From assembly GCA_041178425.1 (NCBI GenBank), contig JBEGVH010000041.1, forward strand, positions 1 through 43,446: 43,446 nt of DNA. The letters run 5' to 3'. The number at the start of each line of letters is the position of its first letter. Positions within the stretch are counted from its first letter, which is position 1. The notes beneath the pieces were generated by a model. It saw nothing but the letters and a program-made list of their open reading frames with translations. It was not told the DNA's origin and searched no databases. The position numbers were made by a program, and so were the translations under genes. Positions 1 through 43,446 of this stretch are shown here, piece after piece. The DNA is from Pseudomonadota bacterium (GTDB lineage: Bacteria; Bdellovibrionota; Bdellovibrionia; Bdellovibrionales; Bdellovibrionaceae).

Positions 1-36
1 TGGATGCAACCCTCAAAAGTGATAGGAAGAAACTAA

Positions 37-822
37 TTAAAACGTATTTCGTAAATCGCGGAGTCGACCAAACTCCGCGATAGCATTTGAGTGGGTCAAG
101 GCACGGAGAAAAAGATTAGTCCGTTTTTCCTCAGATAACGAAAGGGGCACCGTCGGTTGATGGGATCGCCTGAGATCACGAACCTGCTCTCCCCGAAGCC
201 GAATGTCTTCGTCGTTACAAAGGCTCTCAGTGAAGCGTAAATTACTTTCAGTATACTCGTGCGCGCAATAAACCTCGGTAGCATCAGGAAGCGAAGTGAT
301 CTTATTTAACGACTCAATCATTTGTTCGTAAGTTCCTTCAAACACTCGACCACAACCAAAACCAAATAAAACATCGCCCGAAAACAAAATTGAATAATGA
401 TTGTTTTTAAGCCAATACGCTATGTGATCTAATGTATGCCCCGGAAGAGTTAAAACACAAACCTGAAAATCATCGATATACCACGATCCCGTTTTTTGCA
501 CTGAATGAGTTAATCCTGGGATGCGCCCTGGAATTTCTGCTGAGCCACGAACCTTACAAGAATAGTGTTGCTGCAACTCCAAAACCCCTCCAACGTGATC
601 GTGGTGGTGGTGGGTAATCCAAATCTCAGAAAGAGCTAGATGGCGTTCATCGAGGTACGATCTAATGGTTTCTGAATTGGGAGGATCGACTGCTATCACT
701 GCGCCCGTCGAAGCCTCCTCTAAAACAAAAACATAGTTATCTTTGAGACAGGGAAGAAGAGAAACAGTTAAAGAGCCATAGTCTTTAATAACCGCGCCTC
801 TATTTTTGTTCAATTCGCTCAC
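37..822 (-). CDS. gloB: Hydroxyacylglutathione hydrolase (glyoxalase II, metallo-beta-lactamase fold)
   Basis: Motifs DNY, THHHHDHVGG, PGHTLDH, FSGDVLF..GCGR, CAHEYT..N and E..TN.FLR. Start moved from 885 to the GTG at 822, which has AGGA upstream and lies just past the stop of the preceding gene. Confidence 0.93.
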   Translation of the reverse strand: MSELNKNRGAVIKDYGSLTVSLLPCLKDNYVFVLEEASTGAVIAVDPPNSETIRSYLDERHLALSEIWITHHHHDHVGGVLELQQHYSCKVRGSAEIPGRIPGLTHSVQKTGSWYIDDFQVCVLTLPGHTLDHIAYWLKNNHYSILFSGDVLFGFGCGRVFEGTYEQMIESLNKITSLPDATEVYCAHEYTESNLRFTESLCNDEDIRLRGEQVRDLRRSHQPTVPLSLSEEKRTNLFLRALTHSNAIAEFGRLRDLRNTF

Positions 823-829
823 AAACGTC

Positions 830-2104
830 CTACTCTTTTTGTTTCCAATACTCTCTAGCATTCTCTGCCGACTCTTGAAATTCAACCAATGGCTCGTAGG
901 TCCAAAAAGGTTTTAAAACTTCTAGCGTTTGCGAACGAATCTCTCGAAATGAATCCTTAGCTCCAGCCTGAAAAACACCTTCTAAATTGATGGCGGAGAC
1001 AGCCTTCGACGATTTTAGAATGATAAATTGCTGTATCTCTTGCTGCGTAGATTTTTGGTTGAGAGTACCCATTGATGCGTGCGTCTTTAAAAATTCACCA
1101 ACCGCGTCTTGCATTTTAAAATACAGTTCCGATTTGGCCTTCAGACGACCCAACTGGTCCACGAGACCCGAGACCAAAAAGGCGTACTCTGGACTCACCT
1201 GAATCGTTCCATTTCTGGCAACAGAAATTTCTACCAAAGACGTCTTTCTCTGAAGGTTCTTTTCTAAATCGGCCCTCGCTATTTCTAAAGAGAGACCTTT
1301 TACCTTCAAATCTTCAACAGTCGGAGCCCGTGTATAGGAAAAAGCTTCTGGCATTGCCTGCATACTCAAAGTTACCCATCGAAGAATTCTTCGAATTTCA
1401 TGAAGCCCCTCTTCCATGTGGATATCATAGGTCCAGGAATTTTGCTGAATCAAAGGCTTTAATTCCGTCGTCATTTTTTCATCGAGAGATTCAAACATGT
1501 CTCGCAAGGCTCGAAAAAGAAGTTTGCGTTCGCGCATCGCCGTATCAGGCCAATCAATTTCAGCTATCTGCTCATTGAGCTCTCGTATTTTTCTTTTGGT
1601 GTCACCGATCCAACCCGCTCTTTTCATGAGTTTAAACAACCGCTCGAGGTCCTTATTGGCCCCTTCTTCCAAGGTCTTAATAAATTCGGGGTCCATAAGG
1701 TAGGCTTCCGCGGCCGCTTGAAGTTCAAGTAATTCGGAATACTTTCCCATTTCATCTTCGAGCCGTTTAAAGTTTTCATCAACGATCGCTCTCAATGGTT
1801 TTCTGACCCCCTCACTTTTTTTATAGTGACGGAGAATTTGCCCAAAGACTTCTAAGATGAAAAACTGCTTTCGACCACCTTTGCCACCCTCTCGTGGGTC
1901 GGCAAGATAGACTTTGAGATCTTGAACGGAATGCACAAGTGAGAGATCAACTTCGATTTGATGGAGGTGCCTCTCCATTTTTTTAGCTACTGAGGGAACT
2001 CTCAACTGTAAAGAAGTTTTACAGAGGGGCGTCTTTGCGCCATGGGAGACACTCAACAAAAAAAAGCTAAACAGAAAATAACTAAGTAATATTCGAAGCA
2101 TCAT
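830..2104 (-). CDS. Secreted all-helical protein, possibly CHAD-domain-like
   Basis: Long ORF; signal peptide from M28 (MMLRILLSYFLFSFFLLSVSHG/A); motifs FKRLEDEMG, LHEIRRILRW and LVDQLGRLK resemble CHAD repeats. Confidence 0.6.
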   Translation of the reverse strand: MMLRILLSYFLFSFFLLSVSHGAKTPLCKTSLQLRVPSVAKKMERHLHQIEVDLSLVHSVQDLKVYLADPREGGKGGRKQFFILEVFGQILRHYKKSEGVRKPLRAIVDENFKRLEDEMGKYSELLELQAAAEAYLMDPEFIKTLEEGANKDLERLFKLMKRAGWIGDTKRKIRELNEQIAEIDWPDTAMRERKLLFRALRDMFESLDEKMTTELKPLIQQNSWTYDIHMEEGLHEIRRILRWVTLSMQAMPEAFSYTRAPTVEDLKVKGLSLEIARADLEKNLQRKTSLVEISVARNGTIQVSPEYAFLVSGLVDQLGRLKAKSELYFKMQDAVGEFLKTHASMGTLNQKSTQQEIQQFIILKSSKAVSAINLEGVFQAGAKDSFREIRSQTLEVLKPFWTYEPLVEFQESAENAREYWKQKE

Positions 2105-2218
2105 CAAATCGTCTAAACCCTTTTTTCGCTTTAAAACTGATCCTAATAACCACAATACGAACTCTGTGCCACGTAACGAAAACAACGACTTCTGTTCGTA
2201 TCATCCTGAGACTCACCA

Positions 2219-2247
2219 TTGAGGATCCGCAACGCTAACCGTATAAT
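2219..2247 (+). promoter_or_regulatory. sigma70-type promoter, probably leaderless transcript
   Basis: TTGAGG-N17-TATAAT, then 6 nt to ATG 2254; no Shine-Dalgarno. Confidence 0.65.
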
Positions 2248-2253
2248 TTAGAA

Positions 2254-2691
2254 ATGAAACCAGTTGTTTACAGAGGAACCATAACTCAATCAGAGCAGAA
2301 GAAGGCCTTTCAAGACGGGCATCTTTATTCGCTCGAACATATCAAAGGCATTACCAATGAGATGAAGTTTATTCTCTCCCGCTCTTCGCCCTATGGATTG
2401 TTTTTTCTGTATAAACAAAAAAGTAATAACCATCTCTGGATCAGCGGCCCCTTTAAAGGCAAAGAGACGAACTACTTTTTTTATTTAGGAAAACAACCCC
2501 TTCCAAAAGGAACCGGAACTTCTTTTGCCTCGGTCATTCGAAAAAACTTAGAAAATGATTGGAAGAAGTTCCGCGAAAACCAAAAAGACGAGGCCAGAGA
2601 TGTTGTTATCACTGACGTTGAATCTTTTCAGCGGTGGGCACGGTCGATCTTAAGCTTCGATGATGCCGCTTTTAGCGGTTATTTTGATTAA
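2254..2691 (+). CDS. Hypothetical protein (145 aa)
   Basis: ORF fills the gap between two minus-strand genes and has its own promoter; no family recognised. Confidence 0.7.
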   Translation: MKPVVYRGTITQSEQKKAFQDGHLYSLEHIKGITNEMKFILSRSSPYGLFFLYKQKSNNHLWISGPFKGKETNYFFYLGKQPLPKGTGTSFASVIRKNLENDWKKFRENQKDEARDVVITDVESFQRWARSILSFDDAAFSGYFD

Positions 2692-2696
2692 TTCGA

Positions 2697-3185
2697 TTAA
2701 AAGTCGTCGTAGTCGAGTTTGAATTCAGAAGGACTAGAAAAAATAATGAGTCTTTGATCGTAGGATTTATAATCAAGAACTCCTGTGGGATGATTCAGTT
2801 TATTATAAAGAGACTCCGCCGCAGACCCAGTCCAGCGAATGGTCACAGTTCTTCGAGATGAATCAATTCTTACTCCTGGCCATCGATAAATCATCAATGT
2901 TCCATCTACACGTCCCTTCGCGTTTTTTGTGAGCGCGATGGTCATGGCTTCTTTCCATTTTAATTTTTTTGTGGTCCCACTCCCAAAAAGGGAACTTGCT
3001 GACGCCCCTTTTAAGGCCTCATAGAGACGAATGGAGTCTTGATCTTCGCTTCCAACAGGACCCGAAGAAATATTAATTAAGGCTCTGTCTGCACCCATGG
3101 GAATGTGGGCGTGTGTGCCAGCTTGCACAGCCACCGAAACTGAAAAAAATAAGCTCATGAAAATAGCAAAATTAAGGCTCTTCAT
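2697..3185 (-). CDS. Secreted hypothetical protein
   Basis: Sec signal peptide (MKSLNFAIFMSLFFSVSVAVQA); AGGAG Shine-Dalgarno. Confidence 0.8.
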   Translation of the reverse strand: MKSLNFAIFMSLFFSVSVAVQAGTHAHIPMGADRALINISSGPVGSEDQDSIRLYEALKGASASSLFGSGTTKKLKWKEAMTIALTKNAKGRVDGTLMIYRWPGVRIDSSRRTVTIRWTGSAAESLYNKLNHPTGVLDYKSYDQRLIIFSSPSEFKLDYDDF

Positions 3186-3213
3186 AGTAACTCCTGTAGC
3201 GCCACAACCTAAT

Positions 3214-3243
3214 AAAAAAAGCCCGCAGAAGCGAGCTTTTTTT
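3214..3243 (-). terminator. Rho-independent terminator, possibly bidirectional
   Basis: Minus strand A7-GCTCGC-TTCT-GCGGGC-T7, 30 nt after the stop of 3273..3716. Confidence 0.8.
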
Positions 3244-3272
3244 CAGTGGTCTTAGACCTAGAGACGCTAAAA

Positions 3273-3716
3273 TTAAAAAGGAATGGTCACCAGAACATCA
3301 TCACCCACTGGGCCACGCGCCATCAGATCGTTCACGTCCTTAAAATCGGCATTGCCATTAGCGCCATAGGACCAAATATAGAGTATCGAATCTTTGTTTC
3401 CGTCACCCTTGACCTGAAAATAAAAGGGCTGCCCCCATGCATCACGCCCAACTTCTCCGTTAAGACTTCTGCGTGTCGCCACAGAATTCTCGGACTCAGA
3501 GGCCAATCCTCGCTCCGGTGCAGCTCCTGGAAGAAACACTTTTTGCTCAAACTTATCTTCGATAAGACGTCTTCCTACTATCTCAGCACGGCGAGAGGTT
3601 CTCTCTTCCGCACTAGGAACTCGATTTTTCTGAAGATAAGTCCAGATGAAAGTTGCCAGCGCTGCAACAATAATAACTCCGTACAAAATTCCAACTCTAT
3701 TTGATCCACGTCTCAT
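3273..3716 (-). CDS. GspG/T2SSG-like pseudopilin-domain membrane protein
   Basis: N-terminal TM helix; C-terminal DAWGQPFYF...IWSYGANG...GDD matches the GspG C-terminal signature; GGAGG SD; 9 nt gap from the upstream gene. Confidence 0.7.
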   Translation of the reverse strand: MRRGSNRVGILYGVIIVAALATFIWTYLQKNRVPSAEERTSRRAEIVGRRLIEDKFEQKVFLPGAAPERGLASESENSVATRRSLNGEVGRDAWGQPFYFQVKGDGNKDSILYIWSYGANGNADFKDVNDLMARGPVGDDVLVTIPF

Positions 3717-3725
3717 GAGTTCCTC

Positions 3726-5102
3726 CTACGGACAGCACTTATATTGAACGGTTAGATTTACACCAGGAGCCAATGCAGGAGTGAAAGTCATCTTACTTCC
3801 AGACAAGGTCCAGGTATACCCAGAAGGAAGAGTCACTACTGGAGTTCCCGAGGGAACACATTCCAGATCAACACTGCTCACCGTTGAAACGATAGCATCC
3901 TTAAAATATTTCAAGTTGGTCGAGTAATCGCTATCGCATATATTACCCACAGTTCCACTGGTCATATTAGCTAGTTCAATGTACTTCGTTCCAACAAACG
4001 ACAAGCTTCCTTGAGTGTCTTGCGATTGCTTACACTGATTATCAGGAACCACGATGCTGTTGACAGCCATTCGTTTGCCCGCCCCAAAAACAGCATTCGC
4101 AGTGTTCACGAAAGTTGATGGAAGATTTTGAACTCCCAGTGCCTGGTATTGCTGAGAACTGAGCGACTGATTACCACCCACTGATCTCTCATCTTCATCA
4201 GAAATAATAATTGCAGCAAAAGCAGATCCGCTTCGATAGCAAGGATAAACAGGGTTATTTAACATCGATAAAATAGAGGCTTTGATACCCTGCTCGTCAT
4301 TGCTATAACCTGAGCCAAGATCATTAATCGTTTGTTGGAACACCGCCGAGAGATTCGCCGTTGCTTTGGTGAGAATTCTTGAATTCGTGCCCGACCACTT
4401 TATCGGCCGTCCCTCATAGTAACTCACATCTGTTGTGGTAATACACATTTGCCAATCGATATTTGCCGACTGCAGATCTGTCACAAAACCATTCAATCGT
4501 TGCGAAAGCTTCGTGTTATCAGGAGTCATAGACGATGAATCATCAACCACAATCAAAATATCTACTTGGTTATTTCCGGTTGGGACATTCACTGCGAGTG
4601 ATTTATCAATTGGATTACAGCTACAAGCCTGTGTATTACAAACTTGCTGAGTGGCTGGCTTTTCTCCGGTGCATGAGCTGTCTGGTTTTACACCCGTAGT
4701 ATCTCGACACTCAACAGTTCGAAATTGATTTCCTCCTCCACAGGTAGCATTACAATCACCCCAAGAGCCAACATTCCAGGCTGGAGATCCGCCGCAGGAT
4801 TGACCATTACACTCTTGAGTCGCAGCCGGCTTGGCCTCTTTACAACGCTCTTCTGGAACGAGCTGATTATTTTTATTCACACAGGTCACTTCTCTGGATT
4901 GCTGACCAACACCGCAAGCCTGGGAGCACATTCCCCAAGCTCCCACCTTCCAAACAGAAGTACCATCTTCGGGTGGCCACGTTGGCGTGGGAGTGTTTAA
5001 ACAGGCAGGATCTGTGCAAGAGGTGCTTTTCGCTGAAAAGCGCACAGGAGAACAAGCCATTAAACCGGCAAAAAGAATCAAGAAAACTGAAGTCTTCAAC
5101 AT
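3726..5102 (-). CDS. Lipoprotein with two thrombospondin type-1 (ADAMTS-like) repeats and a vWA/MIDAS domain
   Basis: Lipobox LMA-C from the M17 start; two WxxGxWxxCxxxCGxGxQxRxVxC...C...KP...C repeats (~4952-4794 and ~4778-4623); DILIVVDDSSSM (DxSxS) and IISDEDE. Confidence 0.88.
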   Translation of the reverse strand: MLKTSVFLILFAGLMACSPVRFSAKSTSCTDPACLNTPTPTWPPEDGTSVWKVGAWGMCSQACGVGQQSREVTCVNKNNQLVPEERCKEAKPAATQECNGQSCGGSPAWNVGSWGDCNATCGGGNQFRTVECRDTTGVKPDSSCTGEKPATQQVCNTQACSCNPIDKSLAVNVPTGNNQVDILIVVDDSSSMTPDNTKLSQRLNGFVTDLQSANIDWQMCITTTDVSYYEGRPIKWSGTNSRILTKATANLSAVFQQTINDLGSGYSNDEQGIKASILSMLNNPVYPCYRSGSAFAAIIISDEDERSVGGNQSLSSQQYQALGVQNLPSTFVNTANAVFGAGKRMAVNSIVVPDNQCKQSQDTQGSLSFVGTKYIELANMTSGTVGNICDSDYSTNLKYFKDAIVSTVSSVDLECVPSGTPVVTLPSGYTWTLSGSKMTFTPALAPGVNLTVQYKCCP

Positions 5103-5259
5103 CTTACAACATCCTTGTTGTTTTATTATGTTCAGAATAGCCAGCATCATAGGATTGAGGCCAGCACAAATTCAGCATCGCCAGACCTTTGCCTAGACCA
5201 ATTTAATAACACATAAATGAAGACGAAACCCTATAAGCGTTCCAACCGTCATTCAAAAT

Positions 5260-7869
5260 CTATTTAGCTTTCAATAGCGGCTTTAAAAAGGGACCGGTCA
5301 CACTTTTTGAGTTTTTGACGATAACCTCAGGCGTTCCTTCCGCAACAATCTGCCCTCCTTTGCGTCCTGCCTCTGGGCCTAGATCAATGACGTGGTCGGC
5401 AATCTTAATAATCTCCAGGTTGTGCTCAATCACGAGCACGGTATTTCCCTGGTCCGCGAGTTCGTGCAGCAGTTCCGCCAACCGACGTACGTCATCAAAA
5501 TGAAGACCTGTTGTTGGTTCATCTAAAATATAGAGAGTGCTTCCGGTTCCCCGCTTAGACAGCTCCCGACTCAACTTGATTCTTTGAGCTTCACCTCCAC
5601 TGAGAGTGGTGGAACTTTGACCAAGCGTCATATAATCAAGCCCCACCCGATGAAGAGTCTCTAACTTGCGATAGATATTTTGGTGATGTTTAAAATAATC
5701 AAGGGCCTCTTCCACCGAAAACTCAAGCACATCGGCAATCGATTTGCCCCTATGCTTAACTGCTAAAATCTCACGGCTATAGCGTCGCCCTTCGCACACT
5801 TCACAAGGAACAAACACATCACTCAAAAAGTGCATCTCTAATTTAATTTGCCCTTGGCCCTGGCAATTTTCACAGCGACCACCTTTAACATTAAAACTAA
5901 ACTGACCCGGTTTATAACCCCTCACCTTTGATTCAGGCAATTGAGCAAACAAATCACGAATAAGAGGAAAAAGCCCAACGTACGTTGCTGGCGTTGAACG
6001 AGGAGTTCGACCGATTGGCTTTTGATTGATATCAATCACCTTATTGATGAATTCCAGCCCCTTAAATTGCTTGAAAGGAGCTGGTTCAACCGAGGCGCCG
6101 TTAATTTCGCGGGCTAATATTTTATAGAGAGTGTCCATGATGAGAGTGGATTTTCCACTGCCACTCACACCAGAAACAACCGTCAAAGTTCCCAGCGGAA
6201 TCTTTAAGTTGACCCTTTGAAGATTATTACCAGTAGCCTCGATCACTTCAAAAAAGCGACCATGGCCGGTTCTTCGCTCTACTGGAACTGGAATCCTCAC
6301 TTCTCCACGCAAATATTTTCCGGTAAGACTCTCTGGATTATTTCTAATTTCATCCAAAGATCCTTCCGCCATCAGTCGCCCCCCGAGCTTTCCTGCACGA
6401 GGCCCTAAGTCGATAATGTGATCAGCATAACAAATAGTATCTTCGTCGTGTTCTACCATAATCACGGTATTACCACGATCGCGAAGCTCCCCAATAATCG
6501 TTAGTAATTTTTGGTGATCCCTAGGATGAAGACCAATGCTGGGCTCATCTAAAACATAGAGAACTCCAACCAGAGAAGATCCAACCTGACTTGCTAAACG
6601 CAATCGCTGGGACTCTCCTCCCGACAAAGTTTGCACAGAACGATTGACGCTTAAATAACCCGTCCCAACGCGTATTAAATAATCGAGCTTCTCCAAGAGC
6701 GGGCGCAGAATTTTTTCACCCAATACTTTTTGTTTACTTTGAAAATTTCGATGAGCAAACCAATCTTGAAGGTCCTCCAGAGATAAATTTGACAACTGAG
6801 AAATAGTGGCACCATCTATTTTCACGCTCAGGGCCTCGGGGCACAAACGAGCTCCCTCACAGGCTCCGCAGGGTTTTAAAACTGTTTCATATTCCTCTTC
6901 ACCATCTTCATCTTGAAGCTTTTTACCATCGCGGCGATGATAGGTTACTTTTTTCAGCTGCCTTGTTCCTTCATCCGACACACCGAACTCGTTTTCTTCA
7001 ATGACATCCAAAGTTCCTAAGCCGTGACACTCTTTGCACGCTCCCCTTGGATGATTAAAGCTAAATAGCCTCGGTTCGAGCTCAGGAAAACTAAAACCAC
7101 AATCCGGGCAAACAGACTTTAACGAAAAGAGCGTTCGCTCACCGTTCATTTTTTCGATGACCAATCGACCCTGTGCCATGCTCAGCGCTGCATTGACACT
7201 CGTTTTGATTCGCTCTTGCAGATTAGATTTCACCATCAGCTGATCGACCACGAGATCAATCGTGTGGGCTTTGGTTTTTGCCAGTTTTTTAGGAGCACTG
7301 AGATCCATAAAGGTGCCATCAACACGCGCCTTTAAAAATCCTTTTTGAGCCCACTTTTGAAACTCCTTAAGAAACTCACCTTTTTTATTCTCAGCCATTG
7401 GAGCCAACAAAAGAAACTTTGTATTTTCTGGCCACGACATGAGCGTTGAAACAATTTGCGCCGGAGTCTGACTCGACAGCGGACGATGATGAGTCGGACA
7501 CTCGGGTGTTCCAATTTTAGCAAAAAGAAGTCGAAGATAATCATAAACTTCAGTAACAGTGCCGACCGTTGAACGTGGATTGGTAGAAACAGATTTTTGA
7601 TCAATAGCAATCGCTGGCGAAAGACCAGTCATCGAATCCACTTCGGGCTTTTTCATTTGCTCTAGGAACTGTCGAGCATAATTGGAAAGACTTTCGATAT
7701 ATCGACGATGGCCTTCGGCATAGACCGTTTCAAAAGCTAGGGAGGATTTACCGCTTCCACTGAGTCCGGTCATCACCGTGATTTTATTTCGAGGAATTCG
7801 CACCGAAACATCTTGAAGATTGTGTTCCCGCGCCCCCTTGACCACAATTCCATCAAAATCTTCAGTCAT
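5260..7869 (-). CDS. uvrA: Excinuclease ABC subunit A
   Basis: GAREHNL; two Walker A motifs (GLSGSGKSS, GVSGSGKST); LSGGE signatures; FSFN..GGRCE zinc fingers; GGAGG SD. Confidence 0.98.
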   Translation of the reverse strand: MTEDFDGIVVKGAREHNLQDVSVRIPRNKITVMTGLSGSGKSSLAFETVYAEGHRRYIESLSNYARQFLEQMKKPEVDSMTGLSPAIAIDQKSVSTNPRSTVGTVTEVYDYLRLLFAKIGTPECPTHHRPLSSQTPAQIVSTLMSWPENTKFLLLAPMAENKKGEFLKEFQKWAQKGFLKARVDGTFMDLSAPKKLAKTKAHTIDLVVDQLMVKSNLQERIKTSVNAALSMAQGRLVIEKMNGERTLFSLKSVCPDCGFSFPELEPRLFSFNHPRGACKECHGLGTLDVIEENEFGVSDEGTRQLKKVTYHRRDGKKLQDEDGEEEYETVLKPCGACEGARLCPEALSVKIDGATISQLSNLSLEDLQDWFAHRNFQSKQKVLGEKILRPLLEKLDYLIRVGTGYLSVNRSVQTLSGGESQRLRLASQVGSSLVGVLYVLDEPSIGLHPRDHQKLLTIIGELRDRGNTVIMVEHDEDTICYADHIIDLGPRAGKLGGRLMAEGSLDEIRNNPESLTGKYLRGEVRIPVPVERRTGHGRFFEVIEATGNNLQRVNLKIPLGTLTVVSGVSGSGKSTLIMDTLYKILAREINGASVEPAPFKQFKGLEFINKVIDINQKPIGRTPRSTPATYVGLFPLIRDLFAQLPESKVRGYKPGQFSFNVKGGRCENCQGQGQIKLEMHFLSDVFVPCEVCEGRRYSREILAVKHRGKSIADVLEFSVEEALDYFKHHQNIYRKLETLHRVGLDYMTLGQSSTTLSGGEAQRIKLSRELSKRGTGSTLYILDEPTTGLHFDDVRRLAELLHELADQGNTVLVIEHNLEIIKIADHVIDLGPEAGRKGGQIVAEGTPEVIVKNSKSVTGPFLKPLLKAK

Positions 7870-7878
7870 AGTGCCTCC

Positions 7879-8376
7879 CTAGGCCTCCGGATTTAACTTC
7901 TGACAATCCGAGCATCGACCATACAATTCTAAAACATGACCGGTTAGCTCAAACCCCAGCTCACTGGCCACTTTTTCTTGCAAGTTTTCGATGGCATAAT
8001 TCTCAAACTCAACAATTTTTCCGCATTCAATACAACTCATATGATCATGATGGCGCGAAGGAGCCAATTCGTAACGCGCCGGAAGACCACCCATTCGAAC
8101 TTCAGAAACAAATTTATACTCGGTGAGTTTTCTCAAAAACCGATAAACGGTGGCGAATCCAATTTCTGGAAATTTTCGATGCACAAGCTCGAACACCTCT
8201 TGGGCAGTAAAATGCTGCCTTCCAAGGGATAGCACCTCTAGAATGGCCTGCCTCTGATGGGTGACTTTTAGATGCATTTCTCGAATGATCTTTTTGATTT
8301 CAGCATCGGTTAAACGATGCTGTTTATTGGTCTTTGATTTTTGAGATTGAGAACGAGGTAATTTCAATGATTCCAT
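7879..8376 (-). CDS. fur: Fur-family transcriptional regulator (ferric uptake regulator-like)
   Basis: T.QR..IL, H.TA.E, ATVYR, HHDH..C..CG and C-terminal CxxC. Confidence 0.9.
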   Translation of the reverse strand: MESLKLPRSQSQKSKTNKQHRLTDAEIKKIIREMHLKVTHQRQAILEVLSLGRQHFTAQEVFELVHRKFPEIGFATVYRFLRKLTEYKFVSEVRMGGLPARYELAPSRHHDHMSCIECGKIVEFENYAIENLQEKVASELGFELTGHVLELYGRCSDCQKLNPEA

Positions 8377-8385
8377 AGGCCTAGA

Positions 8386-8414
8386 AACTTAGGAGACCCA
8401 GAAACCCTTGTCTA
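8386..8414 (-). promoter_or_regulatory. sigma70-type promoter for fur-uvrA
   Basis: Minus strand TAGACA-N17-TAAGTT, 9 nt before the fur ATG. Confidence 0.55.
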
Positions 8415-8420
8415 GCTATT

Positions 8421-8435
8421 TGAGAATTATTATCA
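8421..8435. promoter_or_regulatory. Fur box (7-1-7)
   Basis: TGAGAAT-T-ATTATCA, one mismatch to TGATAATnATTATCA, 45 nt upstream of fur. Confidence 0.75.
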
Positions 8436-9404
8436 TTTACATCCAGCGACGAAGCCGCCAGGAACACCCTTCGTCACAATGCTCACTGCATTATGGGGAT
8501 GCAAACTCTCCATGTGACTTACGGAAACATGAAAGTCTTCGATGGCACGTTCACTCATCAGAGCGTTTTTGATTTTTCTCGCCGCATCTTCACAAAACAT
8601 AAGGTTCTGCCCGTTTAAAAGCGCAAATTCTTGCTCGTCTTCACGCTTGACAGCAGCTTGCACCGGAGTGCCCAGTCTTCTCTCGATTAAATCAATCAAA
8701 CCAAGCCACTCTTTTGGACTCGCAGCAGCTGAAGCTTTTGTAAATCGAAGCTTAACCTCAGCCAAAGAGCGTTGGGAATGAGGAGTGGCAAGAATCCCTT
8801 GAGTGGTTCCAAGCCATTCATGCACGTCGGCTCGGCGAATACCTTCGCCTTTAAAATCTTTTAAGAATTGGTCTTGAATCAACTTTCGAGCAAGCGCTGC
8901 CGAACACGGACAGGTGCTCGAGTAAGTGACCGTCAATTGTAAATCAAAATGAACCTGCCCCTTTTCAGAGGTGGCAGAAAGAACAATAGGATAGGAACGC
9001 CAACCCTTGTTTAGACTTCGCAATGCAGGCCGCTCAACCATGTAATCAAAGGCCACGGATACCGCACTCGACTGACTTAAATCATGATGGGTTTCAATAA
9101 ATTTTTGCAGAAGTTTTTCGAGCAGTAAAAACGTAAGCGGCCCAGAAACCAAGCCCTCTTGGAGCTGTAAAAACAGGCGGGACATATGAATCCCTTTAGC
9201 CCGAGGATCATCCAAACTCACAAAGGCATTAGCTTTGGCAGGAACTTGAAAAGGAATCCCATTGGCTGATTCCACTAAAACCGGCACTTCAATTTCACTC
9301 ATTCCCACGCGATCAAGCGTTCCGGTCAAATCCACACGAGTTTCACGGGCGATATCAGGAAGAGTCAATTCGAGGCCTTCAATGTTTTTATCTAATTCCA
9401 TCAT
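8433..9404 (-). CDS. folE2: GTP cyclohydrolase IB (FolE2)
   Basis: LPDIA, DRVGM, KGIHMSRL, YSSTCPCS, TPHSQRS, VKREDEQ, NLMFCEDAAR, ESLHPH. Start at M12 is inferred (ORF track start 9437). Confidence 0.95.
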   Translation of the reverse strand: MMELDKNIEGLELTLPDIARETRVDLTGTLDRVGMSEIEVPVLVESANGIPFQVPAKANAFVSLDDPRAKGIHMSRLFLQLQEGLVSGPLTFLLLEKLLQKFIETHHDLSQSSAVSVAFDYMVERPALRSLNKGWRSYPIVLSATSEKGQVHFDLQLTVTYSSTCPCSAALARKLIQDQFLKDFKGEGIRRADVHEWLGTTQGILATPHSQRSLAEVKLRFTKASAAASPKEWLGLIDLIERRLGTPVQAAVKREDEQEFALLNGQNLMFCEDAARKIKNALMSERAIEDFHVSVSHMESLHPHNAVSIVTKGVPGGFVAGCK

Positions 9405-9596
9405 TTGCAAATCTCCAAGGCACCATTTCGGACCCAAGTCCGCGAGATAAAACCATAATCCCGTGCCTTCTACTACTGATTTATAAAATTTAGTATTCTA
9501 AAGTGAGAGATTTTAACCAACCTCTCGATGCACCCTGCAAGAGCTTCAGTGGCCTAACGAAAATTGCGCCTAAAAGGGGCTTGCGCCGCGGGAGAG

Positions 9597-9748
9597 TGGG
9601 GACAGACCCCGGGGCTTGGGGGTTCGCGCGCTGCGGGTCGGGCTCCTGCCATCGCCGAATTTTTGAGAAGGCAAAGCCTTCTCAAAAACGCCTCCGGCTA
9701 TTCGGAGCCCGCTGCTCGCTTCCCCCCAAACCCCGGGGTCTGTCCCCA
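9597..9748. repeat. GC-rich nested inverted-repeat element (REP/MITE-like or structured RNA)
   Basis: 26-bp arms 9597-9622 and 9723-9748 (1 mismatch); inner CGGGCTCC/GGAGCCCG; central 13-bp stem TTTTTGAGAAGGC-AAA-GCCTTCTCAAAAA (9660-9688). Confidence 0.85.
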
Positions 9749-9848
9749 TCGCATTCCAGCGTCAACCCGACTTAATTGCCCGATAGACTTGATTGATGAT
9801 GATTTTGGCAATAAATCCAAAGTCACAAACTGAAAAAAGGGAGAAAGC

Positions 9849-10424
9849 TTGGAACTGATTCTGGCCAGCACATCACCGTATAGAAAAATGCTTTTAGAGG
9901 CGAGAGGCCTCTCTTTTCAGGCGGTCGCTCCGCTTTGTGATGAAGATTTACTCAAAGATCCGGCCCTTTCTGGATTGGCACTTACGCAGAAGTTGGCAAA
10001 AGCGAAAGCGGACAGCCTTAAGGAGAAATTTCCCGAGGCCTATATTATTGGGAGCGACCAGGTTCTTGAATTTGATGGCCGAATCTATGGCAAACCTAAA
10101 ACCAAGGAGAGAGCCCTCGAACAACTCCTCAGTATGCAAGGTAAAACCCACCAATTGGTGACATCTCTGTATTTGCACGCCCCTCACCAACAGTGGATAC
10201 ATACCGAGATCGTGTCTTTGACAATGCATCCTTGGTCGGAATCCGAACTCACCCGTTATATCGACGCCGACCTCCCTCTCGACTGCGCCGGTAGCTACAA
10301 ATTAGAAAAACGCGGACTTTTACTTTTTAAAGAAATTAAAGCCGATGATTACGAGAGCATCATAGGCTTGCCCTTGATCAAATTATTCAGCATCCTGAGA
10401 GAAGAACATTTTCCACTCTTTTAA
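9849..10424 (+). CDS. maf: Maf-family nucleoside triphosphate pyrophosphatase (YceF-like)
   Basis: LILASTSPYR, GSDQV, GKP, DCAGSYKLE, IIGLPL; TTG start. Confidence 0.92.
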   Translation: MELILASTSPYRKMLLEARGLSFQAVAPLCDEDLLKDPALSGLALTQKLAKAKADSLKEKFPEAYIIGSDQVLEFDGRIYGKPKTKERALEQLLSMQGKTHQLVTSLYLHAPHQQWIHTEIVSLTMHPWSESELTRYIDADLPLDCAGSYKLEKRGLLLFKEIKADDYESIIGLPLIKLFSILREEHFPLF

Positions 10425-10446
10425 ACTGATAAAAAAAGGGATTCCA

Positions 10447-10854
10447 ATGAAAGAGACGCCATTATCAAAAGCGGCCGTCACGGCCCAAAAACAAGCCCAC
10501 GCCCCCTACTCCACAAAATTTATTGGCTCTGCCGTTTTATGGAACGATGGCCAAATTACAAGTGGCTGCAATATCGAAAATGCCTCTTATGGTGCTACCG
10601 TTTGCGCCGAAAGAGTCGCCATTTGGAAGGGAATCTCCGAAAACAATCAACGACGAATCAAAGAAATCTTTGTGGTGAGCCCGTCCCTGCCACCATGGCC
10701 TCCTTGCGGAATGTGCCGACAAGTGATGAGCGAGTTCGCTAGCGCCGACACGCTCGTTCATTGGAGCGATGGAAAAACCCTCGTTAAAACCAAAACATTC
10801 GCAGAAATGTTACCCGAAACCTTTGAAGCTAGCTTTCTCGAAGGAGGTGAATAA
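10447..10854 (+). CDS. cdd: Cytidine deaminase (homotetrameric type)
   Basis: APYS, GCNIENASYG..VCAER, PCGMCRQ. Confidence 0.95.
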   Translation: MKETPLSKAAVTAQKQAHAPYSTKFIGSAVLWNDGQITSGCNIENASYGATVCAERVAIWKGISENNQRRIKEIFVVSPSLPPWPPCGMCRQVMSEFASADTLVHWSDGKTLVKTKTFAEMLPETFEASFLEGGE

Positions 10855-11553
10855 ATGGAGTTTACAGAAACACTGCGTGCGCGCCGTTCTTGCCGCAAGT
10901 ACACATCCGAAATGGTCCCTGGTTCGGTCATAGAACGAGCCCTTGATGATGCGCTCATTGCACCTAACTCTTCGAATATGCAACTCTGGCAATTTTATTG
11001 GGTTTCTAGCCCAGAAAAAAAAGGCAAGCTGGCTGAAGCCTGCTTTGGCCAATCAGCTGCCAGTACCGCCCAAGAGATGGTTGTAGTCGTCGCCGACTGG
11101 TCTCTTTGGAGAGCTAACAGAGAACGAATGCTTGAGATTCTTAGAAAAAATAAGGCCAACAAGGGCGCTCTTGCTTACTATGAAAAACTTGTTCCGATGA
11201 TGTACTCTTATGGCCCTCTGAGCCTTTTTGGTCACATTAAATCATTGGTCATGTGGAGCATCGGATGGTTTCGACCAGTACCAAGGGGACCCAACACCCG
11301 CTCGGACCTGGCCATGGTCGCAGTGAAGTCGGCAGCCCTCGCTTGCGAAAATTTCATGTTGTCGATTTACGATCAAGGCTATGCCTGCTGCCCGATGGAA
11401 GGTTTTGATGAAAAGCGTGTGAATAAAATCATTGGCAACAAAACCTGTTCCTCTAGAGTGACAATGGTCATTTCTGTTGGCAAAGGCGATCCCCAAGGCT
11501 TCTATGGCCCTCAAATTCGCTTTGATAAATCGCTGTTTATTAAGAAAGTGTAA
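10855..11553 (+). CDS. Nitroreductase-family protein
   Basis: RRSCRKY, APNSSNMQLW, CPMEGFDE; abuts cdd (TAAATG) with GGAGG SD. Confidence 0.9.
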   Translation: MEFTETLRARRSCRKYTSEMVPGSVIERALDDALIAPNSSNMQLWQFYWVSSPEKKGKLAEACFGQSAASTAQEMVVVVADWSLWRANRERMLEILRKNKANKGALAYYEKLVPMMYSYGPLSLFGHIKSLVMWSIGWFRPVPRGPNTRSDLAMVAVKSAALACENFMLSIYDQGYACCPMEGFDEKRVNKIIGNKTCSSRVTMVISVGKGDPQGFYGPQIRFDKSLFIKKV

Positions 11554-11569
11554 GCTTTTCGTGTTCTCC

Positions 11570-11606
11570 AACAAAGCAACGAGCGCACTTTGTTCGTTGC
11601 TTTGTT
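11570..11606 (+). terminator. Hairpin/terminator after the maf-cdd-nitroreductase operon
   Basis: 13-bp inverted repeat AACAAAGCAACGA...TCGTTGCTTTGTT. Confidence 0.6.
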
Positions 11607-11661
11607 AGTTTGAAAAAAGATTCTCTTGCCTGCTTCCTATTTAATCTTTATAGATCCCATC

Positions 11662-12081
11662 ATGAAAAATACACTTTTATCAAAAATCGTAGTCTCTTTT
11701 TTTGCTGCTGCTTTATTGACATCCCCAATGACAGCCTTTGCTCACGACCCGGTTAATTTTGAGTATATTTGCTCGGTGACGCAAAAAAATAAAGACGGCC
11801 AATTTCGCGATGTAATCAATGTTGTTTTTCTTCCTGATTGGCAAAAGAAATCCCACCTTTGGGCTGACTCAACAAAAGATATTTGGTTTGAAATTATGCC
11901 CGTTCACAATGGAATGGGTGAAGTGGAAGGTTACACCATGGAACTCAGGTTATTTTTAAATAAGAGTGAATCCCCCACACTTAGTTTTCATGGCCCGGAA
12001 TTTTCTGAAATTGGCTTTGAGAACTTCGAACAAAACATTGGAGCGCATTGTTTTCATCGCTCGCAAAGAGGAAAAAACTAG
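11662..12081 (+). CDS. Secreted hypothetical protein
   Basis: Signal peptide MKNTLLSKIVVSFFAAALLTSPMTAFA; two Cys. Confidence 0.75.
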   Translation: MKNTLLSKIVVSFFAAALLTSPMTAFAHDPVNFEYICSVTQKNKDGQFRDVINVVFLPDWQKKSHLWADSTKDIWFEIMPVHNGMGEVEGYTMELRLFLNKSESPTLSFHGPEFSEIGFENFEQNIGAHCFHRSQRGKN

Positions 12082-12779
12082 ATCACCAAAAGATCCCAGT
12101 CCGTGAGGTGTTCTTTAATAAGAGCCATAGGAACACCTCGCCAGTCAAAGATTCGCTCCGGTTCGGCCTTGATTTTAAATTCACTAAAAGATTGGCTTTT
12201 CAAGATGACCGCCCAGAATGGAAAGTCTTTCCGGCGTTCCATGAATTCATAAAGTCCATCACCTCGAGTCGCCGCCACAATTCGCGTTCCATCCTTTAGC
12301 ACCCATTCATTATTTACAGACGCTACTCCAAGAAATTGATTCCATTCCTCGATGCCCTTAGATGTTAAATACAAATACAAACCCCAGATATGAGTGACGG
12401 AATTAGCATGCGTTGGCGCTGTCAATTTCTTCTCCGCCACTGGCAAAACAGTTATTGGAATGTCCCCAATAGACAACTGATGAGCCTCTTCTCCATAAAG
12501 TCTCACGCTCGGACGCAAGACCTCGCGCCCTCGTGCCGAGGGATTATGAATCTTGCAATTCGCTAGAAATTCTTCTTCATCTAAAATATCCCTAAATTCC
12601 AAACAAACGGCATTGGCGTCTGGCGTTTGAACCAAAAGGGTTTGAATCAAAACTCCATGCTCTTCGCGATTCAGACTTTCGTCGAGATAAAACCCTCGGT
12701 CTCCTAAGTTTTCATACGGAAACGTTGTGAAAACAAAGTGAGAGCAAGCCGCCAAAGAGTAATTAGATTTTGTTTGCAT
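12078..12779 (-). CDS. Hypothetical protein, possibly a divergent VOC/glyoxalase-like fold
   Basis: Start MQTK at 12779 avoids overlap with the divergent ABC gene; SHFVF..GF...H and HANSVTHI resemble Glyoxalase_3-type motifs. Confidence 0.55.
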   Translation of the reverse strand: MQTKSNYSLAACSHFVFTTFPYENLGDRGFYLDESLNREEHGVLIQTLLVQTPDANAVCLEFRDILDEEEFLANCKIHNPSARGREVLRPSVRLYGEEAHQLSIGDIPITVLPVAEKKLTAPTHANSVTHIWGLYLYLTSKGIEEWNQFLGVASVNNEWVLKDGTRIVAATRGDGLYEFMERRKDFPFWAVILKSQSFSEFKIKAEPERIFDWRGVPMALIKEHLTDWDLLVI

Positions 12780-12785
12780 AGCCTT

Positions 12786-12813
12786 ATTATAAAGTACTTT
12801 TTTTTGAGTGCAA
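12786..12813 (-). promoter_or_regulatory. sigma70-type promoter, probably leaderless transcript
   Basis: Minus strand TTGCAC-N16-TATAAT, 6 nt to ATG 12779. Confidence 0.6.
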
Positions 12814-12843
12814 TCCCATCCTGTTAACTTTAATCTGAACTTA

Positions 12844-13602
12844 ATGAAGCCAGTCATTGAACTCAAGAATGTTACCATTGCTTTTGATGAAGATGTCATC
12901 CTTAAAGAGGTCAACCTTACCATTAATGAGCACGAGATTCTCATTCTCATCGGACCCAGTGGCTCAGGAAAAACAGTCTTGTTAAAAACGATGGCTGGCA
13001 TTTATAAACCCACCAAGGGAGAGGTTTATTGTGAGGGGGAAAATCTTGAAACGATCTCTCCCATTAAAAAACATAAACTCGCAGAACACCTGGGAATGCA
13101 ATTTCAAAAAAGCGCTTTATTCGATTCGATGACCTGTTATGACAACATCGCCTTTCCGCTTCTCGAACAAGGACACTTTTCCGAAGAGGATGTCGATCGG
13201 CGCGTTAGAGAATGCCTCGAGGCGGTGAACCTAACCTCCTCAGCCAATCTCTACCCACACCAAATATCAGGGGGAATGCGCCAACGACTTGGCATCGCGC
13301 GAGCCATCGCCATGAAACCCAATATCGTCTTTTACGATGACCCAACAGCAGGTCTCGATCCTATTCATGCCGATAAAATTGTAGAATTAATTTTGGATCT
13401 AAAGAAAAAAGAGAACTCCACTCTCATCATTGTGACTCACTCGATGGATGTGGCTTACCGTCTTAATGGAACAATTGCGCTCGTTGCTGATCAAGGTGTT
13501 TTGATCGTTGGAAACCGTGAACAAACTGAAAAATCGCAAGATGCACGCGTTCAGCAGTTTATTCACGGCTGGCTTAAAGGCCCCCTAACTCCTGAAAGTT
13601 AG
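12844..13602 (+). CDS. ABC transporter ATP-binding protein, MlaF/Ttg2A-like
   Basis: GPSGSGKT, FQKSALFDSMT, ISGGMRQR, YDDPTAGLDP, VTH, RVQQFI.G. Confidence 0.88.
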   Translation: MKPVIELKNVTIAFDEDVILKEVNLTINEHEILILIGPSGSGKTVLLKTMAGIYKPTKGEVYCEGENLETISPIKKHKLAEHLGMQFQKSALFDSMTCYDNIAFPLLEQGHFSEEDVDRRVRECLEAVNLTSSANLYPHQISGGMRQRLGIARAIAMKPNIVFYDDPTAGLDPIHADKIVELILDLKKKENSTLIIVTHSMDVAYRLNGTIALVADQGVLIVGNREQTEKSQDARVQQFIHGWLKGPLTPES

Positions 13603-14099
13603 CGAGAACCCTCAGCAGGAAATGCCTTCAAAGAATCAGCTAAGATCGTTGAATGCGTTGTTGATTTGTGACGAACTTCGTAGCTTTTTAAAGTCGCTAC
13701 TGTTGGAGCTGGCGCCTTAACATCATCACAGATGTTTTCGCTGTAATCGATCACTTTAATTTCAAAATCTTTGTAGTAAGGAGTGCTTCCAGCGGGTGGT
13801 GCTGCAATCAACTCTCGCACATTACAAGCGTCGGTCTTGTCGCTAACGAGCGGAAAAAATACGTCGATCCATTCTTCATTGGGAACCATGACAAAGACCA
13901 AGCCCAAATCCTTATGTTCAAAACTCACTTGAACCTGAACGGCTTTAGTGCGAGCAAATGGCTCAGGAAGCTTTGGATCGAGCTGAGCGTTCGTTGCGTC
14001 GGCATAAAAATTACCGGTCATTGGTTTTTCGGCTTGAGCGGCAATCGCAGTCAGCACTGTCGCTGCGAAAACGAGTGATGTCTTGATGATAGTATTCAT
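13599..14099 (-). CDS. Secreted hypothetical protein
   Basis: Signal peptide MNTIIKTSLVFAATVLTAIAAQA; GGAGG SD; two Cys. Confidence 0.8.
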   Translation of the reverse strand: MNTIIKTSLVFAATVLTAIAAQAEKPMTGNFYADATNAQLDPKLPEPFARTKAVQVQVSFEHKDLGLVFVMVPNEEWIDVFFPLVSDKTDACNVRELIAAPPAGSTPYYKDFEIKVIDYSENICDDVKAPAPTVATLKSYEVRHKSTTHSTILADSLKAFPAEGSR

Positions 14100-14196
14100 T
14101 GTACCCTCCCCTTTATATGGTGTTTTAGACTTATTGGGGTTTTTAATATTCGTCGACAAAATAACGAGCAAGAGGGTCGCGTCATTAACAGGCTCT

Positions 14197-14562
14197 CTAA
14201 GCGAGAGCCTTGTTTTCAAGAAGTTGCTGAACAAAACGAAAGATCAAAGGTGGTAACGATGCGCCCTCTTTGCGCCATGCCGATAAAAAGGCCTCCGAAG
14301 GGGCTCGGTTTTCATTCACCCACCCCAAAGTTTCCCAGTCTTTTTCTGTTAACGATGAAGGCAAATGGCCATGACGAAGACCAACCTTTTTATCCCAATA
14401 AAGACCTTCGGTCTCATCCCCAAGTGCTCTGGCAAGAAGCCGGAACCGCAACATGTCACCAAAATGAGTTTCCCAAACAATGAGATCGAGATGCTCTCCC
14501 TCGAACCAACGACGAACCACCGGATGCTCCGACGGCGCAATTGAAATCTCAGTCATCGCCAT
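14197..14562 (-). CDS. Hypothetical protein (RRWF...DLIVW motif)
   Basis: 121-aa ORF with a G-rich SD. Confidence 0.7.
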   Translation of the reverse strand: MAMTEISIAPSEHPVVRRWFEGEHLDLIVWETHFGDMLRFRLLARALGDETEGLYWDKKVGLRHGHLPSSLTEKDWETLGWVNENRAPSEAFLSAWRKEGASLPPLIFRFVQQLLENKALA

Positions 14563-14733
14563 AGATACCCCCCTTATCGAATTACTACTTAATTTACAGC
14601 CAACGGACAGCTTGAACTCAGGGTACTCCCATGAATGTAAACAACAAGGGTTCTAATCAATTCAGATGAAAATGTGCCAAGTCGTCTCATTGCCTGAAAT
14701 TACAAATCCATAAGTCTAGTTTTTCAAAATGAA

Positions 14734-15882
14734 CTAGGCGAGTACGTCCTTCGCAGAAAGAGATTGTATTCCGGGTACAACTTGGTCAACCAATGAAACT
14801 AAACAAGGCGTAAACTCTCTATATTTGGCCGTGAAAGTCTTTAATCCTTTTAAGTTTTTTTCATCAATCACAGAGGTCTTTACTTCGATGGCGTACTTTT
14901 CCCCGTTTGGACCGAAGCCAATTAAATCAACTTCCAAATCTCGATCCACCCAATAATAAATTTCCCAGCCTTTATCTTTTAGCCTGGCACCCACGCAGTT
15001 TTCAAAGAATCTTCCAAAAAGTTCTGAAGGCAAAGGGGCCGAGACTGGCCGAAGAAAGGCTCTCATTAAACCATTGTCGTTGATAATTATCTTTGGCGGA
15101 CTTTTTTTAAGCCGCAACCGATCAGGCGAATATTTTTCTATCAAACTAATTAAAAAACCTTTTTCTAATAATTGGAGATAGTGTTGAACAGTTGCCAGTG
15201 CTCCCTTATCAGAGAGAAGCCCTTGCATTTTGTTTAACGAAACTATTTGAGCTGGTCGACTCAGAGCAACTCCAAAAACCTGTCGTAGCAGGGCTGGGTT
15301 CTCAACGGGATGCAATTGCAGAATATCTCGGCCAATAGCGGGTTCAACGATTGAATCCCGAATGTATTGCGCCCATCGAGAAACATCATCCATCATTGTT
15401 ATTGATCCAGGATAACAACCAAATTCTATGTAGTCATTTAACGTCATTTCAAAAGCGCTGGTGGCCTCAGTTAAACTCCAATGCGGACAATAAATAAGTT
15501 CGTATCTTCCTGCTAAAGATTCTTTGAGGCCTTTCTCAATAGCGAGGGCCGCTGAACCCGTGAGAATAACTTTTAACTCAAACGGATTTTGATCCCATTT
15601 CTTTTTTATGATCTCTGCCCAGCCTTCGATCTTTTGCAATTCATCAATAGCAAGAATCTTATCAGAGCTTGCTGTTGCTCTTTGCCAAAACTCTTCTATA
15701 TCATTGTAACTAAGAGGTGTTGGCGAATCGGCTGACTCATAGACTCCGCGGCCCGCCAGAACAGCTTTTACAATGGTTGATTTGCCAACCTGACGAGGGC
15801 CAATTAAAACCTGAATAAGAGGCTTATCTTGACCTATTCGGGAGTTTAAAAGCACTTCCTGCTTTCTTTTTATCTGAGACAT
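14734..15882 (-). CDS. AAA_14 ATPase with C-terminal DUF4143 / PD-(D/E)xK-like domain
   Basis: GPRQVGKST, IDELQ, TGS, ESLAGR, GCYP, FENCV, EVD...AIEVK. Confidence 0.9.
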   Translation of the reverse strand: MSQIKRKQEVLLNSRIGQDKPLIQVLIGPRQVGKSTIVKAVLAGRGVYESADSPTPLSYNDIEEFWQRATASSDKILAIDELQKIEGWAEIIKKKWDQNPFELKVILTGSAALAIEKGLKESLAGRYELIYCPHWSLTEATSAFEMTLNDYIEFGCYPGSITMMDDVSRWAQYIRDSIVEPAIGRDILQLHPVENPALLRQVFGVALSRPAQIVSLNKMQGLLSDKGALATVQHYLQLLEKGFLISLIEKYSPDRLRLKKSPPKIIINDNGLMRAFLRPVSAPLPSELFGRFFENCVGARLKDKGWEIYYWVDRDLEVDLIGFGPNGEKYAIEVKTSVIDEKNLKGLKTFTAKYREFTPCLVSLVDQVVPGIQSLSAKDVLA

Positions 15883-15893
15883 ATTAGATATTT

Positions 15894-15936
15894 ATAGTAC
15901 TATTTACAATTTGTAAAGTCCATATTACAACTTGTA
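15894..15936 (-). promoter_or_regulatory. sigma70-type promoter with tandem palindromic operators
   Basis: Minus strand TGGACT-N17-TACTAT; TTTACAA-T-TTGTAAA (15903-15917) in the spacer and TACAA-C-TTGTA (15926-15936). Confidence 0.65.
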
Positions 15937-16009
15937 GCCTTCCAATTGCGCGACCTAATGGGAAGGCTGACCTAGCTCTAGGGCGGGCAGAATGGAATTC
16001 CCCCGCTCC

Positions 16010-17602
16010 TTAAGCCTTCATGGTCGCTGCGAGATATTCTTCGTAGGTGACATGGTTGTCGTAAACCACCGTCTCATCGATTTCGATAATTCGATTTGCC
16101 ACTGTTTGAATAAGTTCATGATCGTGCGAGGTAAAAATCATAGAGCCCTTGAAGCGACTGAGGCCTTCGTTGACGGCGGTGATACTTTCGAGATCTAAGT
16201 GATTGGTAGGCCCATCAAGGAGCAGAACATTCCCACCCGAGAGCATCATTTTAGAAAACATACAGCGGGCTTTCTCACCACCCGACAACACCGATGGTTT
16301 TTTCAGAGCGTCAGCGCCACTGAAAAGCATTTTACCGAGAAAACCGCGAAGAAAGGACTCATCTTTTTCTTTCGAGAATGGACGCAGCCAGTCCACCAAG
16401 GTTTCTTCATCCCCTTTGAAATATTGCGAGTTGTCTGTAGGAAAATAATTAATTGAGGTCGTAATACCCCAAGTGCAAGAACCAGAATCTGCGGCCATAG
16501 AACCGGCTAGGATTTCTAACAGCAGAGTTTTAGCTAAATCATTTTTACCGAGGATAGCAATTTTATCACCCGTCTGTATTGTGAAATTAATATTACGCAA
16601 TACCGGTTTTCCCTCAAACGTCTTATTAAGATTCTGAACAGTTAAAACATCTTTGCCGAGTTCGCGATCGATATTAAAACCAATAAAAGGTTGCTTTCGC
16701 GAAGAGACCGGCAAGTCATTAAACTCTAATTTTTCTAACATTTTTTGACGAGAAGAGGCTTGTCGAGACTTAGAAGCATTGGCACTAAATCGCGCAATAA
16801 ACGCCTTGAGTTCTTCAGCCTTATCAGTGCTCTTTTTATTTTGATCCACCAATAGACGCTGCTTTAACTCACTCGACTCGCGCCAAAAATCATAGTTACC
16901 CGTGTAACAAGTGACTTTGCCGAAATCGATATCGGCCATGTGGGTACAAACTTTATTCAAGAAATGGCGATCATGCGAAATAACAATCACCGTATTTTCA
17001 AACGCCAAAAGAAACTCTTCTAGCCAATGAATAGAATGAATATCTAAGTGGTTGGTTGGTTCATCGAGAAGAAGAATGTCAGGCTTGCCAAAAAGGGCTT
17101 GCGCTAGAAGTACTTTCACTTTCTCGCCACCCGTGAGTTCTTTCATTATTTTTTGGTGTAACTCCTCTTTGATACCCAAGCCAGCGAGCATCGTGGCCGC
17201 TTCAGATTCAGCTTCCCAGCCGTTAAGCTCGGCGAATTCATGCTCCAGTTCCGAAGCTTTGATTCCGTCCTCTTCACTAAAATCAGGCTTTGCATAAATA
17301 GCGTCTTTCTCTTTCATCACTTTGAACAAGCGCTCATTTCCCATTAAAACCGTCTGTAAAACGGGAATATCATCATAGGCATAATGATCTTGCTTCAAGA
17401 CTGATAACCGGAGACCCGAGGGAATGATCACTTCGCCCGTATTAGGTTCGATCTCTCCGGAGATAACCTTAAGAAAGGTCGACTTTCCAGCACCATTGGC
17501 GCCAATGAGCCCATAGCAATTGGAGGGAGTGAATTTAACGTTAACATCTTCAAAAAGTTTTTTGCCACCGAAACGAAGGCTCACATTATTTGTAGTAATC
17601 AT
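16010..17602 (-). CDS. ABC-F family ATP-binding protein (YbiT/YkpA-like)
   Basis: Tandem ABC domains without TM segments; GANGAGKST, DEPTNHLD, GNYD, RFSANASK linker. Confidence 0.93.
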   Translation of the reverse strand: MITTNNVSLRFGGKKLFEDVNVKFTPSNCYGLIGANGAGKSTFLKVISGEIEPNTGEVIIPSGLRLSVLKQDHYAYDDIPVLQTVLMGNERLFKVMKEKDAIYAKPDFSEEDGIKASELEHEFAELNGWEAESEAATMLAGLGIKEELHQKIMKELTGGEKVKVLLAQALFGKPDILLLDEPTNHLDIHSIHWLEEFLLAFENTVIVISHDRHFLNKVCTHMADIDFGKVTCYTGNYDFWRESSELKQRLLVDQNKKSTDKAEELKAFIARFSANASKSRQASSRQKMLEKLEFNDLPVSSRKQPFIGFNIDRELGKDVLTVQNLNKTFEGKPVLRNINFTIQTGDKIAILGKNDLAKTLLLEILAGSMAADSGSCTWGITTSINYFPTDNSQYFKGDEETLVDWLRPFSKEKDESFLRGFLGKMLFSGADALKKPSVLSGGEKARCMFSKMMLSGGNVLLLDGPTNHLDLESITAVNEGLSRFKGSMIFTSHDHELIQTVANRIIEIDETVVYDNHVTYEEYLAATMKA

Positions 17603-17886
17603 AGGACGGCGACTATACCTGAATTTTCAGTAAAATTCGAGAATTATATCCGATTATCTCGAACAGACCACTTCGTTTTAAAGCAGCTAAAGTCTCGAAA
17701 TCTGGTCAAATTGGCTCAATTCCCCTTGGTTAAGTGTTGGGTTTTGGTAACAAGCCGGCGGAACGATTGGCAAACCCAAAAGAACGGCTCAATCTCCAAA
17801 CCAAGCTTTGAACGTCGGTCGACAAGGGCAGACGCCTTCAAAAAAATTAGTCAACCCACCACCAAACTCAAAAAGGAGATTTGACC

Positions 17887-18168
17887 ATGGCAAACGTCAG
17901 CAAAGACACCGAAGTAAAATCACTGAGCCCCGCTTTGAGCCATTCTGAAAAATCGGCCTCCATCGGCAAAAGCATGGAGTCCGTCACTCACGACATTGGT
18001 AGCCGCATCGGCTCAATGGCAACCAATGTTTCAGACAAAGCCACTGAGTATATGGATACTACTCGCAGCTATGTTAAAGAACATCCCATTCAAAGTGTCG
18101 CCATCGCAGCCGCCACCGGCGCTGTCATTGGGGGTCTAGCCACCCTCGTCGCGCGCAGAAAACAATAA
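17887..18168 (+). CDS. DUF883/ElaB/YqjD-family tail-anchored membrane protein
   Basis: YVKEHPIQSVAIAAATGAVIG...RRK C-terminus; AAGGAG SD. Confidence 0.85.
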   Translation: MANVSKDTEVKSLSPALSHSEKSASIGKSMESVTHDIGSRIGSMATNVSDKATEYMDTTRSYVKEHPIQSVAIAAATGAVIGGLATLVARRKQ

Positions 18169-18260
18169 TTTCTGTTTAAGGGCTCCCTTGCCTTGTCCAT
18201 CGGAGCCCATCCCAATTTCAACAATGCCTTGCCCCTACTAATAAAAAAAGGATCCTATTT

Positions 18261-18770
18261 GTGGAGCAAATCAAACCCCTGCTATTAATCATCACCGAGT
18301 TAGCTCGATCCCGTGGCGACGTAAAATCACTTCTCAACGACACTACCGAATTGCTTTTGAGAAAAATACACCAAGAAGTTCTCACCATTGTTCTTAAACT
18401 CTTAGGGGGCATCATTCTTACTGCGGCGGTGATCTATTCACTCTTCTCAATCGGTGACCAAATCACCTTTATTTTAATGACCGAAGAAAATGGAACAATC
18501 ATTTCGATTCTCTTTTTTCTTTTAATGATGGTCGTTTGCAGCTACCTCTTATTTCTCCTCTTCCGCGTGCCCACAGCCAACAACGACGCCTTACCCGCAG
18601 TACCAAGCCCACCCACCAGAGATCCGCTTGCCGATGCCATCGAACGCCTCACCCTCGCTTTTATTGAGGGCTTATTAGAAGGAATCGAAAAGCACAAGAG
18701 GACAACGCCCCAGACATCAGAACCCTGTGTGTCGACAATCAACCCCGAAGAATCAGGAGAAATGCCCTAG
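18261..18770 (+). CDS. Two-TM membrane protein (YqjE/holin-X-like by position)
   Basis: Two hydrophobic segments; follows the DUF883 gene; GTG start with AAGGA. Confidence 0.6.
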   Translation: MEQIKPLLLIITELARSRGDVKSLLNDTTELLLRKIHQEVLTIVLKLLGGIILTAAVIYSLFSIGDQITFILMTEENGTIISILFFLLMMVVCSYLLFLLFRVPTANNDALPAVPSPPTRDPLADAIERLTLAFIEGLLEGIEKHKRTTPQTSEPCVSTINPEESGEMP

Positions 18771-18807
18771 CCATTACCTGCGAGGCTCCCCTCAATGGTC
18801 AGCCGTC

Positions 18808-18836
18808 TTGACTCCCTTCGAAGAGCCACTTAGGCT
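18808..18836 (+). promoter_or_regulatory. sigma70-type promoter, probably leaderless transcript
   Basis: TTGACT-N17-TAGGCT, 6 nt to ATG 18843. Confidence 0.6.
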
Positions 18837-18842
18837 GATTCT

Positions 18843-19508
18843 ATGTGTGCACTCTATACGCTTCGAATTAACTATCAGGAGCTACTCAATTCTTTTGGTT
18901 TACCTTTAGCTCCTGTGCCACCGATGGATGATCTCGATCATCGCTTTTTGCCGCATCAAGAAGCTCCCATCTTTCGAAAGCGAAAAGATCAGTACATGCT
19001 CGAGCCGATGAATTTTTCGTTGATTCCAGCGTGGTCGAAAGAACGTCGCCCTAAATTTGCAACTCACAACGCTCGTCTCGAAACACTGAGAGAAAAGCCC
19101 ACGTGGAAGCGCCCGCTCGTGAGCCAACATTGCTTAGTCCCAATATCGGAGTTTATTGAACCTATTTATGAAGGGCCCCATGCTGGACACATGGTGGGAT
19201 TCTCAACCCCCTCGAGTCCAGTGCTCTGGGCTGCTGGTCTTTGGGATGAATGGATCGATGCCGCGTCAGGTTTGATTATTCCTTCTTTTACCATCATCAC
19301 CCACGAACCAAGCCCCTTTGTTCGTGAGATGGGTCATGATCGCGAACCCCTATTTCTAAGTTCAGAGACTTTTCGCCCTTGGTTGGATGCTCAAGAAAAG
19401 AATTCAACCGATTGGATCGAATTTTTAAAAAACTCCCATCGGGAGCCAGAACTTAAAACCCGTGAAGACCGAAAGCTTAAAGGAACTACAACCCCAAAGA
19501 AAACGTGA
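18843..19508 (+). CDS. SOS response-associated peptidase (SRAP/YedK/HMCES family)
   Basis: N-terminal Cys2, LIPAW, NAR.ET, CLVP..F.E, AGLW, FTIIT, HDR.P. Confidence 0.9.
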   Translation: MCALYTLRINYQELLNSFGLPLAPVPPMDDLDHRFLPHQEAPIFRKRKDQYMLEPMNFSLIPAWSKERRPKFATHNARLETLREKPTWKRPLVSQHCLVPISEFIEPIYEGPHAGHMVGFSTPSSPVLWAAGLWDEWIDAASGLIIPSFTIITHEPSPFVREMGHDREPLFLSSETFRPWLDAQEKNSTDWIEFLKNSHREPELKTREDRKLKGTTTPKKT

Positions 19509-19529
19509 GGTTCTCTTTGGGTCAATAAT

Positions 19530-21566
19530 TTACCAGATTTGACAGCGGTTAACTGGATTCATTTTTTGGCCAGCTTTACAACTGAAAGCCTCTGCAAATT
19601 CTGGCATATTCACAACAACACCGTTCACACGAAAACGCGCAGGAGAATGAGGGTCAACTTGCACTATGTTTTTCTCGTATTCAGGCGTCGCTTTTCCACA
19701 CCAAGACTGAGCATAGGCAACGAAGAATCTCTGGTACTCTTCGGCTCTTGGGGCCGCTGGAGATACTTTCTGGTAAGCATTCAAGGCGATTTTTAACCCC
19801 CCCAAATCGGCGATATTTTCACCCAAGGTGAGAGCCCCTTGAACGGGAACCCCATCGGCGACCTTATATTGATCGTATTGATTAATTAGGCATTGTGCTC
19901 TTTCCGCAAATTTTTGCGTTGATGTTTCACTCCACCAGTTTTGGAGATTTCCATTTTCGTCGAACTGGCGGCCTTCGTCATCAAAACCATGAGTTATCTC
20001 ATGTCCTACTGTGGCTCCTGTTGCTCCATAGTTAGCCGCTAAATCCGCGTTCACACTAAAAAGCGGCTCTTGCAGAATTCCGGCAGGAAAAACAATTTCA
20101 TTGAGGAGTGGATTGTAATAAGCATTGTTCGTTGATGCCGACATCCCCCACTCATTTCGGTCGACGGGTTTTCCAATTTTTGCAAGACTGCGTTCGCTCT
20201 CAAATCGATTTCCCGCGATGACGTTAGCAAACCACGAGTCTTTTCGTACTTTGTAGGTGTCGTAATTTTTACTAGGCTCTGGGTACCCTACTTTTTTCAC
20301 GAGAGTATTGAGCTTCCGAAGCGCGCCCTCCATGGTGTGTTGATCCATCCAATCGAGCTTTTGAAACATATTACGAACCTCGTTCTGAATCTGATCCATC
20401 ATCGATGCGGCCATCGTTTTTGCTTTGGCTCCAAAGGCTACGCTAACAAATGACTCGCCTAAGGCTTCGCCAAGATAGCTATCAACCGATGCCACACACT
20501 GTTTCCAACGGGCACGAGGTACTTTTTGACCGTTTAATATTCGACCATAAAAATTAAAATCTTCTGCCATGAGGTCCGCGCCTGCATAATCTGCGACTGA
20601 ATGTATGGCGTGCCATTCAAGATAGCTGACGATGTCTTGAATAGAGTGATTTGCCAAAAGATCACCAAAAGCCTTAAAAAAACTCGGCACGGCGACGTTC
20701 AGCGCTTGGTCTTTTTTAATGTTCATAACAGAAAAATAGGTTTGCCAATCAAACTGAGGCGCCAACACCTGCAAATCAGATAAAGTCATTTTGTGGTAAA
20801 TTGATTGAGGATCGCGGCGATCAATGGAGCCGAGAGAGGCTTTGGCCAACTCTGTTTCGATCGCCATAATTGTTTGGACTGGTTTTTCGCCCTTTACTTT
20901 TTTAATTCCACCCAATTTTAACATCTTTTGCATGTGAGCGAGATACTGTTGACGAGTCTTAACCATTTCGTCCTCTTGATCGAGGTAGTAGTTTTTTTCT
21001 GGTAAGGCCAAACCACTTTGATCAAATTGAGGAATCACTTGACGAGCGTCACCAGGGTCTTGGTCGACATAAAAACCAAAAAAACCACCGATGCCATCGA
21101 GGTGAAGATTCGCAAGCAAATCGGCAAGAGCCATTTTTTGACGGGCGGGAGCTTCATCCTTCAGGCTTCTCACTTTCTTGAGAATCGATTGTAAGCCCTT
21201 GCGTCCTTGTTCATTGGCCACGCGTTCATTCACGCAGGCCCCATAGAAAGCTCCCAATTTAGCGGCGTCTTTTTGAGCTGGAACCATTTGGCCTTTTTTA
21301 TAATTTTCGAGAATTGTACGTAAAACTGATTCCGTATTCTCATCGATTTCGGAGAATCGATAAACCTTTGAACGATCGGCAGGAATCTCGGTTTTCTTCA
21401 ACCATTGTCCGCAGGCATATTCAAAAAAGTCTTCGCAGGGCGAAACATTAGAATCGATAAGATTTGGATCTACCACTCGGGAACCCGCAGCGGCGGAAGA
21501 ATTGATCGTCAGCGATAAAACCGAAAAAAAACTAAATGCTATTTTTATTGATTTCATGAATCTCAT
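19530..21566 (-). CDS. M13 (neprilysin/PepO-like) zinc metallopeptidase, secreted
   Basis: Signal peptide, PCEDFFEYACG, NAYY, HEITH, ENIADLGG, DPHSP. Confidence 0.95.
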   Translation of the reverse strand: MRFMKSIKIAFSFFSVLSLTINSSAAAGSRVVDPNLIDSNVSPCEDFFEYACGQWLKKTEIPADRSKVYRFSEIDENTESVLRTILENYKKGQMVPAQKDAAKLGAFYGACVNERVANEQGRKGLQSILKKVRSLKDEAPARQKMALADLLANLHLDGIGGFFGFYVDQDPGDARQVIPQFDQSGLALPEKNYYLDQEDEMVKTRQQYLAHMQKMLKLGGIKKVKGEKPVQTIMAIETELAKASLGSIDRRDPQSIYHKMTLSDLQVLAPQFDWQTYFSVMNIKKDQALNVAVPSFFKAFGDLLANHSIQDIVSYLEWHAIHSVADYAGADLMAEDFNFYGRILNGQKVPRARWKQCVASVDSYLGEALGESFVSVAFGAKAKTMAASMMDQIQNEVRNMFQKLDWMDQHTMEGALRKLNTLVKKVGYPEPSKNYDTYKVRKDSWFANVIAGNRFESERSLAKIGKPVDRNEWGMSASTNNAYYNPLLNEIVFPAGILQEPLFSVNADLAANYGATGATVGHEITHGFDDEGRQFDENGNLQNWWSETSTQKFAERAQCLINQYDQYKVADGVPVQGALTLGENIADLGGLKIALNAYQKVSPAAPRAEEYQRFFVAYAQSWCGKATPEYEKNIVQVDPHSPARFRVNGVVVNMPEFAEAFSCKAGQKMNPVNRCQIW

Positions 21567-21816
21567 TTATTCTCCCTAAAGTAAGAATCTAACCACTTGG
21601 GTTCGATGCCGATAACCATTAGTTTTTTTGCGCTTGAATGTCAGCTAAATTTATTTAATTTGAAGGGCTTAATTGAACGGTTTCAGCGTTTTTTTTGGCA
21701 TGTCATTGTGACTTTAGCAAGAGAGCCAGCGTATTGGAACTTGCCGACATTCATCTCAACAGATTGAAACCTCTACACATTCGAAGTCAATTTTTGTTAC
21801 TTTGAACGATGAGAAA

Positions 21817-23229
21817 TTAAGCGACCTTTTTTTTGACTTTTGATTTTTTATGCGTTCCAGCCACGGCCAGAAATTTATCCTTACGCGTAGAAATCATTTG
21901 AGAACAAACAACCGCGATCGATTTTACCATGTACGGATCCATTTTTTCCACAAAAGCAGCCGCGTTTATTTTGCCAGCAAAAAAATCTTTCGCTATCACA
22001 AGATCATCAAGCATTCTCTGCTGCCCAATGCATTTATAAATAAAGGCTGTTAAGGGGGTTTTCCGAAAATCAAGAATCGACACAAGGAGTGCTTCATACT
22101 CCAGCAAACCCAGAACGTCTTCGTTAACATCTTTTGCTTTTTTAACAGGAACTTTGCGTATGAGATCATTAAATTCGGCTTTGGATTTGGAATTATCCCG
22201 CCCTCTTGAGCCCATAAGCATAACGACTGGGGCATCGCCCCCCGTGAGTTCACAAAGAGATTCAAGAACAGCCATCGATAACAAGCGTCCAGCCAGATAA
22301 GATTTTGCTAACTCAACGTTCTTTTGAGCTCTCGCTCGAAGTTGAAAAAAAGTCTCAAAACTAGGCTCATTGCGATATTGGTGAAAAATGGCATTGGTAT
22401 CGACACGATGAAAGAAACCCTCCATTTTCTCAAGAGCAATTCGATAATTTTTAATGGTGTACACTTTGGTACCAAGAACGACGGCGTTGTTTTCATGAAG
22501 AAGTTTCCAGGTGTTATCTAAAAAAACCACGGTTTCTTCATAACCAAAATTCCCAACGTCGAGATTGGCGAACTTTACCGACGTAACAGTCAATTCAATT
22601 AAATCATCTTCACTCAAACCCAATCGAAGACTTTGGTTCATCAAATTCAATCGTTCTTCCAAGTGTCGAAAGCAACTCTTTCCTTGCTCATCGGGTTTTC
22701 TAAAGGGGAGGCTCGCTTCAATACAAGCAAGAACTCCCAGCAAATCTTTAATAGGCAGAATAGGATAAAAAAGTCTTGCGAAGACGATCGCACTCAAAAA
22801 TTCATTTAAACCCGCAAAAGGCGACAGTAATTGCCCTCGACGAAATCCAAAAACACCCAAAAGGAGTGGCATAACCGGGTCTTGCAACTCTTGGTTTCGA
22901 CGAATAAAAACCTGGGCGATTTCTCTGGTAACGTAGGGTTCGACCAATTCTTCAACACGCGAAGTAAATCCAGCGTCTACATTGTAATAAACGATATCGT
23001 GAAAGAGGGCCGCCAAGACCAAGATGGGATTTTCTTCCTCTTGGATGATCTGAAATATATGTTCAGGAGTATGAAAACGACGATTGGAGCCCGACATGGC
23101 TTCATGAACAAGAATGGCTTTTTCTTCAATGAACTCTTGGGAGCAAGGGACTTTCAAATCAGCCATAGCTTTCTCAACCAAGTTCACAAGTTTTTGAATC
23201 GTAGTTCCCGACAAACCAAAACCTTTCAA
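21817..23229 (-). CDS. HD-superfamily metal-dependent phosphohydrolase-like protein
   Basis: RRFHTPEH...LAALFHDIVY motif; TTG start. Confidence 0.7.
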   Translation of the reverse strand: MKGFGLSGTTIQKLVNLVEKAMADLKVPCSQEFIEEKAILVHEAMSGSNRRFHTPEHIFQIIQEEENPILVLAALFHDIVYYNVDAGFTSRVEELVEPYVTREIAQVFIRRNQELQDPVMPLLLGVFGFRRGQLLSPFAGLNEFLSAIVFARLFYPILPIKDLLGVLACIEASLPFRKPDEQGKSCFRHLEERLNLMNQSLRLGLSEDDLIELTVTSVKFANLDVGNFGYEETVVFLDNTWKLLHENNAVVLGTKVYTIKNYRIALEKMEGFFHRVDTNAIFHQYRNEPSFETFFQLRARAQKNVELAKSYLAGRLLSMAVLESLCELTGGDAPVVMLMGSRGRDNSKSKAEFNDLIRKVPVKKAKDVNEDVLGLLEYEALLVSILDFRKTPLTAFIYKCIGQQRMLDDLVIAKDFFAGKINAAAFVEKMDPYMVKSIAVVCSQMISTRKDKFLAVAGTHKKSKVKKKVA

Positions 23230-23249
23230 TTAAGAATTGACTACCACTG

Positions 23250-23277
23250 TTATCGGCTTTTGAGAGAAAAAAACTTA
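23250..23277 (-). promoter_or_regulatory. sigma28 (FliA)-type promoter for the HD protein gene
   Basis: Minus strand TAAG-N16-GCCGATAA, 20 nt upstream of TTG 23229. Confidence 0.6.
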
Positions 23278-23415
23278 GCTCAGAGCAGAGTTTTTTAGGA
23301 AAAACCTCGACCTCCCTTCATCTGTGGTGCAGCATCACTCCGAAAACCACTCGTTCTTCTTTGAATTTTGCATTAGAATGGGACAAGTTTTTCAAACGCA
23401 AAGGGACCTTAAATT

Positions 23416-24993
23416 ATGTTTATGACTTGGATTTTACCAATAACGCTGGGCATTCTCGTTGGGGGCTTTTTGGCCTTTATACTGACGAACTACCTGGGTA
23501 CCCTTGAGAAAAAACGAGCTCAATCCGAAGCCAAAGAAATCCTTGATCGGGTCAAGGATGCCGCGGAACTCCTCGAAATGGACCAAAAACAACAAATGCT
23601 CGAAATCGAGGAAGAGCTCTGGACTAAAGTGGAGCCAGAACTCTTTAAAATGGAAGAAAAGCTAGAATCCCTCGAAGAAGAAGTTGAAGCCAGAAAAGAG
23701 AAACTCACCTCCGAGATTGAGGAGTTAAAGCGTGCGCTAGAACCGAGAACTGCTGAAATCGCAGCCGCAGAAAAAAACTTGAAGCAATTTGAAGCTCAAA
23801 CGAAACAGCACAAAGAAGAACTTAAGAAAATCAGCGATGATTTTGTGACTCAACTTGAGATCAAAGTAAAGACGACTCGTGGGGAAACGGTAAAGGAAAT
23901 CATTCAAGGTTTAGTGAGCGAAACCCAGGTTCGTTGCCTTCGCGATAGCACTGAGTATCTTAATGACATCTCGAACACGGTTGAAGATCGTGCTAAAAAA
24001 ATATTATCCATCGTCATCGACCGGTTCGCACGCCCCTTCTGTTCAGAACGAGGTCTTGGTACGGTAGAGTTTCCAGATGCCCATGTTCGACAGTTGTTTT
24101 TAGATAAAGACAAAAAAAATATTTCAATAGTCCAGGAAATTTGTGGTTGCGATCTCATCATTGAAGATGAAAATGAAACAATTGGAATTGCTGGCTTTGA
24201 TCCCGTCCGTAGAGAGTGGACTCGCCGCTCATTAGAGAAGATTCTTAAAGAGCGTCGCTCTATCAATCCGGATATGATTCGCAGAAAAACAACCGAAGCT
24301 CAAAAAGAACTGTTTCGCCAAATTAAAAATGATGGCGATAATATTTGCAGAGAATTAGGGCTTCGTGATGTGCATCCCGAAATTCGTCAAATGATGGGAA
24401 GCCTTCGGTATCGCTATTCATTTACTCAAAATCAATATTATCATTGCTCTGAAGTTGGATGGCTCTGTGGCCTCATCGCGGGAGAGTTGAAACTACCGAT
24501 CCGCATTGCTCGTCGCGCGGGAATGTTTCATGACATTGGTAAATCCATGGATCATGCGATGGAGGGGGGCCACGCGATGATTGGCGCTGACTTTATTAAG
24601 GAGCGCAATGAGGGCCCCGATGTCGTTCATGCTGTTCGTGCTCACCACTTTGACGAACAACCAAACTCTGATCTCGCTTTTATGGTTATTGCTGCCGATG
24701 CCATTAGCGGCGCTCGCCCTGGGGCAAGACGGTCAGCACTTGAATCTTACACACAAAAAGTGACGGAGCTCGAAACGATTGCCTTGAGTTTTGCTGGTGT
24801 CAACGATTGCTACGTTCTAAGTGGCGGCCGCGAAGTCCGAGTGATTGCCGATGCAAAAATTCTTGATGACGTAAAAGCCCTCGCGCTGTCAAAAGAACTA
24901 GCCGCCCGTATCGAAAACGAAGTGAGCTACCCCGGTCAAATAAAGGTTGTGGTTGTAAGAAATACTTCGAGCCAAGAAACCACGCGCGTTTAA
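23416..24993 (+). CDS. rny: Ribonuclease Y-family protein (KH loop degenerate)
   Basis: N-terminal TM, coiled coil, GFDPVRRE, LRYRYS..QN..H, HDIGK, AADAISGARPGAR, GREVRV, YPGQIKV. Confidence 0.88.
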   Translation: MFMTWILPITLGILVGGFLAFILTNYLGTLEKKRAQSEAKEILDRVKDAAELLEMDQKQQMLEIEEELWTKVEPELFKMEEKLESLEEEVEARKEKLTSEIEELKRALEPRTAEIAAAEKNLKQFEAQTKQHKEELKKISDDFVTQLEIKVKTTRGETVKEIIQGLVSETQVRCLRDSTEYLNDISNTVEDRAKKILSIVIDRFARPFCSERGLGTVEFPDAHVRQLFLDKDKKNISIVQEICGCDLIIEDENETIGIAGFDPVRREWTRRSLEKILKERRSINPDMIRRKTTEAQKELFRQIKNDGDNICRELGLRDVHPEIRQMMGSLRYRYSFTQNQYYHCSEVGWLCGLIAGELKLPIRIARRAGMFHDIGKSMDHAMEGGHAMIGADFIKERNEGPDVVHAVRAHHFDEQPNSDLAFMVIAADAISGARPGARRSALESYTQKVTELETIALSFAGVNDCYVLSGGREVRVIADAKILDDVKALALSKELAARIENEVSYPGQIKVVVVRNTSSQETTRV

Positions 24994-25001
24994 CAATAAA
25001 A

Positions 25002-25027
25002 AAAAGGGCAACTTTCGTTGCCCTTTT
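25002..25027. terminator. Bidirectional rho-independent terminator between rny and fadE
   Basis: AAAAGGGCAAC-TTTC-GTTGCCCTTTT flanked by A/T runs. Confidence 0.88.
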
Positions 25028-25049
25028 CATTTGATTCTCAAAGTTCTTA

Positions 25050-27524
25050 TTAGAGATTCATCAGTCCCATGACAGAACTTTCATTGGTGCTTGAACGATA
25101 CTGATTTTCGTTAAAATCATCCACTTGAACAGCGTCAAAGCGAACGATTTCGCTCTTCAACAACATTTCTTTGTCTTCAGCAGTGATCACTGACTTTGCC
25201 AAAGCATCCTCAATGAGCAAGTGCGATTTTTTCTTGGGGAGAACTCCATCTTTGATCGCCTTGCGAATCTTCTTTTCGGCCGCATCCGCTTGGCTAACAA
25301 CTTTGAAGGCATTATTTAATCGTGCTACCTGCTCGTTCATGTCTTTAGGCATGTAAATACCTTCAAGCATTCTATCACGAGTCGGAGTGTTATTGATCAT
25401 CGCTTCAACCATTCCGTGGGTAAGGTTATCGGTGATGTGTGAGCTCAAAGAGTTAATTCTCGACCAGGCACCCACCCAACCTTTCACAAACCAACTAAGG
25501 CCAGGAATGGTGAGGTTGTCATAAATACCATCAAAAGAATTTTGGATCTGTTGCAAACCATATTTAAGAGAGAAGCGAACAAAGGCCAAGTCTTCAGGAC
25601 GACGACCCTCAGCTTCGAAACGACGGATAACGGCCGTACAAATATACATCCACGAAAGGATATCAGCAAAGCGTCCAGTCAGTTTCTCTTTTAGCTTAAG
25701 AGTTCCACCAAGAGTTCCCATCGCTATATCTGACCAGATGGCAAAAGATGCCGATGACCAAACAAGACGACGATAATACACAGCCAAAGGACCCGCTCCC
25801 GAAGGAATTGAGGCAATGTAACCGCGTGTGGCACTCAAACACAAAGCTCTAAATCCATTTCTGACGATGTGACCAATATGGCCCCAAAATGCCTCATCAA
25901 AACCTTTCACATCTCCATTTTCAACCGTTTCAACTTCTTTAAAGGCATAAGGGTGAGCTCTTAAAGCCCCCTGACCGAAAACCATGAGTGTTCGAGTGAG
26001 GATATTGGCTCCTTCAACAGTGATACCGATCGGAGTTGCGATATAAATTTCTGCAATAAGATTTCTAGGCCCCATCGAAATACCATTACCACCAATAGCA
26101 TCCATAGCATCGTTAATGATTTTACGGCCAATTTCGGTAGCATTGTATTTAGAAATCGCAGTGATGACCGGCGGTTTAATACCCTTATCGAGGGCGCCCA
26201 CGGTAAAGCGACGAAGCGCTTCGATCATATAGTTAAATCCAACAATACGTGCGATCGGTTCTTCAACGCCTTCGAATTTTCCGATAGGTAATCCGAACTG
26301 ACGGCGAACAGCCGCGTGAGCTGTGGTAGCAAAAGTAGAAAGTTTTGCACCACCAGCGCTTTGGGCTGGCAACGAGATGCCGCGTCCCGCTGCTAAGCAG
26401 TCCATCAGCATTCCCCAACCTTTACCTACCCCTTCAACTCCACCAATGACAGCATCGAGTCCAACCACCACATCTTTTCCACGTGTTGGACAGTTGTGAA
26501 ATGGAACGCTCAATGGATCATGGCGCTGACCCAGCATCACACCCGGAGTGCTGGTAGGAATAAGAGCGGCGGTGATACCCACCTCTTCACCTTGACCCAA
26601 CAAATTTTGTGGATCACGAAGTTTGAAGGCAAGCCCTAAAACCGTGGCGATTGAAGCCAGTGTAATATAGCGCTTATTCCAATTAAGTTTGATTTTAATT
26701 TGTCCGTCAGTGTCTTTAAAAACTACACCGTCGGATGTGATAGAAGCGGCATCACTACCCGCCCCTGGTTCAGTCAATGCGAAACAAGGGATTTCATCAC
26801 CATTGGCAAGACGAGGAAGATAATGCTTCTTTTGCTCTTCTGTTCCGTAGTGAACCAAAAGCTCTGCTGGCCCCAATGAGTTAGGCACCATCACCGAAAT
26901 CGCCGCTGGCAAGGATCGCGAGGATAATTTCATGATGACTTCAGAGTGAGCCATCGCCGAAAAGCCCAATCCACCGTATTCTTTAGGAATGATCATTCCT
27001 AAGAACTTCTCTTTTTTGATGATATCCCAAGCTTCTTTCGGAAGTTCTCTTTGCTTATAGATTTTCCAAGGTTGAAGGGCATCGCATAAGCGCTCGAGAG
27101 GCCCATTCACAAATGCTTTTTCAGCTTCTGTGAGTTCAGGATAAGGTTCTTGCATTATTTTTGAGAAATCGGGCTTACCAGAAAAGAGATCACCCTCAAC
27201 CCAAACGACCCCCGCTTCGAGAGCTGTTCTTTCTGTGGGAGAGATTTTGGGGATAAAATCGAGAGCCTTAAGAAGTTTCATTAACGAGCTCGAAACCAAA
27301 CTCGCGCGCAAAGGCTTGACATTAAAGATGACCAACACAGCGGCGATGACTCCCGTGAGCCAAACCGGGGCTGCAAATCCCCACAGAGAGGCCAGTATAA
27401 AGAGTGACCACACAAACAGTGGGCTCCCCATGTATCCAACCACTAACAGAACCAGCACCCAACCGAGCGTTAACCCCATTGATAAATCGTTAACCAGAAA
27501 TCCATAGAGCGGTAAAGTTTCCAC
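25050..27524 (-). CDS. fadE: Acyl-CoA dehydrogenase, FadE type (with C-terminal DUF1974)
   Basis: IS.TE..ALEAG.VW, VMVPNSLGPAELL, PCFALTEP.AGSDA, ITVEGANILTR; GGAGG SD with GTG start. Confidence 0.95.
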   Translation of the reverse strand: METLPLYGFLVNDLSMGLTLGWVLVLLVVGYMGSPLFVWSLFILASLWGFAAPVWLTGVIAAVLVIFNVKPLRASLVSSSLMKLLKALDFIPKISPTERTALEAGVVWVEGDLFSGKPDFSKIMQEPYPELTEAEKAFVNGPLERLCDALQPWKIYKQRELPKEAWDIIKKEKFLGMIIPKEYGGLGFSAMAHSEVIMKLSSRSLPAAISVMVPNSLGPAELLVHYGTEEQKKHYLPRLANGDEIPCFALTEPGAGSDAASITSDGVVFKDTDGQIKIKLNWNKRYITLASIATVLGLAFKLRDPQNLLGQGEEVGITAALIPTSTPGVMLGQRHDPLSVPFHNCPTRGKDVVVGLDAVIGGVEGVGKGWGMLMDCLAAGRGISLPAQSAGGAKLSTFATTAHAAVRRQFGLPIGKFEGVEEPIARIVGFNYMIEALRRFTVGALDKGIKPPVITAISKYNATEIGRKIINDAMDAIGGNGISMGPRNLIAEIYIATPIGITVEGANILTRTLMVFGQGALRAHPYAFKEVETVENGDVKGFDEAFWGHIGHIVRNGFRALCLSATRGYIASIPSGAGPLAVYYRRLVWSSASFAIWSDIAMGTLGGTLKLKEKLTGRFADILSWMYICTAVIRRFEAEGRRPEDLAFVRFSLKYGLQQIQNSFDGIYDNLTIPGLSWFVKGWVGAWSRINSLSSHITDNLTHGMVEAMINNTPTRDRMLEGIYMPKDMNEQVARLNNAFKVVSQADAAEKKIRKAIKDGVLPKKKSHLLIEDALAKSVITAEDKEMLLKSEIVRFDAVQVDDFNENQYRSSTNESSVMGLMNL

Positions 27525-27699
27525 GTGCTCCTCCTTTTTATTGATATAACGATAATCCTAGAAAGAGAGGGGAGCAACACACAACTATCACTCAGGGCCA
27601 AAGTAACACTTTATATTTATAAGCAATTTTTGTGGATACGACCTGATGAAGGATTCAGGCGAGAGAGCAAGACTAAAGAAAGGTCTTAGGTAGTCTTAA

Positions 27700-27729
27700 A
27701 AATAAAAAACCCCCGATTTCTCGAGGGTT
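27700..27729 (-). terminator. Rho-independent terminator
   Basis: Minus strand AACCCTCGA-GAAA-TCGGGGGTT followed by a T run. Confidence 0.8.
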
Positions 27730-27764
27730 CTTCAGAACCTTTGCCTAAACAAAGTCGACTATAA

Positions 27765-27995
27765 TTAGTGACCTTGAGTTGGTGCAGCTTCAGCAGCAGG
27801 TGCAGCTTCAGCAGCAGGTGCAACTTCAGCAGCAGGAGCAGCTTCAGTAGGAGCAGCAGCAGTTGCTTCAGCAGGAGCTGGAGCAGCAGGTGCAGCTTGT
27901 TCTTGAGCAGCTTCAGGAGCTGGTTGGTTTTTTGAACAAGTAAAACCAGTAGTAAAAGCAAGTGCCACGAGGGCAGCAATAACAACAGCTTTCAT
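27765..27995 (-). CDS. Small exported Ala/Pro/Glu-rich protein, possible lipoprotein
   Basis: Signal MKAVVIAALVALAFTTGFT-C; (EAAPAA)n tail; AAGGA SD; own terminator; strong GCT/GCA codon bias. Confidence 0.85.
   Translation of the reverse strand: MKAVVIAALVALAFTTGFTCSKNQPAPEAAQEQAAPAAPAPAEATAAAPTEAAPAAEVAPAAEAAPAAEAAPTQGH
27781..27852 (-). repeat. 18-nt tandem repeat encoding (EAAPAA)n
   Basis: GGTGCAGCTTCAGCAGCA x2 exact, plus 2 degenerate copies (+ strand). Confidence 0.85.
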
Positions 27996-28155
27996 TTATT
28001 TTCCTTTCGTGCGCACTTAAGGCGCTATTAACCTTTTTTTGGTATGCAAAAAGTTATCGCAAAGGCTTTTTTTAAATGCAAACAGAAATTTTGTAGTTTT
28101 CACAATTTACCTGTTTTTTTTCTCATTTTTTAGGCATTCCCCCGGACAACTCCCT

Positions 28156-29127
28156 CTACGAATCGGCAGGATGCACAGGGTCTAAACAAATCTCTCCCTC
28201 TTGTTCAATTTCTATTGTTAGTTCGCACGGACCTAAGCTTTGGAGGAGAGATCGACTCTTCTGTTTGACGACCGAAATTGGAGCGCCTTCTGCGACGACC
28301 AAATGAGCCGTGGCAATATGAAAGCCTTGGTCCAGCTCCCAAACGTGCACATGATGCACACCTTTCACACCTTCGACCTCGCCTAAGAGAGCTGACACCT
28401 TAGAAACCGAAAAATGGGAGCTCGAACCAAGCATTAGAAGCCGACCAATCACTTTCATTTGGCCAAAGCTCTGCCACAAAATATAGAAGGCTAAAAATAC
28501 GGATAACAAAGGGTCTAGCCAGTACCAAGAATAAAGATAAATCGCGATGGCTCCTATAAAAACAATAACCCAACCCCAGAGATCCTCAAGGAGGTGAAGG
28601 CTAACCAACCGCTCCCCTACTCCCCCTTGGGAGCGTAGGCGATAAAAAGCAAAACCATTGACCGTAACGCCGACCACCGCCAATGCCATCATCAATGGAC
28701 CATTAACTGGATGAGGATTGAGCACCAGAGGAAGGCTGCTACCTAAGATAATAATACAACCCACCATTAAGCTCAGACCAACTATAGAAGCACCGATAAT
28801 ATTCAGTCGACGATATCCAAAAGAGTAAACCTCGCCCGCAGGCCTTGAGGCCATCCAGCGGAGGGTAATCAGTAATAGGAGCGATAGGCTATCGCCAAAA
28901 TCATGGAGAGCATCGGCCATCACAGCCTGACTTGAAGCATAAAAACCACCCAAAGCCTCAACCACACAAAATCCAAAGTTTAAGAGAAAGGCAATGATCA
29001 AAGCAGAGAACTTACCTTCTTTTGCGTGATGATGATGATGATGATGATCGCCGTGGTGATGGGCTCCGTCGTGAGGAGCATGCGAGGCGTGTCCATGGGA
29101 ATGGGTATGATTGTGTGACATACCCAT
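28156..29127 (-). CDS. Cation diffusion facilitator (CzcD/ZitB-like Zn/Co/Cd exporter)
   Basis: His-rich N-terminus, ADALHD, YSFGYRR, HLLED, DP.LS, HHVHVW; true start may be 29121. Confidence 0.92.
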   Translation of the reverse strand: MGMSHNHTHSHGHASHAPHDGAHHHGDHHHHHHHAKEGKFSALIIAFLLNFGFCVVEALGGFYASSQAVMADALHDFGDSLSLLLLITLRWMASRPAGEVYSFGYRRLNIIGASIVGLSLMVGCIIILGSSLPLVLNPHPVNGPLMMALAVVGVTVNGFAFYRLRSQGGVGERLVSLHLLEDLWGWVIVFIGAIAIYLYSWYWLDPLLSVFLAFYILWQSFGQMKVIGRLLMLGSSSHFSVSKVSALLGEVEGVKGVHHVHVWELDQGFHIATAHLVVAEGAPISVVKQKSRSLLQSLGPCELTIEIEQEGEICLDPVHPADS

Positions 29128-29186
29128 TAATTTAACCCAAATCAGTAAGAGTTCAACGGTTTAGGTGCGATCAAGTTGAAGGTGAA

Positions 29187-30308
29187 CTAAAACTTGAATT
29201 TGCTTCGGAAGGTCAACTGCACCCCCCAAACATTATTTGTTGAATCCAATCGTTCTTGCCCACGCAAGGCCGGCATTGATGGCATCCAAATGACTAAAGG
29301 TGTGATTGACATTTGATCATTCGCTTTATAGCGCCCATACACGCGGACTTCTTGAAAGCTTCCACCTTCATTTTCTACTTGTCGTCCGAAGCTATTCTCT
29401 CGAAGAGAGGAGCCCACTTGCCCGTAAATGAACTCGGCCCCTAAACGCTGCCAATCTGGGATTTCTATGAGTCCTTTGACTGCCCAAGTGTGCCCACCCG
29501 AAATTTTTGTCTGAAAACCATCCGAACCTTGCATGAGTCCCGCATTACTGTAAAGGGCTCCATTATTTAAATCCTGAGCCGACCCAAAGGCCCCTAAATA
29601 ATGCTGATAGAGTCCATTCATTGTTATTGGATCGTTGAGGGCCTCAGGAGAAACATTTAGTTTTTCATTAAGGGTTCTTTCTCCAAAATAGAGATAACTC
29701 ATCTCAGCACCGATGAGAACTTTTCCAGTTCTTACCGTCATGGCCACTTCCGGTCGAACGCTCCAACCTCCGCGGTAGAAGTTTCCCTTGGCTGACTCTT
29801 TTTCGAGGGACACCTCTCTCTCCAAACTGGCAGGACCTAAACTTGGAGAAAACGTTAGCGCCATGCGAAAGTTTCCATTGCGCCAAGGAATATGATGACC
29901 AATAAAAAATTCGGGGTCGGCCAGTCCCGATTCATCATAGAGCTCGGCTTCCCAGCGATTGGCAAAACCAGCCGTTGCTCCAAAATAAGTATAGCGGGAT
30001 AAGGCTGCTGCATAACGTAAGCGCAAAAGAGTTTCTTGATTGGATGTACTGAAAGAACCTAATCCCATGGTGTCAAAGGGATTTGTCATTCCCTCCCAGC
30101 TCTTACCAAGGGTTTCAATATCAAAAAGATGGACGCCCTTCTGTAAATTAATTTGATTGACGGGAATGAGCTCCCCGAGAAGCGGAGTTTCGCTGCGTTT
30201 CCAATAATCGGAGCCGACAGTGCTCAATTGATTTTGGGCCATCCCCAGTGTTGAAACCAAGCTAATAGCCAATGCAATAAATAAGGGACGCAGGCGTTTT
30301 TTTTCCAT
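29187..30308 (-). CDS. Putative outer-membrane beta-barrel protein
   Basis: Signal peptide from MEKKRLRP...GMA; alternating amphipathic strands; C-terminal ...GVQLTFRSKFKF beta-signal ending in Phe. Confidence 0.7.
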   Translation of the reverse strand: MEKKRLRPLFIALAISLVSTLGMAQNQLSTVGSDYWKRSETPLLGELIPVNQINLQKGVHLFDIETLGKSWEGMTNPFDTMGLGSFSTSNQETLLRLRYAAALSRYTYFGATAGFANRWEAELYDESGLADPEFFIGHHIPWRNGNFRMALTFSPSLGPASLEREVSLEKESAKGNFYRGGWSVRPEVAMTVRTGKVLIGAEMSYLYFGERTLNEKLNVSPEALNDPITMNGLYQHYLGAFGSAQDLNNGALYSNAGLMQGSDGFQTKISGGHTWAVKGLIEIPDWQRLGAEFIYGQVGSSLRENSFGRQVENEGGSFQEVRVYGRYKANDQMSITPLVIWMPSMPALRGQERLDSTNNVWGVQLTFRSKFKF

Positions 30309-30310
30309 AA

Positions 30311-30502
30311 CTACATAAAGAGCAAGGCCAATGCCACCAAGAAGAGCCCTAATAACCAATAAAATTGATTTAGATGCAACGAGAGCGTCAAAGTTATTAA
30401 CAGATCGATCACTGAGGGGCCATAGACATCCGCCAATGCTGACATGCCGATCGTCAAACTAGATAACTGATACAATTTATTCTTTTTTATGAACCCCAGC
30501 AC
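30311..30502 (-). CDS. Small hydrophobic membrane protein (63 aa), tentative
   Basis: GTG start, strongly hydrophobic C-terminus, stop 2 nt before the barrel ATG. Confidence 0.4.
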   Translation of the reverse strand: MLGFIKKNKLYQLSSLTIGMSALADVYGPSVIDLLITLTLSLHLNQFYWLLGLFLVALALLFM

Positions 30503-30827
30503 TTACGACTTTCAGTGCTCTAAAATATTTTCAATTTCTTCAATGCAACAAAATAATTTTTGTTGATTCAATCCGGTTCAACTCTGATTTTTTTGAAAAC
30601 TCTTTTTTTGTTTAACAAATATTATCTGTTTAAATCTGATTCGCCCTTTTGATCAACTTTGCGCAATTTGAAAACAGGCACTTCGTCGGTTTCTCTCAAC
30701 GTTAATCGCCTCTTATACGAGCAACTACTCACTTTAAAACACGACCAAATGTCTAACACGAAGTTTCATTTTTCTGATTTGTCTCAACCCGAGTCGAGAT
30801 TTTTGCTGGACCCCCCAGTTGACACCT

Positions 30828-30854
30828 TAAGTCTAATCGAAGCTCTGCCGATAG
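30828..30854 (+). promoter_or_regulatory. sigma28 (FliA)-type promoter for the giant fibre gene
   Basis: TAAG-N15-GCCGATAG versus consensus TAAA-N15-GCCGATAA, 8 nt before ATG 30863. Confidence 0.7.
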
Positions 30855-30862
30855 GTTAAGTG

Positions 30863-33800
30863 ATGCAAAGGATTGGTTTAGAAAAACTTTTTATGAATAA
30901 GAAAACTCTCACCGCGAATAAGAAATTTGCGATGGGCAACCTTTTAGTGATGTGGTTAATTCTTCTTATCTCGAATTACACTCACGCCGCCGACTACGGC
31001 GTCACTTATCAAGGAAAAATCGTTACCGATGCAGGACGCCCGCTCGTCGCCTCTAAAGTTGATTTCACTCTGAGAATTTTAGAATCCCGATCAAATTGTT
31101 TACTTTATAGTGAAAAACAATCGATCGACATGTCGTCTGGCGATGGAACCTTCTACTTGATTTTAGGTAAGGGCACGAGGATCGACAACGAACATTCGCT
31201 CGCTTTCGAAAAAATCTTCGATCCGGGTGCTCAACTTCCGGTCTCCTTAAACTGTCCACTGGGTTACGCTAAACAGCCTGGCGATGGTATGCGCTTGATG
31301 GCCTACTTCAACGCCGGCACTGGCCCGCAGGTTTTACGTCCTCTCGATATTAACCCGACTCCACTGAGTATTGACACAGTCAACGTGGGTGGTGTTTCAA
31401 GTTCGAATGTTCTAAGAGTCTCTGATGGCACGGCCGCCCCCATGACAGCGGCGAATTTGACCTACCTCACTTCAATACTTGCAAAAAACGGAACTATTAT
31501 AAGTAATGGAGTGTCAACTCGCGATCTTACTCTCGCTAATACCACGAACAATCAAGTTATGCTTAAGGCGCCAGAGGGTTCGTTTTCGAATTTCTCAATC
31601 GGGCTTCCTTCAAGTTCGGGTACCCAAGGGCAATTACTTTCTGCCGATGGTAGCGGTAACCTCGTTTGGTCGAACCCTCAGGGTGGCGGTACGGTTCTAT
31701 CGGTCACAGCAGGAACCGGACTTTCGGGCGGAACCATCACAAGCGTGGGTACCATAGGGCTTGCAGACACAGCTGTAACCCCCGGAACCTATGGTGGTAA
31801 CGGAGCCGTTCCTACTTTTACAGTCGATGCTCAAGGTCGAATCACATCAGCGAGCAATGCGGGAATTCCGAATGCTGATGCGACCAACTCAGGTTTATTA
31901 ACCACCGAAGACTGGAATAGATTTAACAATATGGTTCCGCTCACTGGTGGAACAATGACAGGAATGCTTCAACTTCCGAGCGGTGGTCTTCGCATCGGGG
32001 CCAATCAGTTCTACATGAACGGCAACAAGATCGGTCTCGGCACGACAACACCAACAGCCATTCTCCATTTGGGATCATCCGTTGGCTACCCCGCCATGAA
32101 ATTTACGGCCACGACACCAATAACTACGCCCGAAGCGGGCTCTCTTGAATACGACGGAACAAATCTCTTATTAACTGATAGCACTGGTCAAAGAACCGCC
32201 TTGGGCTTTGCTGGCCAGGGCATCGGCACCTTAATTGGTGACGTGAGCGCCACAGGTAATGGAACCGCGAATGCCATCGTTAACTCGGTAGGTGGATCGA
32301 CCGCCAACGAAATTCGAACGGCTGAACGCGCAGTGAATGTTACAGCAACAGCTAATAGCACGGCTTCCACACTGGTTAAGCGGGATGCTAGCGGTGGTGC
32401 TGCCTTTAAAGCTGTAAAAATTGATAATGTGGGTGGCAACAGCGTCACCTTAAAGTCGCCGCTGGCCCTCACAAGTTATGATATTACTTGGCCGAGTGCC
32501 GTTCCTGGAGCCGCTAATAGCGTTCTCCTTTCAGATACGAATGGAACTCTTTCTTGGGGCGATATTAGCAACATCACGGGAACTGTTGACCTCTCCAGCA
32601 ATAAAGTCACTGGTGTTCTTCCGATCGCCAATGGTGGTACGAATTCAAACACGGCACTCACTAATAACCAATTAATGGTGTCTGATAATGGCGCCATTAA
32701 AGAGTTTGGGGCGATGACCGATGGCCAAGTGATCGTTGGTAAAACAGGGTTTGCCCCTCAAAAAGTCGCGCTCTCAGGCGATATCAGTATCGATAACACA
32801 GGCGCAACCACAGTGAACTCTATCGCGGGTACCGCTGTGTCTGGTGTTGGTCTTGCCACTAACAACGTTTTACAAAATACTTCCGGTAGCGCTATTCCTG
32901 CAAACAGCCTTCTTATCACCAATGGCACAGGCACCGGCGTCACTGGATTATCCACCGGAGTGAATGGGGCGCTCGTTTCTGTGGGTGGTGTTTTACAATG
33001 GCAGGTTTTAACCGCCCAACTATTAGGTCTCGGTAACGTTGAAAACGTTGCCATCTCGACGTGGCCGGGCTCTGCCAACATCACAACCGTTGGAACCATT
33101 GGTAGCGGCACTTGGCAAGGTTCAGCCGTAGGGCCCACTTATGGTGGTACGGGCCAAACCACTTATGCCACGGGAGATATGCTCTACGGTAGCGCTCCAA
33201 ACACTCTTAGCAAATTATCCGGAAACACATCGACAACCACTAAATTTATGGCGCAAACCGGAGATGGCACCAACTCTGCCGCGCCAGTATGGTCGACAGT
33301 TTCAAAAAGCGACGTTGGTTTGGGAAATGTTGAAAACCAGGCTCTCTCCACTTGGACCGGCACCAACACAATTACAACCCTTGGAACAATTACCACGGGC
33401 ACATGGAATGGTTCAACGATCGCTCTCGACAAGGGTGGTACGGGGGCGACTGATGCTGCGACAGCAAGAACAAATTTAGGCGCTGCTGTGGCTGGAGCCA
33501 ACGGAGATATCACTTCTCTTACCGCTACGACATCAATTACGAGCACAGATATTTTGGCTTTGGCTTCCTCCACCGATAAAGACATCACAATCACTCCCGG
33601 TGGAAATGGCAACACTATTATTGGCGGCAATGTTGGAATTGGCTCTGCGGCACCCACTAACAAGTTAGAAGTCGTTGGCACTAATGGGACAACCGTCAAA
33701 ATCGTGGATGGCAACCAGGGTGTCAATAAAGTCCTCACCTCTGATGCCGACGGGGTCGCTCGATGGGCTGATTTACCAACGTCAGCACCCTCCACCGCTG

Positions 33801-36800
33801 GTACAGCTATCCTTAAGGGTAACGGCAGTGGTGGCTTTGCAGCGGCAGTTGTAAACACTGATTATCTTGGAATCACCGGACACACAAGCGTAACGACACT
33901 TGGTACAGTCACTACTGGTACTTGGAATGCAACCACGATCACTTCTGCGAAGGGTGGTACCGGACAGACCAGTTATAGCTTGGGCGACATCCTCTTCGGT
34001 AACGCTGGAGGCTCACTCAGCAAACTCACTGGTAACACTTCGGCAAATAAACAATTTTTATCTCAAACGGGCAACACTGTAACTTCGAACGCTCCCGTTT
34101 GGTCGAGTGTTTCTAAATCTGATGTGGGCTTAAGCAACGTCGAAAACACAGCTCTTTCCACTTGGACGGGCACAAACACGATCACTACATTAGGAACGAT
34201 CTCCACTGGTACCTGGAATGCCACAACCATCGCTGTAAATAAGGGCGGTACCGGAGCCACTGATCCTGCAGCGGCGAGAACAAACCTTAATGCCGCAGTC
34301 AAAGGCGCGAATGATGACATCACTTCACTGACAGGCGCCAACTCCATCACCAGCCCTTCTGCTCTTAATTTGGAGTCGGCTGCTAACCAAAATGTGAATC
34401 TTTCACCGGGCGCAAATGGTTTTGTTAATTTTAACAGCAGCGCCATGATGGGCACCAACGATCCAACTTTTAATACGGGTGCTTATCAAACACAAAACCG
34501 CATTTTCGCCATCAGTGGCGACGGCAGCGGAAGTGCACAATCCACTGGTATACTGGCCCTTGGCAACAATCGTCCCACTCCAGCCCCAGATGACGTGGCT
34601 GGTAGCATTGACTTCATCTCCAGCGGCAATGGAACTGGTCTCGCGCAACTTGGCGCGCGAATTAAGTCGATTGTTAAAGGCGATGGTGGAACTAATGGGT
34701 ACGGCCAAGATATCGCCTTTTATACCAAGGGCGATGATGCTGCTGTTATTTCGGAAAGAATGCGTATCGCTAATAATGGATATGTCGGTATCGGCACGTC
34801 TTCTCCAACGGCAAAACTAGAGGTCGTTGGGGGCGTTGGCGTTAAACCATTAAAAATCGTTGATGGCAGCGAAGGCAATGGCAAGGTCCTTACTTCAGAT
34901 GCAACAGGTAATGCCACTTGGCAAGCTCCAACAATTGGCGCACCGCCTACCTCAGGAACTTCAATTTTAAAAGGTGACGGTTTGGGTGGCTTTAATAGTG
35001 CCGTTGTGGGTGTTGACTATCTTGGCGCCTCGGGCGGCCCCACACTCACGACCGCCGGTACCATCACCACCGGAACATGGAATGCGACGGCGATCAGCCC
35101 TGCTTTTGGTGGTACTGGAATTACTACTTATAACATTGGTGATATGGTTTATGCCAACGGAACAAGTACCTTTCAAAAAATTGGTGGTAACCAAACTAAC
35201 AGCACCATGTTCCTTTCTCAAACAGGAAATGGTTCACTCCCAGGCGCCCCCGTTTGGAGAGGTATCACAAAGACAGACGTTGGTCTATCGAACGTCGAAA
35301 ACACCGCTCTTTCAACATGGGCGGGTTCAAGCAACATAACCACTCTGGGAACTATTACCACTGGTACATGGAATGGCTCAACGATTGCCGTTAATAAGGG
35401 TGGTACCGGCGCAACCGATGCGGGAGTTGCTCGTACAAACCTCGGTGCGGCGGCATCGGGTGCGAATGGCGACATTACATCACTAACAGCAACAACAAGC
35501 ATTACTAGTACAGCGGCCCTTGCGCTTAATTCAGCGGCCAACGAGAACATCACACTTTCTCCAGGTGGTTCGGGAAAAACAGTTGTTAATAGCAACATGG
35601 GCATCGGCACGACAGATCCTTCTTTCGGAACCAGCCTCTACCCGCTTCCTGCTCGGGTCATGGGAGTGACCGGCGATGGTTCAGACGCCGACACTTCCAA
35701 TGGAGTGATTGCCTTGGCCAACAACCGCCCCACACCCGCTGCAGGCGACACCGTGGGAGCCCTCGACTTCGTATCGGTGAATAATGGTTCCGGTGCTGCT
35801 CGTATGGGCGCAAGAGTAAAATCAGTCCTCACCGGTGCGGGTGGATCAAACGGCTTCGGACAAGATTTGATCTTCTACACAAAAAATGACGATGCTGCTA
35901 CCGCTACCGAAAAAGTTCGCATTACTCAGGGTGGTAAAGTGGGTATCGGCACGAATGCCCCTGGCACCATGCTCGAAGTCGTAGGAACCAGTGGCAACAC
36001 CCTCAAAATCGTTGATGGAAATCAGGGCATTAATAAACATCTCGTCTCTGATGCCAATGGTGTGGCTTCTTGGGCTCCGATTCCAGCATCAGCGCCTCCG
36101 ACTGGTGGAAGTGCCATCCTCAAGGGCGATGGAGCTGGTGGTTTTACTAACGCTGTGGCCAACACAGATTATCTCAGCATTACTGGGGCGAACAGCGTTA
36201 CCACTCTCGGTACAATCACAACTGGCACATGGAACGGAACAAAAATCGATCCAGCGTATGGTGGAACAGGCATCACTAGTTACACCGCGGGGGATATGGT
36301 TTACGCTACTGGTGCGACCACTCTTGAAAAAATGGCAGGTAACGCCACTCTCACAAAGAAGTTTATGTCACAATCCGGATCAGGCTTTTTACCGAATGCG
36401 CCTGAATGGTCTACGGTCACTAAAGCAGATGTGGGTTTGAGCAACGTAGAAAACACCGCTCTCTCAACATGGCCAGGATCGGCTAACGTCAGCACGGTCG
36501 GAACCATCACGTCGGGCACATGGAATGGTACGGCTGTTGGGATCGGATACGGTGGTACGGGCGCGACTGATGCGGAAACAGCTCGATCGAATTTAGGCGT
36601 TGCAGTTAAAGGTTCTAACAACGACATCACGGCGTTAAATGCCACAACTCAGATCAACAGCCCTAATGCGCTCATCTTAAGATCAGGAACAGATCAAGAT
36701 ATTACGTTCGAGCCTGGCGGCGTTGGTACGACCATCATAAATTCAAACATCGCCGTTAACACGCTTGACCCCACATTCAGCACGGGTCTTTATAATTCAC

Positions 36801-39800
36801 CAACGCAAATTATGTCGATCACAGGCAAAGGAACTGCAAGCGCCACTTCTAACGGTGTCCTCGCCCTCGCTAACAACCGTGCTACTCCGACGGTCGGCGA
36901 CACTGTGGGTGCAGTAGATTTCATTTCTGTGGGTAACGGTTCTGGTGCAGCTCAACGAGGCGCACGTATTAATTCCATATTGACGGGTTCTGGCGGTGGC
37001 AATGGTTTTGGGCAAGACCTTATTTTCTACACCAAAGGTGATAATACCACGTCATCAAGTGAGCGTGTTCGCATCACTAACGCTGGTAAAGTGGGTATCG
37101 GCACAAACACTCCGAGCACAATGCTCGAGGTGAACGGTGGTAACGGAACAACTTTAAAAATTGTCGATGGCAATCAGGGTACTAATAAATACTTAAAATC
37201 TGATGCCAACGGGGTAGCTTCTTGGGCAACCATCCCCTCTTCTGCACCCCCAACCTCCGGTACAGCCATTCTTAAGGGCGATGGAGCTGGTGGAACATCA
37301 AGTGCTGTAGCGAACACTGATTATCTCTCAATCACTGGACACACGAGCGTAACAACTCTCGGTACCGTAACCACTGGTACATGGAATGCAACGACGATCG
37401 GAACTGGATACGGCGGAACCGGAAATACAACCTATGCTCTTGGCGATATTTTATTCGGCGATGCGAGCAACTCACTCACAAAACTTTCCGGTAATACTTC
37501 GGCCACGAAAAAATTCCTCTCACAACAGGGAACAGGTTCAGGGTCAGCCGCTCCTGTTTGGCTAGATGTTACTAAAACGGACGTTGGCCTCAGCAATGTC
37601 GAAAACACAGCCCTCTCCACTTGGCCTGGGTCAACGAATATCGTTTCAGTGGGAACAGTCACTTCTGGAACTTGGAGAGGAACGCCCGTCGAAGTTGCTT
37701 ATGGTGGAACGGGCGGTACTAACGCAACCTCAGCAAGAACGGCATTAAGTGCAGCAAAGAGTGGCGACAATAGTGATATCACGGGCCTAAACACCGTGCG
37801 TTCCATCACAAGCGATCAATCGCTTGCCTTACAATCGGCGAGCAATCAAAATATCGTTCTCACTCCTGGTGGAGCTGGCAACACGATCTTAAACGGAAAT
37901 ATCGGTGTTAATAACGCTAACCCGGCATATGCGTTTGATATGGTCGGCGCTACGATGAGAACAACTCGCTATTCTGCTGATGCAAATCCAGCCACGTTTA
38001 TCTTAGGTAAAGCTCGCGGAAACGCAGGCGGCGCCGCCGCTGCCGAATCGGCAGATGTGCTGGCTCAAATTTCGGCTCAAGGTTACGATGGAACGAGCTT
38101 CGCTGATGGTGGAATGATCCGCTTTAAAGCCACCGAAAACTTTGGCGGAGCCGCCAACGGTACATCGATTGAACTTTTAAACAAACCAAATGGCAGCACG
38201 ACTCTCACCTCGCGAATGTTTATCGGCCAAGATGGAAAAGTGGGTTTCGGAACTACAACTCCTGCTGCCAATTTAGAAGTAAAAGGCGACTTCCGCATCA
38301 ACGGAACGACTTCAGGCTATGTTGGATTTGCCTCTCAAGCCGCAGCGGGTTCAACCACATATACTTTCCCTACTGCTCCTACCAACGGGTACTTTTTATC
38401 TACAGATGCGACTGGTAACTTGAGCTGGTCGGTGCCGACCTTATCAACGGTCTCTGGTATTTTGCCAGTAGCCAATGGCGGAACGGGCGCTGCCACAGCC
38501 TCAGCAAATAAAATATTTGCTGGCCCAACAACTGGTGCTGATGCGGCTCCAAGTTATCGGTCACTGGTGGCAGCGGATATCCCTGCCGCGGCCGGTGATG
38601 TATCAGGTGCTTACTCAGCATTGGCCGTAGATAAAATTAAAGGCGTTCCACTTTCAATCACAACACCTGCTACTGGCAACTTCTTGAAGTACGATAGCGG
38701 AAACTGGGTAAACGCTAATATTACGGCGAGTGATATTGCATCCGGACAAGTTGCTATGGCGAATGGCGGCACCGGTGCGAATCTTACCGCTAATAATGGT
38801 GGAATCGTTTACACCGATGCGACTAAGATGGCGATTCTCAATGGAACCGCCACGTCAGGACTTCCCCTTCTCTCTGGTGCTAACGCTGCTCCCACTTGGG
38901 GCACGGTGAATCTTTCGGGTGGAAACGTATCGCTTCCTGCAACAGGCACTGTGTCCACGTCTGCGGGTAACCTCACTGTTCGTGGTGCGGCAGATACGAT
39001 CGTTGGTAACGACACTGTCACAGCAACCACTTCAATTTATGGTGGCGCTAACGGCGCAACCAACATGGTGCTTAACTCCACCGGTGTTGCGGTAGCTGGC
39101 AATGTAGCTGTTACAGGTAACGTCTCTGCCACAGGCAATATTAGCGCAACTAACTTTGTTCCAACAAGCGCAACAGTACCAACGAATGGTCTCTATCTCC
39201 CAGCTGCAAATACTGTTGGTATTGCCTCCAATACCACGGCTGCCGCTCGATTTACGGCTACCAATGCTATGGTGGCAGGAAAATTCGGAATTGGCTCAGC
39301 AACGACGGCTCCTAGTTATGATCTCGGCATCGATGGCACTGCGGCTCGCACCATGGGTGTCGAGCGTAACTCTGCGGGCGACGCAGGCGGAGCTCTCACC
39401 CTCACTGCTGGTGGTGCTGCTCTTAACTCGAGTGATAAAGCGGGCGGAGACCTAATTTTGGCTAGCGGAGTCTCAACCGGAACAGGCTCATCGAAGATTT
39501 CATTTCAAACATCGCCAGCCGGAGGTGCCGGATCAAGCGATAATGCTGCCGCCACTCGCATGACAATCCTTGGCAATGGTAATGTGGGTATTGGTACGAC
39601 AACACCAACAGCCCTTCTTGATGTTAAGGGAACAATGAGATTAAGTGGATCCACTTCTGGTTACGTGGGTTTGGCAACACAAGCAGCCGCTGGCAACACG
39701 ACCTATACTCTCCCCGCTGCCCCAACCGCGAATCACTTTTTACAAACAGATGCCAACGGTCAGTTAACATGGGCGGCTCCCAGTGTATCGACAGTCACTG

Positions 39801-42800
39801 GAATTTTACCGATTGCTAACGGTGGTACTGGTGTGGGTTCTTCTAATCAAAACACTGTTTTTGCAGGCCCCCTTTCTGGAAATGGCGACCCTACTTTTAG
39901 AATGCTCACTGCCGCTGACTTACCTTCGGCCGCAGGTGATGTCTCTGGTGGTTATGCCGCTCTGTCTGTTGATAAAATTAAAGGTGTTTCATTAACAATG
40001 AACAGCCTCACAAATGGTAACTTTTTAAAATACAATGGCACAGACTGGGTGAATTCCAATCTTTCAGCCTCTGATATTACTTCGGGTCAATTAGCGATGT
40101 CTCGCGGTGGAACTGGCGCGAGTATCACTGCAAACAACGGTGGTATTGTTTACTCTGATGCTTCGAATCTCGCACTACTTAACGGAACAGCAACGGCTGG
40201 CCTGCCTCTCGTATCCGGTGCAAGCGGAGCTCCAGCTTGGTCTACCGTTAGTTTGGCCAGCGGCAATGTGACCTTGCCTGCCGCCGGGACTTTAGCCACA
40301 GCAAGCGGTGACCTGACTGTAAAAGGCGCTGCAGATACATATATTGGTAATAATGTCGCTGGCTCCACCACGATATATGGTGGCACCGGCGGAGCATCGA
40401 ATATTGTCGTCAACACAACTGGCACTACAGTGACTGGAAGCCTTTATGCTCCGAATTTAATTCCAAGCAGCAACGTGGTACCAACAAATGGTGTTTACTT
40501 GCCAGCAGCTAACACTGTAGGTATTGCCGCTAACTCTTTGGCGGCAGCAAAATTTTCATCAACGTCTGCGAATTTCCTCGGTAAAGTTAGCATCGGACCT
40601 GTGTCAACGACCCCTGTCAATGATCTCGGTCTCGATGGAACGGCCGCTCGCAGCATTGGTATTGAGCGCAACCCGGACCCAGCGAACGGGCAAAACCTAA
40701 CAGTGGTCGCTGGAGGCGCGCAAACTGGCGGAACCGACAGAGCGGGCGGCGACTTGATCCTTTCGAGTGGCGTCTCAACAGGCACGGGGTCTTCAAATAT
40801 CCAATTTAAAACGGCTGCCGGCGGAGGCGCTGGCTCCAATGACCGAACCCCTGCTACGCGAGTCACTATTCTCGGTAGCGGAAACGTGGGTATCGGAACA
40901 ACTTCACCGCAATCTCTCCTCGATGTTAAAGGTAACTTTAGAATTTCTGGTTCTACAGATGGCTCTGTCGTACTCGCTGCTCCAACATCAGGAGCTTCAG
41001 CTACCTACATCCTGCCGCCCGCACCTACGAATGGTGCCTTCTTAACAACGGATGGGACGGGCACTCTTAGCTGGGGAAGCCCAAGTCTTTCTTCGGTCAG
41101 TGGAGTATTACCGATTGCAAATGGTGGTACTGGCGCTGCCACGACAACTCAAAACTATGTCTTCGCTGGTCCTCCAGCAGGCGGAACAGGCGCGCCAAGT
41201 TATAGATTGTTAGTATCGTCAGATATTCCAAACGCAGCCGGAGATGTATCCGGCAATTATGGATCACTCACCGTCGATAAAATTAAAAACGTGGCACTAT
41301 CAATCACCAGCATAACCAGCGGTAACTTCTTAAAGTACAATGGCACAAACTGGGTCAATTCAAATCTCTCTGCGAGTGATATTGCGTCTGGCGAACTTGC
41401 CTTGAATCGTGGTGGATCCGGAGCCAATCTCACAGCGAACAATGGTGGTATCGTTTATTCGAACGCCTCTAGCCTAGCCATTTTGAATGGCACGGCCACC
41501 GCTGGGTTACCACTCATCTCTGGTTCTAATGACACTCCGGCATGGTCTACCGTTAGTCTCGCGAGCGGAAATGTCACACTTCCAAACACTGGTACTATAT
41601 CAACAAGCAGTGGTGACTTAACAGTAAAAGGTGCGGCCAACACTAATCTCGGCAACAGTGGCGTCACTGGAACGACGACGGTCTACGGTGGAACAACGGG
41701 TGGATCAAGAGTCACTCTCGATACAACGGGCGTGACTGTGACTGGTAGCTTCTACGCGCCTAACTTAATCCCAAGTAGCTCTGTGGCACCAACAAATGGT
41801 ATTTACCTCCCAGCCGCCAACACAGTTGGTATTTCTGCCAGCTCGACGGCATCGGCTCAGTTCACATCAACAACGGCTGCTTTTGTCGGAAAACTAGGTA
41901 TCGGATCTCTCACTGCTCCAGCCAATGACCTCAGCTTTGCAGGCACTGCCGCACGCACGATTGCCGTTGAACGAAACACAAGCGCAGCCGCAGGACAAGG
42001 ACTTACTATCAATGCGGGTGGTGCAAAATCTGGCGAATCAAATCTCGCCGGTGGTGATCTTACCCTCTCAAGTGGTATTTCTACTGGCAACGGAACATCA
42101 AATATTTACTTTAAGACGGCGGCCGCTGGCTCTTCAGGTTCTTCAGACCAAGCGCCTGCTACTCGTATGACTATCCTCGGCAGTGGAAATGTGGGTGTCG
42201 GCACTTCGACGCCAACATCTCCTCTTGACGTCAAGGGCGAATTCAGAATCAGCGGTGCTACTTCTGGTTATGTAGGATTCGCCGCCCAAGCGGCTGCAGG
42301 CACAACAACCTATACGCTGCCAGCGGCTCCTCAGGCTGGCAAATTCCTGCAAACCGATGGCAATGGTGCTTTAACGTGGGTGACTCCTGACCTTTCAAAT
42401 GCCATCTCTGGAACACTTGGGGTTGCTAACGGCGGTACAGGAGCCAGCACTTTAACCTCTAAAGGAATTCTGTACGGAAACGGCACTAGCGCTGTTGGCG
42501 TCACCGCTGCAGGCTCTCAGTATCAGGTATTGCAAGCAGGTTCGGGCGGTACACCAGAGTTTGGAGCGCTTCATCTTGACCAAGCAGCAGCTATTACTGG
42601 CACACTCCCCGTTAATAATGGTGGTACGGGGATCACCACTGGCACTCAAGGTGGCATGGTTTACTTTAGTGCCAATAACATGATGGCATCGACAGGTGCG
42701 ATGACTCAATATGGTCTCGTATACGGTGGAGGAACGGGATCTGCGCCCGCTTCGACTGGTGCTATGACCGATGGTCAATTCATTGTTGGTAAAAATTCGA

Positions 42801-43446
42801 GTGCGCCTCAGGTTGTGACAATGGGTGGAGACGCCATCGTGAGCAATACTGGTACAGTGACTGTCAATCTCACTGGTAATACAACGCTCAAAGCACTTGG
42901 TCTTGGCGTGAGCCCAGGAGCAGGTCGTATCGTGGTGACTGATAACTCATCAGGTGCAACACTGATCACTGCTGACCCAACTTCTTCTGACTACTTTACG
43001 CAGTATGCGCGCTTGAATGGTCGAGGCAGTTCACAGGTTTTCTATGGCGCAACATCTGCAAGCGGCAGCCTTTATCTCGAATCAACTCTCGACGCCACAA
43101 AAGGGAACGTGATTATTAACTCTGCTGGAGGAAACGTCGGTGTCGGCACGTCTTCACCGCTTTCAACCCTCGATGTTAATGGTGACATCAGAATCCGAGC
43201 GACTGATGCAAGTTCAATTATCTTGCGCGCCCCTACTGGTTCTGGAGTGACTTATACTTTCCCTGCCTCAGCGCCTGGAACCGCCACTGGAAAGTTCTTA
43301 ACCGCAAACACATCGGGCACTTTATCGTGGGCTGAACCGGTGGGCGTTGCTCCGGATGTCGCATCGGCTACTGGTACGCTAGCAGTTGGTCACGGCGGTA
43401 CGGGCTTAACGAGCGGTACTTCTGGAGGTATCCCTTACTTTAGCGC
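30863..43446 (+). CDS. Giant secreted phage-tail-fibre-like adhesin (MAT-like), >4190 aa, 3' end outside the window
   Basis: Hand translation gives MQRIGLEKLFMNKK...LILLISNYTHA/ADYGVTYQGKI...CLLYSEKQSIDMSSGDGTF. The same frame reads AVGHGGTGLTSGTSGGIPYFS at the window end and is in frame at every point checked. Fibre motifs TPGTYG...TVDAQGRIT, KSDVGLGNVEN, LPIANGGTG and GNVGIGTTTP recur. Alternative start 30893. Confidence 0.9.
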   Translation, partial: MQRIGLEKLFMNKKTLTANKKFAMGNLLVMWLILLISNYTHAADYGVTYQGKIVTDAGRPLVASKVDFTLRILESRSNCLLYSEKQSIDMSSGDGTFYLILGKGTRIDNEHSLAFEKIFDPGAQLPVSLNCPLGYAKQPGDGMRLMAYFNAGTGPQVLRPLDINPTPLSIDTVNVGGVSSSNVLRVSDGTAAPMTAANLTYLTSILAKNGTIISNGVSTRDLTLANTTNNQVMLKAPEGSFSNFSIGLPSSSGTQGQLLSADGSGNLVWSNPQGGGTVLSVTAGTGLSGGTITSVGTIGLADTAVTPGTYGGNGAVPTFTVDAQGRITSASNAGIPNADATNSGLLTTEDWNRFNNMVPLTGGTMTGMLQLPSGGLRIGANQFYMNGNKIGLGTTTPTAILHLGSSVGYPAMKFTATTPITTPEAGSLEYDGTNLLLTDSTGQRTALGFAGQGIGTLIGDVSATGNGTANAIVNSVGGSTANEIRTAERAVNVTATANSTASTLVKRDASGGAAFKAVKIDNVGGNSVTLKSPLALTSYDITWPSAVPGAANSVLLSDTNGTLSWGDISNITGTVDLSSNKVTGVLPIANGGTNSNTALTNNQLMVSDNGAIKEFGAMTDGQVIVGKTGFAPQKVALSGDISIDNTGATTVNSIAGTAVSGVGLATNNVLQNTSGSAIPANSLLITNGTGTGVTGLSTGVNGALVSVGGVLQWQVLTAQLLGLGNVENVAISTWPGSANITTVGTIGSGTWQGSAVGPTYGGTGQTTYATGDMLYGSAPNTLSKLSGNTSTTTKFMAQTGDGTNSAAPVWSTVSKSDVGLGNVENQALSTWTGTNTITTLGTITTGTWNGSTIALDKGGTGATDAATARTNLGAAVAGANGDITSLTATTSITSTDILALASSTDKDITITPGGNGNTIIGGNVGIGSAAPTNKLEVVGTNGTTVKIVDGNQGVNKVLTSDADGVARWADLPTSAPSTAGTAILKGNGSGGFAAAVVNTDYLGITGHTSVTTLGTVTTGTWNATTITSAKGGTGQTSYSLGDILFGNAGGSLSKLTGNTSANKQFLSQTGNTVTSNAPVWSSVSKSDVGLSNVENTALSTWTGTNTITTLGTISTGTWNATTIAVNKGGTGATDPAAARTNLNAAVKGANDDITSLTGANSITSPSALNLESAANQNVNLSPGANGFVNFNSSAMMGTNDPTFNTGAYQTQNRIFAISGDGSGSAQSTGILALGNNRPTPAPDDVAGSIDFISSGNGTGLAQLGARIKSIVKGDGGTNGYGQDIAFYTKGDDAAVISERMRIANNGYVGIGTSSPTAKLEVVGGVGVKPLKIVDGSEGNGKVLTSDATGNATWQAPTIGAPPTSGTSILKGDGLGGFNSAVVGVDYLGASGGPTLTTAGTITTGTWNATAISPAFGGTGITTYNIGDMVYANGTSTFQKIGGNQTNSTMFLSQTGNGSLPGAPVWRGITKTDVGLSNVENTALSTWAGSSNITTLGTITTGTWNGSTIAVNKGGTGATDAGVARTNLGAAASGANGDITSLTATTSITSTAALALNSAANENITLSPGGSGKTVVNSNMGIGTTDPSFGTSLYPLPARVMGVTGDGSDADTSNGVIALANNRPTPAAGDTVGALDFVSVNNGSGAARMGARVKSVLTGAGGSNGFGQDLIFYTKNDDAATATEKVRITQGGKVGIGTNAPGTMLEVVGTSGNTLKIVDGNQGINKHLVSDANGVASWAPIPASAPPTGGSAILKGDGAGGFTNAVANTDYLSITGANSVTTLGTITTGTWNGTKIDPAYGGTGITSYTAGDMVYATGATTLEKMAGNATLTKKFMSQSGSGFLPNAPEWSTVTKADVGLSNVENTALSTWPGSANVSTVGTITSGTWNGTAVGIGYGGTGATDAETARSNLGVAVKGSNNDITALNATTQINSPNALILRSGTDQDITFEPGGVGTTIINSNIAVNTLDPTFSTGLYNSPTQIMSITGKGTASATSNGVLALANNRATPTVGDTVGAVDFISVGNGSGAAQRGARINSILTGSGGGNGFGQDLIFYTKGDNTTSSSERVRITNAGKVGIGTNTPSTMLEVNGGNGTTLKIVDGNQGTNKYLKSDANGVASWATIPSSAPPTSGTAILKGDGAGGTSSAVANTDYLSITGHTSVTTLGTVTTGTWNATTIGTGYGGTGNTTYALGDILFGDASNSLTKLSGNTSATKKFLSQQGTGSGSAAPVWLDVTKTDVGLSNVENTALSTWPGSTNIVSVGTVTSGTWRGTPVEVAYGGTGGTNATSARTALSAAKSGDNSDITGLNTVRSITSDQSLALQSASNQNIVLTPGGAGNTILNGNIGVNNANPAYAFDMVGATMRTTRYSADANPATFILGKARGNAGGAAAAESADVLAQISAQGYDGTSFADGGMIRFKATENFGGAANGTSIELLNKPNGSTTLTSRMFIGQDGKVGFGTTTPAANLEVKGDFRINGTTSGYVGFASQAAAGSTTYTFPTAPTNGYFLSTDATGNLSWSVPTLSTVSGILPVANGGTGAATASANKIFAGPTTGADAAPSYRSLVAADIPAAAGDVSGAYSALAVDKIKGVPLSITTPATGNFLKYDSGNWVNANITASDIASGQVAMANGGTGANLTANNGGIVYTDATKMAILNGTATSGLPLLSGANAAPTWGTVNLSGGNVSLPATGTVSTSAGNLTVRGAADTIVGNDTVTATTSIYGGANGATNMVLNSTGVAVAGNVAVTGNVSATGNISATNFVPTSATVPTNGLYLPAANTVGIASNTTAAARFTATNAMVAGKFGIGSATTAPSYDLGIDGTAARTMGVERNSAGDAGGALTLTAGGAALNSSDKAGGDLILASGVSTGTGSSKISFQTSPAGGAGSSDNAAATRMTILGNGNVGIGTTTPTALLDVKGTMRLSGSTSGYVGLATQAAAGNTTYTLPAAPTANHFLQTDANGQLTWAAPSVSTVTGILPIANGGTGVGSSNQNTVFAGPLSGNGDPTFRMLTAADLPSAAGDVSGGYAALSVDKIKGVSLTMNSLTNGNFLKYNGTDWVNSNLSASDITSGQLAMSRGGTGASITANNGGIVYSDASNLALLNGTATAGLPLVSGASGAPAWSTVSLASGNVTLPAAGTLATASGDLTVKGAADTYIGNNVAGSTTIYGGTGGASNIVVNTTGTTVTGSLYAPNLIPSSNVVPTNGVYLPAANTVGIAANSLAAAKFSSTSANFLGKVSIGPVSTTPVNDLGLDGTAARSIGIERNPDPANGQNLTVVAGGAQTGGTDRAGGDLILSSGVSTGTGSSNIQFKTAAGGGAGSNDRTPATRVTILGSGNVGIGTTSPQSLLDVKGNFRISGSTDGSVVLAAPTSGASATYILPPAPTNGAFLTTDGTGTLSWGSPSLSSVSGVLPIANGGTGAATTTQNYVFAGPPAGGTGAPSYRLLVSSDIPNAAGDVSGNYGSLTVDKIKNVALSITSITSGNFLKYNGTNWVNSNLSASDIASGELALNRGGSGANLTANNGGIVYSNASSLAILNGTATAGLPLISGSNDTPAWSTVSLASGNVTLPNTGTISTSSGDLTVKGAANTNLGNSGVTGTTTVYGGTTGGSRVTLDTTGVTVTGSFYAPNLIPSSSVAPTNGIYLPAANTVGISASSTASAQFTSTTAAFVGKLGIGSLTAPANDLSFAGTAARTIAVERNTSAAAGQGLTINAGGAKSGESNLAGGDLTLSSGISTGNGTSNIYFKTAAAGSSGSSDQAPATRMTILGSGNVGVGTSTPTSPLDVKGEFRISGATSGYVGFAAQAAAGTTTYTLPAAPQAGKFLQTDGNGALTWVTPDLSNAISGTLGVANGGTGASTLTSKGILYGNGTSAVGVTAAGSQYQVLQAGSGGTPEFGALHLDQAAAITGTLPVNNGGTGITTGTQGGMVYFSANNMMASTGAMTQYGLVYGGGTGSAPASTGAMTDGQFIVGKNSSAPQVVTMGGDAIVSNTGTVTVNLTGNTTLKALGLGVSPGAGRIVVTDNSSGATLITADPTSSDYFTQYARLNGRGSSQVFYGATSASGSLYLESTLDATKGNVIINSAGGNVGVGTSSPLSTLDVNGDIRIRATDASSIILRAPTGSGVTYTFPASAPGTATGKFLTANTSGTLSWAEPVGVAPDVASATGTLAVGHGGTGLTSGTSGGIPYFS
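33332..37600 (+). repeat. Repeat block A in the fibre gene: one 270-aa unit and three 384-385-aa units
   Basis: EN(Q/T)ALSTW anchors at 33332, 34142, 35297, 36449 and 37601 (spacings 810, 1155, 1152, 1152 nt). Confidence 0.85.
38273..42223 (+). repeat. Repeat block B in the fibre gene: three 434-448-aa units
   Basis: L(D/E)VKG anchors at 38273, 39617, 40919 and 42224 (spacings 1344, 1302, 1305 nt); DKIK anchors at 38630, 39971 and 41276. Confidence 0.85.

What the first reader, a model, noticed from the sequence alone, without database searches (positions are those of the whole stretch)
3273..5102. Bacterial TSP1 + vWA/MIDAS lipoprotein (TRAP/MIC2-like domain set) coupled to a non-canonical pseudopilin
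Seen: a lipoprotein with two six-Cys, Trp-ladder thrombospondin-1 repeats of ADAMTS style, followed by a vWA domain with an intact DxSxS MIDAS. It forms an apparent operon (9-nt gap, GGAGG SD, shared terminator) with a GspG-like protein whose N-terminus lacks the G/FTLxE prepilin motif. Known: TSP1 repeats are mainly eukaryotic; vWA+TSR is the architecture of apicomplexan gliding/invasion adhesins (TRAP, MIC2, there vWA first); MIDAS adhesins act in Myxococcus gliding (CglB) and Bdellovibrio prey invasion. Inference: a candidate predator adhesion or invasion module, possibly pilus- or pseudopilus-associated, convergent with apicomplexan adhesins.
Basis: partly seen in the sequence, partly recalled or inferred. 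Interest (0 to 1): 0.75.

Follow-up and report, generated by a model that had tools for sequence, protein, structure and literature searches.

The report
Thrombospondin-stalked adhesin with pseudopilin-like partner
A Bdellovibrio-like bacterium encodes a predicted lipid-anchored protein with an integrin-like metal-site head on animal-type thrombospondin repeats, and in about half of its carriers the next gene is a pilin-like membrane protein without a pilin cleavage site that likely helps to display this probable adhesin.

Summary
ORF A (3726-5102, minus, 458 aa) has a lipobox, two ADAMTS-type TSP1 repeats above the Pfam cut-off, and a vWA domain with an intact MIDAS. ORF B (3273-3716) is GspG-related and lacks a prepilin site. 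The host belongs to the Bdellovibrionales.

TRAP/MIC2 is not the closest match. A's head is a paralog, not an ortholog, of the prey-invasion adhesin Bd0875. Its predicted vWA-inside-a-beta-sandwich aligns over its whole length with integrin-beta headpieces, as published for Myxococcus CglD.

The gene pair is partly conserved: B follows A in 9 of 17 genomes with the TSP1-vWA fusion, in different genomic settings, and in 0 of 61 loci of relatives without TSP1. B is a dedicated offshoot of an order-wide, apparently undescribed family that normally sits before a TPR lipoprotein and a LolB-like gene and carries a near-invariant R-x-x-A-S loop.

Best reading: a surface adhesin plus an uncleaved inner-membrane export or display helper; a pilus-tip role is less likely. 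Binding, expression and function are untested, and the origin of the TSP1 repeats is unresolved. New variant of a known kind.

The parts
3726..5102 (-). ORF A, 458 aa: lipoprotein, 2x TSP1 (ADAMTS type), vWA/MIDAS inserted in a small beta-sandwich
5052..5102 (-). Signal peptide II and lipobox (L-M-A-C17, Ser at +2)
   Evidence: sequence
4791..4958 (-). TSP1 repeat 1 (residues 49-104), 6 Cys
   Evidence: PF19030 55.8 bits
4620..4784 (-). TSP1 repeat 2 (residues 107-161), 6 Cys
   Evidence: PF19030 51 bits
3729..4610 (-). Head: vWA core (about 3873-4574) inside a beta-sandwich made of one N-terminal strand and the C-terminal 45 residues
   Evidence: AF2 model pLDDT 91.6; Foldseek and VIA
4530..4544 (-). 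MIDAS D187-x-S189-x-S191 (D187 corresponds to Bd0875 D66)
   Evidence: invariant 118/118
4293..4295 (-). E270, invariant Glu just before a helix, likely at the MIDAS loop-2 position
   Evidence: 118/118 and 49/49; role inferred
4194..4199 (-). D302-E303, loop-3 acids (E303 corresponds to Bd0875 E213)
   Evidence: Tyson 2024 section 10
3722..3726 (-). GGAGG ribosome site of B, overlapping A's stop codon
3273..3716 (-). ORF B, 147 aa: N-terminal membrane helix, pilin/pseudopilin-like fold, GspG-like DxWG, WSxG and GDD motifs, no prepilin site
3498..3512 (-). R69-G-L-A-S73, near-invariant motif in a predicted disordered loop of B
3214..3243 (-). Terminator-like hairpin with U run after B

Best explanation
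ORF A encodes a lipobox protein with two thrombospondin type-1 repeats and a MIDAS-bearing vWA head that likely works as a lipid-anchored surface adhesin, and the adjacent ORF B encodes a pilin-like membrane protein without a prepilin site that likely stays uncleaved in the inner membrane and would help to export or display A. Shown: domains, motifs, gene linkage, family distribution. Predicted: the disulfide-rich repeats form a stalk of 2 or 4 units that lifts the head away from the anchor; the head is a vWA inserted in a beta-sandwich, like the betaI-hybrid unit of integrins. Inferred from Bd0875 and integrins: the MIDAS metal binds an acidic group on prey or substratum, and load shifts the last vWA helix against the sandwich to give catch-and-release binding. 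Inferred from gene context only: B is a substrate-dedicated copy of an order-wide envelope factor that acts like the membrane-anchored chaperones encoded beside type II secretion substrates.
For: A keeps both residues that Bd0875 needs for function, D66 and E213, as D187 and E303 (paper passages). Bd0875 has the same lipobox + beta-domain + inserted MIDAS layout and is surface-exposed. Foldseek's top hits for the model are integrin-beta chains (E 4e-11). VIA aligns them over model residues 147-443, Z about 14. Of 120 homologs, 86 have four repeats and 28 have two, as expected of a length-variable stalk. B follows A within 9-31 nt in 9 of 17 assessable genomes from two families, with different flanking genes (uvrA, an ABC-type ATPase gene, HAD/GTPase genes and others; flank labels partly read from sequence). 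In metagenome loci B follows A in 5 of 8. B follows 0 of 18 genome loci and 0 of 43 metagenome loci of TSP1-less relatives. The 9 paired B proteins fall on one side of a branch (SH-aLRT 88). The core B paralog precedes a TPR lipoprotein in 20 of 20 loci examined, and a LolB-like gene follows in 19 of 20, which points to lipoprotein or envelope handling. Precedent for N-anchored, adjacently encoded T2SS chaperones: PMC4713064 abstract.
Against: 8 of 17 carriers have no B next to A. G057 and G110 gave no B-family match at all, and G044 and G130 only weak ones near 1e-3, so B is not needed by every A. The clade of paired B proteins drops to support 65 without the leader, and long branches meet there. 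B is not shown to resemble known T2SS chaperones. A is not the Bd0875 ortholog (129 vs 700 bits; separate clade) and lacks the cap that Tyson et al. link to the invasion role; three other MIDAS genes had no deletion phenotype. By Z alone the integrin-beta match is tied with many plain vWA domains (BatB 14.7), with rmsd 6-8 A over the long alignments. The LolB label is below cut-off (E 1.2e-5).
Confidence: 0.45

Rival explanations
1. A is an adhesin as above, but B is only co-transcribed: a relocated copy of the core gene that shares regulation and never acts on A.
For: Half of the carriers lack B. In G143, G078 and G082 the single B copy sits beside A and the core locus has none, so it may simply do the core job from a new place. 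Other A clades have other unannotated secreted neighbours.
Against: The pair moves as a unit between genomic settings with 9-31 nt gaps. G000, G111 and G382 keep both a core copy and a paired copy. The paired copies share their own residues (R43, I52, F56, L85).
Confidence: 0.27
2. B is a minor pilin or pseudopilin that is built into a type IV filament and carries A at the tip.
For: Pilin and pseudopilin folds head the VIA list (Z 5-6). The family profile hits PulG (E 0.0037). The pilus-tip adhesin PitA also aligns over A's whole head (245 residues, Z 12.2). Prepilin peptidases are present. 20 of 34 core copies keep an F-x-[TS]-x-[DE] remnant.
Against: 0 of 14 paired copies keep that remnant, and 0 of 150 family representatives have a strict G|FTLxE site. 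A has a lipobox, which would tether it to a membrane. No pilus or T2SS genes lie near the pair. Z 5-6 is in the range of common arrangements, and Foldseek gave only E 0.36.
Confidence: 0.12
3. A is a CglB/CglD-like substratum adhesin of the gliding machinery rather than a prey adhesin.
For: A TSP1-less member of A's clade weakly matches CglD residues 639-892 (NF033765, E 1e-6). [quoted passage not shown]
Against: A itself did not match CglD or CglB models at E 0.1. I recognised no gliding genes near the pair in the loci listed (only part of those neighbours were scanned against families).
Confidence: 0.1
4. The TSP1 repeats are themselves the ligand-binding part and target eukaryotic glycans or matrix, so the module serves attachment to a eukaryotic host or surface.
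For: The nearest non-family repeats come from ADAMTS-, papilin- and spondin-like proteins (33-43% identity). Eight of nine listed Atlas clusters are eukaryotic, one has no taxa recorded (scores 0.80-0.83, lead only).
Against: The repeats occur in many unrelated architectures in this phylum (44 of 301 genomes; PKD, glycosidase-like, cytochrome), as generic spacers would. GC3 equals the host's (0.36-0.40 vs 0.40), so no recent gain is indicated.
Confidence: 0.06

Closest known systems
Bd0875 / Bd1483 lipobox MIDAS adhesins of Bdellovibrio bacteriovorus (Tyson et al. 2024, PMC11003981; NCBIfam NF052240)
   Same: Lipobox, MIDAS vWA inserted in a small beta-domain made from N- and C-terminal parts; D66 and E213 equivalents kept.
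   Different: A adds a TSP1 stalk, lacks the Bd0875 cap, scores far below the equivalog cut-off and falls in another clade. 'Thrombospondin' and 'pseudopilin' do not occur in that paper's main text.
CglD of Myxococcus xanthus (bioRxiv 10.1101/2023.10.19.562135)
   Same: Lipoprotein with a beta-integrin-like vWA/beta-sandwich and eukaryote-like Cys-rich modules; weak profile link through a paralog.
   Different: CglD has COMP-type calcium repeats and EGF-like domains in 1130 aa; A has type-1 repeats in 458 aa and no shown link to gliding.
Integrin beta headpiece (betaI plus hybrid domain)
   Same: Whole-head structural alignment. Acidic residues at +8 after the MIDAS Asp and an invariant Glu270 recall the betaI ADMIDAS Asp and MIDAS Glu (equivalence recalled, not aligned here).
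   Different: 11-15% identity; no PSI, EGF legs or transmembrane helix; lipid anchor instead; no alpha subunit nearby.
Apicomplexan TRAP / MIC2
   Same: vWA with MIDAS plus TSP1 repeats in one protein; vWA core Z 12.8 to TRAP.
   Different: Order reversed; only 177 residues align; no transmembrane helix or cytoplasmic tail; Glu where these proteins have a MIDAS Thr (recalled). The likeness is best read as convergence.
GspG/PulG major pseudopilin (PF08334, TIGR01710)
   Same: Helix plus beta-sheet fold, DxWG..SxG..DD motifs; 28 of 37 family members hit PF08334 at E 0.05 or better; Atlas 0.97 to a GspG-named Bdellovibrionota cluster.
   Different: Below cut-off, no class III signal peptide, outside the T2SS locus; the true GspG is at G000:C9.
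Membrane-anchored T2SS chaperones CpaB / LipB (PMC4713064)
   Same: N-terminal membrane helix; encoded next to an exported protein (abstract).
   Different: An analogy only; homology not tested, and B has a pseudopilin-like fold.

Membership tests
TSP1_ADAMTS repeat (PF19030) | Profile score above the gathering cut-off, six Cys, Trp/Arg ladder | tested here: met
   82.4 vs 23.8 bits; 6 C, 2 W, 2 R per repeat
vWA/MIDAS domain | vWA Rossmann fold | tested here: met
   AF2 model, VIA Z 12-15 to vWA domains; Pfam VWA itself gave no hit
vWA/MIDAS domain | DxSxS plus loop-3 Asp | tested here: met
   D187/S189/S191 118 of 118; D302 117 of 118
vWA/MIDAS domain | Metal-dependent ligand binding | not testable with these tools
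   needs biochemistry
Bd0875 equivalog (NF052240) | Score of 700 bits or more, and orthology | tested here: not met
   128.8 bits; separate clade from over-cut-off rows (quick tree)
Bd0875 equivalog (NF052240) | Cap insertion above the MIDAS | tested here: not met
   insertion present in row L108, absent in A
Bdellovibrio lipobox MIDAS proteins (broad) | Lipobox plus vWA inserted in an N/C-terminal beta-domain | tested here: met
TRAP/MIC2 family | vWA before TSR, C-terminal transmembrane helix and cytoplasmic tail | tested here: not met
   order reversed and protein ends in the beta-sandwich; family definition recalled
Integrin beta subunit | betaI inserted in a hybrid-like sandwich | tested here: inconclusive
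   aligned 230-246 residues but rmsd 6-8 A and Z tied with plain vWA domains
Integrin beta subunit | PSI/EGF legs and transmembrane helix | tested here: not met
CglD (NF033765) | Profile match and COMP-type calcium repeats | tested here: not met
   no hit for A; paralog only E 1e-6
GspG major pseudopilin | PF08334 above cut-off | tested here: not met
   15.7 vs 21 bits; the core paralog just passes, 22 bits
GspG / type IV pilin superfamily | Class III signal peptide G|F-x-x-x-E | tested here: not met
   0 of 14 paired copies; 0 of 150 strict, 12 of 150 loose
GspG / type IV pilin superfamily | Pilin fold (long helix packed on a beta-sheet) | tested here: inconclusive
   VIA top rows are pilins, Z 5-6; Foldseek E 0.36; profile to PulG E 0.0037
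GspG major pseudopilin | Encoded in a T2SS locus | tested here: not met
   neighbours; canonical GspG elsewhere
Membrane-anchored T2SS chaperones (CpaB/LipB class) | N-terminal membrane helix and adjacency to an exported protein | tested here: met
Membrane-anchored T2SS chaperones (CpaB/LipB class) | Needed for secretion of the neighbour | not testable with these tools
   needs a deletion strain

The most novel reading that the evidence does not exclude
Bdellovibrionales use an undescribed family of uncleavable pseudopilin-fold membrane proteins as adaptors that route lipoproteins to the cell surface; one copy became dedicated to an integrin-beta-like, thrombospondin-stalked prey adhesin and travelled with it between families, and the R-x-x-A-S loop marks a lineage-wide processing or modification signal of exported predator proteins.
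Probability: 0.2. Interest if true: 0.8.

Novelty: new variant of a known kind. Interest (0 to 1): 0.55.

Why it matters
How Bdellovibrio-like predators grip prey, and how their lipoprotein adhesins reach the surface, is open. This pair gives a testable candidate for both: an adhesin whose reach varies (2 or 4 repeats) and a linked membrane factor. B's core paralog is found in 17 of 17 sampled genomes of one genus of the family, so the family may be open to deletion in laboratory strains. The protein also shows that vWA plus TSP1, the domain set of apicomplexan invasion adhesins, was assembled separately in bacteria on an integrin-beta-like head. The adhesin concept itself is known (Bd0875, CglB, CglD), which limits the surprise.

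Tried and rejected
Complex prediction of A with B was not available, so binding is untested.

Expression: no RNA holder was listed.

Donor of the TSP1 repeats: a 177-repeat tree on 57 columns was unresolved, and bacterial and eukaryote-like repeats intermix. Four of the 11 'eukaryotic' proteins are unnamed and were labelled by assumption. No transfer direction is claimed.

The careful vWA tree did not finish; the quick tree is used. The outgroup row named GspG was a mis-picked fragment and is ignored. hhalign of the B family against the genome's single GspG gave probability 1.7%, so that pairwise link is not shown.

A KGD integrin-ligand motif in B was considered and rejected: it is kept in the closest relatives only.

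Sequence search of the PDB with the vWA profile gave only short N-terminal matches, so the Glu270 equivalence to betaI could not be aligned.

Frame-shift or contamination artefact rejected: intact frames, 636 homologs and host-like GC3.

Literature searches found no description of TSP1-vWA proteins in Bdellovibrio, of this pseudopilin-like family (20 of 85 listings seen) or of the R-x-x-A-S motif. The library lacks most subscription journals, and supplements were not read. Song and Springer 2014 on MIC2 was not held.

Full report
Observation. The window holds two minus-strand ORFs at the stated place. ORF A (5102-3726, 458 aa) begins with a signal peptide ending in L-M-A-C17. Two repeats match PF19030 above cut-off and are the only PF19030 matches in this genome; 0 of 14 control genomes match. 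The C-terminal 290 residues miss Pfam VWA but match the Bdellovibrio MIDAS adhesin model NF052240 (E 2.8e-37, 129 bits against a cut-off of 700). ORF B (3716-3273, 147 aa) starts 9 nt after A's stop, with GGAGG overlapping that stop. It is followed by a stable hairpin and U run. Relatives carry Bdellovibrionales names, so the host is placed there by its relatives.

Family of A. The homolog search gave 636 proteins, of which 120 were listed. Among these 120, 86 have four repeats, 28 two, 4 one, 1 three and 1 none; 109 of the 115 that start with Met have a lipobox-like motif. The head has relatives in 151 of 151 genomes sampled from the order. From the loci returned, after removing duplicates, 18 genomes carry the TSP1-vWA fusion. 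In a quick tree of 48 heads, A lies in a clade of 34 rows (SH-aLRT 99) with TSP1-less paralogs, apart from the rows that pass the NF052240 cut-off. A is therefore a paralog of Bd0875. It lacks the Bd0875 cap but keeps D187, S189, S191, E270, D302 and E303. Numbering an over-cut-off row from D66 puts E213 on A's E303. D66 and E213 are the residues whose change failed to complement in Tyson et al. (PMC11003981; passages and part 1 of section 10 read).

Structure of A. The AF2 model (118 sequences, pLDDT 91.6, pTM 0.73) shows two beta-rich repeats, one strand, a vWA domain and a C-terminal beta-sandwich. Foldseek's listed hits are almost all integrin-beta chains (best E 3.9e-11, TM about 0.34). 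In the wide VIA search, integrin-beta chains and the pilus-tip adhesin PitA align across model residues 147-443 (223-245 residues, rmsd about 6-8 A). TRAP aligns to the vWA core only (177 residues, Z 12.8). Z-scores are tied among many vWA domains (BatB 14.7, integrin beta 14.1). So the head works like a betaI-hybrid unit in layout, but membership of the integrin family is not met. The same likeness is published for Myxococcus CglD (preprint section 5), and a TSP1-less member of A's clade weakly matches CglD's vWA region. That Glu270 and Asp195 match the betaI MIDAS Glu and ADMIDAS Asp is recalled, not aligned.

The repeats. PF19030 matches 44 of 301 genomes of the phylum, 40 above cut-off, in several architectures. 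The nearest long non-family proteins are ADAMTS-, papilin- and spondin-like (11 hits among 18 candidates). The repeat tree is unresolved, and GC3 matches the host. An old gain from eukaryotes is plausible from the known distribution of TSP1 (recalled) but is not shown.

Family of B. A profile of 37 sequences finds 674 representatives. It hits PulG at E 0.0037, and 28 of 37 members hit PF08334 weakly. The Atlas gives 0.97 to a GspG-named Bdellovibrionota cluster. The model (pLDDT 79.9, pTM 0.61) has pilins and pseudopilins in most of its top VIA rows, at modest Z 5-6. The family is found in 101 of 151 genomes of the order, 92 of them at E 3e-12 or better, and in 0 of 164 genomes of other orders at 1e-10. 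Most genomes have one copy. In 20 of 20 such loci, which I chose from the 92 to span families, it precedes a TPR lipoprotein, mostly followed by a LolB-like gene and prkA, with a PhaR-like gene divergent upstream. Core copies show a decayed prepilin leader: 20 of 34 keep F-x-[TS]-x-[DE] and 4 of 34 keep the Gly. The paired copies have lost it, 0 of 14. The genome's true GspG and two prepilin peptidases lie elsewhere.

The pair. B follows A in 9 of 17 assessable genomes (G000, G111, L039, G143, G094, G078, G082, G018, G382). It does not in G117, G081, G133, G057, G110, G044, G102 or G130; G016 ends too soon. Gaps are 9-31 nt and flanking genes differ. Among 80 metagenome loci, B follows 5 of 8 assessable TSP1-bearing loci (3 not assessable; two of the three negatives look like one sequence, and the third duplicates a genome already counted) and 0 of 43 assessable TSP1-less loci (26 not assessable). 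It follows 0 of 18 TSP1-less genome loci. Kin are not independent, so these counts show linkage and are not a statistical test. The paired copies form one side of a branch (88; 65 without the leader). G000, G111 and G382 have both a core and a paired copy; G143, G078 and G082 have only the paired copy and an empty core locus. A duplication in the window's family followed by transfer of the pair is one reading and is inferred.

R-x-x-A-S. R69, A72 and S73 are invariant in 37 of 37, and the motif is in 140 of 150 representatives. It lies at the start of the one segment of the model with pLDDT below 50 (residues 70-79). It aligns with GspG's QGLxAL, so it may be structural. It is also enriched genome-wide: 94 vs 61.7 in shuffles; 35 vs 16.4 in 696 exported-like proteins and 41 vs 27 in 1236 cytoplasmic-like ones. 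A cleavage or glycosylation signal is possible and untested.

Mechanism and verdict. A most likely is a surface lipoprotein adhesin with a variable stalk (about 0.75 on its own). B most likely stays in the inner membrane and assists A's export or display (0.45 for the combined model), by analogy with adjacent membrane-anchored T2SS chaperones (PMC4713064, abstract only) and from its ancestral place among lipoprotein genes. Co-regulation only (0.27) and a pilus-tip complex (0.12) remain. Other papers seen: PMC9946355 on CglB, PMC12428579, PMC2651865 and bioRxiv 10.1101/2023.11.21.568195, passages only; none of the passages describes this protein. Two earlier scan notes reached the same view of the adhesin in other genomes; they are not independent evidence, and their summaries do not mention this partner. 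Verdict: real, a new variant of a known kind, interest 0.55.

Noticed in passing
window 30860-43444 (+), runs off the window: Giant ORF of more than 4195 aa with no Pfam hit; its N-terminus matches the mosaic adhesive trimer fibre model NF053851 above cut-off (70 vs 60 bits).
   Followed up: partly
G000 proteome; window 3498-3512: R-x-[PLIV]-A-S is enriched in this genome, most in linkers of exported-like proteins; it also occurs in the TPR lipoprotein of the core locus. Possible lineage-wide processing or modification signal.
   Followed up: partly
G000:C24:12000-18356 (L151) and L161-L180: Conserved order-wide locus: PhaR-like gene, divergent pseudopilin-like gene, TPR lipoprotein, LolB-like gene, prkA.
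   Followed up: partly
L041:3-1502, L148:1750-3258, L138:5884-7707; L143:2521-4533, L144:3459-4961, L146:156-2090, L147:2647-4656: TSP1-vWA genes without B (and G382, which has B) often have one of two unannotated 490-670 aa secreted-looking neighbours in the same direction; no Pfam hits, and no NCBIfam hit for one of each kind.
   Followed up: no
L147 (G130:C37:66000-82000): Two apparently identical copies of a one-repeat TSP1-vWA gene lie 4.3 kb apart; recent duplication or assembly artefact.
   Followed up: no
L083, L089, L090, L095, L096: Other TSP1-bearing architectures in the phylum: with a glycosidase-like domain, PKD domains, a cytochrome c domain, or spondin-type repeats.
   Followed up: partly
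L025, L046: TSP1-less members of A's clade carry long N-terminal regions with weak PKD matches instead, so the stalk looks exchangeable.
   Followed up: no
window 2697-3185 (-): 162-aa secreted-looking ORF after the terminator, no family hit, with a 36% identical paralog on G000:C20; not seen beside the pair in other genomes.
   Followed up: partly
window 5260-7869 (-) and G000:C36: uvrA-like gene upstream of A (named from its sequence), shared only with L039; a second UvrA-like gene on C36.
   Followed up: no
G000:C16:168842-169921, C40:146331-147257, C20:34208-34774: Three further MIDAS paralogs in the genome; the C16 protein is the closest to the Bd0875 model (287 bits).
   Followed up: partly

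Follow-up and report, generated by a model that had tools for sequence, protein, structure and literature searches.

Mosaic adhesive trimer (MAT) proteins are, to our knowledge, the only fibres for prey recognition in Bdellovibrio that have been defined at the molecular level. The 21 MATs of HD100 are 626–1,959 aa long and 'typically ~1,000 aa', and in the accessible supplementary tables of the defining paper further MATs reach 1,915 aa (Caulton et al. 2024, PMC10769870, Tables S1 and S3). The window analysed here (the whole stretch of 43,446 nt, which is the entire contig C41 of genome G000; 3.06 Mb, 43 contigs, completeness rated 100%) ends inside an open reading frame that is already far longer, which raises the question of what this frame encodes, how long its complete product is and what such a length may be for. 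Judged by its sequence, the product belongs to the S74-type MATs, of which it is a giant form expanded by repeats. The family, the fold and the maturation route of such proteins are already known; the giant repeat-expanded size is what is added here.

The forward frame that opens at the ATG at position 30863 encodes 4,194 residues without a single stop up to the window end (30863–43444, + strand; codons 1–4194 of 4,868), as the preliminary description had claimed. A shadow ORF was rejected, as the five remaining frames across the same DNA hold 105–297 stops each. Alternative starts lie at ATG codons 11 and 24 and at an in-frame GTG at 30860. The frame lacks a stop in the window because the assembly ends there. 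The gene had also been described as missing; it is indeed absent from the track of stop-terminated ORFs, but NCBI holds a 4,195-aa partial product (P0010, from a 43,446-nt contig). A search for proteins resembling residues 3600–4194 retrieved P0002 (JGI/IMG, 52,859-nt contig), a 4,868-aa protein identical to the window over residues 1–4194, which forms a three-member cluster with P0010 and P0011 (Logan, 24,281-nt contig, also 4,868 aa). Two other assemblies thus give the full length, and the final 674 codons (2,025 nt including the stop) lie beyond the contig end. In G000, tblastn gave no near-identical match to the missing 674 residues, and no other contig end overlaps with this one.

The Logan contig X3 (24,281 nt) covers positions 30000–43446 and continues for another 9,853 nt. 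It differs from the window by 54 substitutions and two 1-base insertions, both upstream of the gene, and carries no indel in the ORF. In one run, the final 30 bases of the window are where two alternative contigs of 157 nt each (depth 6 and 13.7) begin; presumably the assembly broke because of two alleles immediately beyond 43446. Small shares of the stretch were present in runs X5 and X6, which were left out of any reading of habitat; the JGI metagenome scan gave no match to the locus and none of the RNA runs contains the stretch. A promoter scan 5′ of the gene returned one site, against 1.5 expected by chance.

The N terminus ties the product to the MAT family. Residues 1–42 (30863–30988, +) are likely to be a Sec signal peptide, judged by sequence reading and hydropathy: a Lys-rich n-region and a hydrophobic core lead to a T-H-A cleavage site after residue 42, hydrophobicity over 19-aa windows peaks in the one that begins at residue 22 and the paralogs in G000 have a matching layout. 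Residues 33–184 (30959–31414, +) match the NCBIfam MAT N-domain NF053851 with 70–70.5 bits, over the curated cut-off of 60. This region contains the only two cysteines of residues 1–4194, C79 and C131 (invariant and 90% conserved, respectively, among 32 homologues), in line with the Cys-pair domain proposed beforehand. An AlphaFold2 model of the N-domain, built with 31 homologues, is a beta-sandwich composed mostly of strands (mean pLDDT 81.6). Foldseek found no clear structural match to this model (best E 3.7e-3), and VIA-align returned generic Ig-like sandwiches only (best Z 6.8, rmsd 3.0, 91 aligned residues), which says nothing about the anchor of the domain.

The protein owes its length largely to two tandem macro-repeat arrays, absent from the preliminary description, which together make up about 65% of the chain and emerged from windowed self-comparison. 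Array A (33008–38233, +; ~384 aa × 4.5) consists of a partial unit (residues 716–974) followed by four ~384-aa units (975–2457), which are 45–63% identical and contain KxDVGLxNVEN, ARTNL and capping-loop motifs. Array B (38234–42442, +; ~435 aa × 3.2) comprises three units of ~435–448 aa (2458–3774) and the head of a fourth (to 3860); these are 61–66% identical, and each opens with a GxVGxGTxxP capping loop. By the same windowed comparison, a distal, less regular part of the shaft (42443–43444, +) extends to the end of the contig. At the DNA level, neighbouring units are merely 58–60% identical in array A and 62–64% in array B, and we therefore regard the duplications as old. TRF detected no DNA tandem repeat in the array region, its longest period (500 nt) being shorter than the units, and a self-BLAST of the whole protein gave no off-diagonal match. 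An assembly chimera or a collapsed repeat was rejected on account of this divergence between units and because X3 spans the stretch with the ORF intact.

Several lines of evidence indicate that the shaft is built like that of known MAT fibres. The fibre motifs reported earlier are present in residues 1–4194: GxVG[IV]GTxxP occurs seven times in strict and 12 times in looser form, KxDVGLxNVEN five times, LPIANGGTG/LPVANGGTG three times and YTLP/YTFP/YILP five times, and G, T, A, S and N make up 59% of the composition. A capping-loop pattern that we built on the consensus in Fig. 4c of Caulton et al. (PMC10769870), [VIM][GA][IVFL][GN]xxxPxxxL, has 12 matches. In a phmmer search of the PDB, an internal beta-helix module at residues 2371–2513 (37973–38401, +) matched 8OML (E 7.9e-8), 8ON4 (4.9e-6) and 8OL4 (7.6e-6), from the solved non-S74 (NS74) MATs Bd1334 (8OML) and Bd2439 (8OL4). 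The likeness is to their tip-proximal beta-helix. In the giant, by contrast, this module sits in the middle of the shaft, and the C-terminal end is an S74 domain rather than a beta-sandwich or TNF-like tip. Predicted as three copies, residues 2340–2620 (281 of the 4,670 mature residues) gave a trimer score of 0.89, against 0.00 for the best of three controls, with the runs agreeing in at least 96% of their contacts and pLDDT of at least 95 (96). Of 30 solved pairs, 21 attained the mark for this score, as against none of 23 single chains, in a calibration that used two copies rather than three, and the score may echo the likeness of the segment to the solved MATs. By prediction only, this result supports a homotrimeric fibre over residues 2340–2620, in keeping with the trimeric fold that had been suggested.

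The C terminus lies outside the window. Following the frame past its end, as had been advised for detection of an S74 domain, revealed PF13884 (Peptidase_S74) at residues 4713–4764 of P0002, with 58.5 bits against a cut-off of 22. The SDRRLK motif is intact and precedes a coiled-coil-like tail, and the region matches the phage fibre chaperone of PDB 6F45 and PHROG 33119 (long tail fibre distal subunit). Residues 1–4194 by themselves gave no match in Pfam or PHROG scans; S74 came to light solely with the missing tail. In the mature tip, only about 70 residues with one capping loop come before S74, and no lectin or sandwich domain was recognised there. With an N-domain over the family cut-off, an S74 end and a match to solved MAT fibres, the proposed membership of the MAT family is well founded.

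The accessible description of the S74 MATs of HD100, such as Bd3182, shares with this protein a signal peptide, directly after it a beta-rich N-domain of ~130 aa, capping loops, a C-terminal S74 domain with SDxxxK and a coiled coil, and membership of a chromosomal multi-gene family with mosaicism among paralogs; the giant differs in its 4,868 aa, in its tandem 384- and 435-aa arrays and in having 12–13 capping loops rather than two at the tip. An ordinary MAT examined in the same way (L007, 1,434 aa) has no tandem arrays. Bd3182 cleaves itself at S782, and its modelled length is ~550 Å, or ~55 nm (PMC10769870, in the part available).

From these likenesses we consider it likely that the gene encodes an S74-type MAT in which tandem arrays lengthen a homotrimeric surface fibre, a long-reach adhesin directed at prey or at surfaces that carry prey. 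The chain would be exported through Sec and, as its sequence suggests, lose its signal peptide after residue 42. The S74 domain and coiled coil would then trimerise, chaperone an intertwined beta-helical shaft and, by analogy with S782 of Bd3182, cut themselves off at the serine of SDRRLK, Ser4713. The mature chain (residues 43–4712; 4,670 aa, ~457 kDa; trimer ~1.4 MDa) would be kept at the surface by the MAT N-domain. Its repeats would stretch the shaft to 130–340 nm, compared with the length modelled for Bd3182; this estimate (133–338 nm) comes from scaling by four published length-per-residue ratios and carries their 2.5-fold spread. The freed tip cleft, and possibly also the 12 capping-loop beta-helix modules on the shaft, would bind surface glycans. 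Surface display and binding of prey or glycans are here attributed to the giant from its family, by analogy.

Phage tail fibres share parts of this design, and the gene could instead encode a prophage or tailocin tail fibre, not a host surface protein. The matches of the S74 region to PHROG 33119 and PDB 6F45 fit this idea, as do the Atlas clusters nearest to repeat A, which are viral hypothetical proteins (0.92). Phage fibres and tailspikes have the same S74 chaperone-protease and a predicted intertwined trimeric beta-helix, and Caulton et al. cite the T5 L-fibre and the K1F endosialidase as phage proteins with an intramolecular S74 chaperone (PMC10769870, as far as accessible). In the giant, however, a signal peptide and MAT N-domain replace the virion-attachment domain, the same N-terminal arrangement is common to ten other loci on seven other contigs of G000, and residues 1–4194 are without a PHROG match. 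The upstream neighbours are cellular (a CDF transporter and FadE-like, RNase Y-like and M13 peptidase genes), and none of 25 upstream ORFs matches a PHROG family annotated as virion structural; these 25 were scanned from 31 ORFs of at least 100 aa, six overlapping or short ones being left out. The earlier statement that no phage structural genes lie nearby agrees with these upstream ORFs. Of 201 Bdellovibrionales genomes, 138 have a match to NF053851, as against none of 14 controls. A phage origin was already disfavoured, and we judge it highly improbable.

Two other genes upstream are of separate interest. At 29187–30359 (−), divergent from the giant gene, lies a 390-aa ORF with no Pfam, NCBIfam or PHROG match, whose product looks secreted and ends in a C-terminal Phe, as in outer-membrane beta-barrels; it may be considered a candidate outer-membrane partner of the giant. 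The other, at 3726–5150 (−), encodes 474 aa that look like a lipoprotein and include thrombospondin type 1 domains, along with a region resembling NF052240, a family of Bdellovibrio MIDAS adhesins (127 bits, below the cut-off of 700).

The host genome carries a whole family of such genes. NF053851 has 11 matches in G000, ten of them over the cut-off, on frames of 524 to more than 4,194 aa with both S74 and non-S74 ends. This MAT content, and a GTDB family shared with the top NF053851 scorers, point to placement of the genome in the Bdellovibrionales and to a predatory lifestyle. The N-domain of the giant is 45–48% identical to those of four short paralogs, whereas its S74 domain (69%) and residues 400–700 (46%) find their match in a 3,083-aa paralog on contig C9, and several shaft segments are 42–48% identical to it. 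As different segments have different closest paralogs, the giant is a mosaic. The C9 paralog (G000:C9:36669–45917, +; L045:1670–10918) is a second large MAT, complete and S74-ended, with few internal repeats.

Other fibre-like genes were encountered in the same genome. At G000:C20:90826–88363 (−), a 524-aa MAT is followed after 130 nt by a separate 254-aa ORF with a signal-like start and an S74-like end. Four S74-ended proteins (621, 686, 688 and 839 aa) fall outside the MAT N-domain matches (G000:C9:255846–261786, +, L043:2847–8787; G000:C26:38257–35741, −, L044:1242–3758); three are in tandem, and three start with a prepilin-like hydrophobic segment, for which the matches are weak and below cut-off (N_methyl E 0.013, Flp_Fap E 0.011, GspH E 0.0025). 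They are possible pilus- or pseudopilus-mounted S74 fibres. Two G/T/A/N/S-rich ORFs without the strict capping-loop motif, at G000:C21:62364–50599 (−) and G000:C6:19630–29340 (+), extend over 3,922 and 3,237 codons from stop to stop.

How unusual is a MAT of this size? At 4,868 aa it is 2.5 times as long as the longest MAT in the available part of the defining paper (PMC10769870). Nor is a MAT of this size described in the accessible literature, mostly non-subscription papers and without the 29 Peredibacter MATs tabulated in Table S5 or the supplements of the preprint, which could bear on the point (PMC10769870, PMC13147790, PMC11656739, PMC13689555 and bioRxiv 10.1101/2023.11.21.568195, among others). 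The preliminary description had called it exceptionally long, which is right in comparison with these described MATs but not with genomes at large, as five others carry frames of 4,146–5,884 aa (G055, 5,884; G017, 5,498; G093, 4,595; G165, 4,522; G025, 4,146). G093 is a complete genome, as is G024, which has a frame of 3,886 aa. These are the 5 of 415 listed MAT-N frames in 93 other genomes that exceed 4,000 aa: 2 of 132 in 40 genomes, 2 of 150 listed from 161 in 23 genomes and 1 of 133 in 30 genomes, the latter two sets being carriers picked outside the best-scoring genus, and all lengths being underestimates wherever a contig end cuts the frame. Kept apart from this count are 150 matches listed of 857, nearly all from one genus, the longest of 2,511 aa. 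Giant MATs are thus a rare recurring class, accounting for roughly 1% of MAT frames in these genomes, rather than a one-off. A word-seeded N-domain search among proteins of 2,677–8,519 aa found only the giant itself, which reflects the limited sensitivity of that search, since other giants exist.

Like this protein, the five other giants combine a MAT N-domain with tandem repeats, which cover 59–84% of their windows; two carry Pfam S74 and two end in a non-S74 tip. They differ in having their own repeat units, some of them near-identical and young (95–100%). Shaft windows of our protein have a median of 64 identical residues per 100 within the protein itself, against 21–27 in the giants of other genomes, which indicates, without a tree, separate expansions. 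In four other genomes of the genus there is no full-length counterpart, and repeat A has one weak match (35%) in one of the four.

Size might be largely neutral, the outcome of unequal crossing-over in a redundant family that adds shaft without special function. The continuous variation of MAT sizes, from below 600 to 5,884 aa, would be expected on this account, and the young repeats of other giants and the missing counterparts within the genus also speak for it. Yet the old repeats of this gene have stayed in frame at a constant unit size, and a 14.6-kb gene would presumably be costly in a genome of this size. Strain variation also tells against neutrality. All 18 X3 differences that fall inside the ORF, among the 40 listed of 56 variant places, are synonymous, as are all 13 tested differences in a second set, making 31 of 31 tested differences in the window's ORF silent. 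P0002 and P0011 differ at ten amino acids, none in residues 1–4194 and all at 4294–4624 near the tip; these replacements are conservative (mostly V/I and T/S) and may represent one recombined patch. The shaft is therefore constrained, with variation gathering near the tip, and we regard neutral growth as improbable. Just 5′ of the gene, at 30449–30650, strains differ by at least 22 substitutions and two insertions within ~200 nt, probably because the allele at the likely promoter region has been swapped.

In other bacteria, very long adhesins built from repeats typically serve to tether the cell to surfaces or biofilm. On that general ground, the trimeric fibre might chiefly be a holdfast-like tether to particles, biofilm matrix or abiotic freshwater surfaces, leaving recognition of prey to short MATs; a mature tip without a recognised lectin or sandwich domain, and the existence of similar giant fibres that lack the MAT N-domain (for example, P0003 and P0006), agree with this. 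Against it, the S74 MATs described so far, as exemplified by Bd3182 in the accessible text, likewise end in a bare beta-helix cleft, which is the proposed binding site, and the tagged MATs tested were all surface exposed on attack-phase predators (PMC10769870). We rate a chiefly tethering role as rather unlikely and retain the long-reach adhesin as the favoured reading. Against this reading, single MAT deletions in HD100 caused small or no defects (PMC10769870), and in Peredibacter prey range did not widen with the number of MATs (PMC13147790).

A broader proposal, tentative and in our estimate somewhat doubtful, is that giant MATs of 4,000–5,900 aa form an undescribed, repeatedly evolved set of long-reach capture fibres in Bdellovibrionales. 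Tandem beta-helix cassettes would build trimers of 0.2–0.35 micrometres with a dozen or more binding clefts, which could pass across capsules, S-layers or matrix to hold on to prey multivalently, their length being tuned by repeat number. This giant and the five others do indicate that relatives build MATs four to six times the usual ~1,000 residues through separate tandem duplications, which turns fibre reach and valency into a testable variable of prey range. The regular 384- and 435-residue cassettes are amenable to expression, structure solution and deletion singly. Such genes are undercounted, as this case illustrates: the assembly breaks within the gene at the point where strains begin to vary.

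Related vocabulary and recent copying can be seen elsewhere. In G096, 14 of 15 MAT-N matches score 160–163 bits on frames of differing length, which suggests recent copying or conversion of the N-domain. P0003 is a 6,840-aa fibre with an S74 end and 21 capping-loop motifs, and P0006 (source label Parcubacteria) a 6,998-aa fibre with 23; judged by eye, the N termini of both are unlike the MAT domain, placing MAT shaft vocabulary outside the MATs.
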